Source: Takakia lepidozioides
Lineage: Eukaryota > Plantae > Bryophyta
Direction: 5' to 3'
DNA length: 64,000 nucleotides
Assembly (NCBI GenBank): GCA_030704615.1
Contig: CM060731.1
Coordinates: forward strand, 90,520,001-90,584,000
Numbering within the stretch: position 1 is the stretch's first letter; each line of letters begins with the position of its first letter. The notes under the pieces are model-generated. The model saw only the letters and a list, made by a program, of their open reading frames with translations, ran no database searches and was not told the origin of the DNA. Shown here in pieces: positions 1 through 64,000 of this stretch. A program made the translations under genes and the position numbers.

Positions 1-902
1 GGCACTTCAGCTGACAATTCTGGTCAGTCCCGTAACATAGACAATGCTGCAGTGGAAGAAGAAAACACTGCCTACATTACATATTTTCAGAAAGCATGGG
101 ACTTCATTTCTAGTAATAGATATACCTAAACCTCCATTCATTTAGCTTTATCCATCCACATGGAAGGGAATATCAGCGCTGATATCTGATCCTTCAGTCT
201 TGTATGGTACACCTATCTAGAAGGTTCATCACTCCATTCTCATGACTGCCCGGTGAAGTGCTCAAGTGGATTTGTCTCATGAATGTGTTGCATCACTTTG
301 CTCCATTTCATTGCTCAAAACATGTTGCAGCCACTAAAACATGAATGACAAATGCTCAAACAAGTTCTCAGGAAAGTGACAAAAATGTACTCTCAAGAAT
401 GTGCTTTTACTTCACATGCAACCCCAATGCTTCACCCAAGGTCTTCCTCCTCACTACCTCTTCCTCATCTGCTCCTCACATCCTCCATATCCTTACTCAC
501 AACTCCAAAAAGCAAAATAATTGTTCCTTCTTCTTTGCTACCTAAATCCTCCAAGGCCAAGCTTATCTCCCCTGTCGTGCGCATACACATCGCTACACAA
601 CTACAACGCTGTCCAAACCACACAATACATGCATACCACAAACCAGTCTGCCAACTAAACTCACACTGTCATGATACACAAACACAAAATACAATCACTC
701 ATTAAAATAGGCAGTCGAGCCAGGGGCACCCCAAGCTCTGGGGACTCCACCCCACGACATCCTACTCTCCCTCCACAACTACACTCACACACTCACATGC
801 TAAGCAGCGAGGGAGCTCTCGGTCGTGCAAGCTCAACTTGAGAGAGAGATGAGCCGCACAACTGACGAGCACGAGGATAAGATCTTCCAAATATCAAGTT
901 TA

Positions 903-1009
903 TTAACTGAGCAGCAGCAGTAGCTGCTGAGCACCACCTTCTCAGTCAACCCCCCCCCCCCCCCACCATTTTTTTTTTTTTTGGTTTGTTTTCTGATCTC
1001 TCCCTCTCA

Positions 1010-1040
<31 letters not shown>

Positions 1041-2291
1041 CCCTTTTTTTTTGCTGCTCACAAAAATAAACAAACCACAAGGGAGAGAGGGTGCAGAAAA
1101 AGTTAAAAAGAGAGAGGGAGAGGGAGAGAGACAAAAGAGATGGAGGGAGTGGGAAGAAATTCACGTCATGTCAAGACATGGACAAGACCCATAAGGGTCA
1201 TTGTCAATTAAAGACATGCCCAAGTAGGACTGCTTGGTGGCATATTGTGATTCTGACAAACTGCAGGCTAGTCCTTATGCCTTGGCTGATGCATGATTTG
1301 TCATAATTAATGGCTGAAAAGGTAAGTTGCTGCAACCCGTGGGTCATGTCCAAGATGTATCTATGAAAACGTGTCTTGAAATGGTAATAGGGCAAGCTGG
1401 ACCATGGTACTTTGCCCTTTGCATAACCTCAACACTTTTGTGCTCCTTCAATACATGACCTGCTAGTAAGGTTTGTGTGCAGGCTGAACCAAGAAGCCTT
1501 ACAGCTTGCACAGGGGCAGCAATATCTTATCTTGTCCCACACAAGAACAAACCCCGCCCTCCCACCCTGTTTTGTCTTAGATGATTGGGTGTTGTCATTT
1601 GGGATGATTTGACAAGACTGGAAGTGTGAGATAGTGCCCTATCATGTCAAGGGAATGTGAATTCAGCCTGTCAAATTGCAAGTTCAAGACTTATACATAC
1701 AAGCAACTTGAACAACCGAGATCCAACCTCTTTTGCATATAAAAAAACCAGATTGCAGGTCATAGGCCTGACGTCATGACAAAACCAAAACTATAGGTAG
1801 GATCCCATTGCAGCTTACCATCCTCATCCTTCAAGAGTTCCATGCTAAAGCATGCAAAGAACACCTCACTATGATCCAGTACTCATCAGAAACAGGCCCG
1901 AAAAGGAGCAGGTCGGTGCCTTATCAGGCTGCTGCCATAACATTCAAGGCCACCATGTCCATAGAGACCCAAAACCGCCAAAAACATACCACCTAAAACC
2001 AGATCCTCTTTGGCCAAAAGAACTTACAACCTAGCTCAATAATCCACAGGCCCTGCTGTCAAAGATCAAAAGGTAGGGTATGGTTTGTATGCAAGCCTCA
2101 GGAAACAGGCCAAACAGGCCGAGCTGCGCATCGACGGCAGAACGACAAAGGCCAAAACACAGGCTGTAGCATGCCAAACCAGGAGCAGTCGGGTTGAAAT
2201 CGGGGTTGCAGGCAGCAGCCACCTCACAGCGCAATAACCCACAGGTCTCCTCAGCCCATATCCCAATCTGGATGCTCAAGAAACTTCAAAG
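903..2291 (-). repeat. Dispersed repeat family A, copy 1 (outer end on the left)
   Basis: 1085-1810 is the reverse complement of 16492-17110 and of the 29.7-29.9 kb arm end. 1900-2291 is the reverse complement of 38160-38560. Outer end has (TC)n, poly-T, poly-C and the CTCAGTCA motif. Homology stops at AAACTTCAAAG (2291). Confidence 0.85.
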
Positions 2292-3437
2292 AGATCCGAG
2301 CAAGATTGCCAGGGCGGTGAGCCTTTATGCCGATGGAACCCCTCTCGTGTCAAGAGTTCCACATCTGGAAGGCGAAGAGAGATTCGGCTCTTGCAAGCGG
2401 AAATTGAACACCCCACCTGGTTCGGATGCGGATTCGCACAGGGCAGACCGGGACAACTTCTTCACGCCGCGTGTTCCCTTGCATCATAGATCCATGTCCG
2501 GAACCACCACTGCGGAGGATCCTTCCTCAGGACGCCAAGCCCTTACATCTCCCTCTGTCATTGCAATAGTGCAGGAGAATAACATGCTTCCCGATGTGGT
2601 GGAGTCTATATGCCCCGACGATGTTAGGCACATAGAACGCACCGATGTTGGGTCTCGGGTGAAATGTTCGGGGATCGGGACCACCACTTTCAAAAAGTGC
2701 ACATTTTTCATATCAAGAGGCAGTCCCCGGACTCCGACTCCGACTTTCACTGGATTTTTCCAACCATACGGCCAATCAGAGGCCAAGAACCACAAATTCT
2801 GGTTCTGCGCTGATGACTGTGGCAGAAGCGTGCGTGGAACAATGCGACCATCGGTGGTCATGAAGCCTGCTCCACCAAGCGTTTGGCATGTGAAGGTGGG
2901 GACAGGTCTCTCAGCTCAAGAGATTGCAATGCTTGAGGATGCGGGCTTTTCCCTTGAAAGGCAACGGACTGTGCGTGCAGGTGCATTGTGTTCTGCAAGT
3001 TCTCGATTGCCTCCACCAGATGCTCAATTGTGGCCAACTAGACGGAATGGAAAGCTTGTTCGACGTTTCCCTCCAACTGCTGAACACTTCGGCAAGGTGG
3101 AATCGACAAGATGCTTCAAGGTTGTGTTACAGGCACAACGGAAGTTCCTGATCTAAGGTATGGCCGGATCTACACAGTGGTGACATCGACATCTGCTCTG
3201 CAGGACAAATGTTACGACATCTCTGTCTCGAATTTCCCCAATTGCACCTGTCCAGACTTTGTTAGCATGCTTTCAACAAGTTTGGGAAAGAGAGGAAAAT
3301 TCATTCCCTGCAAACATCTGTATTTCATCTTCTTGAAGACGATGGTTTGTGATCCCAAGCGGGACATCTTCATCCACGAGGCCACTATGGGTTTCAACGA
3401 GGTGAATACACTCTTGCAGCGGGAAACAAGCACATAG
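2292..3437 (+). pseudogene. SWIM zinc-finger protein, 5'-truncated and frameshifted; probably transposon-derived
   Basis: ORFs 2194-3156 and 3111-3437 overlap. The C-terminus has YDISVSNFPNCTCPDF...CKHLYF (SWIM CxC-xn-CxH). Upstream PTFTG/FWFC/VWxV motifs are shared with the copy at 44.7-45.7 kb. Confidence 0.75.
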
Positions 3438-3934
3438 GTAGCATCCACTTCCGTTGGGTGGATCTGAAATTTCCCAACCAGGTCTCCATATGCAATGTAT
3501 CGTCAAGTATTGTGTCCCCCGGTTTATGTCCTCCCAGTGGAGTCATCAATCATGTTGCGTAGTGTCCGCAATTTGTTGCATGTATTCATCCAACAATAAA
3601 ATGTATTGGATGCGAATGGTTTGTCATTTCATTTGTACTAGTAGTTGTTGAAGAGTCTTCCAAACACTTGTGCCAAGAAGCCAACTCTCATTTTGAAGGT
3701 GTGCATGAAGAAAGTCATCACACATCCGCCACTCCTAGCTATGAAGGCAAAGCTTCCGCGTGCGAGTGGTGGCACTTTAAGACTCCATCTCCAAACCTTT
3801 AACCCTATAGTGCAAGATATGAATATGAAAGGCTAGGTGTGTAGCCATTTCTCATTTGCGGTTCTCAGGTTGAATATGTTCATGAACGAAGTCCGCGGAT
3901 ATAGGACCCTCGGTTATAGGCACCCTATGTTCCT

Positions 3935-4250
3935 GCTGACGTGGCGTTGGCTGTCCTAGTGCAACGTCAGCATACTCAGACCACCTCAGCATGCTCACGC
4001 CACGTGGCATGACCGTAGGCTCACGCCACGTCAGCTGGCGTGAGCATAGGCTCACGCCACATCACCATTGTATGAGCGTACGCTCACACACTCACGCGCG
4101 GCGCTCACGCCGTTGCGTCGTTGCAACCCACCCTAGCAAATGTGTTTTTGCTAGCAGAGCGGATAGGGCTCAAGGGTAATGCTTCCACGTGAGCCTTGCC
4201 GCGTGAGCGTGTGAGCACGTGAGCGCAGACAGGCTCACGCCACGTCAGCA
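3935..4250. repeat. Array of GCTCACGC / GCGTGAGC / CACGT motifs in both orientations (more at 5409-5470)
   Basis: Repeated gctcacgccacgt, gcgtgagc and ctcacgc read directly in the sequence; resembles subterminal repeats of a DNA transposon. Confidence 0.6.
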
Positions 4251-7187
4251 TTCTTTCGAACGTAGAGCACCTAATTCCGCAGAAGGAAAGTCGATCGCAA
4301 CGCCTCCGGTTGCCCACCTTTATCATCCGGAAAGGTTCCTTCCCCATCCACATTCAGTGCGGATGAGAAATCACGAGAGGATTGCAAATGGGAAAATTCT
4401 GAAGTTGAAGGCCAATCTCCCAAAATATCATGCGTTGTCTGTAGTCACATGGAAACTTGCAAATTCATCTGCAGCGTAAGAAAATATGTAGTCCATTCCG
4501 GAAACACCAATCTTCATCCACCTTTTATTTTTGAAACTTTTTGTTCAAAAATATGTCGCCTTTTACATGGAAAGTATTGAGTGTGCAATGGCTCGATTGA
4601 TGGCACAGTGGCAAGGGCTCGTGGACTGCGATCACCGGTGCTTGTTGCACATTCTTGTTGAATAAAAACAGTTCATCGTGTGTCTTCAGGACGAGATCAC
4701 GATTGCAAGGTGGAATCCGCAAGAATTCTTCGGGCGTGGGTAACAGGTATTATGGAAGTTCCTCCCCCACGTTATGGTCGGGTGTACACATTCGTCAACT
4801 CTGGCTCCGTTCCTCATGACATGGCATATTAGGTGGCGGTGGGCAATTTTTTCGGATTGCACCTATCCAGATTTTATAAGCATGCGTGAGGGCAGAGAGG
4901 GAAGTGGGTACCCTGCAAGCATCTGTATTACATAAATTTGCACAATATGATGTATTGTAATTCCAAAAGAGACCAGTTCACTCACCAACCCACGCTTGGT
5001 TTCAGCGAAGTTGATACTCTTCTGCAGTGCGACAGTTCACAGACATATTGAGTAGTAGCCTATGTAGTGTTTGGGAACATGTCACTACAGCTTTTGGAGA
5101 TTGGTGGTTGTTGTAGACGTTTAGTAAAACTATGCTACATAATTACAACATTTCGGTATGTCTTTTACTCTCACAAATTTGTGGGTGACTTCATTACAAT
5201 TCATGCAATGTTTGTTTGTCTTTGAAGTCAATGTATGCTCTAAATCAGCAGTCTTTAAATTGCATGCTTCTCTGTCCAATTTTTGTGGCATTAATGACAT
5301 GGCTCTTGAGTATTTCTTTCTACCCATACTGGTGTTTGTCCACGGGAATAGACCCTCCTCGTCATGTCCTCGGCTATAGGGTCTGCTTCTCCTGCACTCT
5401 AAACCCTGCGGCTCACGCTTAGTGGGTAAAGCATGAGCTAGCTCACAGGCTCACGGGGCTGGGCTCACGCCGTAGCTACGCTGCTTGCATTATAAAGTAA
5501 GACACATCATAGCTCATGCAGTATGTTAGGCCATCTACCTTTTCCATTCAAAAAATTTCCTTGAGTCCCAATTAGTGATTCAGACCATTGGGTAGACAAG
5601 AAGTTAACCCGGTTATAGTTATCCTTTGAGTCCTAGTGAGTGATTCCGAATTAAGTAGATGCAAGAACATGACCTACCAAATGGGGATTCCAATCAAAAT
5701 AGAAATAGTAAAGAGGGCATCAAATTGGCTGAGATTTGCTAATTCAGTCCCCTAATGTATGTAATGTATGGGCAGTTGCAGGCTACGGTGGACCAAAAAC
5801 TGCACAACATGGCAGTTTCTGCAGTGACCTCTATTGATTGTACCTTTTATAGTAAAATCACAACTCAATATTTCATACAAGTTTATACGGTCTAAGATTT
5901 GTAACTACAGTAGAGACATACTCCAATTTTTTTATTGTAAAAATGATCATCTATGAAAGAGCTATGGACTCTTAAAGTTGAATCTTATGGACTGCAGAGT
6001 TACAAATGAAAAACCATATGGACTAAAAAAACATCATATACACCTAAGTAATAGCAAAAAAAAAAACACATTAGGGGTGCCATTTTTTAAAGCTACCCAA
6101 ATGCACTTTTATATGGACTAAAAACATCAAGGAATGAGAGGTATAGACTAATTTATACTAAACACTGGGCCCAAACTGGGCCTATTTTCCCTAATGTACA
6201 TCATCCTCATTTAGAGGCTTTTGGGATATCATCATTACTAAAAAGGTGTAAAAACCTATAATCTAGAGGTGCCAAGTGATATATGGAAAAAAAAATCAAA
6301 AATCTCTAATTATTATAAATTAAAAAAATGGTTTTTTATTTTCAGAATTAAATACTAAATATTTGGATAAGTTCCCTCAATTTGAAGTACCTATATAGAC
6401 TTTCATGGAGGAAAAATCTGCCTCTTTTGGTCCACCGTACCTTGCAACTGCCCGTATGTAAACCACACATACCTTTCCATCTAGCATATTTCGCATGTTC
6501 ACTCCCAAGCAGACACATAGGTTTTGGTTGCAGTTTAAGATGCTACATAGTTTGTGACTACGTTCACCAGTTGGTTATTGATTCAAGAATATCGGGATCT
6601 ATTTGTCGACGCTGAGAAATTCCAACCTAGAGAGTGAGAAATTGGCAGAAGATATGTTTTGGTTGAGCTAGGGTGAGATGGAGGCTTTCAAGCAGAGTTT
6701 TCTTTTCCACACTGCATTCTCATCTGCTGCCAAAAATTTGCAAGGAAAGCTTCCACCCGCTGGTCCACATCATCATCATTGTTCGTTGTGACTTCAAGCT
6801 TCTGATTCTGCGGGTCTATTTCCTTGGTTTCAGCAGAGGTGCTTGCTACAACAATGCCAAGGCGCACAAAAGTGGAAAAGAGGGTTTCTCCACATCCCTG
6901 TCTCTGTCATAAAAATCTGCAGTAACATGCCCCAACAAACTCTGCAGGAATAAAAGTTTCCATGGAATCATAAACAAAGCACAGAAGAAGACAACAATGA
7001 CGTTTCGTGGAAAGTGTGGACAGTCAAGCGGTTTTTCCTTTGTACAATGATTTGCTTTTGCTGATAAAGAGGATCAGTGGTATCCAATGAAGCCTTCAGA
7101 CATTATCAGTTGATACACAAGCCCAGAGTTTGCTTGGTGTAAGAGCTTCTTTGTCGTAGAGGAGCAACGACAAAACTCTCACCTTCA

Positions 7188-8720
7188 GCTGGATGAGTGG
7201 TGCATATTTCTGTCATTTGTCTAAGGTGGAGGAAGTTGGGAAACGATCATTGCAGTATGTGAATTCAATGAAGTGAATGGAGGGATCTGGGGATGGGGTA
7301 GTGGGCTGGGGGCGTTGATGGGTAAACCCTGGATAAACAAGATGTTAGGGCAGAGCCGGGAGGGGCAGGTGCAGGGTGAGCGGGGACAAACACAGGGGAG
7401 AAGCCAGGGGGGGACAGTATGGTCTAGGGGTCTACTTTGGTAGGTGCCGTCATTGATGAATGAGAACCATCTGGTTTCAGGGCGGTTCATGATAAGTTTA
7501 TGAATATGCCAGACGGCGTGGTTGTGACGAGTAATACGGAGGTCGTGGATGACCGGGTGTGTACACTCACTGAGAAGGTGTGGCCATATGTCATGCACCT
7601 GATGGGTATGTGATTAGAGTGGGCAGTTGGGGGATGGGAATAGGCGTGGCCAGAAAATGTGTTTGCGTTGGTGGCCCATGTATTGAGCGTATCGGAATTT
7701 GAGATTTTGTCGTATTTGTGCATCAGTTGCGACTTTGGTGTGCCAGAAGTAGTTTGACAATTTATGATGTAGTACAGTGGATTGCGTCCATTTCTGGATG
7801 TGTATTTTGGTGTGACTAATAGAAGCCGATGCTTGTTTATTAGCCTCCCGAGTAAGTACGGTTAGGAGGTTGCGGATTGGTCGAAGCTCAGGGGGTCTGG
7901 TACAGGGTGTATTAGCCAGCATGGGTGGGTGTGTGCAATGTGAATGGGATCCGATGTGGGATCTACTGGGGGCCGAGCGGCCCCTTGCTGGGCTAGGAGG
8001 TCAGCTACTTCGTTGCCAGTAATACCAGTATGTGAATGAACTTTGATAAGGTGGACTGGTTGGTTCAAGTAAATAAACAGATTAACAATGGCTATAATGA
8101 GGTTCCGGTCAGGGTGGTGGTGGTGGGAAGAGGGTCGAGAAAGGTGATTTCGAATAAGAAAGAGTGAGGTCAGACTATCAGTGAAAATGTAGTGTGGGGG
8201 GGGGGGGAGTTGGGTTTGGGGGATGAGGCCAACTGGGAGAGTGCTTCATAGATGGCCATAAGCTCTGCGCATAGAATGGTGGCAGGGCCGGGGAGTCTAA
8301 GGGCGACACCTTGGTTAGTGGCGGCATGGTATATGCCATAACTAGCTTGGGAGCCGGTTAGGGAGCCGTCGGTATAATGAGAGTTGGTTGGGGGGTATCT
8401 GAGGGGTAGAATCTAGTGGGATAATGGGGGGCACCAACAGCAGATAGTAAGCAGGGGGTGGGGGGCGTGGTAGCGCCCTTGTCCAGGCTTTACATGGGTT
8501 AATCCTGGGGATTGGGCCAGGAGCAGTAGGGTATGGGGATAGGTGCGAGAAGGTGGTGACCTTCATGCCATGTGTACCCGCTAATAGGCGGTTGAGGTAG
8601 GCGGGGAAGTCCGGGGTATGGAGGTGGGGGAGGTATTTTGAACATGCAACACCAAGGTTAGGGTTATCACAGTGCAATAATAGGAATGCTGACAAGTCGT
8701 AGTTAACAGTATTGATAAGC
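7188..8720 (-). mobile_element. Dualen/RandI-like non-LTR retrotransposon fragment (RNase H, CCHC-like finger, restriction-like endonuclease)
   Basis: Minus-strand translation gives CAELMAI...YIFTDSLTS...KVHSHTGITGNEVADLLA (RNase H), then SPNCPL...DIWPHLLSEC, RHNHAV, RLCPNIL, EFTYC and KYAPL (RLE). Contains stops and frameshifts. Confidence 0.8.
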
Positions 8721-8833
8721 CTCGGTTAGCCTTAGTTAGCGTAAGTTAGCAGTGACTCAAGTCAGAGTACCAAAATAGTAATTGGAGATAACTCAAAGTT
8801 CAGCTGTAGTTATGCTACAGTCATCTCAGCTAA

Positions 8834-9331
8834 GAGATAAGAGAAAAGACTACGGCCGAAGCCGACGTAACTAAGAGTCACTTCGCCTCGCGGCTACTGC
8901 CCCCTTTCGAGGGTGGGCCCTATAAGAAAACAGGTGTCCGGGGGACACCGGGTGATCAGGGGGATAGAGGTGTCGAGGGTACCTAGGGTACCGAGGGGGG
9001 GTTGGATTCAAGTTGTCGCTTATTGGTAATAATCGCTGTGAGGGAGCGAAGAGCCGTGAGGTGGCTTGCATTTAAACATTTATGAACATGAGAGATAGGG
9101 ATTTTAAAGTTTTTGTGTATGGCAGTAATACTAGCATTGTGGATGTCACCTCTAACACCGGCAGTGATGACGGTTAGCGGGCCGGTTTGCCAGTCTTGTT
9201 GGCGAATTGCGAAGATGAGCAAGGCATATTTTTGTCGTTAGTCTAAAGTGGAGGAGCTGGGGTAGTGATCGTGGCAGTATGTAAATTCGACGAAGTAAAT
9301 GGTAAGATTTGGGGAACGGGCGTGGGCGGGT

Positions 9332-9370
<39 letters not shown>

Positions 9371-9692
9371 AAGCCATGGACAAGCATGATGTTAGGGCAC
9401 AACATGACGAGACAAGTGCAGGGCGAGTGGAGGCATACACATGGGAGTAAACATGAAGGTACAATGGGGTCTGGGGGTCTTCCTTGGTAGGTGATGGTTT
9501 TAATGAGTGAGAACCATCTGGTTTTGGTGCGGTTCATGAAAAGTTTATGAAGGTGCCAGACGGCATGGTTATGACGAGTTGTGCGAAGTCCGTGAATGAC
9601 AGGGTGGGTACATTGGCTGAGGAGGTGAGGCCAGGTGTCGCGCACCTGGTGGGTGTGTGAGCAGAGTGGGCAGTGTGGGGATGGAAATAGGC
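8834..9692 (-). mobile_element. 5'-truncated Dualen/RandI-like insertion with intact 3' end and 12-bp TSD
   Basis: RLE-region ORFs 9238-9645 and 8983-9222 are followed by a 3' UTR ending GTAGTC-TTTTCTC. Flanked by CATCTCAGCTAA (8822-8833) and CACCTCAGCTAA (9693-9704), one mismatch. Confidence 0.85.
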
Positions 9693-12600
9693 CACCTCAG
9701 CTAATTCTGGTGTTAGACCTTGAGTGTAAATAGGGAGAACTCGAAGGGGGAATAATATCTCGTTGTGTTCATATGGTTGGGTGGAGAGCTCTCAGTAAAT
9801 CATTTCATCTTTCATCCCTATTCTTTGTCAAATTCCAACAAAATGCACATTATCTTGGATTGGAGGGATGTAGAACATCTTTTAAGGTTTTTTTCAAAGA
9901 GGAGAAAGTGCAAAATATAGTCAGCACTATCAATATAAGGTTTTCTTTAAGTTGGAACTTAAACATGCCTACTTTGTGAGAAGAGTATTAGGGTGCTTGC
10001 TCTAGATATAAGGAGTTTTTGACATATAATTCAACCCTTAACATCTGCACACATCATGGTTTTCTCTATGTATGAAATTCCTCCCCCCGCCACAACTTGT
10101 CAGGATCAGGCCATCTCATCTCATGTGAATATTTTTGAGGATGAGACCTGCACCATGGCCCATGGGCATCTCAGTGGTTTTGTGAGAACATGGTGCATTT
10201 ATTCTCTTTAGACTATGGTGCAGTGGTATACTAAAAATGTAGGTCATGTTGACATTGAGCTTGGTTTGTGTAGCAAGAATTCGGAGACCAACCTTGACAA
10301 AGGGAGGCCTGCCATAATTCCTCCTGTTCTTTTTCAAAAAATGTATAGAAGTTGAGCAACAAGGAATGCGTAGACAATCTATGCTATTTGAGGGCCTGAA
10401 CGAAGAGCGGCAGTCCAAGGTCAAGGCCCCATAATCGCAGAGCACCGACCCGAAGAACATACCCTTGTGTAAAAAATGCCATATTTTTTACCCCGCTGCC
10501 AATACTCCAGTACCACGTTGCACTCAGCCCTTGATGCCCACTAGAAAGAAATAAAAAAAAGTAAGAGAAGTTTGAGGGGGTCCTGCCAGGCAGAGTAGCC
10601 GCTGACCAGGCCACGCAAAATGCCCACTGAGGTTTTCTGCTTTTTTTTTTTTTTTTTTTTTTTTTTCCTGCTTTCTAAGATCACAATAAATAAAAGAAAA
10701 ATTTAGGGCAGGTCTTTCGAAGCTACTAGTGGCATAGTACAACCACATATGTGCAAAAACCTCATGTTGTTCCATGCTCCACTCATAAATCCATTGTTTC
10801 AGACATGAACTACCTCATGCGTTTATTATTTTTTGGATTAATTGTCATAATAATGATAGTTTCAATGAATCAGGTGTCATATGCCTCCAGAGCCTCCTCA
10901 TGCACACATCGTCAACTGATGATTGAACTGATAAACTTGACAATATTACTCTCATCTGTATTGGGTGGAAGCAAGCCCCCAATGGCCAGACTTTTGCCAC
11001 CACAATTTTACTGCATGGAATCCCACATTGCTGGGCAGGATGCAACAATATTGGTGAGATATTTAATCTAATAGACCTCTTCCTGTAACTCTTTGAAACT
11101 TCTTAGGAATGAGTCACAAGATTTACAGTGTGACCAGTAATTAGTGCCCTAGTGATCAGTTTACCAAATTTTCCAGTTAACTTGGACAGCAGTGAAGTAA
11201 ATGGGTGGCACTGACTGTTTTGAAGTATTTGCAACACTTTTTGCGGGTTGACTGAGGACCTTGAACTATAATAACGGATGGCTCCTTATACTTAAACAGT
11301 TGTGTTGGGGGAAAAGCAAAAACATTAAGGGAGAACAGGAGAGAAGAAAGGAGAAATACGAGAGTCGAGTGGCAGAAAGGGAGACTAAGAAGCACAAAGT
11401 AAGAGACGAGAAAGAGGGAAAAAGAGAGATTTCAAGACAGAAGGAAGGAAAGGATTCGTCTGTGAAGATAATCAACTTCTGCCAATCTGTCGAAGTCATG
11501 GCGAGGAGAATCTGCAAGCAAGTAGAAAAGAAGAACATGGAGACAGAAAAATTGCAAGACTTCTGTAACAAAATTAACTGGAATGTAGTGGGGCCTGATT
11601 CCAGTTAATACACCCATAAAAAAACTGAAGAGGGGCCAACTGTAAGTGGGACCTAAATTTGCAGTTAAGGCTATAGGGTTTCAGTTAACGGTGCACTAAC
11701 TGTAAGTGAGGCATCCCATTAAGAGCCCTGAAATCCAAAAGTGGCAAAACAGTGCATCAGTGCTCTTCAGACCTCTCATCCTCCGAGACAAGTAACCACC
11801 TTCCACCTTAACTGAAAATGAATTTGAAATCCTTGAAAAACCCCACTACTGGCAGATTCCTCATAAAAGAATTAGGTAGCATCTACATTCAATAGATTTG
11901 CAGTTGAGCTTTCTTGGCAAGTTCACAAAAATCAGTTCACCTTAGAAGCCTCCTCACTGAGGCAACTAGAGTCATTATTTAGTCATCGATCCCAACGACC
12001 ATGCCTACAACATTACTAGCTATAATGAAATACACATTAAGATAAATATAAGAGTGCCATTGCATAAGTGTAGCCCCACTTGACTAATCTGGAACCTATG
12101 CAGATGAAAAGTAACATTTGGGGCCACAAAGAATAGAGATGGCAAGAGTGCTCCATTTGGATGGGAAAGGCTACACCCATTCATTTAGGATATTGGAGAC
12201 TTGGGAAGAGGAAAAGTGACCGAGAAAACTAGAAGCCTTTTACCAATGAGCAATAAAAATATGTAGATTTTTCTAGTTCACATGATGAGTTGTACCAAGT
12301 ACAAATCCCACCCCCAAGTGCCAGGCCAGTTTCTTTGCAGATGCTGTGTTCAAGTTAGCCTTAGAAGGGGGTAAACATAATATCGCTTACATGTAAACAC
12401 TAGCTAGTGGATAAGAAACTTTATAAACTAGCATACAGGATGATCCGACAAGTTCATGGTATAAAGCAGATTCTACAGGAAACCACATAACCATAAATCC
12501 CTGAATGAACTACAAATTTTGCAACTGTCAATGGTCTTGACACGGTAAAAACCCTAACACCTGTCTCAGGAAAGGGTAGACAATCAACCATTTTGAACAC

Positions 12601-13018
12601 CTTTTGGACAATGGGAACAAAGGCCTCCAAGATAGTGAGAGACATTGGAAAAGTGGAATCGTTCCTGTAAGTTTCTGGTAGCACGGTGGATATAGCTGAG
12701 GCTTATGGAAGAGGTAGGTTTCTTTGAGAGAGAGATTAAGGCACCCAGAACTACATTACAAAATGTGACAACAAGGGAAGAAGACCACATCTGCCAGCAT
12801 GCTAATACAGCCAAAGTAGACTGGGGACAACATGAAAAAGCGATCTGTTTTCCTTGGGATGGCTTCCAAACACTGCTGACTCATATCAAAATGAAAAATC
12901 GGACTGCCAAGTGAGGATTGCTGCGAGCAACGCACTTTACCAAGTGGCCCAAATCAGCATCCGTGAGGCCAAAATAATAAAGAGTGGTTAAGATAACTGG
13001 GGAGGGTTGACCTAAGGG

Positions 13019-13192
13019 CTAACCCAGCATTTTGGAGAGCCGCACAAGTCCGACGGTCGCCATCCGATGGTCTGGTTCAATCTTCAAGACTTGACGTAAG
13101 TCCGCCACGCCTAGCTTGTACTTCTCCATACTCTCATACAAGTACGCACGCTGCATAAGCAACTCAACTTTGCCCCCATTCATTTCGATGGC
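13019..13192 (-). CDS. TPR-domain protein, last exon
   Basis: After a CAG acceptor it reads AIEMNGGKVELLMQRAYLYESMEKYKLGVADLRQVLKIEPDHRMATVGLVRLSKMLG*. In phase with the upstream exon. Resembles the C-terminus of the plant TPR family containing Arabidopsis AT3G16760 (recognised from memory). Confidence 0.9.
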   Translation of the reverse strand, partial: AIEMNGGKVELLMQRAYLYESMEKYKLGVADLRQVLKIEPDHRMATVGLVRLSKMLG

Positions 13193-13890
13193 CTGTTCGC
13201 CGGATCACCCATAGAGACAAATCAATAGTCAGATTGACCAACTTGACACACACCTGGTAATTTCATTTTAAATCATGAAAGCCCTCCCAAAATGAAACTA
13301 TGTCCATGTCCTCCGTTGACAGTTTCACACATCTGCTAATAGGCACCTATATTCCTCTCTGAAACGTCGGAGGTGATGTCAGTCACAAAAGCAAGATCTT
13401 GTGAGAAAAATGTATCCATCAGCTGCATAGAATGACATGTCTGTTCTCCACGCAGCATCCCAAGAAAATTGATTTCATGAGTGAACTCAATATGCTTAGT
13501 GTCAGAGCCCAACAATCCTAAACATTCGCATTTTACATCTCTAACAAACACCAGCTGAAGTTTTCTTCAATACCCCATGCTGCACAAAAACTTGGTAGGA
13601 TACATGGGTGCCCCAGCCCAGCCTAGGTCTGATTGGTAGCTTCATTCATAGATTGACAAAATTCTTTATTCCTTGGCACAAAATGCTTTTGATGTCCTGG
13701 TAGTTTCCACATTCTCAGGAATGAAGCTTGCCACAGATAGGGAACATGGGAGGTATTTATGGAGACAAATATTTGGGTATTAGTACATATTAATAAAATT
13801 TACAGTTCAAAATTTACAGAGATGGAAGAAATAGAGAGGAGAGTTGGGTCCAAGACTGCTAGGATAAATGGCAGAAATTGGTAGACACAC

Positions 13891-14904
13891 CTTGCTACAG
13901 TCAGCAACCGCCTTTTTGTACTCCCCAATCTCCTTGAAGCATGAGATCCGGCAGGTGATGATTTCATCCAGTAGAGCCTTGTTTCCCCCCTCGTTTTGCA
14001 CCAGCTCCAGGGCCCATGAAAGCCACTTTATGGCATTGGGGAACTGGCCCTCCCTGTAAAATATATTGCCTTTCTTGCTCGCGGCAGTTGCCGATATGCC
14101 TGCGGGCGGGGGGGGGAGGTTTTCCAGCTCTGTTGTCACACATTCAGTTGTGAAGGAGTTGCTGTTACCACCCCCAAACATATCTTCACCCCACCCATCA
14201 TGAACTGAAGGTCGCTTTATTACAGGAGGGGCAGGGGACGGCAATGAAGAACTTGATAGGATGGGCTCGAGTGGATACTGGGGTGCTTCAGAGATCGAGG
14301 ATTTGCGGACACCAAACACCGAGGAGAGATGGTCTTCAACTCCAGCAAAAGGATCCGGTGTTGAGGATTTTGATGATTGTGGGGAGGATTTAAATGGTGA
14401 AGGCGCTGGTTTGCTGGCAAACACAAAAGGGTCCCCTCCAGAAGCAGTGAAGGGATCATGATTCGTCCCTGTAGGAGTTCCACTGTTCTGGAATTTTGGG
14501 ATTGAAAATTCTGCAAAAGGATCCCCCATAGGTTCAGGTTTAGCACTCATCAAGAAAGGCTCGCCCCCAGCAGAAGATGGTCGTTGGCCTGTGTTCTTAA
14601 ACATGGAGGTGAAGGAGAACGATGAGTCATCCATAAGGGGCAATTTTGGGGGCATCTTCTGTCTGGCTGAAGGCTCCTTGCTGGTTTCTGGCAGGGAAGA
14701 TTTCATACTTCCCATTGAGAACGAACCTTGCAACGTTGTTGACCGTTGCTTCAAAGGGCCTGAAGAACGTCCAAAGGCATCTCCAAGCAAGTCCCCGAAA
14801 ATATCACCTTTTCCAGAGAGTCCTACGCTTGCAATGCCAGCAGTTGCTAGCTTAGATGCTGCTGCACCACAACTTCTCCCCGTTAGATCAACTCCTTGGA
14901 TTTA
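13891..14904 (-). CDS. TPR-domain protein, main exon (Ser/Pro-rich region with DPF motifs, then TPR)
   Basis: ORF 13807-14790 extends upstream without a stop to about 14904. TPR motifs KGNIFYREGQFPNAIKWLSWA and CRISCFKEIGEYKKAVADCSK. Donor AAG|GTGTGT at 13891/13890 gives a 698-bp intron (13193-13890). Confidence 0.88.
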
Positions 14905-15272
14905 GATTATATTTCGATTGATCCCTCCCGTTCATTGACAGGAGTCCCGTGTTCATAATGCCCCCCACCGAACGCAATTGAAATTACATCCCCAGCATCA
15001 CAATTTCAATATATCAATAGTTCCAAAAACATTACGTCCCACATTAGGTTTTGGTTGGCTAAAGAATGCATTATCCACAGCCCATAGCTTACTTTGGGCC
15101 CGGCACACCAACCTGATGACGCATGTGACCCTGCCATATTCAAGGGCAGCTGTTTTTGATCCTTCAAGCTCGCGGTTGATTGCGGCTTCGTAAGACCAGG
15201 CCCAAGTCCGAAATCAAATTGGTAGTTGTTTAGCGAAGGTGCCGGGTTCAGCGAATCCTCCACCCTCCTCAT
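14905..15272 (-). CDS. TPR-domain protein, N-terminal segment (disrupted or partly intronic)
   Basis: ATG at 15272 gives MRRVEDSLNPAPSLNNYQFDFGLG...SLKDQK, matching the family's FDLGLG/LNDQK-type N-terminus. The frame breaks several times before the main exon. A possible 5'-UTR intron donor AAG|GTAAGT sits at 15495. Confidence 0.55.
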
Positions 15273-16491
15273 GGTCGCAGGATTTCCCTGACCCCCCCAG
15301 CCCTATCAGATCAGAGTATTGCTACTTGCAATAAGTTACACGCACTCCACAAAGCAGCCCAACCCTGGACTACCCTCCCATATACTGTGTCTCAACCAAA
15401 TGTACGCCTAACGTTGGTGTATGTCCGGTCTCTCTTCTGTTGTGCTCTCACTTTCAATGCGGAACGCCTGACACGCGCACGACCAGATTACTTACCTTCT
15501 TGATCTTCCTCCTCCTCGCTTTTTCGCGAGACCGTCGTTTGAAGTGAAGCGGCGTCCTCGACACAGGAAAAGGCTCCAGCTACCACAGCTTCACCTCACA
15601 GTCCGGGATTCAAATCCCCATGGGCTAGCCTACATCAGTACCACCCATTCTTGCCCCCTCAACAACGAGGCTTCTAGTCGAGGACTAGTGTGGAGCCGGA
15701 ATAGGCTGCCCTAGTTCCACATCATCATCAACTTTTTTCTTTTTGCCCAAATTGCCCAAAATAAAACCAAAATACAAAACCGAATTATAAATAAATAAAT
15801 AAATAATCAATTTTGTCAATCATCAGCAGCCACCACGTCATCACCATCTCTTTTTTCTAAATCTGCCTGAATTTCAAGGAGAAGAACTGAATCATTTCAA
15901 AAAATCATTTTTGTCAAATATGCTCTAATACAACATTACGCTTAGCCAACGAGTTTAAGGCAAGCGTAAAAACCTACGGGTTTTTTCTCTTTGTATTTTC
16001 AGGGAGCTTACCTGGCGGAATGTCACATCACCAATGAGGGGGGGATATTACGCGGGCCGGGGATCTTACATGTAATGTCCCGTGGGAGATTACGCACGCC
16101 ATCTTTTCCTTACAATGTCATCTTTTATGTTATTTGCCACAGTCTAAGCCGTCCACAACGAAAAGAAACCGGAAAGAAACCCTATGTCTTTACGCAGTGT
16201 AAGTCCCCCACCCTTGGGCAGGTACCTTGGTATTCGTGTCGTGACCTCGGGCTGCGCCCTCGGTCACTCCCCTCACACCGCCGTACACCCTCAGGTGGGG
16301 GACTTACCCTATACATATGATACCACGTTCCATTGGCCGGAGCTCCCTCTGCCTCCACAAGGAGACTACCAATCAAAATTTCCTCCCGCATGGGAAGGTG
16401 GGAGCACTCCACACCTCTCGCTCCTTCGGGAGGAGCCGACGAGGAACAGAGGACCAGGGATGGGGGAGTGAGAGTGGGAAAGGGAAACGGA

Positions 16492-17237
16492 GTGGTAAGC
16501 TGCAATGGGATCCTACCTATAGTTTTGGCTCTGTCTTGACATCAAGCCTATGACCTGCAATCTGGTTTTTTATATACAAAAGAGGCTGGATCTCGGTTGT
16601 TCATGCTGCTTGTTGGTACAAGTCTTGAACCTGCAATTTGACAGGCTGCATTCACATTCCCTTGATACCTTGTATGATCACATGTCTCGGGGTGAATACA
16701 AATGATATGGAATTTATTTCATCTTGCTCAAGTTGGACTGCTTGGTGGCATACTGAGATTCTGACAAACTGCAAGCTGGTCCTTATGCCTTGGCTGAAAT
16801 GGTAGGTTGCTGGTATGTGTACAGGCTGAACCAAGAGGCCTAGCAGCCTGCACAGGGACAGCAATATCTTATTTTGTCCCACACAAGAACAAACCCCGCC
16901 CTCCCACCCTGTTGTTTTGTCTTGGATGATTGGGTAATGTCAATTCATGGGAAGCTATGCCAAGAATGGAAATGTTAGATGGTGCCATGTTTTGGGCTGT
17001 TATGTCTTTAAGTGACAATGACCCTAGTAGGGTCTTGTCCATGTCTTGACATGACATGAATATCTTCTCACTCTCTCCCTCTCTCTTTTTAACTTTTTCT
17101 ACCCCCTCTCTCCCTCTGTGGAGAGAGAGAGAGAGAGAGAGAGGGACATATCAGGAAAAAAAAAAAAAAAAAAAAAAATGAAGGTGGGGGGGGGGGAGTG
17201 ACTGAGCCCCTCCCCCCCCCCCACCTTTTTTTTTTTC
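16492..17237 (+). repeat. Repeat family A, copy 2 (outer-end portion)
   Basis: Reverse complement of about 950-1820. Ends (GA)n-polyA-GGTG-polyG-AGTGACTGAGC-polyC-CACC-polyT. Confidence 0.85.
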
Positions 17238-17602
17238 GAGTAGGTTTTGCCGCATGAGTAATGAATTTCCTACCATGGGCGTGGGTTTCCATTAATCTGC
17301 AACTGTCTTCCAGGATGTTTAGAGTCGGAGAATCCTCCAGAACTTCAGAATCCAGCCCTTGCATAGTGGCAAATGAAGTCCCTTGGGGTGACTTATGGCA
17401 GCCAGTATTGCTGGAATTGGTGTAGGTCAGGGATTGATACACCAAGAAAGCTTGATCTTCATCCTTCCCAAACAAGAAGTTATATGTTGGACAACTGCCA
17501 GTTCATAAGAATCCTTGTTAGTAACACAACTTGGCAATGAAATAACCAGAAAGGAAGACGGTAGATAGTGTGTACAAACACCACTAAGTACACTGGAAAA
17601 GG

Positions 17603-20455
17603 AAGAGTGGGAAGATATTCATGTCATGTCAAGACATGGACAAGACCCATTAGGGTCATTGTCAATTAAAGACATAAACAGCCCATGACATGGCACCATC
17701 TAACACTTCCAGTCTTGTCAAAGCAGACCAAGTGACAACACCCATTCAATCATGATCAAATAGGGTGGGAGGGCGGGGTCTATTCATGTTCAAATTCCTG
17801 TAAATAGCCCAAGACATGCACCATGCAAGGCTCCATGGGTACCTTCCTCTTCATCTGAATTCTGGTCATGTTATCAGCTGCATCAGCGCGTACTTCTACC
17901 AACAAAATACTATGTACTATCTTGGCTAAGATAGTCAATGCAAACAGAACAGATTGGGATACAAAGTTGCTAACAGCTTTGTGGTCATACAAGACTTCAT
18001 ATAAAGTCACCACTAAGTATACACCATTCCAATTAATTTATGGTATGGAAGCTTTACTTCCAGTGGAATTCTTGTTACCTACCATGAGAACTGAATGGGG
18101 AAGGAGAATGGAATTGGAAGATTCAATTAAGGTCAGGAAACATGAATTATACCATGTGGAACCATTTGTAGGTACCCCAAGATATGCATCATGCAAGGCT
18201 CCTGGGTAGGTAAGAACAGCCTGTCCTACTACAGATTCAGGATATGTTCATACAAGTACCATGAAGGACCATCCTGCAATTAATCAGATTTCAGGCATGC
18301 AACCAAGTAAACTTCTTGGGCATGACAAAACATATTGCAGCTTCACTCTTTGCCATTTGTAAGTACCCCAAGACAAGGCCTCTTGGGTAGGTAAGAACAA
18401 CCTGCCATACTACAGATTCAAGACATGTATACACAAGCATCTTGATGGACCAACCTGCAGTTTATTAGACTCCAAACAAGCAACCAAGTGACCCACTTGG
18501 GCATGACAAGATAGACTGCAACTTCATTCTACACCATATATAATTGCCCCAAGACATGCATCATGTAAGGCATTTTGGCATGGAAGAAAGGTCTGCCATG
18601 TTACTGCTTCAAGATATGGACACACATACACTTTGAGTGCCCGAGACCAAGCCCACTTGGCCAAAAAATAATAAATTATACATTGCAGGTGGCTGGTCTG
18701 ATGGCAAAATAAGGCAAATAATCACTGGCAAAGGTCCAGTAGAGCTTACCACCATTGTTTTCCAAGAGGCTTATGCCAGGTTTTGCAAATAAAACCTCAC
18801 TATGCTCCATTTCACACCAAATCCAGGCCTGAAAGAGGCCTGTCATTGCCTTATCAGGCTGCCATCTTTAAAAATAGGGCCTCCTCATCCTTAGAACCTA
18901 ACAGCCATTGATGTCTTTACCCATAAACCATAACTCATCTTTTAAGGCCAGAACAGTACCTAGTTTAAAAATCCACAGGCAATGCTGTCAAAGATTCAAG
19001 ACAAGGTAAGGTCCAGATGTTGGGCTTCAAGAGACAAGCCTGTCAGGCCGAAGTGCTCTATCAAAGGCAACAAAACATAAGTCAAAAGTAAGCATTAGCA
19101 TGCCAAACCAGGAGCAAGCGGGCCGAAATCGGGGCTGCAGGCAGCAGCCAAGTCAGGACGCCATACACAATAGATTCCCTTTGCCCACATCCTTATCTGC
19201 AAGCTCAAGAGAATTCAAAGCAAGTAGGGATCCTCACCTGGTCCCATCACAAGCCCCCACAAAAACCAACAGGTTAGTGAGGATTGTGGAACCCCAGGTG
19301 AATCACAGACCCCTACACTTGTCATTGATGTCAACTAAGAACCTCAAAAGCAAGAGAGAAAGACATAAAGCAAAAGGAACCCTAATCACCAAAAGCACCT
19401 TGAGCGATTGGGGAAGATAACTGTGCGCCATCGCCACCAGCAAGCCACCTCCAGCAAAGCTAAGGAGAAATGAAGCATACAAGCACTCTTGCTAGGTTTA
19501 AGAAGGGAGAGAGAGATACTTCCCAACACAAGCGCCGTTGCAAAAATTAAAAGCCAGAGGAGGGAAAGAGACGATGCATTCACAGCATTGTTTCCCGCCT
19601 GTGAGAAAAGACAAAACGCCGCCATTGCGCATCCCCAGGAGATCATCCAGCATGGGTACGATGCAGCAAACAGGGTAGCAGCAAAACGCAGACGCCATAA
19701 CTCTCATCCCGCTAGCTCAGAAGCACGAGCAGTGCTTCTGACGGTGGGAGAGACACCCTAGGGCTCATGCCCGATTTTTCATCCATGCAGGATGAGTAAT
19801 CAACACCACATTTTTCAAAACCCGACAGATGTTATCCGTTAGCTAGGTTTAAACGGGAGGTTATAGGGTAGGGGTTAGGGTTTCACTCCTCAATTAACCA
19901 TAATTAAAGGTAATTAATCATCAGTCCAGGGCCATCATAAGCTGCATATTTCATCCGGTTCAGATGAAAAAGTCAATAAGTTCATTCGTTGGAGAAAGTT
20001 CGTCAGTAGGATGGAAAAACAGTAAATAACATCCAAAGCATCGGTTTCACATCCTAACAGGTAATTCAACATCCCCAAAAAAAATGCCTCATCCAGTATG
20101 GGAAAAAGCCATAAAAGAGGAATGAACGAATTAATATCCTGCTATTTTTCATCTAGTATGGATGGAAAAAATATCTATATAGGATGTCAGTGTCAACCCC
20201 TACAGAGGTAATTCCTCATTCTCTGGTGACTCATCTGGTATGGATGAAAGTCAATAAAAGAGGAATGAAAAAATCATAGACTCAGTTTAGAGGTAATTTA
20301 GTGTTCACCCAGGTAATTCATCCGGTATGGATAAAAAATTGTTATAGGGTGGGTGAAAAAATTGTTTAGAGTCCATCCGGTATAAACAGGAAAAAAAACA
20401 CTGATAAAACCGGCCAATTCCAAGGAGGGAGGGAGACAAAGGGAGAGAGGGGGCA
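17603..20455 (-). repeat. Left inverted arm (family A) flanking the Penelope-like RT
   Basis: Near-continuous reverse complement of 27091-29780. The spurious ORFs 19100-19420(+) and 28209-28442(-) are almost identical. Confidence 0.93.
17843..18161. mobile_element. Captured gypsy integrase fragment in two opposite-orientation pieces
   Basis: 17897-18161(+) encodes TNKILCTILAK...KHELYHVE. 17843-17897(-) encodes EVRADAADNMTRIQMKRK. Both match the integrase at 49.6-49.9 kb. Absent from the right arm. Confidence 0.85.
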
Positions 20456-21519
20456 ACAAACTTGGGATTCGTACATATGTTATACCCCAACTGAGGTATG
20501 GAATGGATAAGCCCTAAAAACATGATTAAGGAAGCTTTGGTGGCTCATGGCCAACATGACCTTGCTCTCCTTGTTGATGAGATTGTCTTTGGTTGGACCT
20601 ATCATAAACAATGCAGTACTGAATTCTACTAGCCTGCTGTTGTTTTCTGTGATTTCAAGTTCTTGCAAGATCTGATTATGTCACCAGAATGCGTCTGTGA
20701 CAGCACAAACAGGTTTCGTGCGTTTGGTGATGAGGCTACTAAAACAGAGTTCCATCTACCTGGCTCTCTTCCCAAACAACATGTACGTACCATGGATCTA
20801 AACATCATCAGACATGACCGATTGAAAGCAGTGTTCAGCCTAGGTATGAATCACATTCCTCTCAAACGCACCTTGTTGAAGGATGTGGTTGAACAAGTCC
20901 CCTCTGCTTTTTTCAAGACATGTAACATTCTACAAATAAATACTTGTGAGGATTTGCAGCTTATGGCTGAAAAACTCATGTTGGGATAGACTGAAACAAA
21001 AAGCCAGCAGACGTAATGGCCGTTTCAATCACCATGAAAGAAATCTTTTTTTAGTGCAAGAGGCACGGGATGAACTCGAATGGCTCCTTTCTCACCTTTA
21101 CATGTCTGGACTTGACAAGGCTAACAACAATGTATGTTTTATGTGTGTGAAGCACATAAGCTCAAGCATACCACCGACTGATGGGTAAAGATTTCAAACC
21201 CTGTTATGAAAATGAGGTATGGCTTTTACCCGATTCTGTCTTGTTAAGCATTTCTGAAGAATTACAGAAGTTGCTACCTGAAATACCAGCAGCGGCATGT
21301 AACCTCCCCTACATGATGGGAATTTACAAGCTACACAAAAAGAAGTACCGCTGGATTACCAACGCCCATAAGTGTATTTTCAGCGAACTTGCCAGTCTAT
21401 TGACACGTGCCACCATGGACTTATTGCATTGGGTAAAGGAATGGGTCAAAGCACGGCTTGATACTTATGAGAATTTTTTCAAAGTGTCCACTTCCATGTA
21501 CTGGATAATAGACAACATC

Positions 21520-22248
21520 TGTCGCGGGCCTTTGCCTTGAGGGCAGGGGGTCGGGACACATGAGGGGCTGCCCCTGTGGTGGGGGCAGCGGCAGCGATAG
21601 GTACGGGGGGCTGAAGCACCCTTGAGTGCCAAAGGCACTCAAGGAGGCGGAGGCGCTCACTAGGTGGAGCCCCGCACACCGGGTTGCGGTGGGGGTGGCT
21701 CCACAAGGGGTGGTGGTAGCTTAGTGGGACTTAGTGGGGGGGCATAGGACTCACCATGGGGGCGGGAGACCTCGTGGTGGGAGTCCTGGGGAGTCTTGGG
21801 ACTCATCACGGCCCAATGGGGCCATGGTGGGTGGGCCAAGACTCACCGCGACTCATCACCGGGAGTCGAGGGTTTTTGTGGTGGTTCGCCATAAAATGGC
21901 ATGGTTGTTTGTGAAACCCCCGCGGACAGCTACAGAAGTATATATAGGGAGTAGTAACCCCGAGAACGGTGCAAGCCCGTTGGTGACCAAAAACTAGTGA
22001 GTAAGCGAGCGAGCCGGAAAGCGACCAAAGAGTGGGAGTTGTTGTTCCGGACTGCCAACTACCAAAGGGAATTCCCACTGGGCCCAAATTGGTGGAGGGT
22101 TCTGTGGGAGAGCGAAGGGGGACCGTTATGTCCCGGTGAGCAGCCGAAGCTCCAAGTTGGCCCGGCGGCTAGGTTGGGAGTTAGGCGCGCGCATCAAAGC
22201 GAGTAACTATGACTTGAAGGGGAGCTTACCGAAGTGAGGTGCGCGACA
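21520..22248 (+). repeat. 5' LTR
   Basis: TG...CA termini, direct repeat of 25114-25846, internal TATATA, followed by the PBS. Confidence 0.95.
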
Positions 22249-22250
22249 TT

Positions 22251-22262
22251 TGGTATCAGAGC
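22251..22262 (+). promoter_or_regulatory. Primer binding site (initiator tRNA-Met)
   Basis: TGGTATCAGAGC two bases after the LTR end. Confidence 0.92.
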
Positions 22263-22303
22263 CTAGAGTTCAGTACGTGATCGTCCTTGGGATTGGCCTC
22301 ATC

Positions 22304-23957
22304 ATGGGATCGGGCAAGCCAAAGCGGAAGCGGAACGGCCCAAAGGATGATGATCCTGGTGAGCCTGATGGGGGCGACGTGTCACCAAGGCGGCCGTTTG
22401 AGGAAGCGATGCATGTTTCCGAGAACGAGGCCGCTCAAGAGCGGGAGGAATCTGAGGAGTCGGAGCCCGAGGTATCCTCGAGAGCTCCGACCGACCAACA
22501 GATGCCTCCCATGCCGGCAGCCTTTTGGGAAGGTTTGTTGGCGCAATTTGGCGGGACGTTGAAAGACGTGTTGAAGGCGGCTAATGTCACTTCCACTAAG
22601 GTAAAGTTTAAGGTGAAGCCTAAGGAACCCGGCACCTTCGAGGGCGTCCGAAATCGGAAGGCACTCAACACCTGGCTCTTGGAGCTAGAGCAGTACTTCC
22701 GGGCGGCCAAGTTGAGTGACGAGGATCGGGTGGAAGTGGCTCCCACCTATTTGAGGGGCTATGCTCAACAATGGTGGCAGAAACGCCTTCACGACCGAGG
22801 TCCAAGCCCGGAAACCTTGAACTGGAGTGGGTTCAAGGAATTGATGAAGAGGCAGTTTGTGCCCCTCAACGCTTCTTGGCTTGCCCGGGACAAGATGAGG
22901 AATTTGAAGCAAACAGATGACATTCGGGGATATGTCCAGGCTTTCAATGTGCTTTTGCTCGAAGTCGCGGACATGGCAGAACCAGAAATGGTCTTCAACT
23001 TTGTGGCGGGACTGGCCCCATGGGCCAAGTGGAAGTTGGAGGAGAAGCCACCTAAGACTTTGAACGAGGCAATTGAGAGGGCTGATTGTTTCTCGGATGT
23101 CCCTAGGGGTGAAAGACAAGGCCGTACGGAGCTGAACCACAAGAAGACCCGGCGGGAAGGTGACTCCTTCTGACCGGAAAAGAAGTGGGATAGGCCACCC
23201 TGGCACGTGGAAATCGAAGGGAGGGCCTTCACACGTCAAGGCGGCACCCGGTGCTTCGAAAGGAAAAGTGGGTGGAGCGGCCTATGGCGGACAGAAGGCG
23301 ACCTTTGATGGAGTGTGTTTCAATTGCAGGGAGCCCGAGCACATGGCCAAGAAGTGCACGAAGCCCCGGCAATTGAACATGACTCAGGCGACCACAGAGC
23401 TGTCGGAAGATACCATCGGTCGCTTGGTGGAAGCGGTCGCCAGGACTTGCAAGGTAGGCAAATTTTCTTGTGAGTTGTATCAGGAAACTGACGCCTTACG
23501 TAAAGGGAGTCAGTTATTGTTCGTGGATGGGATAATATTCGGAACTAACGTGTCGTTGTTGGTGGGAGCGTCGCACTCCTTCATGACACCGGCAACGGCA
23601 CAAAAGCTGGGACTCCCGACAAGTGACGTGGGGGCCTCTATTGAGGTGCATTCTGCCAAAGGACAACCACAATTGGCGACGAGGTTGGCGTTCGATGTCC
23701 CTCTTCAACTGGGGAGTTGGGAAGGACGTGAGAACTTCACCATTTGCGAGATCGATGGAGTGGATCTCATTTTGGGGATGACCTTTTTGAGCAAATCCGG
23801 AGCGGTCATAGATGGCCGCAAGAGAGTAGTCACGCTGCCATGTGGGGATGGTGGCAAAGTCTTACGAGTGTCGGAAATGCCCAAACCCGTGGGAGGGCGA
23901 ATAAACCTTCTGTCAGCAAGGGAGTGGATCGTGGAAGAAACACACGAGCCCCGATGA
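22304..23957 (+). CDS. gag: gag (with CCHC knuckle) plus aspartic protease; one frameshift
   Basis: KEPGTFEGVRNRKALNTWLLELEQYF gag motif, CFNCREPEHMAKKC knuckle, and DLILGMTFL protease C-terminus. Frameshift near 23160. Confidence 0.88.
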
Positions 23958-24207
23958 AGCGCGTCCGAATCGACATCAAGTGTTACGTCCACCACCTGTG
24001 TTGTTGGATCATGAAAATGAACCTGAGTACGAGGTGGAGGCAGTGCTTAAGTCGAGGAGGTTCAAGAACCGAGAAACGGAGTATCTCGTGAAATGGAAGG
24101 GCTATCATCATGTGGAGGCATCTTGGGTGCGTGCCTCAGTAATGGAAAACGCATCCGAGGCGGTTGCAGCGTTCGAAGGGCGACCTCAAAAGCGGAAGAA
24201 GCGTTGA
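23953..24207 (+). CDS. Integrase C-terminal chromodomain remnant
   Basis: EYEVEAVLKSRRFKNRETEYLVKWKGYHHVEASWV is a canonical chromodomain. Confidence 0.9.
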   Translation, partial: DEARPNRHQVLRPPPVLLDHENEPEYEVEAVLKSRRFKNRETEYLVKWKGYHHVEASWVRASVMENASEAVAAFEGRPQKRKKR

Positions 24208-25113
24208 TGGGGACATCAACCTTGGAGCGTGGGGGAGGAAATGCATGCTTAGCCTGGCTTAGCTAGCTCAGGAATCCGATTGCAAAAACTTGTATTGTAC
24301 AAAAATTTGTTATAAAGGAAATGGGTTCCAAATGTTGTGCGTCCCATTTTGTTTAGAATGGTGATACATGGTGTGGTTGGCTAGTGTGTAGAATGCATGC
24401 TAGCTTACAAAAGTGGGAGAGGTAAATTGGGTTAATCGTGTGTTTGCGTAGTGCCAAAATCGGGTGACTCCCATCCAAGGGGCAAGGTAACATGCGCCTT
24501 CTTTGGGAGTTCACGTGCTAGTGCGCACCTGGCGCGTGCGCGTACTATAACTGCGCTACCGAGGTGGTTGCCTTGTAGTGCGGGCTAACGCGGAAGCTAC
24601 GTGCTTCCGTTCACGTACTATAATTGTGTAGCCTCGGGACGAAGTCGTAATGCGGCTTCGACGTGTTCCCGTACCTCAGGCCAGCATTCCAAGACGGACC
24701 CAATTGTAGTGATTGGGGCGTACGGTTGGTTCAAGGTTATCTTCCTAGTCAAATGGGGTTCGAGGTGAACCCTTGCGCAAGGTGATGCCAAAAGCGGCAT
24801 CATGAGCGATCGCAAGCAATGTTGTTGCAGTAAGGCGATTCGATCCTCGGGGAGGATCATTCCCTGGCCTTGAAGTAGGCCAAGAAGAGTGCACTGGGAG
24901 GAGCTTGAGAGGCTCCACCCCTGGCCGGGACTTGGAGGAAGTCGGCCGAACTAGCTAGTGGAGAGTAGAGTCAAGTGTGGGGTTTGGTTCTTTGCCATGG
25001 GACGCCATGGTACGGAAACAAACTCCTTGATGTGGGACACCACAACTTGGATGTTCGTTTCTACAAAATGGACAAGTCGATGAGGACATCGACTCCCTGT
25101 TGGTAGGGGTGTG

Positions 25114-25846
25114 TGTCGCGGCCCTTTGCCTTGAGGGCAGGGGGTCGGGACACATGAGGGGCTGCCCCTGTGGTGGGGGCAGCGGGCGCAGCGATAGGTA
25201 CGGGGGGCTGAAGCACCCTTGAGTGCCAAAGGCACTCAAGGAGGCGGAGGCGCTCACTAGGTGGAGCCCCGCACACCGGGTTGTTGCGGTGGGGGTGGCT
25301 CCACAAGGGGTGGTGGTAGCTTAGTGGGACTTAGTGGGGGTGGCATAGGACTCACCATGGGGGCGGAGACCTCGTGGTGGGAGTCCTGGGGAGTCTTGGG
25401 ACTCATCACGGCCCAATGGGGCCATGGTGGGTGGGCCAAGACTCACCGCGACTCATCACCGGGAGTCGAGGGTTTCGTGTGGTGGTTCGCCATAAAATGG
25501 CATGGTGTTTGTGAAACCCCCGCGGACAGCTACAGAAGTATATATAGGGAGTAGTAACCCCGAGAACGGTGCAAGCCCGTTGGTGACCAAAAACTAGTGA
25601 GTAAGCGAGCGAGCCGGAAAGCGACCAAAGAGTGGGGAGTTGTTCCGGACTGCCAACTACCAAAGGGAATTCCCACTGGGCCCAAATCGGTGGAGGGTTC
25701 TGTGGGAGAGCGAAGGGGGACCGTTATGTCCCGGTGAGCAGCCGAAGCTCCAAGTTGGCCCGGCGGCTAGGTTGGGAGTTAGGCGCGCGCATCAAAGCGA
25801 GTAACTATGACTTGAAGGGGAGCTTACCGAAGTGAGGTGCGCGACA
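25114..25846 (+). repeat. 3' LTR
   Basis: Direct repeat of 21520-22248, followed by TSD ACATC. Confidence 0.95.
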
Positions 25847-27090
25847 ACATCTCTGATTTTACTCTGAATCTACCTGCAAAGATCCATGACGTGTTTGTCG
25901 CTAACATCACTCAATGTTACGAAAACATACCTTTGACAGGTGAAGATAATTTGGGTGCCGCCATCGAATACGTGGTTCAGATTGCCTTCCGGCAATACCA
26001 CATTGCCCACCCTCGATCCAACCACTCACTATGGATTTCAGCCAGGAATGACACCTTCGGGAAATGTAGGTGGGGACCTTCCTCTCCTAAAACTGGTACG
26101 TGGATTGAGCTCTCCGAAGCTAGATTGCTTGGGCTCCACAAGTGATTGATGACTCATTGCTTTGTTGCTTTGGGGGATCGAGTTTGGCAACAAGTTTCTG
26201 GCATACCCATGGGTTTTTCATGTTCTCCTTTATGGTGTGATATTTACTTCTTGTCCTATGAACTAAGATTCATCCTCCGATTGGCGGCTCTAGGACAGTT
26301 CCTGCTTATGGCTAAATTTAAATCAGCCTTACGGTACATTGATGACATCTGTTGGTTGAATGTTGGTGATGCTAAGCTATTTCTTGATCCTCCTACGGAC
26401 AGAAATAGCCAAAACCCATGGTGGGTTTACCCACTCAATGTAGTGGAAATTAAACCGGAGTTATTAAGAACCAAGGATACACCTTACACTGGCCTGGAAG
26501 CTTGTTTTATGAATGTACAGATCAGTGTACTGAATCCTGATACTGGTTTGTTTCAGTTCCGGAAATATGATAAGAGAAGGATGCTGCCCTTTTCTTACAC
26601 ACAATACATCCAGTTCCTTTCTAACCGACCTGTAAATCAGTCTTACAATGTGGTGGTCTCCCAGGCTTTCCCTATTCTGTATATTTCCAGCAGCACTGAC
26701 TTTGCCTAGAATGAATGTTGTGCTCTTATCCAAACCCTTGGGAGGAATGGCTTCAAGACCAAGAAGCTGGTTCGAATCCTCATTAAGTTCCTGGAACATG
26801 GCTCTTTTCCTGGTCTCCACTTCCTGCTACACGAGCTAATTACCAAGCTAAGAGGTATAATGGATTCCACATGACCTTATACATGTCCTCTTTTGTTCAA
26901 GTGGCTGATATGTGTTTAAAGGGAGGAAGTAGGTTTTTCCAACCCCTTTGGCAATCTTGTCCAGGGATTGGGAACTATTTTTGCAGTAGGAGAAACCTTG
27001 TGAAGGGGTCTAGTATGCACTCCCTTATGGGGTGAGTGCATACCACACTCACTCCATAAGGAACTGCCACACCAGGGGCTGGTTGGTGGG

Positions 27091-29884
27091 TGCGCCCTCT
27101 CTCCCTCTGTCTCCCTCCCTCCTTGGAATTGGCCGGTTTTATCAGTGTTTTTTTCATGTTTTTCCATCTATACCGGATGGACTCTAAACAGTTTTTTCAC
27201 CCCCCCATAACAATTTTTTATCCATACCGGATGTATTACCTGGGTGAACATTAAATTACCTCTAAACTGAGTCTATGATTTTTTCATTCTTCTTTTATTG
27301 ACTTTCATCCATACCACATGAGTCACCAGAGAATGAGGAATTACCTCTGTAGGGGTTGACATTGGCATCCTATATTTTTTTTTTTCCATCCATACCGGAT
27401 GAAAAGTAGCATGATATTAATTCGTTCATTCCTCTTTTATGGCTTTTTTCCGTACTGGATGAGGCATTTTTTTGGGGATGTTGAATTACCTGTTAGGATG
27501 TGAAACCGATGCTTTGGATGTTATTTACTGTTTTCCATCCTACTGACGAACTTTCTCCAACGGATGAACTTATTGACTTTTCATCTGAACCGGATGAAAT
27601 ATGCAGCTTATGATGGCCCTGGACTGATCATTAATTACCCTTAATTATGGTTAATTAAGGAGTGAAACCCTAAACCCTACCCTACAACCTACTGTTTAAA
27701 CCTAGCTAACGGATGACATCCGTCGGGTTTCGAAAAATGTGGTGTTGATTACTCATCCTGCACGGATGAAAAATTGGGCATGAGCCCTAGGGTGTCTCTC
27801 CCGCCGTCAGAAGCACTGCTTGTGCTTCTGAGCTCGCGGGATGAGAGTTATGGCGTCTGCATTTTGCTGCTACCCTGTTTGTTGCATCGTACCCATGCTG
27901 GACGATCTCCTGGGGATGCGCAATGGCGGCGTTTTGTCTATTCTCACAGGCGGGAGACTATGCTGTGAATGCATTGTCTCTTTCCCTCCTCTGGCTTTTA
28001 ATTTTTGCAGCGGCGCTTGTGTTGGGAAGTATCTCTCTCTCCCTTCTTAAACCTAGCAAGAGTGCTTGTATGCTTCACTTCTCCTTAGCTTTGCTGGAGG
28101 TGGCTTGCTGGTGGCGATGGCGCACAATTATCTTCCCCAATCGCTCAAGGTGCTTTTGGTGATTAGGGTTCCTTTTGCTTTATGTCTTTCTCTCTTGCTT
28201 TTGAGGTTCTACATCGATGACAAGTGTAGGGGTCTGTGATTCACCTGGGGTTCCACAATCCTCACTAACCTGTTGGTTTTTGTGGGGGCTTGTGATGGGA
28301 CCAGGTGAGAATCCCTACTTGCTTTGAATTCTCTTGAGCTTGCAGATAAGGATGTGGGCAAAGGGAACCTATTGTGTATGGCGTCCTGACTTGGCTGCTG
28401 CCTGCAGCCCCGATTTCGGCCCGCTTGCTCCTGGTTTGGCATGCTAATGCTTACTTTTGACTTATGTTTTGCTGCCTTTGATGGAGCACTTCAGCCTGGC
28501 AGGCTTGTCTCTTGAAGCCCAGCATCTGGACCTTACCTTGTCTTGAATCTTTGACAGCATTGCCTATGGATTTTTAAACTAGGTACTGTTCTGGCCTTAA
28601 AAGAGGAGTTATGGTTTATGGGTAAAGGCATCAATGGCTGTTAGGTTCTAAGGATGAGGAGGCCCTGTTTTTAAAGATGGCAGCCTGATAAGGCAATGAC
28701 AGGCCTCTTTCAGGCCTGGATTTGGTATGGAATGGAGCATATAGTGAGGTTTTATTTGCAAAACCTGGCATAAGCCTCCTGGAAAACAATGGTGGTAAGC
28801 TCTACCGGACCTTTGCCAGTGATTATTTGCCTTATTTTTCCATCAGATCAGCCACCTGCAATGTATGATTTATTATTTTTTGGCCAAGTGGGCTTGGTCT
28901 CGGGCACTCAAAGTGTATGTGTGTCCATATCTTGAAGCAGTAACATGGCAGGCCTTTCTTCCATGCCAAAATGCCTTACATGATGCATGTCTTGGGGAAA
29001 TTATACATGGTGTAGAATGAAGTTGCAGTCTGTCTTGTCATGCCCAAGAGTCACTTGGTTGCATGTTTGGAATCTAATAAACTGCAGGCTGGTCCATTAA
29101 GATGCTTGTGTATACATGTCTTGAATCTGTAGTATGGCAGGTTGTTCTTACCTACCCAAGGGGCCTTGCATGATGCATGTCTTGGGGTACTTACAAATGG
29201 CAAAGAGTGAAGCTGCAATATGTTTTGTCATGCCCAAGAAGTTTACTTGGTTGCATGCTTGAAATCTGATTAATTGCAGGCTGGTCCTTCAAGGTACTTG
29301 TTTGAACATATCCTGAATCTGTAGTAGAACAGGCTGTTCTTACCTACCCAAGGAGCCTTGCATGATGCATGTCTTGGGGTACTTACAAATGGCAAAGAGT
29401 GAAGCTGCAATATGTTTGTCATGCCCAAGATATTACTTGGTTGCATGTTTGAAATCTGGTAAATTGCAGGCTGGTCCTTCAAGGTGCTTGTATGAACATA
29501 CCCTGAATCTGTACATAACTGGGCAGGCGGTTCCTACCTACCCAAGGAGCCTTGCATGGTGCATGTCTTGGGTTACTTACAGGAATTTGAACATGAATAA
29601 ACCCCGCCCTCCCACCCTGTTTTATCATGATTGAATGGGTGTTGTCACTTGGTCTGCTATGACAAGACTGGAAGTGTTAGATGGTGCCATGTTTATGGGC
29701 TGTTTATGTCTTTAATTGACAATGACCCTAGTAGGGTCTTGTCCATGTCTTGACATGACATAAATATCTTCCCACTCTCTCCATCTCTTTTGTCTCTCTC
29801 CCTCTCCCTCTCTCTTTTTAACTTTTTCTGCACCCTCTCTCCTTATGTGGTTTGTTTATTTTTATGAGCAGCAAAAAAAAGAGG

Positions 29885-29942
<58 letters not shown>

Positions 29943-30045
29943 AGGAAACAAAAAAAAAAAAAAAAAAAAAAAAAAAAGGTGGGCGGAGAGTGACAGAGCA
30001 AGCTGCTGCTCAGTCACTCCCCCCCCCCCCCCACCTTTCTTTTTT
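27091..30045 (+). repeat. Right inverted arm (family A, longest copy)
   Basis: Reverse complement of 17603-20455. Contains a CATCC-N4-GGATG array, a ~190-bp tandem repeat (28.95-29.58 kb), (GA)n, poly-A and a terminal palindrome. Confidence 0.93.
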
Positions 30046-30329
30046 CCCTTTGTTGCCCTCGAGACCCCCAGCACTTGCTGCTCTCAGCCCCCACATGCTT
30101 GGTTTTTTTTGTTTTTGATCTAGAATGTAGAGGTTGTTTCCTAATGAGGCCAACTTTTGGGTTTGCATGACAGGTGCCAGGCTTATGGGAAAGAGAAGAA
30201 GTCCCTGCCCCAAAGAAAGGGCGGAGAATCCGTTTGCTGTCGGCACATGTGACGCGCCAGGGCGTCTCACGGTCTACCAGCCCCATCGACAGCCGCAGCC
30301 GGAGGGCTCGTCTGCCCCCCCGAGGCCAG

Positions 30330-31408
30330 TATCCCAATTACCCTCATTCTCTCCTCCCCACTACATCTTTGCGGACAGTCTCACATTGCTTTTCCTTATT
30401 TGTAACCACCTCTTCTGCCCCTCCTCACACCATCACCATCCAGATCGTAACCTTATTGTAGCCATAGCCAGACTTGCAATAGACCTAGGCCAACCCATCC
30501 ACTTCCTGAAAGTCCGCTCACATACCAATATTGTTGGCAATGAGGAGGCTGACCTCCTCGCTCAAACTGGCATTGTCGAGCCCCTTGTCGATCCCATCAA
30601 CGATCATATTCACACTACGCACACCCATCCAATTTGGCTAATACACCCAGTCCCAAAACCCCTAGACCCTAAGCCTATATGTAACCTCCTTACTATCCTC
30701 ACTAAGGAGGCGGCCAATCAGCAAGCTAGGACATCTATGAGTCACACCAAAATCCACATTAAAAAATGGACACTCTCCACTATATTCCATCATAAACTCT
30801 CCAACTATTTCTGGCACTCCAAAGCTGCGACCGATGCTCAAATTAGACAAACGCTTAAATTTTGATACGCTCAATACATGGGCCACCAACGCAAACATGT
30901 CTTTTGGCCATGCCTATTTCCCTCACCAAACTGCCCTCTATGCTCTCACACCCATCAGGTTAGAGACACATGGCCGCATCTTTTGAGCCAATGTACCCAC
31001 CCGGTCATCCACGACCTAGTCATCCACGACCTACATATAACCCGTCATAACCAAGCAGTCTGGCACATCCACAAACTCCTTATGCAACGCTCCGAAACCC
31101 GCTGGTTCTCACTCCTCAATGCAGGCACCTACCAAGGTAAACCTCCAGACCATACTGTCCCACCATGGCTACTCCCATGCATGTGTCCGCGCTCTCCTTG
31201 CACCTGTCCTGCCAGGCTATGCCCTGACATCCTGCTTGTTCACGGCCTACCCATCAATACCCAGCCACCTACCTCCCCATCCTCACATATCACCATCTAT
31301 TTTGTCGAATTCACATACTGCCATGATCGCTACCCCACCTCCTCCATTTTAACAAAATGACAAAAGTATGCACCACTTACCCTTGCTATCCGTCGCAGGG
31401 GCTGGAAT
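30330..31408 (+). mobile_element. Dualen/RandI-like fragment (RNase H, CCHC, RLE); its 3' end lies at 40.1-40.5 kb
   Basis: YIFADSL, KVRSHTNIVGNEEADLLA, CPLCSHTHQVRDTWPHLLSQC, RHNQAV, RLCPDIL, FVEFTYCHD and KYAPL..AIRRRGW. Confidence 0.85.
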
Positions 31409-31409
31409 A

Positions 31410-33849
31410 ACGGAGAGATGCGGTTTATGAACAAGCGGTTGGCGCAGAAGCAACAAGGTTCTTATCTATCTCTTAAATTGTTGGAAGCTACAATTGGAAC
31501 CATGCAGGGAATTAAGTATAAGTGGGCAGATTTTGTTGCCGCCTGAATGCATGAGGAGTTGGGTTTGAGGAAACGATCGCCCAAAATTGTACCTTTGCAC
31601 TGTAGCAGTTATCTAACAGCGGTTATACAGAAACAATTAGGGATCACAACATTGAGAGAGAAGGAGATTTTTGGTGGTGTAAGGATTACTAATGTCAAAT
31701 CATTCGAGACGACTGTCCAGAAACCATTGGCAGAAAAGAAGTATGAAGCCGCAACTGACAACCTGTTACTGAGAAAGGGGAATGTTCTAAGAGTGTACAG
31801 GAAGGAGCTCTCATAAAGGAGATGAGCAGTTCTTGACCAGAGATGCCAACGGTATAAAGGGAATGAATTCGCAGAGGCAGCACAACAGGGAGATCATGTC
31901 CGCAGTGTACCACTTACATCAGGCATATTTGATCATGAAGAAGAAAGAGGCAGAATTGATAGAAGCAGCGAATAAGGCGCAGAAGAGGATGAATGATGAA
32001 AAGGCCAAAGTATCACGGTATGTTTAGTTTGCAATAGTACAAGAAGAAGGAGTTTCAAGCGGCACACACTCGTCACTATGAGGAGATAGTACAATGCAAG
32101 GAGGATCAAAGAAATTATCGATGGAGGTTGAGGACTTTGAAAAGCAAGTAGCAAAATTGCAAGAATGTAAACAGAACTAGGAAGTGTCAGGAAGAATTGT
32201 TGGAAGCCAAGAAGCAATTGCAATTTGTCATCAAGAGGTGGAGCGCATAATAAGGCCTGGTTAGATGGTGAGGGTAAGGTTGAAATGAGGGAAGAGGTTG
32301 TGCACCTGAGAGGAAGACTTAAGGCCTGTGAGCAAAAATCAGAGAAGAGACATACTGCAGATGAGGGACAATGTTCCAGGAAATATAAAGAAGAGTGAGA
32401 ATGGAGAAGTATTAGATTACGATAGTGAGTTTGAAATCTCAGGCAGAGGAGAGCCTAATGGATATGGCTGAGAGATTAATCCATTGAAGGAGCAAAATGC
32501 CTGCGGCTAATTCATTGGCAGAGGCTTATGATTTCGGATGCCTGTTTGTTGAGAGCCATTTTTGGGTAGCCAGCGAAACAAACCCAGTTTGGCACCAGTG
32601 TGTGGTCCTTGGGATTGAGAACCTATTGGCGGAGATGATCTTAAGAGGGCATATTATGGTTGAGGACCCTTCACTGAGGTGTTCGTGGAGGTGGGTGATC
32701 TAGGCGGGACTAACTTTCATGTACTACAAATAGTTTGGAACGCAACTTGGAAGCAAGAATCTTGAGAGCGAACCCAGAGTTACTGCGTACTGGGTTTGCG
32801 TCAAATAGGACACATGAGCTGGAGGAGATGAACACCGACCAAAACAAGAGGAATTGCAAATGGCATGCCCATTACAGTGCAGTTGATGAAAGATATTACA
32901 GTTCCACACTTGTTGCAAACCATGATTCATAACACTTATCATAGGATTCGGGAGAGAGGTACAGTTGATCTGCCTGCTGTGGCTTACATATTTTTCTAAC
33001 AATAATGTGGGGTGCAAAGTTGATGAGATGGTGCAGTTGTCTTCTTGGTCAAATATTTAGGAGAAGGTTGGACCCAGGGTATGGAATGGAAACTCATGAG
33101 CCCAATAAAATTGTTCAATTGATACAATCACGTCCGGAGCTCAAGATGCCACTCAATTGGCTTTATCCTTTGTTCGTGGGTAAATATCATATGTGCTTTG
33201 ATGATCGGGAGGCGCGGCCATATCCGAAATGGGAAGTAGTGCTTTGGATGGGAAGAGACTACCATCAAACAATGAAGAAAGAGGAAATGGTTCAATTGGG
33301 AGAACGGGAAATGGCAGAAGAGAGAGAACCCATTCCTCATTCTATTTTGCAAGAATGGTCTTTTTGTAAGTGTGCAAGAAGGGGAAAATGGAAGGAAGGA
33401 GAGACTATGACTACAATACCCTATAATTGGCCATGGATTTTTTTGGCAACTTTGACACTCCAGAGAGTTCTTACAATGCTTATGCTGCATTTCAAGCAAT
33501 TCATTCGATTCATCTCGATCCATTTTGTTTTTAGGCTTCGATGTTTGCCGGGGTGTTGGCTCATCGGTGTTCAAATTACGCAGTAGCTTTCAATGTCAAT
33601 GTGAGGCAATTGAATAAGTACGAGTTTCAACTATTGGCTAAGGTGCACTATCATCAGACGAAGATCATCAGAATTTTGGAGCTGATGTGCCTCACTGGGT
33701 TTATTATTGGTGCAGATGGGACCTTATATGATGAGAGCGGGAAGAATCGTCATGATGTCCTACATACTTTTTATGGTTGGCAAAAGCAGCAGAACCCAAA
33801 TCTTAGGCATAGGTCGGAGGAGCCTGTTTGCAAGAGATCAAGATATTAG
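31410..33849 (+). pseudogene. Degenerate accessory ORF(s) of a gypsy element (C-terminal part)
   Basis: Broken frames reading MRFMNKRL...YKWADFVAA*MHEEL, then a coiled-coil region. Followed by a PPT-like tract and TG. Continues the ORF at 40498-40900 if the block is re-inverted. Confidence 0.6.
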
Positions 33850-33901
33850 GAAGTATAGAGGTAGTGTTTGCCGGGGCGCTACACATGTAGGAGTGGGGCT
33901 A

Positions 33902-34985
33902 TGTAGAATAATGGTTATTTTCTATTTTGTAGAACAAATGTTTAGAAAGCTAAGTAGAAGACATTGAAATATGAATATAGAATTATTTGGGTTTTATTGA
34001 GTAAAATTGCAAAATCATCCAATTGGATGTAAATTGGGTAGAATGGGATGTAGAATTGGATGAAAAATTAGGGATGGACAAAATAAAATTAGATGATAAA
34101 TGGGATGAATAATTTGGTAGTTAGAATTAGAATTGGGTAGTTAGAATTGGGAGATTCGGCTGAACACGATGAATCTAGAGTAGTGATATAAAAAGGGTGA
34201 ATGTGAGATAGAAGTTGTCATTTGAGCAAGAGTGCCCAGGCCCTAGCACTACGAGGCTAGTCTGTTGCTTCCAATTCTTAGCAATAGAGATTTAGTATTC
34301 AAGAGATGATAGTGAGTCCAGAGACCTGAGAGAGCAGGCTCTATATTATTTAATAATGTGTGAAGAGAGAGAAGTAAGCATTATTTTGTATAAGAGTTGG
34401 ATTGAATTTTATCAAGTGGATTTGGTTGAATGATTCTACGAAGTAAATGAAGAGATGTTTTATATTAATTCAAAGGAGTGATATGTAGATTATTGGAGAA
34501 GAAATTGACTATGGAGAAGGAGAATTGAATAATTAATTGTGTTATTTTATTGGTGATAACTTATTGAATGCTTATTGGGATTAATTGATCGTGACATAGC
34601 TTTTCCTTTGGGTTGTTTGTGCAAGTGCTGAATCAGGCGAGGAGCCCAGGGAAGGCATTGAAGGGGGAGATACGGGGCTTGGCCCCTCTCCGGCAGCCAT
34701 TTCCCCCCAGAAGCGCACAGTGTCTCCTTGCCCATGTCGTCCAAAGGTATTTTCCACGTGCCTACTATCAATTAAACTTTACTTGTTTTGCTACTCCAGG
34801 CCTCATGTGGTCATGCCCTAACTTGGCATTACCTCGTTTTTACCAGACTCGCAAGACACAAACGAAGAAGAGCAGCAGAAGGGAGACATAGGAGACTGTG
34901 GTGACGTCGATTTCGTAAGCATTCATAGGGTTGTGGCCGATCCTACCAAATTATGGTACGTGTTCGTCAAGTATTCACTTCGGTT
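33902..34985 (+). repeat. Probable 3' LTR (right boundary uncertain)
   Basis: Purine tract AGGAGTGGGG immediately before TGTAGAA at 33902, then AT-rich non-coding DNA with TATATAAAAA. No partner LTR in the window. Confidence 0.4.
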
Positions 34986-35239
34986 ACCTACTTGTCATGT
35001 AGTGTTTGTCCCAGCAGCTTGGTGATGTGGACGCTCTGAAGCCCCTCTTCCATAGTATTGGACAGCCGTCCAGTTGTGGTTTTTGTGCTTGTCCTTGGCA
35101 ACAATGTTGGATCTGCTGCTTTGAACGACCTTTAGTCAGCGGAGTAGTGTGTTGGTTGACAAAGTGAAGCAGTTCCAACGGGCGGCAAATGGCATTTTGT
35201 TGTTGTCAAGGTAGTATTTGATTCGTATGTGTAGAGTAG

Positions 35240-37170
35240 TTGAGGACAGAGAAGTTGAGGAGCTTGCAAAAGTTCCAGAGGAAGCCTACTGAGAGTTTGA
35301 GAGAGGCTTTTCCTCGCATGAGGCGCTTGATTAATGTAACCCAAGGGGTTACGGAGGCTCAGGCAGTCCAATTCTGGTATGGGATATTGGACAAGGAGCT
35401 GAGGAGAAGGGTGCAGGAGGCAACTCTCCTACAAGCGGCCCAACCACCTTAGCAAATGTGTTTTTGCTGGCAGAGTGGATAGAGCTCAACATGGTGGAGG
35501 AACGAGTGGTCATGGTGGGATTTGCTAAAGAGGCACCACGGGGTAGTGGTACTCCTAGTCAGTCACTACCTCAACGTGCTCAAGGCAACAAGAGGGCTCA
35601 GGTGAAGCCCAGGGAAGGGCAGAGAGGACCTCAGATGCAGGGGTCTCTCCCTTCATTTGCAAGCCAACCACGGGCGGATGTGGTGTGTTGGACATATGGA
35701 GGACCCCATGTCAAGAAGGATTACCCAGAGGGAGGCAATGGTTTGGCACCGGCACAGCCCGCACAGTTGCAGTGTGGGCATTGTGGCAAGTACGGGCATG
35801 GAGAGGCCCAGTGCTATGGTTTGCATCTTGAATTGCGCCCATGCCAATTCCAAGGGGACAATGGTGTCCGGGGGCGAGGTGGAGCAGCCCAGAGAGGACG
35901 AGGTGGCCATGCACGAGGTGCAGACAAAGGGCAAGCTCAACATGGCCAAGGACGCGGAGGTCAGGGTGTTGACCAAGCATGGCCAACGGCTTCAAGCAGC
36001 TAGAGCAGAGGCTCTCTGCCATGGCCACAGCTCAGGTGGTACCGGCTCCAAGGCCGGATGGTCCACCTTCTGCTCCTGAGGGAGAAGACATGGGAGGCAT
36101 GGGATTCATGTGCGGGGCAGCACTACCACTAGTGAGGGGTGCCACTACCACTACCACTATGGGTGGGGCACCACTACCACTAGTGAGGGGGTGCCACTAC
36201 CTACCACTGTGGGTGGGGCACCACTACCACAATGTCGGGCCAGCACTACCACTCCACTATGTGTGGGGCAGGACTACCACTAGTGCAAGTGGAGTCAGCT
36301 GCGGCAGTGACTCCAGGAGCAGCACGAGTTCCTGAGCCACGAGGTGCGGAGTTGAGTTGGATCCACAACGTGGGGAGGCAAGCCGTAAGGCCAGGCTTCC
36401 TCAGTCATTCACATGGGCGGAGACAATGTCGATGCCGTCCATGGCACCTATTTCTCACCCGACTGTTAACGAGGCGGAGGTTACTATGCCATTGGAGAGC
36501 TACACGGGCAGCACCACTACCTAGTGTTGCCAAGGCCGTAGGCAGCTAGTGTGCTGCTAGGGGCGGCCACATTGTGTGCCAGGCTCTATTGTTCTCCGGC
36601 TATTATGATTGCGACGCCGGGGGTAAGACCAGCTGAGGTGTTCAGGCTGGCATCTACACTATGTGAGAGTGGGAGGTTACTTCATCTTCTGCGGAGATAG
36701 TGGGAGGTGTATTGCCGGAGGGATCCTCGGATATGAGGGTCAAGAAGACTGCCATAGCGGCACCATGGCAAGCTGCAACTGCCAAGTTGGCGGAGCTGCC
36801 AGCTAGGCCAGCCATTGAGCGCGCCATGGTGACACCTGGAGTTGTCATGTTAGACAACCAGGATGACATTTTTTGTTTGAGTGGACCGGCAGGCAAGAGG
36901 TACCGGCAACTGCGAGTCTTGTTGGACTCGGGAGCTCAGCCATTGATGCTGGCAGAGTTTCTATTGCAGCTTGGGGGCCTCACGGAGGCGGATATGAGCC
37001 GTGCCCTCTCCAGATACAGACCTCTCTTGGAGGATCAGAGCAGGCACGGGGCATGACACGGCATGAGTTGGCTATCAGACTACAGTCGGATCATCCTACA
37101 GATGGCTCAGTGATGAGAGCCAAGGCCATTGTGACAGACGCGGTCTCATACAATGTCTTTTGGCCCGAGC
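35240..37170 (+). mobile_element. Degenerate gag-protease of another LTR retrotransposon family
   Basis: gag-like RKPTESLREAFPRMRRL, knuckle CGHCGKYGHGEAQC, protease VLLDSGAQPLML. Internal tandem GGGGCACCACTACCAC repeats at 36105-36285. Confidence 0.7.
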
Positions 37171-37199
37171 TCCCTCTATACGTACACTAGACACTTGAG

Positions 37200-37522
37200 C
37201 CAATTTGGAGCTAGTTAAAAGGGGTTCATGTATGAGAACATACTTACACGATTTGGCTGTCCCCTGGAATTTATCAGTGAGCAGGGAAGTCACTTCATTA
37301 ATAAGACCATTGAACTATTAACTAAAGAGTTCATGATTGTGCATAGGAAGAGTACGACTTATTACCCACAGGGTAATGGGCAGGCAGAGGCTACCAACAA
37401 AATACTATGTACTATCTTGGCTAAGATAGTCAATGCAAACAGAACAGATTGGGATACAAAGCTGCTGACAGCTTTGTGGTCATACAGGACCTCATATAAA
37501 GTCACCACTAAGTATACACCAT
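37200..37522 (+). mobile_element. Gypsy integrase core fragment
   Basis: YENILTRFGCPLEFISEQGSHF...YPQGNGQAEATNK, nearly the same as 49440-49730. Confidence 0.88.
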
Positions 37523-38575
37523 CCTATTTTAAACCCTGCCACGGATGGAATCCGTCAGGGTAGAAGGATGTGTTCTACTGTTTTTCATCCACGGATGAAA
37601 AATCAGGGGAAAAAACCCTATGGTGTCTCTCCCGCTGTCAGAAGCACGCGATGTGCTTTTGAGTTCGCAGGGAGAGTGTTATGGCGGACGTGCTTTGGTG
37701 GCTGCCTCGTTTGTGGTGTCGTTCCCGTGCTGGACGAGCGCCTGGGGGGGGCGCAAAGGCGCGCCCTTGTCTCTCTTGCAGCGGGAAACTCTGTTGTGAA
37801 TGCAGTGGCATCTTCCTTCCTCTGGCTTTTAAGTTTAGCAAGGGCATTTGTGCTAGGAAGTCTCTCTCCCTCCTTTCTATTGCCTTGCGAGTTTGCCTGC
37901 TTTGCTTCATTGCTCATATGCTTTGTAGAGGCGGCTTGCTGCGGGTGATGATGGCGCATAACCCTCTTCCCCAATCGCTTAAGGTGCCTTTGGAGTTTAG
38001 GGATTCTCATGTTCTTATCTTCTTCTCTTGCTTTTGAGTTTCTTAGTTGACATCGATCACAATTGTGAGGGTCTGTGATTCACGCTGGGGTTCCACAATC
38101 CTCACTAATCCGTTGATTTTGTGGGGGCTTGTGATGGGACCAGGTGAGGATCCTCACCTACTTTGAAGTTTCTTGAGCATGCAGATTGGGATATGGGCTG
38201 AGGAGACCTATGGGTTTGTGCGCTATGAGGTGGCTGCTGCCTGCAGCCCCGATTTCAACCCGACTGCCCCTGGCTTGACATGCTACAGCCTGCGTTCTGG
38301 CCTTTGTCGTTCTGCCGCCGATGCGCAGCTCGGCCTGACTGGCCTGTTTCCTGAGACTTGCATACAAACCATACCCTACCTTTTGATCTTTGACAGCAAG
38401 GCCTGTGGATTATTAAGCTAGGTTGTAAGTTCTTTTGGCCAAAGAGGATCTGGTTTTTGGTGGTATGTTTTTTGGCGGTTTTGGTGTGTCTATGGACATG
38501 GTGGCCTTGAAGTTTATGGCGGCAGCCTGGTAGGGTACTGCCCTGCTCTTTTTCAGGTATTTTAGAATTATGGCT
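37523..38575 (+). repeat. Repeat family A, copy 5 (internal portion)
   Basis: Collinear with 27690-28720 (diverged) and close to the reverse complement of 1900-2291. Confidence 0.85.
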
Positions 38576-38759
38576 CACGCCTGCACATTGAAGACGCTAT
38601 TATCTTAAAATGAGAGGCGAATTATTTTGGGGATGTGTTGTAGACTATTTAATCATCCATTGTGCCAGACCTGTCCAGAATTGAACACCGGACCATGTCA
38701 TTACTGTTCATTGCATCCAACCACCACGCCACCTACTAATCTTTTAATGCTTAAATCTA

Positions 38760-39600
38760 TAATCTGTGCCTGGGGTGAGAGGGAAAGAGGGGGGATTTGA
38801 TAGCGGACCATCACAGATGTGTCGGCCGGAAAAGAAGGTGGGGGGGGGGAGAGGGGGGGGGGAGAGGGGGGGGTTGGGGGCTTTTGGGGCGGGGTATCAG
38901 CCCCGATTTTTGCAACGCACGTCCTCGCATGGCCGTCGAAATTCGCTATTTAGCGATGTATGGGGGTCGCTTTGGGACGGGGGGGACACCTCGCCCCCCT
39001 CTAACCGACGACCCGACGTCGCTTTTTGGCGATCCCCAGCGCCTCCATATAGCAACGCGCAGCCGTCGTTGCTTGCCAAGTGACGGCGTGGCCTGGGCGA
39101 CGGCTTGGCGTCGCTGCTTTCCATTTTTTAATTTATTTTTCTAAATGCCCCTGGGAAACACGTGGCACCAGCTGAGTTGCGACGCCCGAGCGTCGGCAGG
39201 CGGCAGGGCGGGGGTCCGGGCTGCGCCCCCGGGCGTCGCAACCTGCCATTTTTAAAAATGTAAAATTTAAAATTTAAAAATAAAAAAAACGTGGCGCCAT
39301 GGGGCGTTCCGACGCCCGAGGGTCGCCAGCCGGCAGGGTGGGTGCCTAGATTGTGACCCCATCCCATCGCAAGAAAAAAAAATCCGTCGCATGGGGGTTT
39401 GGGGTGGCGACGCCACACTGTTGCTGGAGGGCATGGTGGGGCTGGTGCTTGTGACCCCCGGGCGGCGCGAAGGCATGAGGGCGTCGCAAGGTTGCCTTCG
39501 ACGCCCAGGGTCGCCGGATATTTTGCATTGAATTGGGGCTGGAATTTTATTTTTTCCCTGGTTTTTTTGGGGGTGTTGGGAGACCTCAGAGCTTCCATTG
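38760..39600. repeat. GC-rich array of CGACGCC/GGCGTCG motifs; probable transposon end region
   Basis: About ten copies in both orientations, separated by A/T tracts. Confidence 0.55.
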
Positions 39601-40119
39601 CTCTGATCTAGCAGGCGCCTAGGTTTAGTTGACTGCATGAGTATGAGCAAGCATGAATTGAGGGTGAGGCCGGCACGGCACAAAATGAAACACAAGGTGA
39701 AAGATAGAAATCTATTTACAACAACAATGAGCTGAAATGTTTTGCTCACAAGGGTTCAGTAGGCTAACTCCGTGATCTACACTCTGACTAGGACTAGTCA
39801 TCCTCGGAATCATCGGAGCTATCCGATGAGCCTGATGACTCCTCGGAGGATGGTCTATCGGTACTACCCACCGGCTGGCCATGCGCCGGAGTACCTGAAA
39901 CATGTCCATGAACTCCCACAGAGCTCTCATCCAATCCCTGGTGATCATGACCCCCCCCCCCCCCCCCTCATCCATAGTGCCCTGTAATGCACTCCCCTCC
40001 GGGTTGGCCATGTTTTCATGAGGGATTGCCAACCATGCTCCTTGGTGTAGTTGTACTCTATCGGAGATGGCTTCCTCTTAAACGCGCGTTGATACACATG
40101 CCACAAAATAAAATCAGTT

Positions 40120-40123
<4 letters not shown>

Positions 40124-40167
<44 letters not shown>

Positions 40168-40497
40168 CTCCGGCAGAGGCCGGCGTAACTAAGAGCCACT
40201 TCGCCTTGCGGCTATTGCACCTTTTCGGGGGTGGGCCCTATAAGTAATGCGGGTGTCCAGGGGACACCGGGAACCTGGGGGTAGAGGTACCAAGGGGTAC
40301 GCTGGGGTATTGTGGGGGGCTATGGATTGGAGAGTGGGTTGGACTCTAGTTTCCGCTTGTTTGTAATGATAGTTGTGAGAGAGCGGAGGTTGTGAGGTGA
40401 ATTTCCTTAACGCATTTGTGGATAAGGGATATCGGGATATGGAAGTTATCGTGTAGTGCCGCTATGCTAGCACTATGGATACCTCCTCGAGTGCTGG
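40124..40497 (-). mobile_element. 3' end of a Dualen/RandI-like element with (TC)n tail or target
   Basis: Translates ASTRGGIHSASIAALHDNFHIPISLIHKCVKEIHL..TNKRKLESNP, homologous to 8983-9222. The 3' UTR matches 8848-8990 and is followed by a CT microsatellite. Confidence 0.85.
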
Positions 40498-43403
40498 CAT
40501 CTACCCACTTCCAGCCATGCTCCTTCGTTCTTGACTTCTCTCCTCTTACAAAGTATTGCCCTGGATTCACCATCGTACATTTCTCCATCTCTACTTCCAA
40601 TGACGCATAGGGCAATCCCAATGCCTCGCTCACAATATGCTCATTCAAGAATATTTTCTTCCCTAGCACTATACTCTCTCCTGAAGACAAGTTGTAATGC
40701 TCCATATACTCTATTTACAATTTCAGCGACGTTGGTGGCAGATCCTTCGACCATTTCAAGAATTTTAACACTCCTGCATTATACCAAACTTCTTCTTTTT
40801 CTCTATTGGGTAACAATAAGCTCACATCAATTCCTTCCAACTCTGCTGGTAGCACAACTCCCATTTTAACCAATTTTTTTCTTCCTGTCATCGTGCTCAC
40901 TACACTCTTCTTCGCTCTTTCTGTTGCTTAAGTTTCCAATATTTAATTTCGTCTATGCCCAATTAGACTCTCTATCATTCACAGTTTAGTATGCTATCGC
41001 TCAGCTGAAGGAAGACAATGAAGTGGTAGTTATAACCGCCCCGCTCCTAACTTACACTATACCTAGTATAAATAAATCACTCCCTATCAAAAATAAATAA
41101 ATACACCCAAATGATAAATAAATATACCCAATAATCAACCCCATTTCCTAACATTGGGCCGTCTCGGGGTTAATGATAATATAACTTAATACGATCTCCA
41201 TTTATCCGGGTAGGTAGTGGAGCCCCATCCCAGGTAACCAATTGAACTGATCCATTAGAAAATACTTCTATGACTCGATAAAGACCTAACCAACGCATTT
41301 TTAATTTCCCAAGAAATTTTGTAACGCATGCCTACGAATTTCATCCAATTGTTCTAAGCGTATTAAACGGGCTTGTGAAGACTCGTCACCAGAAAGACGT
41401 TCAGCTATCGCAATGCATAAGGTTGGGAGTTCCAATTCTATCGGTATGATAGCTTCCAATCCGTAGACCAATTGGAATGGGGTATATCCTGTAGTCGTTT
41501 TAAAAGTTGTTCGATATGCCCAAAGCGCACCAAAAAGTTTAGTGTCCCAATCAGTACCAACACCCATGACTGTGCGAGTTAAAATGCCGCATAATAGCCC
41601 ATTGGTTCGTTCTGTCTGTCCATTGGCTCGAGGACGATAAGGAGTAGTCTTTCGATGTTTAATCACATATCGTTCTGTCAATTGAGCAATTGTAGCATTT
41701 AGGAAATGGGTACCACGATCGCTAATCAATTCCAATGGACAGCCAAATCTGGATAATATATTTTCACACAAAAATTGGGCTACAACTTTAGCAGTATCAG
41801 TTCGAGTGGCTTGAGCCTCAGCCCATTTTGTGACATATTCAGTAGCCACCAATATGTACCGTTTGTGTCCATTACGAGAAGCTGGAGCAATGGGGCCTAC
41901 AAAATCCATACCCCATTTCTCAAAAGGAGCTTGTGCTAAAATAGGAACCAATGGCATTGAACTGGAACGTATGGGTTTTCCAACTCGCTGACACGCATCA
42001 CATCTGCGCACCCACTCAAAAGCATCCTTGAACATTGTGGGCCACCAATATCCTGCCAATAAAGCCTTCCTTCCAGTAGAATCTCCTGCAAAATGGCCTC
42101 CACACGCATCAGCATGGCAGCCTTCCAATACTGCTGGGACCTCTGCCGCCGTCACACAGCGCCGCAATACTTGATCTTTCCCCAACTTGTACAAAGTACC
42201 ACCCAAGATTGTGTATGGCAACGCCTTCTCGACCAGTCGTCTCTGTTCTCTAAGAGATGACCCCTCTGGATACGCTTGAATCGATAAATAATTAAAAATA
42301 TCAGCATATTCGCCGTTAATAACATCCACCACAAAAAGATCGGCATCTGGCAAAGCATCATCAATAGGCTCTACTCCAAGCTCTTGCGACAATCGACTTA
42401 AATGATCAGCATTAAGGTGTTGTCGACCCGGACGAACAACCACTGTATATGTAAATTCTTGTAGCAATATAATCCATTGAGCAATCCTCCCACTCAATTG
42501 AGGTTTATTTACCAAATATTTTAAGGCATCATGATCAACATGGAAGACAATAAATAATGTCGAAACTTTTGAACGGAATAAATCATTCCTAAAGCTTCTC
42601 TTCCGTGGTGGTATAATTAGTCTCAGCAGCAACCATCTGCCTGCTAGCAAAATAAATGGGGTGGTCAAAAGACTTCTCATCCTTTTGACTCAAAATGCTT
42701 CCAATAGCATAGTTGGATGCATCAACATAAACTTGAAACTCTTTCTTCCAATCAGGCGGTACCAATATCGGAGCTTTGGTTAAACGAAATTTAAGATCAT
42801 GAAAAGCTTGGGTACAATCATCCGTCCATACAGGCTCTTCATCTTTCCATAAAAGTTTTGTCAATGGGGAAGCTTTGACAACATACCTATAAATGAAACG
42901 ACGGTAACGTCCTGTGTGACCCAAAAAAGCTCTAACTTGAGTAACAGCAGTAGGAATGGGCAATTGCACAATAATCTCCACCTTTTCCGGATCCATGGAA
43001 ATTCCATTGATTGACACAATATGGCCCAATAGTCTGCCCTTAGTAACCAAAAATTTGCATTTACCAGCATTAAGAGATATACCATACTCCTTACATTTCT
43101 CAAAACACAAATTTTGCAACATCTCTGCATGGGTACTTCGGCTATTATAAACACAAAAGTCATCCAAGAAAATTTCCATAAACACCCTCAAATAATCTTT
43201 GAAAAGCAGCGGTCATCACTCTTTGAAATGTAGCTAGTGCATTGCATAGCCCAAAAGGCATTACCTTATAGGCAAAAGTTCCCCAATCAGTAGTAAATGT
43301 GGTTTTGGGTCGATCTTCTTCTGCAATGGATATTTGGTTATATCCAGAGAACCCATCTAAGAAGAATAGCACTCATGTCCAGCAACTGCATCCAAAATAC
43401 TAT
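40498..43403 (-). mobile_element. pol: Non-chromovirus Ty3/gypsy pol (RT, RNase H, integrase) plus start of a downstream accessory ORF
   Basis: LDGFSGYNQI, MPFGLCNA, IFLDDF, YVDASNYAIG, HHCC finger, WGMDFVGP, ISDRGTHF, NGQTERTN, and RWLGLY (GPY/F-like) to about 41171. Accessory ORF at 40900-40498. Frameshifted. Confidence 0.92.
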
Positions 43404-43434
43404 CCCGCTCAGAACAATCAGTCATGACCTACAA

Positions 43435-44695
43435 TGTCGCGCACCTCACTCCGGTAAGCTCCCCTTCAAGTCATAATTACTCGCTTTGATGTGCGCGCCT
43501 AACTCCCAACCTGGCCGCCGGGCCAACTCGGAGCTTTGGCTGCTCACCGGGACATAACGGTCCCCCTTTTCTCCCCCAACAGACCCTCCACCAATTTGGG
43601 CCTAGAGGAAATTCCCTTTGGTAGATGGCAGTCCGGAATAGCTCCCCACTTCTTGGTCGCTTTTCGGCTCGCTCGCTTACTCACTAGTTTTTGGTCACCA
43701 ACGGGCTTGCACCGTTCTCGGGGTTACTACTCCCTATATATACTTCTGTGACTGTCCGCAGGGGTTTCACAAACAACCATGTCATTTTATGGCGAACCAC
43801 CACGAAGACCTCGATTCCCGGTGATGAGTCGCGGTGAGTCTTGGCCCACCCACCACGGTCCCATTGGACCGTGATGAGTCCCAAGACTCCCCACGCCTCC
43901 CACCACAAGGTCTCCGCCCCATGGTGAGTCCTATGCCACCCCCACTAAGTCCCGCTAAGCTACCACCACCCCTTGTGGAGCCACCCCCACCGCAACTCGA
44001 TGTGCGGGGCTCCACCTAGTGAGCACCTCCGCCTCCTTGAGTGCCTTGGGCACTCAAGGGTGCTTCAGCCCCCCGAACCTATCCCTGCCACTGCCCCCAC
44101 CATAGGGGCAGCCCCTCTTGCGTTCCGACCCCCTGCCCTCAAGGCAAAGGGCCGCGACACACACCCCTACCAACAGGGAGTCGATGTCCTCATCGACTTG
44201 TCCATTTTGTAGAAACGAACATCCAAGTTGTGGCGTCCCACATCAAGGAGTTTGTTTCCGCACCATGGCGTCCCATGGCAAAGAACCAAACCCCACACTT
44301 GACTCTACTCTCCACTAGCTAGGCCAAGCATGCATTTCCTCCCCCACGATCCAAGGTTGATGTCCCCATCAACGTTTCTTCCGCTTTTGAGGTCGCCCTT
44401 TGAAAGCTGCAACCGCCTCGGATGCGTTTCCCATTTCCGAGGCACGCACCCAAGATGCCTCCACATGATGATAGCCCTTCCATTTCACGAGATACTCTGT
44501 TTCTCGATTCTTGAACCTCCTCGACTTAAGCACTGCCTCCGCCTCGTACTCAGGTTCATTTTCATGATCCAACAGCACAGGTGGCGGACGCAACACTTGA
44601 TGCCGATTCAGACGTGCTTCATCTTTGAAGTACAACTTCAAAAGGGAGACATGGAATATCGGATGCACCTTGCTATTTGCAAGCAGCTCCAATTA
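43435..44695 (-). mobile_element. 3' end of the Galadriel-like chromovirus (integrase C-terminus, chromodomain, 3' LTR 43435-44159)
   Basis: VHPIFHVSLLK and chromodomain in ORF 44369-44692. The LTR is the reverse complement of 25114-25846 with the same termini. Confidence 0.92.
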
Positions 44696-44699
44696 TGTG

Positions 44700-45680
44700 T
44701 CTTCCAGCAGTGGAAGCCCAAGAGTTTCCAGATCGCCATCGTCTTCAAGCGGGGATTCCGTGCGAGAATCCCCACCGCTCGCTTGCCCCAGATTCCGCCC
44801 CCTGTTATGCAGTATGGCCAAGCCATTGTGGAGACGACTGTGTCTGCGTCACAGTGGAGAATTGCTCGCACAAAGCCGTCGTTTTGAGGTAGGTGTTCCG
44901 CAATTCGAGTGGATACACGGCAACGTTGTTTAGAGATGATAAGGAAGAATCCAGATGGGGCTGTCCCTGCTCCTACTTTTACAGGAAGATTTGTCCATGC
45001 AAAGTTTGCGGAGGCGACAACCACCCAGTTTTGGTTCTGCAGGCACGACATTATGACTTGCGTGTATGGAAAGCCCAAGTACGGCATACAAACAATGCCA
45101 GAGGCTCCCCCGGTGTGGCCGGTGGAACCAGGCTGCGATCTGAGTCAGGTTGAGGCCGACGCCGTTACCGCCGCAAGATTTCGGATGGTGCAGCGCACTA
45201 ACGTCCCCAGACAACCATTTCCGCTTCCACAGCCTCCACCACCGACCCCTATGAGAGCAAGAACAATGGGACACGACAGCTCTAAGCAACCTACACACCG
45301 TTGGGGGAAACCGAAGAGGCGGCGACCTCCCTCAAAAGTGAACAAGACAAGGATGGGGAATGCACTTCGGATGAACTGTACAATCCAGAGCTCGACAGAA
45401 GTGCCCCCACCAGGCTTCGGGTGTGTGTATCAGATGGCCACAGCAGGCTCAGCTGTTCGCAATGTACACCATCACCATTTCAGAATTACCGACCTGCAAT
45501 TACACCGACTTCCAGATCATGGCGAACAAGGGGGCATCATACTGCCCTTGCAAGCATCTGTACTACGTGTACCTAAAGAGACTCCGGTGTAATTCCACAA
45601 CTCATCACTTCATACATGCACTAGGGTTGAGCCCCCAAGAGGTGCACACTCTTTTGAATAGGGATCCAGGGGACCAGTGA
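44700..45680 (+). pseudogene. Second SWIM zinc-finger protein, diverged paralogue of 2292-3437
   Basis: PAPTFTG, FWFCRHD, PPVWPVEPG, and YTITISELPTCNY...CPCKHLYYV...FIH..GLSPQEVHTLL. Frameshifted. Confidence 0.72.
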
Positions 45681-46259
45681 GCTTGGCTTGCGGTCCCAAC
45701 ACAATGGTACGCCCATCCTTTTCGGATAGTAGAACTGTACTGCTGCAAGTAGCTCTGACTCTAGCCACAGAAAGGTCCGACTTATGTCTTGCCTACCAGT
45801 AACCTGTTTTGCTCGAACTAAGATAATACTATGTCATTCCTTTGTGTTTCCACGTGCATGTATTTTTGTGTGTTGGAGGGTTCCTATTTTTCTGCTCTCC
45901 CAAACTTTGCTTTCCTCATTCGACCCCCGGCAAGGAAATGCGGCGCCGTATTTCCAAGTAACGTCGTAGGTACTGGTAGATGCGGCCTTCGCCAACACCA
46001 AACCGCCCAGAAATTTCGTACGTGCGAACCCTAAAGCGGCACCGCATTTCCCAGTTGAGTCGCAAACCTTTCCCGCCAAATACCCGAAGATGACATAATT
46101 GTGAAGTACTGCAGACTCTATTGGTGCAGACTCTATTGGTTCAATCGCGGCAAAAGGGTCAGCTTCATTCCAATGTTAAGGCATGTAAAACCGCGGAATA
46201 CTCTATACAGGCCAGTATGCGACATCCTTTTGCCGTGGTATACTGGATTTCTCGTTGCA

Positions 46260-46520
46260 CGGTCACTCATTTCCATGAGCGGATCTAAAAAACCATGAGC
46301 GGACTTGTTACTGACGACATATCTTCGCCGCATTACAGGATTTGGAACTTCCCAAAATGGCAAGGTCAAATTAAAAACTATTATTTTAATACTTGTTTAA
46401 ATTGCCGCATTTCCAAATTTGGAGGAGTCCGCTCATGAAATCCGCGTGTCTTAGACTTCGGCTCACCGCTCATGCGGCTCATGCGGCTCATGGCTCATGG
46501 CTCATGGTTTCTGCTCATGA
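46260..46520. repeat. GCTCATG / CATGAGC motif array
   Basis: Tandem gctcatg units at 46468-46519 with inverted copies upstream. Confidence 0.65.
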
Positions 46521-46535
46521 AATAGTAAACCTCAT

Positions 46536-47295
46536 ATGGGAATGAATGAAGAGAATAAGGAAAAAGCTAAGCAAGATAGAGCTGAGAGAGTAGAAAGATA
46601 TGCAGCAGAAAAGGAAGCTCGATTGAGAGTAAAATTCCCAGAGCTACAGAATCTTAATATTCTTCAAGGAGAAACATCAGGGCGAGCTGACACTAATAAT
46701 CCTAAAGATCGGGAAATCAGATCTCCAGAAACTGAGAATACCACACCTGAAGGAGCTGCGAGTAATACACTCAACGAATGGTTACCACAAGAAAGATCTA
46801 AAGTACCTTCCACAGTAACAAGCCCAAATCGAGGTTTTGCGGAATTATTGGAGGAAAAATTTGAGGATCTTTTAAGTGAAAAAGGCGAAAGAATTGAAAC
46901 TGCTTCTCCAGAGAAAGTAACCAGAACAACACTCAAAGCTTTTAAAGATTCATTAAGTTCAGTTGGGACAGCAGCTAGCAGGCGGCTATCCTTGGGACAA
47001 GGGCCTCCTAGTTTCGAGTCTCTCTTTGGAAGACAGACACCAGCAACACCACTAATATTGACAATCCCAACACCAACATCGTCAACAGCAGTTGGACCAT
47101 TTCAGTTTGGACAACCTGCAGCACCGGTTGCACCTGCAGCACCAATGGCTCTGGCAGCAAGCAAAACCCGACCACCATTTCCTTTGTATGATGGGAAATC
47201 TGATCGAGAGATCAATCTTAATCAATTTGAGAACATGTGCACTATTTACAATGAAGCCACGGATCAGGAAAAGATCTGATTGTTTCCGTGTTCAA
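46536..47295 (+). mobile_element. gag: gag N-terminal fragment, interrupted by an LTR at 47296
   Basis: RPPFPLYDGKSD...NQFENMC...LFPCS, homologous to the gag at 60869-61780. Confidence 0.75.
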
Positions 47296-47707
47296 TGTTG
47301 AGCGGCTTTTACTCACCCATCCCTTAGCTATCCGAGGTGGAAACTCCAAGATAGAAGAGTTGGATATCTCTAAGTACTCCTCCCGCTCAAAACAATCAGT
47401 CATGACCTACAACTAGTGTATCATGGGGGTGCTTCCCTATATCTATCCCTTCTTGCATTCATATTTAGTAAGTTACCTTACTGCCTAGGTTTAAGTAACA
47501 CATTGCTTCTGCCATCTACTGTGGTGTGAAAGAAAGGGGCAAAACATTTCCCCACGACATTCACCTCAAGTCACCAGAGTACCATTCCGTCCCACCCATG
47601 CCGCAGCGGAAGAGAAGACACATGTAGGACACATATCCGTCACAGATAATCAACTGCCTTGCATGTGATCACGCATGCTACAAAACACCCAGCATAGCCT
47701 TCACACA
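47296..47707 (-). repeat. 3' LTR of a non-chromovirus gypsy element, with PPT at 47708-47716
   Basis: On the minus strand AAGGGGGAA is followed by TG...CTCAACA. Its terminal ~150 bp match the end of LTR 59249-60259. Confidence 0.75.
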
Positions 47708-47887
47708 TTCCCCCTTGAAAGGTGGGCCTTGCCCGTGAAGAGCCATCACCCTCTTGTATTCATGGCACCCCTTCAAACAGCCTGATCGAACTACTTGAGC
47801 CTACCCGACATCAGCTCATTTTCTCTCACTTTCTCTCATCTTTTACCTCTCAAGTCCAAGGATCAGATCCAAATACACTCTTCCGTT

Positions 47888-50140
47888 ACAAAAAGAAGGA
47901 TCCATTCCCTTTGCCATTCATAGAAGCTGTGCTTGTTACTGTAGCAGGCCATGAGATGTACTTATTCATGGATGGTTTCAGTGGGTATAACCAAGTACAA
48001 GTAGCTGAAGAAGACCAAAGAAAGACTGCTTTCATCATAGACTGGGGTGCTTATGCATACAAAGTCATGTCTTTTGGACTATGTAATGCACCAACAACTT
48101 TCCATAGAGTGATTAGTGAATCTTTCCATGAGTACTTGGATGATTTCATGCAAGTATTCTTAGATGACTTCAGTGTTTACAGCTCTAAGAATGAGCACTT
48201 GCAGAAATTGGAATTGTGTTTGGCCAGATGCAGGATGAGAGGTCTTGGGCTGAATCCAGAAAAAACTTTTAGTAGTACTTTCTATGTGAACTCAGGAGTT
48301 CTTTTCGGACACATTGTGTGTCAGAAAGGGCTGCTTGTAGATCCTAGAAAGACAGAGGCTATTAAAGCCTCACCACCACCAAGTAATATTAAGGCTCTAA
48401 GTAACAACTACATGTGTGCTGATTAACCCACGTTGGCATATGGTATTTCATGTACACTGTGATGCCTCAGAATAAGCATCGGGGGCTGTGTTAGCCCAAA
48501 ATGTCACAAGAAACATAGATTCACCTGTGTATTATGCTAGCAGACTGTTGAACAGTGCTGAAAGGAACTATAGCACCACCAAAAAAGAAGCTTTGGAAAT
48601 GATTTATTCAGTCAAGAAGTTCAGGCATTATTTGTTGGGAAGGAAGTTTATGTTCTATGTGGATCATCTAGCTCTGATTTATTTGGTGAACAAGCCTTTG
48701 ATAAGTGGAAGGATAGCAAGATGGCTGATTATAGTGCATGAGTTTGAATTCAAAGTTGTTTACAAGCCTGGACATTTGCATCTTGTGGCAGATCACTTGT
48801 CACGCCTTTCAACAGGAGAGCCCGCCACAAGAGTAGACGATCAACTGCCTGATGCAAGTTTATTTGTAGTGGAAGTGGGAGTAGATGATTGGTTAGATTG
48901 GCAGTGGCCAATCAGATACTACCTTGCTCATGGACAGTGCCCACCCAGTTATGGAAAGGAGCAGAGGAAGAGAAGAGCTATCAAGGCATTACCATACACT
49001 ATGATAGGAGGAAGATTGTATAAGCTAGGACCTGATGGAGTTTTGAAAAGATGCTTGTACCACCATGAAGTTAATAAAGTTTTGGAGGAAGTTCATTAAG
49101 GAGTGGCTGGGGGCCATTTTGGAGAAGAGACTACCAGTAGGAAAATATTACTTGCAGGTTACTGGTGGCCTACTTTGTTTAAAGATGTACACAAGTATTG
49201 CAAGAGCTGTGATGAGTGCCAAAGGCTAGGACCTTTGCAAAGATCTGAAAAGATGGCTTTGCATCCTACAATGCCTATTGAACATTCCAGAAATGAGGAT
49301 TGGACTTTGTTGGGCCAATCAATCCACCAGCCAGGAATACACAGAACAAATATATAATCACAACCACTGATTATACCACAAAATGGGTGGAAGCTAAGGC
49401 TCTGAGGGACAACACAGCTAAGTCCACATCAAGGTTTCTTTATGAGAACATCATAACAAGATTTGGCTGTCCCTTAGAGTTTATCAGTGATCAAGGAACT
49501 CATTTCATTAATGAGACCATTGAACTGTTGACTAAGGAGTTCGTGATTGTGCACATGAAGAGTACAACCTATTACCTACAGGGCAATGGGCAGGCAGAGG
49601 CCACCAACAAGATATTGTGCACTATCTTGGCTAAGATAGTCAATGCTAACCGAACAGACTGGGATACAAAGCTGTTAACAGCTTTGTGGTCTTACAAGAC
49701 TTGATACAAAGTTACCACGAGGTATACACCATTCCAATTAGTCTATGGCATGGAAGCTTTACTTCCAGTGGAATTCTTATTACCTACCATGAGAACTGAA
49801 TGGGGAAGGAGAATGGAATTGGAAGATTCAATTAAAGTAAGGAAACATGAACTATATCATGTGGAAGAAGTGCGTGTTGATGCAGCAGATAACATGGCCA
49901 GAATACAGATGAAAAGAAAGAATCGATTTGATAAAGGCAAACTGAAGACTTTTAAGACAGGTGATTTGGTACTATGGTTGCACAAGAAGGGAAAGATTAA
50001 AGCTTCTAAGCTTAAATCACCATGGAAAGGACCTTATGTCATACAAAAGATGTATGATAACAACACAACTATGTTACAAACCATTAACAAAGAGATGCTT
50101 GGTAGAGTTAATGCCAATAAGTTGAAGGGATACAATGGTA
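47888..50140 (+). mobile_element. pol: Gypsy pol, C-terminal part (RT from KKDPFPLPF, RNase H, integrase with GPY)
   Basis: MDGFSGYNQ, VFLDDF, YYASRLL, GGHFG...CDECQR, DFVGP, ISDQGTHF and WKGPY. Contains stops and frameshifts. Confidence 0.92.
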
Positions 50141-51059
50141 TCCATGATAGACCATTGCAACATGATTTGCATCTTGAAACACAGAAGCAGTCACAGACTA
50201 CACAAGTAGCAAAGCACTTGTCATAACGCCGAATGTGTATGGCCATAGCAGAGAACACAGGTGTTCACACAGCCAACACAACCTACCACAGTTTGTCATA
50301 GCTTGTCACAGCCCATCACAGGCAACACAACCTACACAGGTTGCACAGTCCATGGGCGCAGTGACAGGTGGACACGAGTTAACGTCAGTAAAGTGGCCGG
50401 TAAGTATAAAGACAGTTTGGGAGTCAAACTTGGAGAACGTGTCATGGGGACAGAAGGAGACGGGAGAGTGTTTGAATTCAAATACGTGGCCTAAGGGACG
50501 AAGCACTCCGCATTCAATAACGAACGCCATCACACAAAAAGACAAACAGGGCCGTCAAAGTACCTACCTGGTACATCAGCCGAAACTTATCACGAGCCCA
50601 TTAATGCATCAAGAAGACAGGTAACGGAACACTTTACGCGTCCGGCCAAGGGGAACCTTTGCCACATATGTAGTCTTACTGGTCATTCTAAGATGGAATG
50701 TGAACAGAATAGGGTAAAAATGAAAAATTACCTAACGAGGCAACGACCAATCAGCAATGTGAATTTTGTGCAAGAGACTCCATTCAAGAAACAAGAACAA
50801 GAAATTAAGAAGATTATGAGCGGAAGAATGGGTGTTACCCCGGATAACCAGTGTCTCGACAGGAGGGGCAATCAAAGCTATAGCTTTGTAGCTATGGCGG
50901 ATATCACGGACTATACACTAGCTCTACTTCTTACGCAGTGGCGCAAGGAAGGACAGGATGAAAGTACTTTCTCTCTCACTCACTGTTTGCAAGCCCCGCA
51001 GGGTTACACCCACCTATCTGTTCCATTATGTGCTAATCACATTTTCATGCTATATGCAT

Positions 51060-54000
51060 TGCAAGCTTTCTTGCAGTTATTCCAAACAAGGCCTTCTTGT
51101 TTGTCCGGGATGAAGCAAATTAGAGAAATGGAGGATCTACGAGTGAAGAGCACGACGATCTTACAGAGGCAAACAATTGCCACACCACAGGCAGTGCAGC
51201 TATTGAAGGAGTTGCGGTTGGAGGGACTGTTGCACAAAGAGTGGTCTTTGCATCATCGGGATTTGATGATCCAGTTCATCGAACTTTGAGCCGAGGACAG
51301 GAGTTACCCAGGTGAAGGGCGTAGATATACAAGTTACTACGCAGTACTTGCAACAACTTTTTGATTTACCATCTGGTAGTGAGTGTGGATGAGCACAGGG
51401 CAAGATTGCAAATAGGGGATCTTTTCCAAGAAAATAGCTTTTTCAGGAACCAGAATTCACTTGCACCAAAGCCGAGTATCCAGGGTTGAGAAAAATTGGC
51501 CAGATACTAAACATTCTGTTTGCCATGAAACAGAACCAACAATATCTTAGCAGATCTTTTACGGAAGAGGTTTTGAAAGTTTTGAAGGGAGATGATGTAG
51601 CTTGGGCAGAGATGATGCACAGTGGTCTGGTGGAGGAGATGAAATGACTGCAGACTACTGCTGCCAAGTCCCCAATTTTGTGTCTGGCCCAATTATTGCA
51701 CTGATTATCTTTGATTCTTGCCTGCTTGATGCGCAAGAACGTAAGGTAATGGGGGTGTTTGAGGCAGCCACAACTGCAGTTGAAGAGCAAGGCACTTCAC
51801 AAGGTGAAGCAGGATTAGAGAGGTAGCACCAGCCCAAGAGATAGAAGAGGGACGAAACCGTAATGGCGGCTCCACTTGCCACAAGGAACCCTCACGATGA
51901 TGTTTCCATAGCTCCTGCACCAGATGGGGTGCAGCAGCACAATGGGCTGTTATTACTGGAAGCACGGCCATTAGAGAGGGAAGAAGAAGTCACTTCGGTA
52001 CCACGGCCAGCACAGCAAGCTGACCAAGTTGCCCCAGCGGTAACTCAGACTGGACTTGCTGTTACACCGGAGCCTCTTACTGTGGAGAGAGAGGGGTTGG
52101 ACATTCCCACTACAGAGCAAGTAGTGGCAGAAATTGAGAAGGATGATCTTCTCTTTGAAAACTCGGGTATGGTCGGAGACCCTATGGTGCCAAAGATACA
52201 GAGTCTGCCCAAGAAAATCCCTGATGTGTGGGATATGCCCAAACCTGTGTTAGAGGTTGAAGGGGTAAAGGACAAGGGTACTGTAGCACCTGTGGAAGAT
52301 GACTAGGTTGCTCAGGTACAAGATCCTGTGGGATCATGGCCTGATTGGTTTGTGAAATACCAAACTGTTGAGAATCAGGAAGAATAGCAGCAGGTTTTCC
52401 ATGAAGACCCACAACACACCATGGTTATGAGTTCCATAAGCAAGACTCTCAACCTGTTAGGCACCTATTTCAAGACTCATGTCCCTTCCACTCAGTTGGC
52501 AGCATTGTGGGAGGAGCTCAAACAAGAGTTTGAGGCAAGAATTGTCAGTGAGTGTGCAAACAAGGTGGATGTGGAGGCCAACCTCAAGTTGCAGCAAGAA
52601 TTGGAGGACACTAAAGCTGTCGTACAGCTTGAGAAGGAGAACTTAATTGGGGCGGGTCTTGAGCAGGAGAAGTTACATGAAGTGCATAAGCAGCAGTTAT
52701 ACCAGATACAAATTCAGCATGAAGGCAAGTTGCACGAAGTGAAGTTGCTTCATACGGAATTGGAAGCAGTCAATCAAAAAGTGCTCATACAGTGTGCCAC
52801 ACTAACGACTAATCTAGAGATGGCTGCGATGGAGGTCAAGAAGCAAGCTGAGAGATGTATATCGGCGGAGACAGAGGCAATGGAGCAGGGGAAACTCATT
52901 GCAGACATGAAGGATACTCTCTGTCGCAATGAACATACAATTCAGTAGTTGCACCAGACCAATGCCCATAAGGACAGACAACTATTAGAGTTGCAGCAAA
53001 CAATCACAGTATGGGAGAATGCACTTTCTGTGAGTGAAAGGGCCTGGAAAGAAGCCATTAATCTGTCAGCTGCCTATGCAGCTCTGGTTGAGCCTCATGC
53101 GAAGCGCATGGAGAGTTTACAATAGCAGTTGGAAACATACAGGCTCAAGGAGGAGCAGGATCTCCGTGGTGTTATACATGACTTGGTGGATACTCATCTT
53201 TTGTAAAAGTGGTTAACACAAGGGCCAGTGGAAGGAAAAGCACCAAGGAAGCTGACCCAAGACGAGATGAATGATCTCAGGCTACAGGTGCAAAACATTG
53301 CTACAACCACTATAGACAACGCTTCAAACTCAAGTGGATGACTTGAGCTTCAACATTGAGAAAAAGGCCTTTGTTCCTGAGGAACAGCTCATGGCTACTT
53401 TGATTTTTCATTCTTCAGCAAAGGAAGTGCAGGACTTGTCAACATCAGGAGGGACTGTGGCAACAACATCACAACAGCCACACCAGGTAGACAAGTGTTG
53501 ATACCATGGCATAATAACAATCACTGTCTGAGGTTTGGGGTGATGCTTCTTTTAACCCACCTACTACTCCTCCTGCACTTGAATACAATCGGGCTATATT
53601 CTGCCCTTCAACAAAATTCCCATTGTTATAGATCTGGCTTGGAAAGAATTCGTTCCTCCAGAGTCTTTGGCACACTATTACCAGATTATGCGCATTTGGT
53701 TGCCACTGGCAACTCGGACTAAGGTTCACTGACAGACCCATTGAGGATCACCATTTTGCACGGTACTAGTCTGAGGCAGGAACCATGTTGAAGGAATTAA
53801 TTGCCTTCCAGATCGTTCATGGATTCATTTACACCAAGACCAAGGAGGTACCTAGTTTGGTCATGGGCTGTGGGCTGTATTATGCTGCTTGTTTTATTTT
53901 ACGCTACCACACTGAGCAGCAAAAGATGCAAATGAGGTTTCAGACTTATTCCAGTGGGGAGCATTGGACGTTGCCTCCAATTCCACCACACACATATCTG

Positions 54001-54200
54001 TATGATGTGAAGGTCATGCTTCAAAGGGATCCAAAACTCCGTTATTGGTTTTCTTTTGCTCTAAAGAACCTGGGCCTTGACCACATTTTTCCCAAAGGGC
54101 ATGAGGCCAGAAAGTGGCTGCACTTTTCCAAAGTCATCGGCACACCACTCAGCTATACAGATGAAGAGCTGCGGGCATATACTAATCTTGCCCGAAAGAG
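51060..54200 (+). pseudogene. Long degenerate accessory ORF downstream of integrase
   Basis: Co-oriented ORF pieces 50693-51289, 51863-52306, 52421-52948 (coiled coil) and 53785-54200. N-terminal LMIQFI..VKGVDIQVTTQYLQQLFDLP motif. Confidence 0.6.
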
Positions 54201-55575
54201 GTTGAAACTTCTTATAGTTCACACTAACTCTCAGTTTGCCATTCTTCTTGGGAACTGTCACGATGGGTGATAGCCAAGTTGTGTACTCTATCGGATATAT
54301 AAACTTAGCCTCAGCCAGCTTCTTTATCTCCTCCCCAACCTTCTATGCATAGTTGGGATTCATCCTGTATCTTGCCTGTTTGATTGGTACAGAACCTGGT
54401 TCCAACTCAATCTTGTGCTGGCATATTTCAGGGGGTATCCCCTTCAGGTCTTCATAACTCCAGGCAAGTACATCTTTGTATTTGATAAATAAGCTCTTAG
54501 CTTCCTCAAAGAATTCAGGCTCCAAGTCAGTCCCAACTTTCACCATTCTTGGTTCCTCCTCAGTTCCCACATTGACTTCTCTCACCTGCTCTTCAGCTGT
54601 GATAGTCCATCCAACCACTACTTCATCCTGCAACTCACAATGGCTGGTTCCTCTAGGATTTCTATTTCTCCCTCTCTTTCTTCATAGAAATGTGGTGGGT
54701 AACTGCTTGTTTCCCCTTCAATTGGTGTTGTTGTTACTGCACCACAACATATACCCTTGAAACAACTTAGTCCTCCCAGTTGCATGTTTGCAACTTGCTC
54801 CCACTCTGGGTGTGTAGCAAACAAAGTAGCCTCCTGCTCTTCATCAAGTCCTCCCCTCCAGTCATATTCTCTGGCTCCACAAGGTCTTCTGGTAGCAGGT
54901 AGTCTACCTGATTTCTTGGTTGAAATCTGTATCTTGTGCTTATCCTTGCGCACAAAATCTGAGTATTCTAGTCATGGAATATCTTGGCCTGTTTCAGCCA
55001 TGGTCATCCTAATAGTAAGGAATAAGTTTCCATGACATCATCCATTTTCAATACAGTCACAGTGATCTTAAAGACCAACTTCTGAATCTGTATTCTTACT
55101 CCTCTTATCAAGCCCAATGGCTGTACACTTCTTTGATCTGCCATTGTTACTGTGAATGGGGCTGGTTTTGTGTCTAAGACCACGCTTCTGCCTTAATTGG
55201 TCTGTCATGATATTCACTCCTGAGCCTCCATCTATGAGTACATCAGTCAGGTTTGTGCTTCCAATTCTCAATTGGATTACTGGCATGGAATCATCAAAGT
55301 CCATGACAATTTCTGGCCTTCTAGGTTGCACATTAAAACTTGTCACCTTATTGGTCAGGTCTGTATCTTCTGTCACATGAGCAATCTGATTGATTGCCTC
55401 ATACAGCCTATGTCTACAGTGGGGTGCCACAGCCAATAGCTGCCTAATTGTAATCTCTGCTTTGGACTGGCATATCACTTCAGCCAAAACCCCTTCATTA
55501 TCTTGTACCCGTGAAGCTTCTTGCTTCACTTCATCTTCATCTCCTTCATTTTCTTCTTCTGAGTCCATTGACTCT
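54201..55575 (-). mobile_element. Gypsy gag end, protease and RT N-terminus
   Basis: VLIDGGSGVNIM, YKDVLAWSYEDLKGIPPEICQHKIEL and WLSPIVTVPKKNGKLRVSVNYKK. Homologous to 63.1-64.0 kb. Confidence 0.9.
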
Positions 55576-55579
55576 GCTA

Positions 55580-58500
55580 TACAGAAGTATATATAGGGAG
55601 TAGTAACCCCGAGAACGGTGCAAGCCCATTGGTGACCAATAGCTAGTGAGTAAGCATGCGAGCCAAAAAGCGACCAAGGTGTGGGGAGCTATTCCGAAAT
55701 GCCTACCAAACGGAATTTCCACTAGGCTGAAAGTGGTGGAGGGTCTTTTGGAGGTGCAAGGGGGACCGTTATGCCCCGGTGAGCAGCCGAAGCTCCGAGT
55801 TGGCCCGGCGGCTAGTTTGGGAATTAGGCGCGCGCATCAAAGCGAGTAACCATGACTTGAAGGGGAGTTTACCAAAGTAAGGTGCGCGACACTTGGTATA
55901 AGAGCTTAGAGTTCAGTACGCAATCGTCCTTGAGATCGGCCTCACCATGGGGTTGGGCAAGACAAAACAAAAGCGGAACGGCCCGAAAGACAATGATCCC
56001 AGTGAGCCCGGTGGGGGCGACGTGTCACCAAAGCGGCAAATGGAAGAGGCGATTTATGCTTCTGAAAACGAGAGTGGGAGGAATCTGGGGAGTCGGAGCC
56101 CGAGGACTTCCCAAAGGCTCTGCCAAACCAACAGATGTCTCCCATGCCAACAGCCTTTTGGGAAGGGTTGTTGGTGCAGTTTGGCGGGATGCTAAAAGAC
56201 ATGATGAGGGCGGCTAATGCCACTTCCACTAAGGTGAAGTTTAAGGTGAAGCCTAAGGAACCCGACACCTTTGAGGGCATCCGAAATCGGAAGGCACTCA
56301 ACACCTGGCTCTTGGAGCTGGAGCAGTACTTCTGGGCGGCCAAGTTGAGTGACGAGGATCGGGTGGAAGTGGCTCCCACCTATTTGAGGGGCTATGCTCA
56401 TCAATGCTGGCAGAAGCATCTTTATGACCAAGGGCCAAACCCAAAAACCTTGAGCTGGAGTGGGTTCAAAGAACTGATGAAAAGACAGTTTGTGCCCCTC
56501 AACGCGTCTTGGCTCGCCCGGGACAAGATGAGGAACTTGAAACAAACGGATGACATCTGGGGATATGTTCAAACTTTTAATGTGCTATTGCTTGAAGTCG
56601 CGGATATGGCGGAACCAGGAATGGTCTTCAACTTTGTGGCGGGACTGACCCCATGGGCCAGGCGGAAGTTGGAGGAGAGGCCACCAAAGACTTTGAACGA
56701 GGCAATTGAAAGGGCTGAATGTTTCTCGGATGTCCCTAGGGGCGAAAGATAGGGCCGTACGGAGTTGAACCACAAGAAGGCCCACAGGAGGGTGACTCCT
56801 TCCAACCGGAAAAGAAGTGAGATAGGCCACGCGGCGACAATGGCACATGGAAATCAAAGGGAGGGCCTTCGCACGTCAAGGCGACACTCGGTGCTCCGAA
56901 AGGAAAATCAGGTGCGGCGGCCTATGGCGGACAGAAGACAACCTTTGATGGGGTGTGTTTTAATTGCGGGGACCCCGGACAAATGGTCAAGAAGTGCGCG
57001 AAGCCCTGACAATTGAACATGACCCGGGTGACCACAAAGCGGTCCGAAGACTCCATCAGCCACTTGTTGGAGGCGGTGGTCGCCAAGACTTGCAAGGTGG
57101 GCAACTACTATTGTGAGTTATACCAGGAGACAAGAGCTTTCCGTAAAGGAAGTCAGTTGATGTTTGTGAGTGGGGTAATTTTTGGAACTAACGTGTCGTT
57201 GTTGGTGGACACAGGAGCGTCGCACTCCTTAATGACACTGGCAACGGCACAAAAGCTGGGACTCCCGCCGAGTGAGGTGGGGGCCTCTATTGAAGTGCGT
57301 TCTGCCAAAGGAGAACCACAACTAGCGATGAGAGTGGCGTTCAATGTTCCTCTTCAGCTAGGGAGTTGGGAGGGGCGTGAGAACTTCACAATTTGTGAAA
57401 TTGATTTCCGGAGCGGTCATAGATGGCCGCAAGAGGGTAGTCACACTACTGTGTGGGAATGGTGGCAAAGTTTTATGGGTGTCAGAAACTCCCAACCGAG
57501 TGGGAGGGCGAATAACCCTGCTGACAACAAAGAAGTGGGCCGTGGAGGAGCCACACAAGCCCCAATTTTTGCTTTACGAGAGACAAGTAGAAAGAGAAGT
57601 CGATAGGGAGTTGAGCCCAGATTGGATCAAGGGGATCTTGGAGAAATACCAAGATGTGATGCCGGAGGATTTGCCGAGCGGTTTGCCACCGCGAAGAGGG
57701 GTCGACCATAAGATCGAGGTGATACCGGGAACGGAGCTGCCTGCCAAGGCACCGTACTGGTTGAGCAATAGGGAGTTGGTGGAGCTGAAGGAGAAGGTCA
57801 AGGACATCATGGCAAATGGATACATCCAGCCTGCAAGTAAGTCACCTTATGGAGCCCGGTACTATTCGCAGACAAAAAGGATGGAACGTTGCGGATGTGT
57901 GTCGATTACATGGCTCTAAACAAGGTGACTATCAAAAACCGGTACCATTTGCCAAGAATTGACGACCTCTTTGACCGGTTGGCAGGCGCGAAGTATTTCA
58001 GCTGGATCGATTTGCGCTCGGGTTACCACCAAATCCGTGTGGTAGAAGGAGATGAGGAGAAGATCGTGTGCAGGACAAGGTATGGTTCATACGAATTCTT
58101 GGTGATGCCTTTTGGGCTCACCAACACGCCAACGACCTTTAGCATGTTAAGAGTGGTTATTGTGATTATGTACATCGACGACATCTTGGTGTACTCGAAA
58201 ACAAATGAAGACCACCTGGAGCACCTCAAAATGGTGTTCTAGAAATTGTGGGAAAAGAAGTTGTATGCCAAAGCTTCAAAGTGCGAATTCGGGGTCACAA
58301 AAGTGGAGTTCCTAGGGCATGTGATTACACAGGATGGGATCAAAATGGATGACAGAAAGGTGAGGGCGATCTTGGACTGGGAACCTCTGACTTTGGTCCC
58401 GGGAGTGCGATCCTTTCTGGGACTTGCCTCCTACTACCGAAAGTATGTGAGAAATTTCGCCAATCTATCGTAGGGCCGTTGTCAGACCTTTTGTGTAAGT

Positions 58501-59248
58501 CCAAGATATGGATATGGAACACTTTTTTGTTGCCAAGCTTTTGCCGAGTTGAAGCAGCGGATGGTGGAAGCTCCAGTCTTGAAGATCCCAGAGTTCGATC
58601 GTCTATTTCAGGTTCACACGGATGCGTCGGACTTCGCAATTGGGGGTGTGCTAATGCAGGAGGGACGTCCAATGACTTATGAATGCAAGAAACTAAACAA
58701 AGTGGAGCGGCGGCCTACGCATGAAAAGGAGATGAAGGCGGTGGTGCACTGCCATGAGCTTTGGCGCCACTATGTTGGTTCCAACCCGGTGAAGGTGTTC
58801 ATGGACAATGTCACGGTGAAGTATTTTGCCACACAACCTAAGTTGTCCCCAAAACAAATTAGGTGGCAAGACACTTTGGCATTGTTTGACGTGGATATTC
58901 AATACAAGCCAAGACGGGACAATGTGGTGGCCGATGCTCTAAGTAGAAAGCAGCAGCTCATGTTGGTGTACAGAGACGGAGCTGCAAAGGAAGATCCGGA
59001 AGGCTTACAGGAAGGATGAGATGACGAGGTCTGTGATGCGGGACTTGAGGTTGGGGGTTAAGTTGCAATTCCACTTGCACAATGGACTGCTCTAGTACAA
59101 GCAAAAGCGTCTCTACGTGCCGAAGGGAGGGATTATAGATAGTCTCTTGAGAGAATGCCACGATGGCCCGCTTGCGGGCCACGGCAGAGCCAAGCGCACC
59201 GCAACACTCTTGAAGAAAGAGTATTTTTGGCCCAAACTGAGGGAGGAG
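55580..59248 (+). mobile_element. Galadriel-like chromovirus, pol-containing relative (partial 5' LTR to 55891, PBS, gag, protease, RT, RNase H, integrase start)
   Basis: LTR 3' part matches 21931-22248. PBS TGGTATAAGAGC. Motifs [37 protein letters not shown] and YFWPKL. Cut by the LTR at 59249. Degenerate. Confidence 0.92.
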
Positions 59249-60259
59249 TGTTAGAGGACTGTAGGGGACTTAGACACTTATACGGGATCTGTAGGGTACC
59301 CTTAATTTTTGCACAGACTGAGACAAACAGGAACCTTAGGGGTGACAGCAGCGCACTGTAGAGGGGGGTTACATAGCCCACACAGCCGACACAGCAGTCA
59401 CAGCCCACACAGCCAACACAGCCCGTCACAGTCGTCACAGCCCACACAGCCGTCACAGCCCATCACAGTCGTCACAGCCCACACAGCCCACACAGCCCAC
59501 ACAGCCGTCACAGCCCACACAGCCCGTCACAGTCGTCACAGCCCACACAGCCCACACAGCCAGTCACAACCCGGCACAGCCACACAGCCAGTCACAGCCC
59601 GACACAGCCAAACACAGCCAGTCACCGCTTGACACAGCTGTCACGATAATAGGGAACGAAGAGTAGGACAGGGAACGACTGTGGGGAACAACACCTGTGA
59701 AGGGAACATGTTAATTCACATACGACGGTTAGAGAGGGAAACGGTTAGAACCGCGGATAGGAGGATAAAGGGAAGAACGGGGAATGATGAGGGGATCATT
59801 ATTCGGGGAGGACTTCGGAGACAGGCGGGAGCGGAGATCGGAGAGCACGATGAAGGAGAAAAGAGGATTAGTAGATGCTTGTTATATGCAAAGCTATAGT
59901 GATATAGGAAAGAAGAATAGAGACATAATGGCTTCGGCCTGATACCTGATAAATCATAATCTGATACTTATACGATACAATCACACTGTGTAGAGAGATC
60001 TGAGTGAAGCTGTGGATTGAATGGAGGAGTTAAGGAAACCGATAAATTGATGAAGCAAACTGATACTTAATTATCAATGGTAAGGTAGCTAAGATGAATG
60101 CGGAAAAGGAAACAAATAGGAAACACCCCCATGATACACTAGCTGTAGGTCATGACTGATTGTTCTGCGCGGGCTGAGTACTTAGAGATTTCCAACTCTT
60201 CTATCTTGGAGTTTCCGCCTCGGATAGCGAAGGGATGGGTGAGTAAAAGCCGCGCGACA
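59249..60259 (+). repeat. 5' LTR of a nested non-chromovirus gypsy element, with an internal CACAGCC minisatellite (59373-59640)
   Basis: TG start interrupts the chromovirus integrase. The CA end is followed by a PBS. The 3' end is shared with 47296-47450. Confidence 0.8.
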
Positions 60260-60261
60260 TT

Positions 60262-60279
60262 TGGCGACCATACTGGGGA
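60262..60279 (+). promoter_or_regulatory. Primer binding site (probably tRNA-Arg type)
   Basis: TGGCGACCATACTGGGGA right after the LTR end; similar to TGGCGAC...CTGGGG PBSs of Tat/Ogre-type elements. tRNA identity is inferred. Confidence 0.65.
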
Positions 60280-60847
60280 CCTGGGACATGAACAACCAGA
60301 TGTGACAGGCATCTGGTGGGATCATGGTGGTTGGACCATTAAAGAGTTTGAAGTGAATCAAATTCCCTGTGGAACGAAGGAAGAAAGATTGTCCAAACAA
60401 TTCTTTCAAAGGTTCTTGGAATTGCCAGACGGATGTAAAGAAAATATTCTTAAACGAGTGCATGATGCTGATCCAGAATGGGGTCTGGAGAAAGGAGTGA
60501 TAAAGATTTATCAGGTAGCCTGTAGAGGAAGAGCACGTTGGTTACCAACATTAGTTTATGTGATAGCGTTGCTATCCATTAAACGAGTAGAGTTTGAAGG
60601 CTGGGAAGAAAGAAAGGTGAATGTTTATACTCATATGCATGAAGAGCTTGTACTGGTAAAGAATTGGATTCCAAAGGATATTTTGTGGATCAAACTCACA
60701 CCAAGAACAGCTTTTCAGACTTGTTTGCCATATGGTTATATGGTAACGGAGACTTCAAGTATAGCCAAGGGTGCATTGAAGCTTGAAAGAAATCCAGGCA
60801 TATACGAGAGATATTACAGAAGAGAGTTTTGGTTATTGCCACATTAA
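60280..60847 (+). CDS. Extra ORF upstream of gag, unknown function
   Basis: Open frame (part of ORF 60152-60847) between the PBS and the gag ATG at 60869. Confidence 0.5.
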
Positions 60848-60868
60848 AAGAAATGAAAGACATGGGAC

Positions 60869-63800
60869 ATGAGTGATGAAAGAGAAGCTAGACGACAAAG
60901 ATATTCATCAAAAAGAGAAAGCTATCTGAAAGCTAATTATCCATATCTTTGGGAGAGAGGAATAGACATAGGGGAATCATCTGGATCTCTCACACCATCA
61001 AGGTCAAAAAGTGCATCACCTATACCGGAAGAACTAGAGTTGGATGCCACTCCTTCTGTTTCTTTGCAAGAAAGATTAAGGGAATTGGTACAGAAAGAAG
61101 ATCAATCACGAGGTGAAAGATCTGAGGTACATCCTTGGATAAAAGACTTGACAGAAATCTTTGATAAGAGTTGGCATGGAACACCAAAAGCAGGAACTCC
61201 AGTTTCTGAAGCAGAAGATGAAGAAGGAGATGAGGATGTGGCAGAGCAACTTGGAGGATGAAAACAGAGAGAAGAAATTAGAAGAGGAAGAATATGAAGA
61301 AGTAGACCCAACAGCTGAGGTTGAGACTACAACCAGGACATCCCAACCCGTTGGACCTGGATCAAGTGGAGCACTTGGATCACAGGCCAACGAAGGTGTC
61401 GGCTCAGGGGGATCAGGCGGGCTGCCTGGATCTGGCTCTGGGGGGACAGGGAGTGTGGGAAGTAGTGCAACTGAAGCTGGGAATACTGTGAATATCGTGG
61501 GGCCAGAAGCAGGGAGTGCTCAAGGGCCACCACTTGGTGGAAGATCCACCACAAAAACAACAGGTCCAGAAGGACCAGCACCAGCAAGGGTGCCAGCACC
61601 TGTCAGTGGGCAGAAGGTAGGGCCACAGATGGCGTTACAACCAACACGGGCAAAACCACCCTTTCCAATATATTCAGGAAAAGGGGATCCCGATGTACAC
61701 ATTAGCCAATTTGAGCACATGTGTATAGTGAACAATGAGAATGGCGATGATGCCAAGATGAGACTGTTTCCTTGTTCACTTATCAAGAAAGCAAGTGAAT
61801 GGTATGCAAGATTCCCTGATAATCATTTCCTAACCTGGAATGGCTTGAATACAGCATTTCGAAATAGGTTCAGGACAAGTAAAACTGAGGATGAAGTGTA
61901 TGGAAGTTTACAACAGCTGAAGCAGAAGAAGCATGAAACTGTTGAAGAGTATATGGAGAAGATGGAATTGATGATGAAAAAGCTGGCTGCAGTACCAGCA
62001 CCCGGTTTACAGAAGACTTGGTTTGTGAGTGGACTAAGACCAGAGTTGCAGAAGAAAGTGGATATGTTACCCCATAATACAGTGGAGGAGGCATTTGAAA
62101 CTGCAAACAGAATTGAGCAATTGGGAATGCTCAGGAGAGAGAAAAAGGAAGATGAGGACTCTGAAGATGAGTCAGATGAAGAAGAAGAGCAAGAACTAAA
62201 AAGAAAGAGTAAGAGAAAGGAAAAGTTGAAGAGGGATAACTATGAGAAAAGATTGGAAGAAATCTTGAAGAAGTATGCCACAGAGGCTGCAATACATTGG
62301 AGGAAGGGTGTATGGTGTGCAAAGTGCCAGAATGAAGGCCATACCACTACAGAATGCCACATGAAGGAGAAACACTGTACTATCTGTAAAATGGATAACC
62401 ATTCTACTGAGAATTGTTACTACAACAGAAGGACAGCTGCAAGAGAACCTAGGCAAGTGAGGGTGCATCAGGTGCAGCCCCAGCCAAGAAGAAGCAATGA
62501 TCAGGACCACTATGGTAGGTCTGGTGGTTATAACAATGGCATGGAAGGGAGAGGTAATTCAAGAGGGAATTACCAAGGAAATTCCAGAGGCAACTATCAG
62601 GGTAATCCAAGGGGGAATTACCAGCCCGGGAATCAGGATTATAGAAATAATCCAAGACCAGACCAAGGGCGAGGACCCAATGGTGAAGAGCTATGTTACT
62701 ATTGTAATCAGCCAGGACATCGCAAGGCAGCCTGTTCATTCTGGATAAGACACCTGAATGAGATGAGAGCTCCTGTGAATGAGGGCCCAGTGGTGGCAGC
62801 TCACATGGTTAGGCCATGTGTTGTACCAGAAGTAAGTACAATGATAGTAACAAGAAGTAAAGCCAAACTAATACCTCCAGTAGAAGAGGAAGAAGATGAG
62901 ACTGGAAGTGGCAATGATATGCCTGAAGATGAAGAGACTTGGAAGGATGAGAAGGAATTGCACAAGGAAGTGGCAGATACTATAAGGGAAATGCAAAAGA
63001 GTACTGATATTCCTGTGGCAGATTCCTCTGATTCGGATGGAGAAAAAGAGGGGAGTGAGGAAGAAAGGAAAAAAGAAGATGCAGACATGCAAAGTAATGA
63101 AGAGACTTTGGCTGAAGTAATATGTCAGACCAAAGCAGAAATTACCATTGGACAGCTATTAGCTGTGGCACCTTATTGTAGGCACAGGCTGTATCAGGCA
63201 ATCAATCGAATTGCCCAAGAGACAGGAAACACAGACCTGAACAGCAAGGTGACCAGTTATAATGTGAAGCCGGAAGGGCGAGAACCAGTCATGGACTTTG
63301 ATGATTCTATGCCAGTAATCCAATTGAGAATTGGAAGCACAGAACTAACTGATGTACTGATAGATGGTGGTTATGGGGTAAATATCATGACAGACCAATT
63401 AAGGAAGAAGCTTGGTCTAAGTAACATGAAACCAGCCCCATTTACAGTAACAATGGCAGATCAAAGAAGTGTACAGCCATTGGGATTAATAAGAGGAGTT
63501 AAGATACAGATACAGAAAATGATCTTTATGATCACAGTAACTGTATTAAAAATGGATGAAGTCATGGAGGCTTACTCCTTATTATTGGGACGTCCGTGGC
63601 TGAAACAGGCAAGGGTATTCCATGACTGGAATTCTCAGTTACTAACTGTGCATAATGGGATGCACGAGATACAAATTACCACAAAGAAATCTAGTAGATT
63701 ACCTGCTACAAGAAGACCTCGAGGAGTCAGAGAGTATGACTGGAGGGGAGGACTGGATGAGGAGCAGGAAGCTACCCTATTTGCTGCACACCCAGAATGG

Positions 63801-64000
63801 GAGCAGGTTGCAGAGATGCGGCTGGAAAGCCTAAGTTGTTTGAGAGGTATCTGCTGTGGTGTAGTGACAGCAACACCAACTGAAGAAGAAACCAGCATTT
63901 ACCCATCACATTTCTATGAAGAAAGAGAAGGAGAAATAGAAATCCTAGAAGAACCAGCCACTGTGAGCTTACAGGATGAAGTGGTGACCGGTTGGACAAT
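60869..64000 (+). mobile_element. gag: gag (three CCHC knuckles) and protease; runs off the window
   Basis: KPPFPIYSGKGDPDVHISQFEHMC, CAKCQNEGHTTTEC, CTICKMDNHSTENC, CYYCNQPGHRKAAC, VLIDGGYGVNIM and LLLGRPWL. A few stops and frameshifts. Confidence 0.9.

Follow-up and report, generated by a model that had tools for sequence, protein, structure and literature searches.

Organization of the locus

The window, a 64,000-nucleotide stretch of contig CM060731.1 of Takakia lepidozioides, contains a reverse transcriptase (RT) of a Penelope-like element (PLE) lying between two long inverted arms, both of which are copies of the pLTR/leader module of its lineage. The features of this unit are as follows.

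17604–20455, minus strand: left arm, inverted pLTR/leader copy (pairwise alignment; leader-motif HMM E-value 6.5e-10)
17842–18161, plus strand: Ty3 integrase fragment in the left arm (91% identity to 49603–49866, 95% to 37391–37529)
19222–19351, minus strand: covarying RNA stem (leader motif), left-arm copy
20456–21519, plus strand: 5′ part of ORF2, 5′-truncated and disabled, with the CxC..H linker and DKA motif
21515–21519 and 25847–25851: target-site duplication (TSD) ACATC of the Ty3/chromovirus-type element
21520–25846, plus strand: nonautonomous Ty3/chromovirus-type LTR element with gag, protease and chromodomain but no RT
21520–22248 and 25114–25846: LTRs of this element (K2P 0.007)
25852–26874, plus strand: 3′ part of ORF2, comprising the RT core with YIDD and the thumb, with two in-frame stops (50–53% identity to intact relatives)
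26998–27090, plus strand: 3′ motif, a pseudoknot-like fold within an enclosing stem (HMM built from relatives only, E-value 3e-10; topology test)
27091–30054, plus strand: right arm, pLTR/leader module
27165–27768, no strand: CATCC-N5-GGATG palindrome array with telo-box-like repeats (15 matches, 2.1 expected)
28191–28320, plus strand: covarying RNA stem (leader motif), right-arm copy
28918–29581, plus strand: about 3.2 tandem copies of a unit of about 192 bp
29780–30054, plus strand: end block of the right arm (CT tract, (GA)n, A run, hairpin, T run and module junction)

The centre of the unit is a dead, 5′-truncated RT copy of an endonuclease-less (EN-less), two-ORF element of the PLE-X type. 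It is homologous to residues 22–711 of an intact 713-residue ORF2 and carries the CxC linker and the DK(A) motif, read directly and aligned to relatives. The original observation of a single RT-only ORF is correct only in part: four stops occur in the RT (at 20492, 20630, 26143 and 26707), its reading frame shifts at least twice (near 20960 and 21160), and the 4.3 kb Ty3 insertion splits it. For BLAST the RT was joined across the excised LTR element, and single unbroken pieces were used for remote protein searches. As anticipated, the element contains no endonuclease. ORF1 was not found in the window by its HMM or by tblastn, and the CxCX1-8C extension is missing because the copy is truncated. 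The surroundings of the element do not match rRNA, and no insertion in 28S rDNA, the target of Selaginella PLE-X, was found.

The arms are 94.9% identical over 2316 alignment columns (18162–20455 against 29392–27091) and 95% identical in their outer part (17604–17841 against 29778–29539), whereas the further copies within the window match them at 65–86%; both their near-identity and their closer resemblance to each other than to other copies are thereby confirmed. The 82 substitutions separating them (61 transitions and 21 transversions, a 3:1 bias) are accompanied by indels and filler. With a K2P of 0.037 the arm pair predates the two LTRs of the element within the RT (0.007), and the Ty3/chromovirus-type element would have inserted after the PLE unit was formed. 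The left arm spans from the start of one CT tract (equivalent to 27091) to the start of a second (equivalent to 29778). About 146 bp of it is swapped for the 320 bp Ty3 integrase filler, probably a later repair, and it lacks the outer block 29779–30054 of the right arm, in which a G/C hairpin (29978–30035) is followed by a T run. The palindrome and telo-box-like array resembles a promoter and may act as one; a bacterial promoter scan was uninformative. The region around the unit is heavily rearranged.

In read contigs the arm is about five times deeper than the RT, and the summed contig depth corresponds to roughly hundreds of close arm copies, many contigs being 95–99% alike; of the words sampled, no more than about half occur in the public read runs, which do not represent the assembled individual.

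Family plan and conserved RNA motifs

Intact relatives share the order (CT/CTT)n, leader/pLTR of 1–2.5 kb, ORF1, RT, 3′ pseudoknot-like motif and (CT/CTT)n; L069 is an intact two-ORF relative. As to an N-terminal GIY-YIG in longer copies, Pfam and pattern searches of the full ORF2s and of ORF1 found none, and the intact relatives carry ORF1 upstream. In the closest relatives ORF1 has the CxCX1-8C motif of the N-terminal extension, and the CxC..C-bearing N-terminal extensions found in Selaginella EFJ12422 (HH probability 96%) and in Chara GBG83558 (99%) are its homologues. The ORF1 models matched no known fold, and structure searches (PDB Foldseek, VIA wide, BFVD and ESM Atlas) gave nothing above background, with best Z scores of 5.2 for a coiled helix and 3.6 for the conserved domain. 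This domain is confidently modelled, and the missing structural match of the model is no proof of a new fold.

Two RNA motifs are conserved in the lineage. The 3′ motif is directly followed by a CT-rich tract in the window, and the right arm occupies the normal place of a pLTR after both. In the leader stem 94% of the alignment cells are paired and 11 of 20 pairs are compensatory, the covariation being strand-specific. The HMM of this leader motif, built from relatives only, finds matches in the window exclusively in arm copies (E-values 6.5e-10, 5e-8 and 1.7e-7), compared with a best E-value of 0.63 over 20 shuffled windows. The right-arm copy can also be read as a branch point and AG followed by a GT donor. 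The arm is homologous to the pLTR of the lineage; beyond this motif of about 120 nt, it shares no detectable similarity at the DNA level with the leaders of relatives. As to whether the arm follows the RT, the leader motif does lie after the RT and 3′ motif in all ten relatives with sufficient downstream DNA. In the window, the right arm is preceded by 216 bp of 3′ noncoding sequence after the stop (26874). The predicted 3′ region of more than 3 kb is indeed a long noncoding region, but its identity is that of a pLTR/leader, 1–2.5 kb long in relatives.

When the window and six relatives were scanned with Rfam, only chance hairpin matches appeared, with no hammerhead or other ribozyme; L001, L002, L004 and L069 contain degenerate hammerhead-like cores that Rfam does not score. 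We found no published description of either folded motif, and together they may explain insertion without a cutting enzyme.

Proposed origin of the inverted unit

We consider it somewhat better than an even chance (roughly 0.55) that a single round of retrotransposition at a DNA break produced the unit. The template RNA would have had the order ORF2, pseudoknot, (CU)n and pLTR, and the purine-rich DNA 3′ ends at the break would have annealed to its CU-rich tracts. A first cDNA would have copied the pLTR, the 3′ motif and nearly the whole of ORF2. A second cDNA, for which the opposite end served as primer at the distal CU tract, would have copied the pLTR alone and stopped at the boundary between the tract and the pseudoknot. 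Joining of the two through about 6 nt of microhomology would yield head-to-head pLTRs as in other PLEs; decay by point mutation, the filler of integrase sequence and the insertion of the Ty3 element would all have come later.

Several observations favour this single event. The 3′ motif HMM ends at 27090, one base ahead of the right arm. The left outer end is found where the distal CT tract begins and adjoins a purine-rich flank. Two of 15 family-rare alleles are common to both arms. Among relatives, contigs L013, L015, L016 and L064 look circularly permuted (tract, leader, ORF1, ORF2, motif), and direct duplicates in L001 (99.3%) and L070 (99.8%) begin exactly at the tract after the 3′ motif. 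On the other hand, no arm end leads into ORF1 in the window, the arm contains no detectable hammerhead, and the junction of RT to arm is known in this genome from this copy alone. A single-event origin of the arms is plausible and unproven.

A possible but clearly less probable history is that a pLTR-only module was already present, that a truncated PLE inserted where its CT tract begins, and that the downstream flank was then duplicated in inverse orientation, the cDNA end switching by microhomology onto an intact copy of the target DNA such as the sister chromatid. The two readings meet at the left inner junction, where 6–7 nt match the native hairpin-to-module junction at 30046–30054 and one read contig, the first 6 nt of the ORF2 segment (from 20456) fitting both. 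Because of this match a DNA template would explain these bases equally well; yet they encode conserved RT residues, so such a template is not needed. Capture of the target also agrees with the right arm, which has no sharp outer end and continues at repeat-level depth to about 30260, with the excess of arm over RT in read contigs, and with the stacks of unlike modules downstream of PLE 3′ ends in L002 and L069; in the latter, the module after the 3′ motif is no copy of the upstream leader, which, like the missing outer end, counts against the single event. The rare alleles suit both readings equally. RNA priming, on the other hand, would account for a left outer end lying at a CT tract, and L001, L004 and L070, with their near-identical leaders in direct orientation, demonstrate that leaders are copied together in a single event.

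It is improbable that the arms are neighbours by chance, a separate module from their subfamily having ended up inverted beside an already truncated PLE by insertion or deletion. Close arm copies are numerous and the region is rearranged, but the common start base, the spacerless left side and the shared rare alleles speak against coincidence. Far less likely still is the foldback/TIR DNA transposon with the RT as cargo that had been offered as an alternative, or a pair of Helentron-like ends. Long inverted repeats, the palindrome array and a terminal hairpin would suit it; Helentron-like elements show asymmetric subterminal inverted repeats, a terminal stem-loop and insertion at TT, and of these the outer end block may have the stem-loop, as a hairpin with a T run. 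This candidate is largely refuted: no TSD exists at any candidate end pair of the unit, the outer ends are unequal, no transposase lies inside, and the arm shares homology, including a strand-specific covarying stem, with the leaders of PLEs. Finally, no reads of the assembled individual span both junctions, but an assembly artefact is scarcely credible because the divergence of the arms is rich in transitions and includes indels and filler.

Relation to known Penelope-like elements

The element is assigned to the EN-less PLE-X lineage (Chara, Selaginella; Craig 2021), a branch of Naiad/Chlamys. In a quick tree that contained no curated references, the window RT falls in a 14-row clade of unnamed environmental proteins (SH-aLRT 95), with Selaginella and Chara rows nearby and weak deep forks. 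The expected land-plant PLE of the Naiad/Chlamys clade, with a long noncoding terminal region that also occurs alone, is borne out as to clade and region, but it is not a GIY-YIG Chlamys. Strict Chlamys/Naiad membership, with an N-terminal GIY-YIG fused to the RT, was rejected, the relatives having an upstream ORF1 and no GIY-YIG.

PLE-X families are described in Chara braunii and Selaginella as an EN-less branch, moss members were predicted from BlastP hits, and how they insert without an endonuclease was stated to be unknown (PMC8557442). The literature on PLE-X, Takakia or moss Penelope yielded no further description. Like these elements, ours has an RT with CxC linker and DKA and no GIY-YIG (PMC8557442). 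Unlike them, its relatives carry the extension as a separate ORF1, the ends lie at (CT)n or (CTT)n and not in 28S rDNA, the pLTRs reach 1–3 kb, and no canonical hammerhead was detected in the window copy; the 3′ pseudoknot-like motif and leader stem are unmentioned in that paper (PMC8557442).

As in PLEs generally, pLTRs here are tandem or inverted. Truncated PLEs between inverted pLTRs without a TSD have already been described (PMC3846280, PMC8557442), as have microhomology 5′ junctions in such Penelope insertions (PMC3846280; Naiad/Chlamys Fig. 2, PMC8557442). The dead copy studied here has this known layout and resembles Adineta vaga Pen2, a 5′-truncated, stop-bearing copy with inverted pLTRs and no TSD (PMC3846280). 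The architecture, first taken to be undescribed, is so only in size: the known cases have pLTRs of about 0.2 kb and an endonuclease, whereas the present unit has about 2.7–3 kb and none (PMC3846280, PMC8557442). As in the nonautonomous Chlamys MRC1 and pLTR-derived non-LTR retrozymes, pLTR-like noncoding units outnumber the RT and stack head-to-tail (PMC8557442; 10.64898/2026.07.22.740005), but the modules here are much longer, end in a GA/A-run/hairpin block and have no detectable hammerhead. New here are the scale of about 3 kb, the anchoring at CT tracts, the pLTR-only stacks and the two RNA motifs. Multi-kilobase inverted repeats of this genome are not necessarily TIRs of DNA transposons, as this locus shows.

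Because the RTs most closely related to telomerase RT are those of PLEs, a conserved RNA architecture in PLEs is of evolutionary interest. We may speculate that bryophyte PLE-X is a telomerase-like, break-primed system for CT/GA microsatellites. The pseudoknot beside (CU)n would set where copying starts and stops, the pLTR stem, belonging to a class absent from Rfam, would bind a protein or process itself, and ORF1, with no recognized fold, would supply targeting or cutting; the same signals would mobilize pLTR-only modules numbering in the order of one thousand in the genome, and short 3′-motif copies in far greater number. The fixed (CT/CTT)n junctions, the 3′ motif, the leader stem, L069 and the ORF1 domain offer handles on EN-less insertion. 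Athena and Coprina are telomere-attached EN-less PLEs, in which base pairing of a simple-repeat tract beside the 3′ end with an exposed 3′ end of DNA has been proposed. The present lineage likewise has no endonuclease, a short simple-repeat tract by its 3′ end and head-to-tail chains, but it belongs to another RT clade and uses interstitial CT/GA microsatellite in place of the telomeric repeat.

The inverted arms and the leader module

The decayed reverse transcriptase (RT; ORF2) of a Penelope-like element (PLE) lies between two inverted arms; the main features of the locus are listed below.

17604–20455 (−), left arm
21520–25846, gag–protease–chromodomain LTR element lacking an RT, 5-bp target-site duplication, inserted in the RT
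26998–27090, pseudoknot-like 3′ motif
27091–30054 (+), right arm
29780–30054, end block, the outer part of the right arm
37528–38557, third arm copy

As originally predicted, the arms are closer to each other than to the other copies: the inverted segments 18162–20455/29392–27091 and 17604–17841/29778–29539 are 94.9 and 95% identical, respectively (self-BLAST of the window), compared with only 65–86% for the partial copies at 927–2291, 16584–17236 and 37528–38557. The K2P distance of the pair is 0.037 (61 transitions and 21 transversions in 2280 aligned columns). In the left arm about 146 bp is exchanged for a 320-bp Ty3 integrase fragment, and because this arm ends at the equivalent of 29778, the CT/GA/A-run/hairpin end block is missing from it.

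Downstream of the RT, eight relatives share a conserved motif of about 90 nt, with (CT)n or (CTT)n immediately after it. An HMM of this 3′ motif, made from the relatives with the window sequence left out, matches 26998–27090 (E = 3e-10), ending one base ahead of the right arm, which itself begins with a degenerate CT tract. A second HMM describes a leader motif of about 120 nt, located 0.4–1.5 kb beyond the tract in relatives; within the window it matches only in the left and right arms and in the third copy (E = 6.5e-10, 5e-8 and 1.7e-7; best among 20 shuffled windows, 0.63). The leader motif lies downstream of the RT and 3′ motif in all ten relatives with sufficient DNA (weakly in one), and contigs of relatives read as circularly permuted units (tract, leader of 1.1–2.5 kb, ORF1, ORF2, motif, tract). 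Direct duplicates at two related loci, L001 (99.3%) and L070 (99.8%), have the tract as their precise starting point, like the inverted arm of the window. From the HMM matches, the leader position, the permuted units and the tract-start duplicates, the arm is therefore very probably a pLTR/leader module (the non-coding terminal repeat) of a PLE-X-type lineage, the endonuclease-less (EN-less) branch of the Naiad/Chlamys elements, at the long end of its size range. The prediction of a PLE with a long non-coding terminal region is supported, the region being a pLTR/leader. Leader-only modules are also stacked at L001, L002 and L069 with (TTC)n between them, some ending in hammerhead-like cores.

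The end block (CT tract, GA repeat, A run, G/C hairpin, T run) is present three times (29780–30054, 17060–17236 and 927–1160). The relatives, which have hammerhead-like cores at the ends of their modules, contain nothing comparable, and the block may represent a Helentron-like terminus. The Ty3 integrase region adjoins arm sequence twice, as the left-arm filler (17842–18161) and next to the third copy where its start is truncated (37391–37529). Older copies at 927–2291 and 16493–17236 have common pieces in alternating orientation (1217–1289 and 1470–1638 direct, 1647–1820 inverted), which suggests an internal inversion. The former is truncated at 2291 by a remnant (2194–3437) that by eye is MULE-like with a SWIM-type zinc finger; a Pfam search of its 2194–3153 ORF gave no match.

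The leader motif folds into an interrupted stem, with 93.9% of cells paired (34–54% when partners are slid) and compensatory change in 11 of 20 pairs; held-out copies support it in a model-fitted alignment, which is biased toward the model. The same motif can be read as a branch point, AG and GT donor, and a splicing role is therefore possible. The 3′ motif can be folded as an H-type pseudoknot within an enclosing stem, with a score reached by 0/40 shuffles for the window, L015, L018 and L065 and by 2–6/40 for other, weaker copies. Neither motif matched Rfam.

The reverse transcriptase and its lineage

The RT pieces on either side of the LTR element align to residues 22–711 of the intact 713-residue ORF2 of L069, a two-ORF relative. 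The single RT-only ORF originally described is indeed an RT, with the CxC..H linker, DKA and YIDD motifs still legible, but it is not intact: it carries four stops, at least two frameshifts and the LTR element. The latter is younger than the arm pair, since its LTRs differ by a K2P distance of only 0.007. An LTR and internal remnant at 43435–44623 (−) belongs to the family of this element, at 92–94% identity (self-BLAST). A second inverted pair (54602–55565 and 63030–64000, 82%) flanks a related Ty3-type element in which 55580–57566 is 83% identical to 21931–23955; about 27 tandem copies of a 9-bp unit (59371–59625) lie within an LTR element.

Homologues at 50–60% identity come from environmental assemblies, and a profile search also matched Chara braunii and Selaginella moellendorffii proteins. 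In intact relatives there are two ORFs, and searches of them for GIY-YIG (Pfam and pattern) were negative. Their ORF1 is homologous to a cysteine-bearing N-terminal extension (HH probability 96% for Selaginella, 99% for Chara), the trait by which the EN-less PLE-X group is defined; moss members of the group were foreseen although not curated (PMC8557442). A quick tree fits this assignment without amounting to a formal placement. The predicted ORF1 fold is confident (pLDDT 81; conserved domain 87.5) and the model matched no solved structure.

An ORF1 homologue was found in Ceratodon: it is an annotated C. purpureus gene (L066:10001–12519), with the RT and leader motif absent within 10 kb, and is possibly a remnant or domesticated copy. 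L069:10001–13994, with apparently intact ORF1 (567 residues) and ORF2 flanked by dissimilar leader modules and long (TTC)n runs, is a good candidate for biochemistry. Two other PLE copies (L067:5296–11757 and L068:4827–11568) break off mid-ORF2, each with a DUF7869 gene about 4 kb further on. In the window, three related fragments (30353–31377 (+), 7196–8200 (−) and 9224–9692 (−)) show, by eye, CCHC and restriction-like endonuclease motifs and resemble Dualen/RandI LINEs; one has a weak RNase H match (E = 0.008).

Arms in same-species read contigs

We mapped contigs from four runs of one same-species sample, probably another accession, on 25852–30400. In run X1 (single-contig depth about 20–50), summed depths, which are not copy numbers and indicate orders of magnitude only, were 0.4–1.3 thousand for the RT, 2–7 thousand for the arm body, about 20 thousand each for the leader motif and end block, and about 260 thousand for the 3′ motif. 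In one contig the hairpin runs into arm-start-like sequence, suggesting that modules lie head to tail. This junction and the excess of arm over RT depth indicate that arms exist without RT, bearing out the expectation that the arm also occurs alone. The summed depth of the 3′ motif (27002–27090) exceeds that of the RT by a factor of a few hundred and that of the arm by a factor of tens; a very abundant short family or other retroelement has the same end. A CT run also terminates other 3′-motif copies in the contigs.

Origin of the arrangement and comparison with known systems

The right arm departs from the family majority at 15 well-supported sites; the left arm carries the majority base at 13 of these and the same rare base as the right arm at two, a pattern suggesting one source copy. 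On the left, the outer end coincides with the beginning of the distal CT tract, next to a purine-rich flank, and six nucleotides at the inner junction fit RT codons as well as the native module junction. We favour, with a probability of roughly 0.55, a single break-primed retrotransposition event. The parts and their homologies are observed; the priming, stalling and joining are inferred. Purine-rich DNA ends would anneal to CU tracts of the element RNA; a first cDNA would pass through the pLTR, motif and ORF2, a second would comprise the pLTR alone, and the two would be joined via microhomology. The main rival, in which the element inserted at the start of a pre-existing module and a DNA-templated inverted duplication ensued, is a less probable but serious account of the same junctions and shared bases. 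That the arms are chance neighbours is improbable, and the TIR/foldback element proposed originally is very unlikely given the unequal arm ends, the failure to find a target-site duplication at any candidate pair of ends, and the HMM identification of the arm as a PLE leader. An assembly artefact can be practically dismissed. The locus is real, largely explained, and an ordinary dead copy.

Its interest lies in the conserved RNA signals of the lineage and in how insertion proceeds without an endonuclease. A literature search, with subscription papers mostly outside its coverage, yielded no account of the two-ORF bryophyte form, CT-tract anchoring, pLTRs of 1–3 kb or either RNA motif. The claim of an undescribed architecture accordingly survives for pLTRs of this length but not for the layout: in Adineta, a truncated, stop-bearing copy lies inside inverted pLTRs with no target-site duplication (PMC3846280). 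In Naiad/Chlamys elements, 5′-truncated inverted copies are standard (PMC8557442), and non-autonomous pLTR-related units are already known (PMC8557442; 10.64898/2026.07.22.740005). The two differ in size, the inverted pLTRs of Adineta measuring 212 bp compared with 1–3 kb for the pLTRs of the bryophyte lineage.
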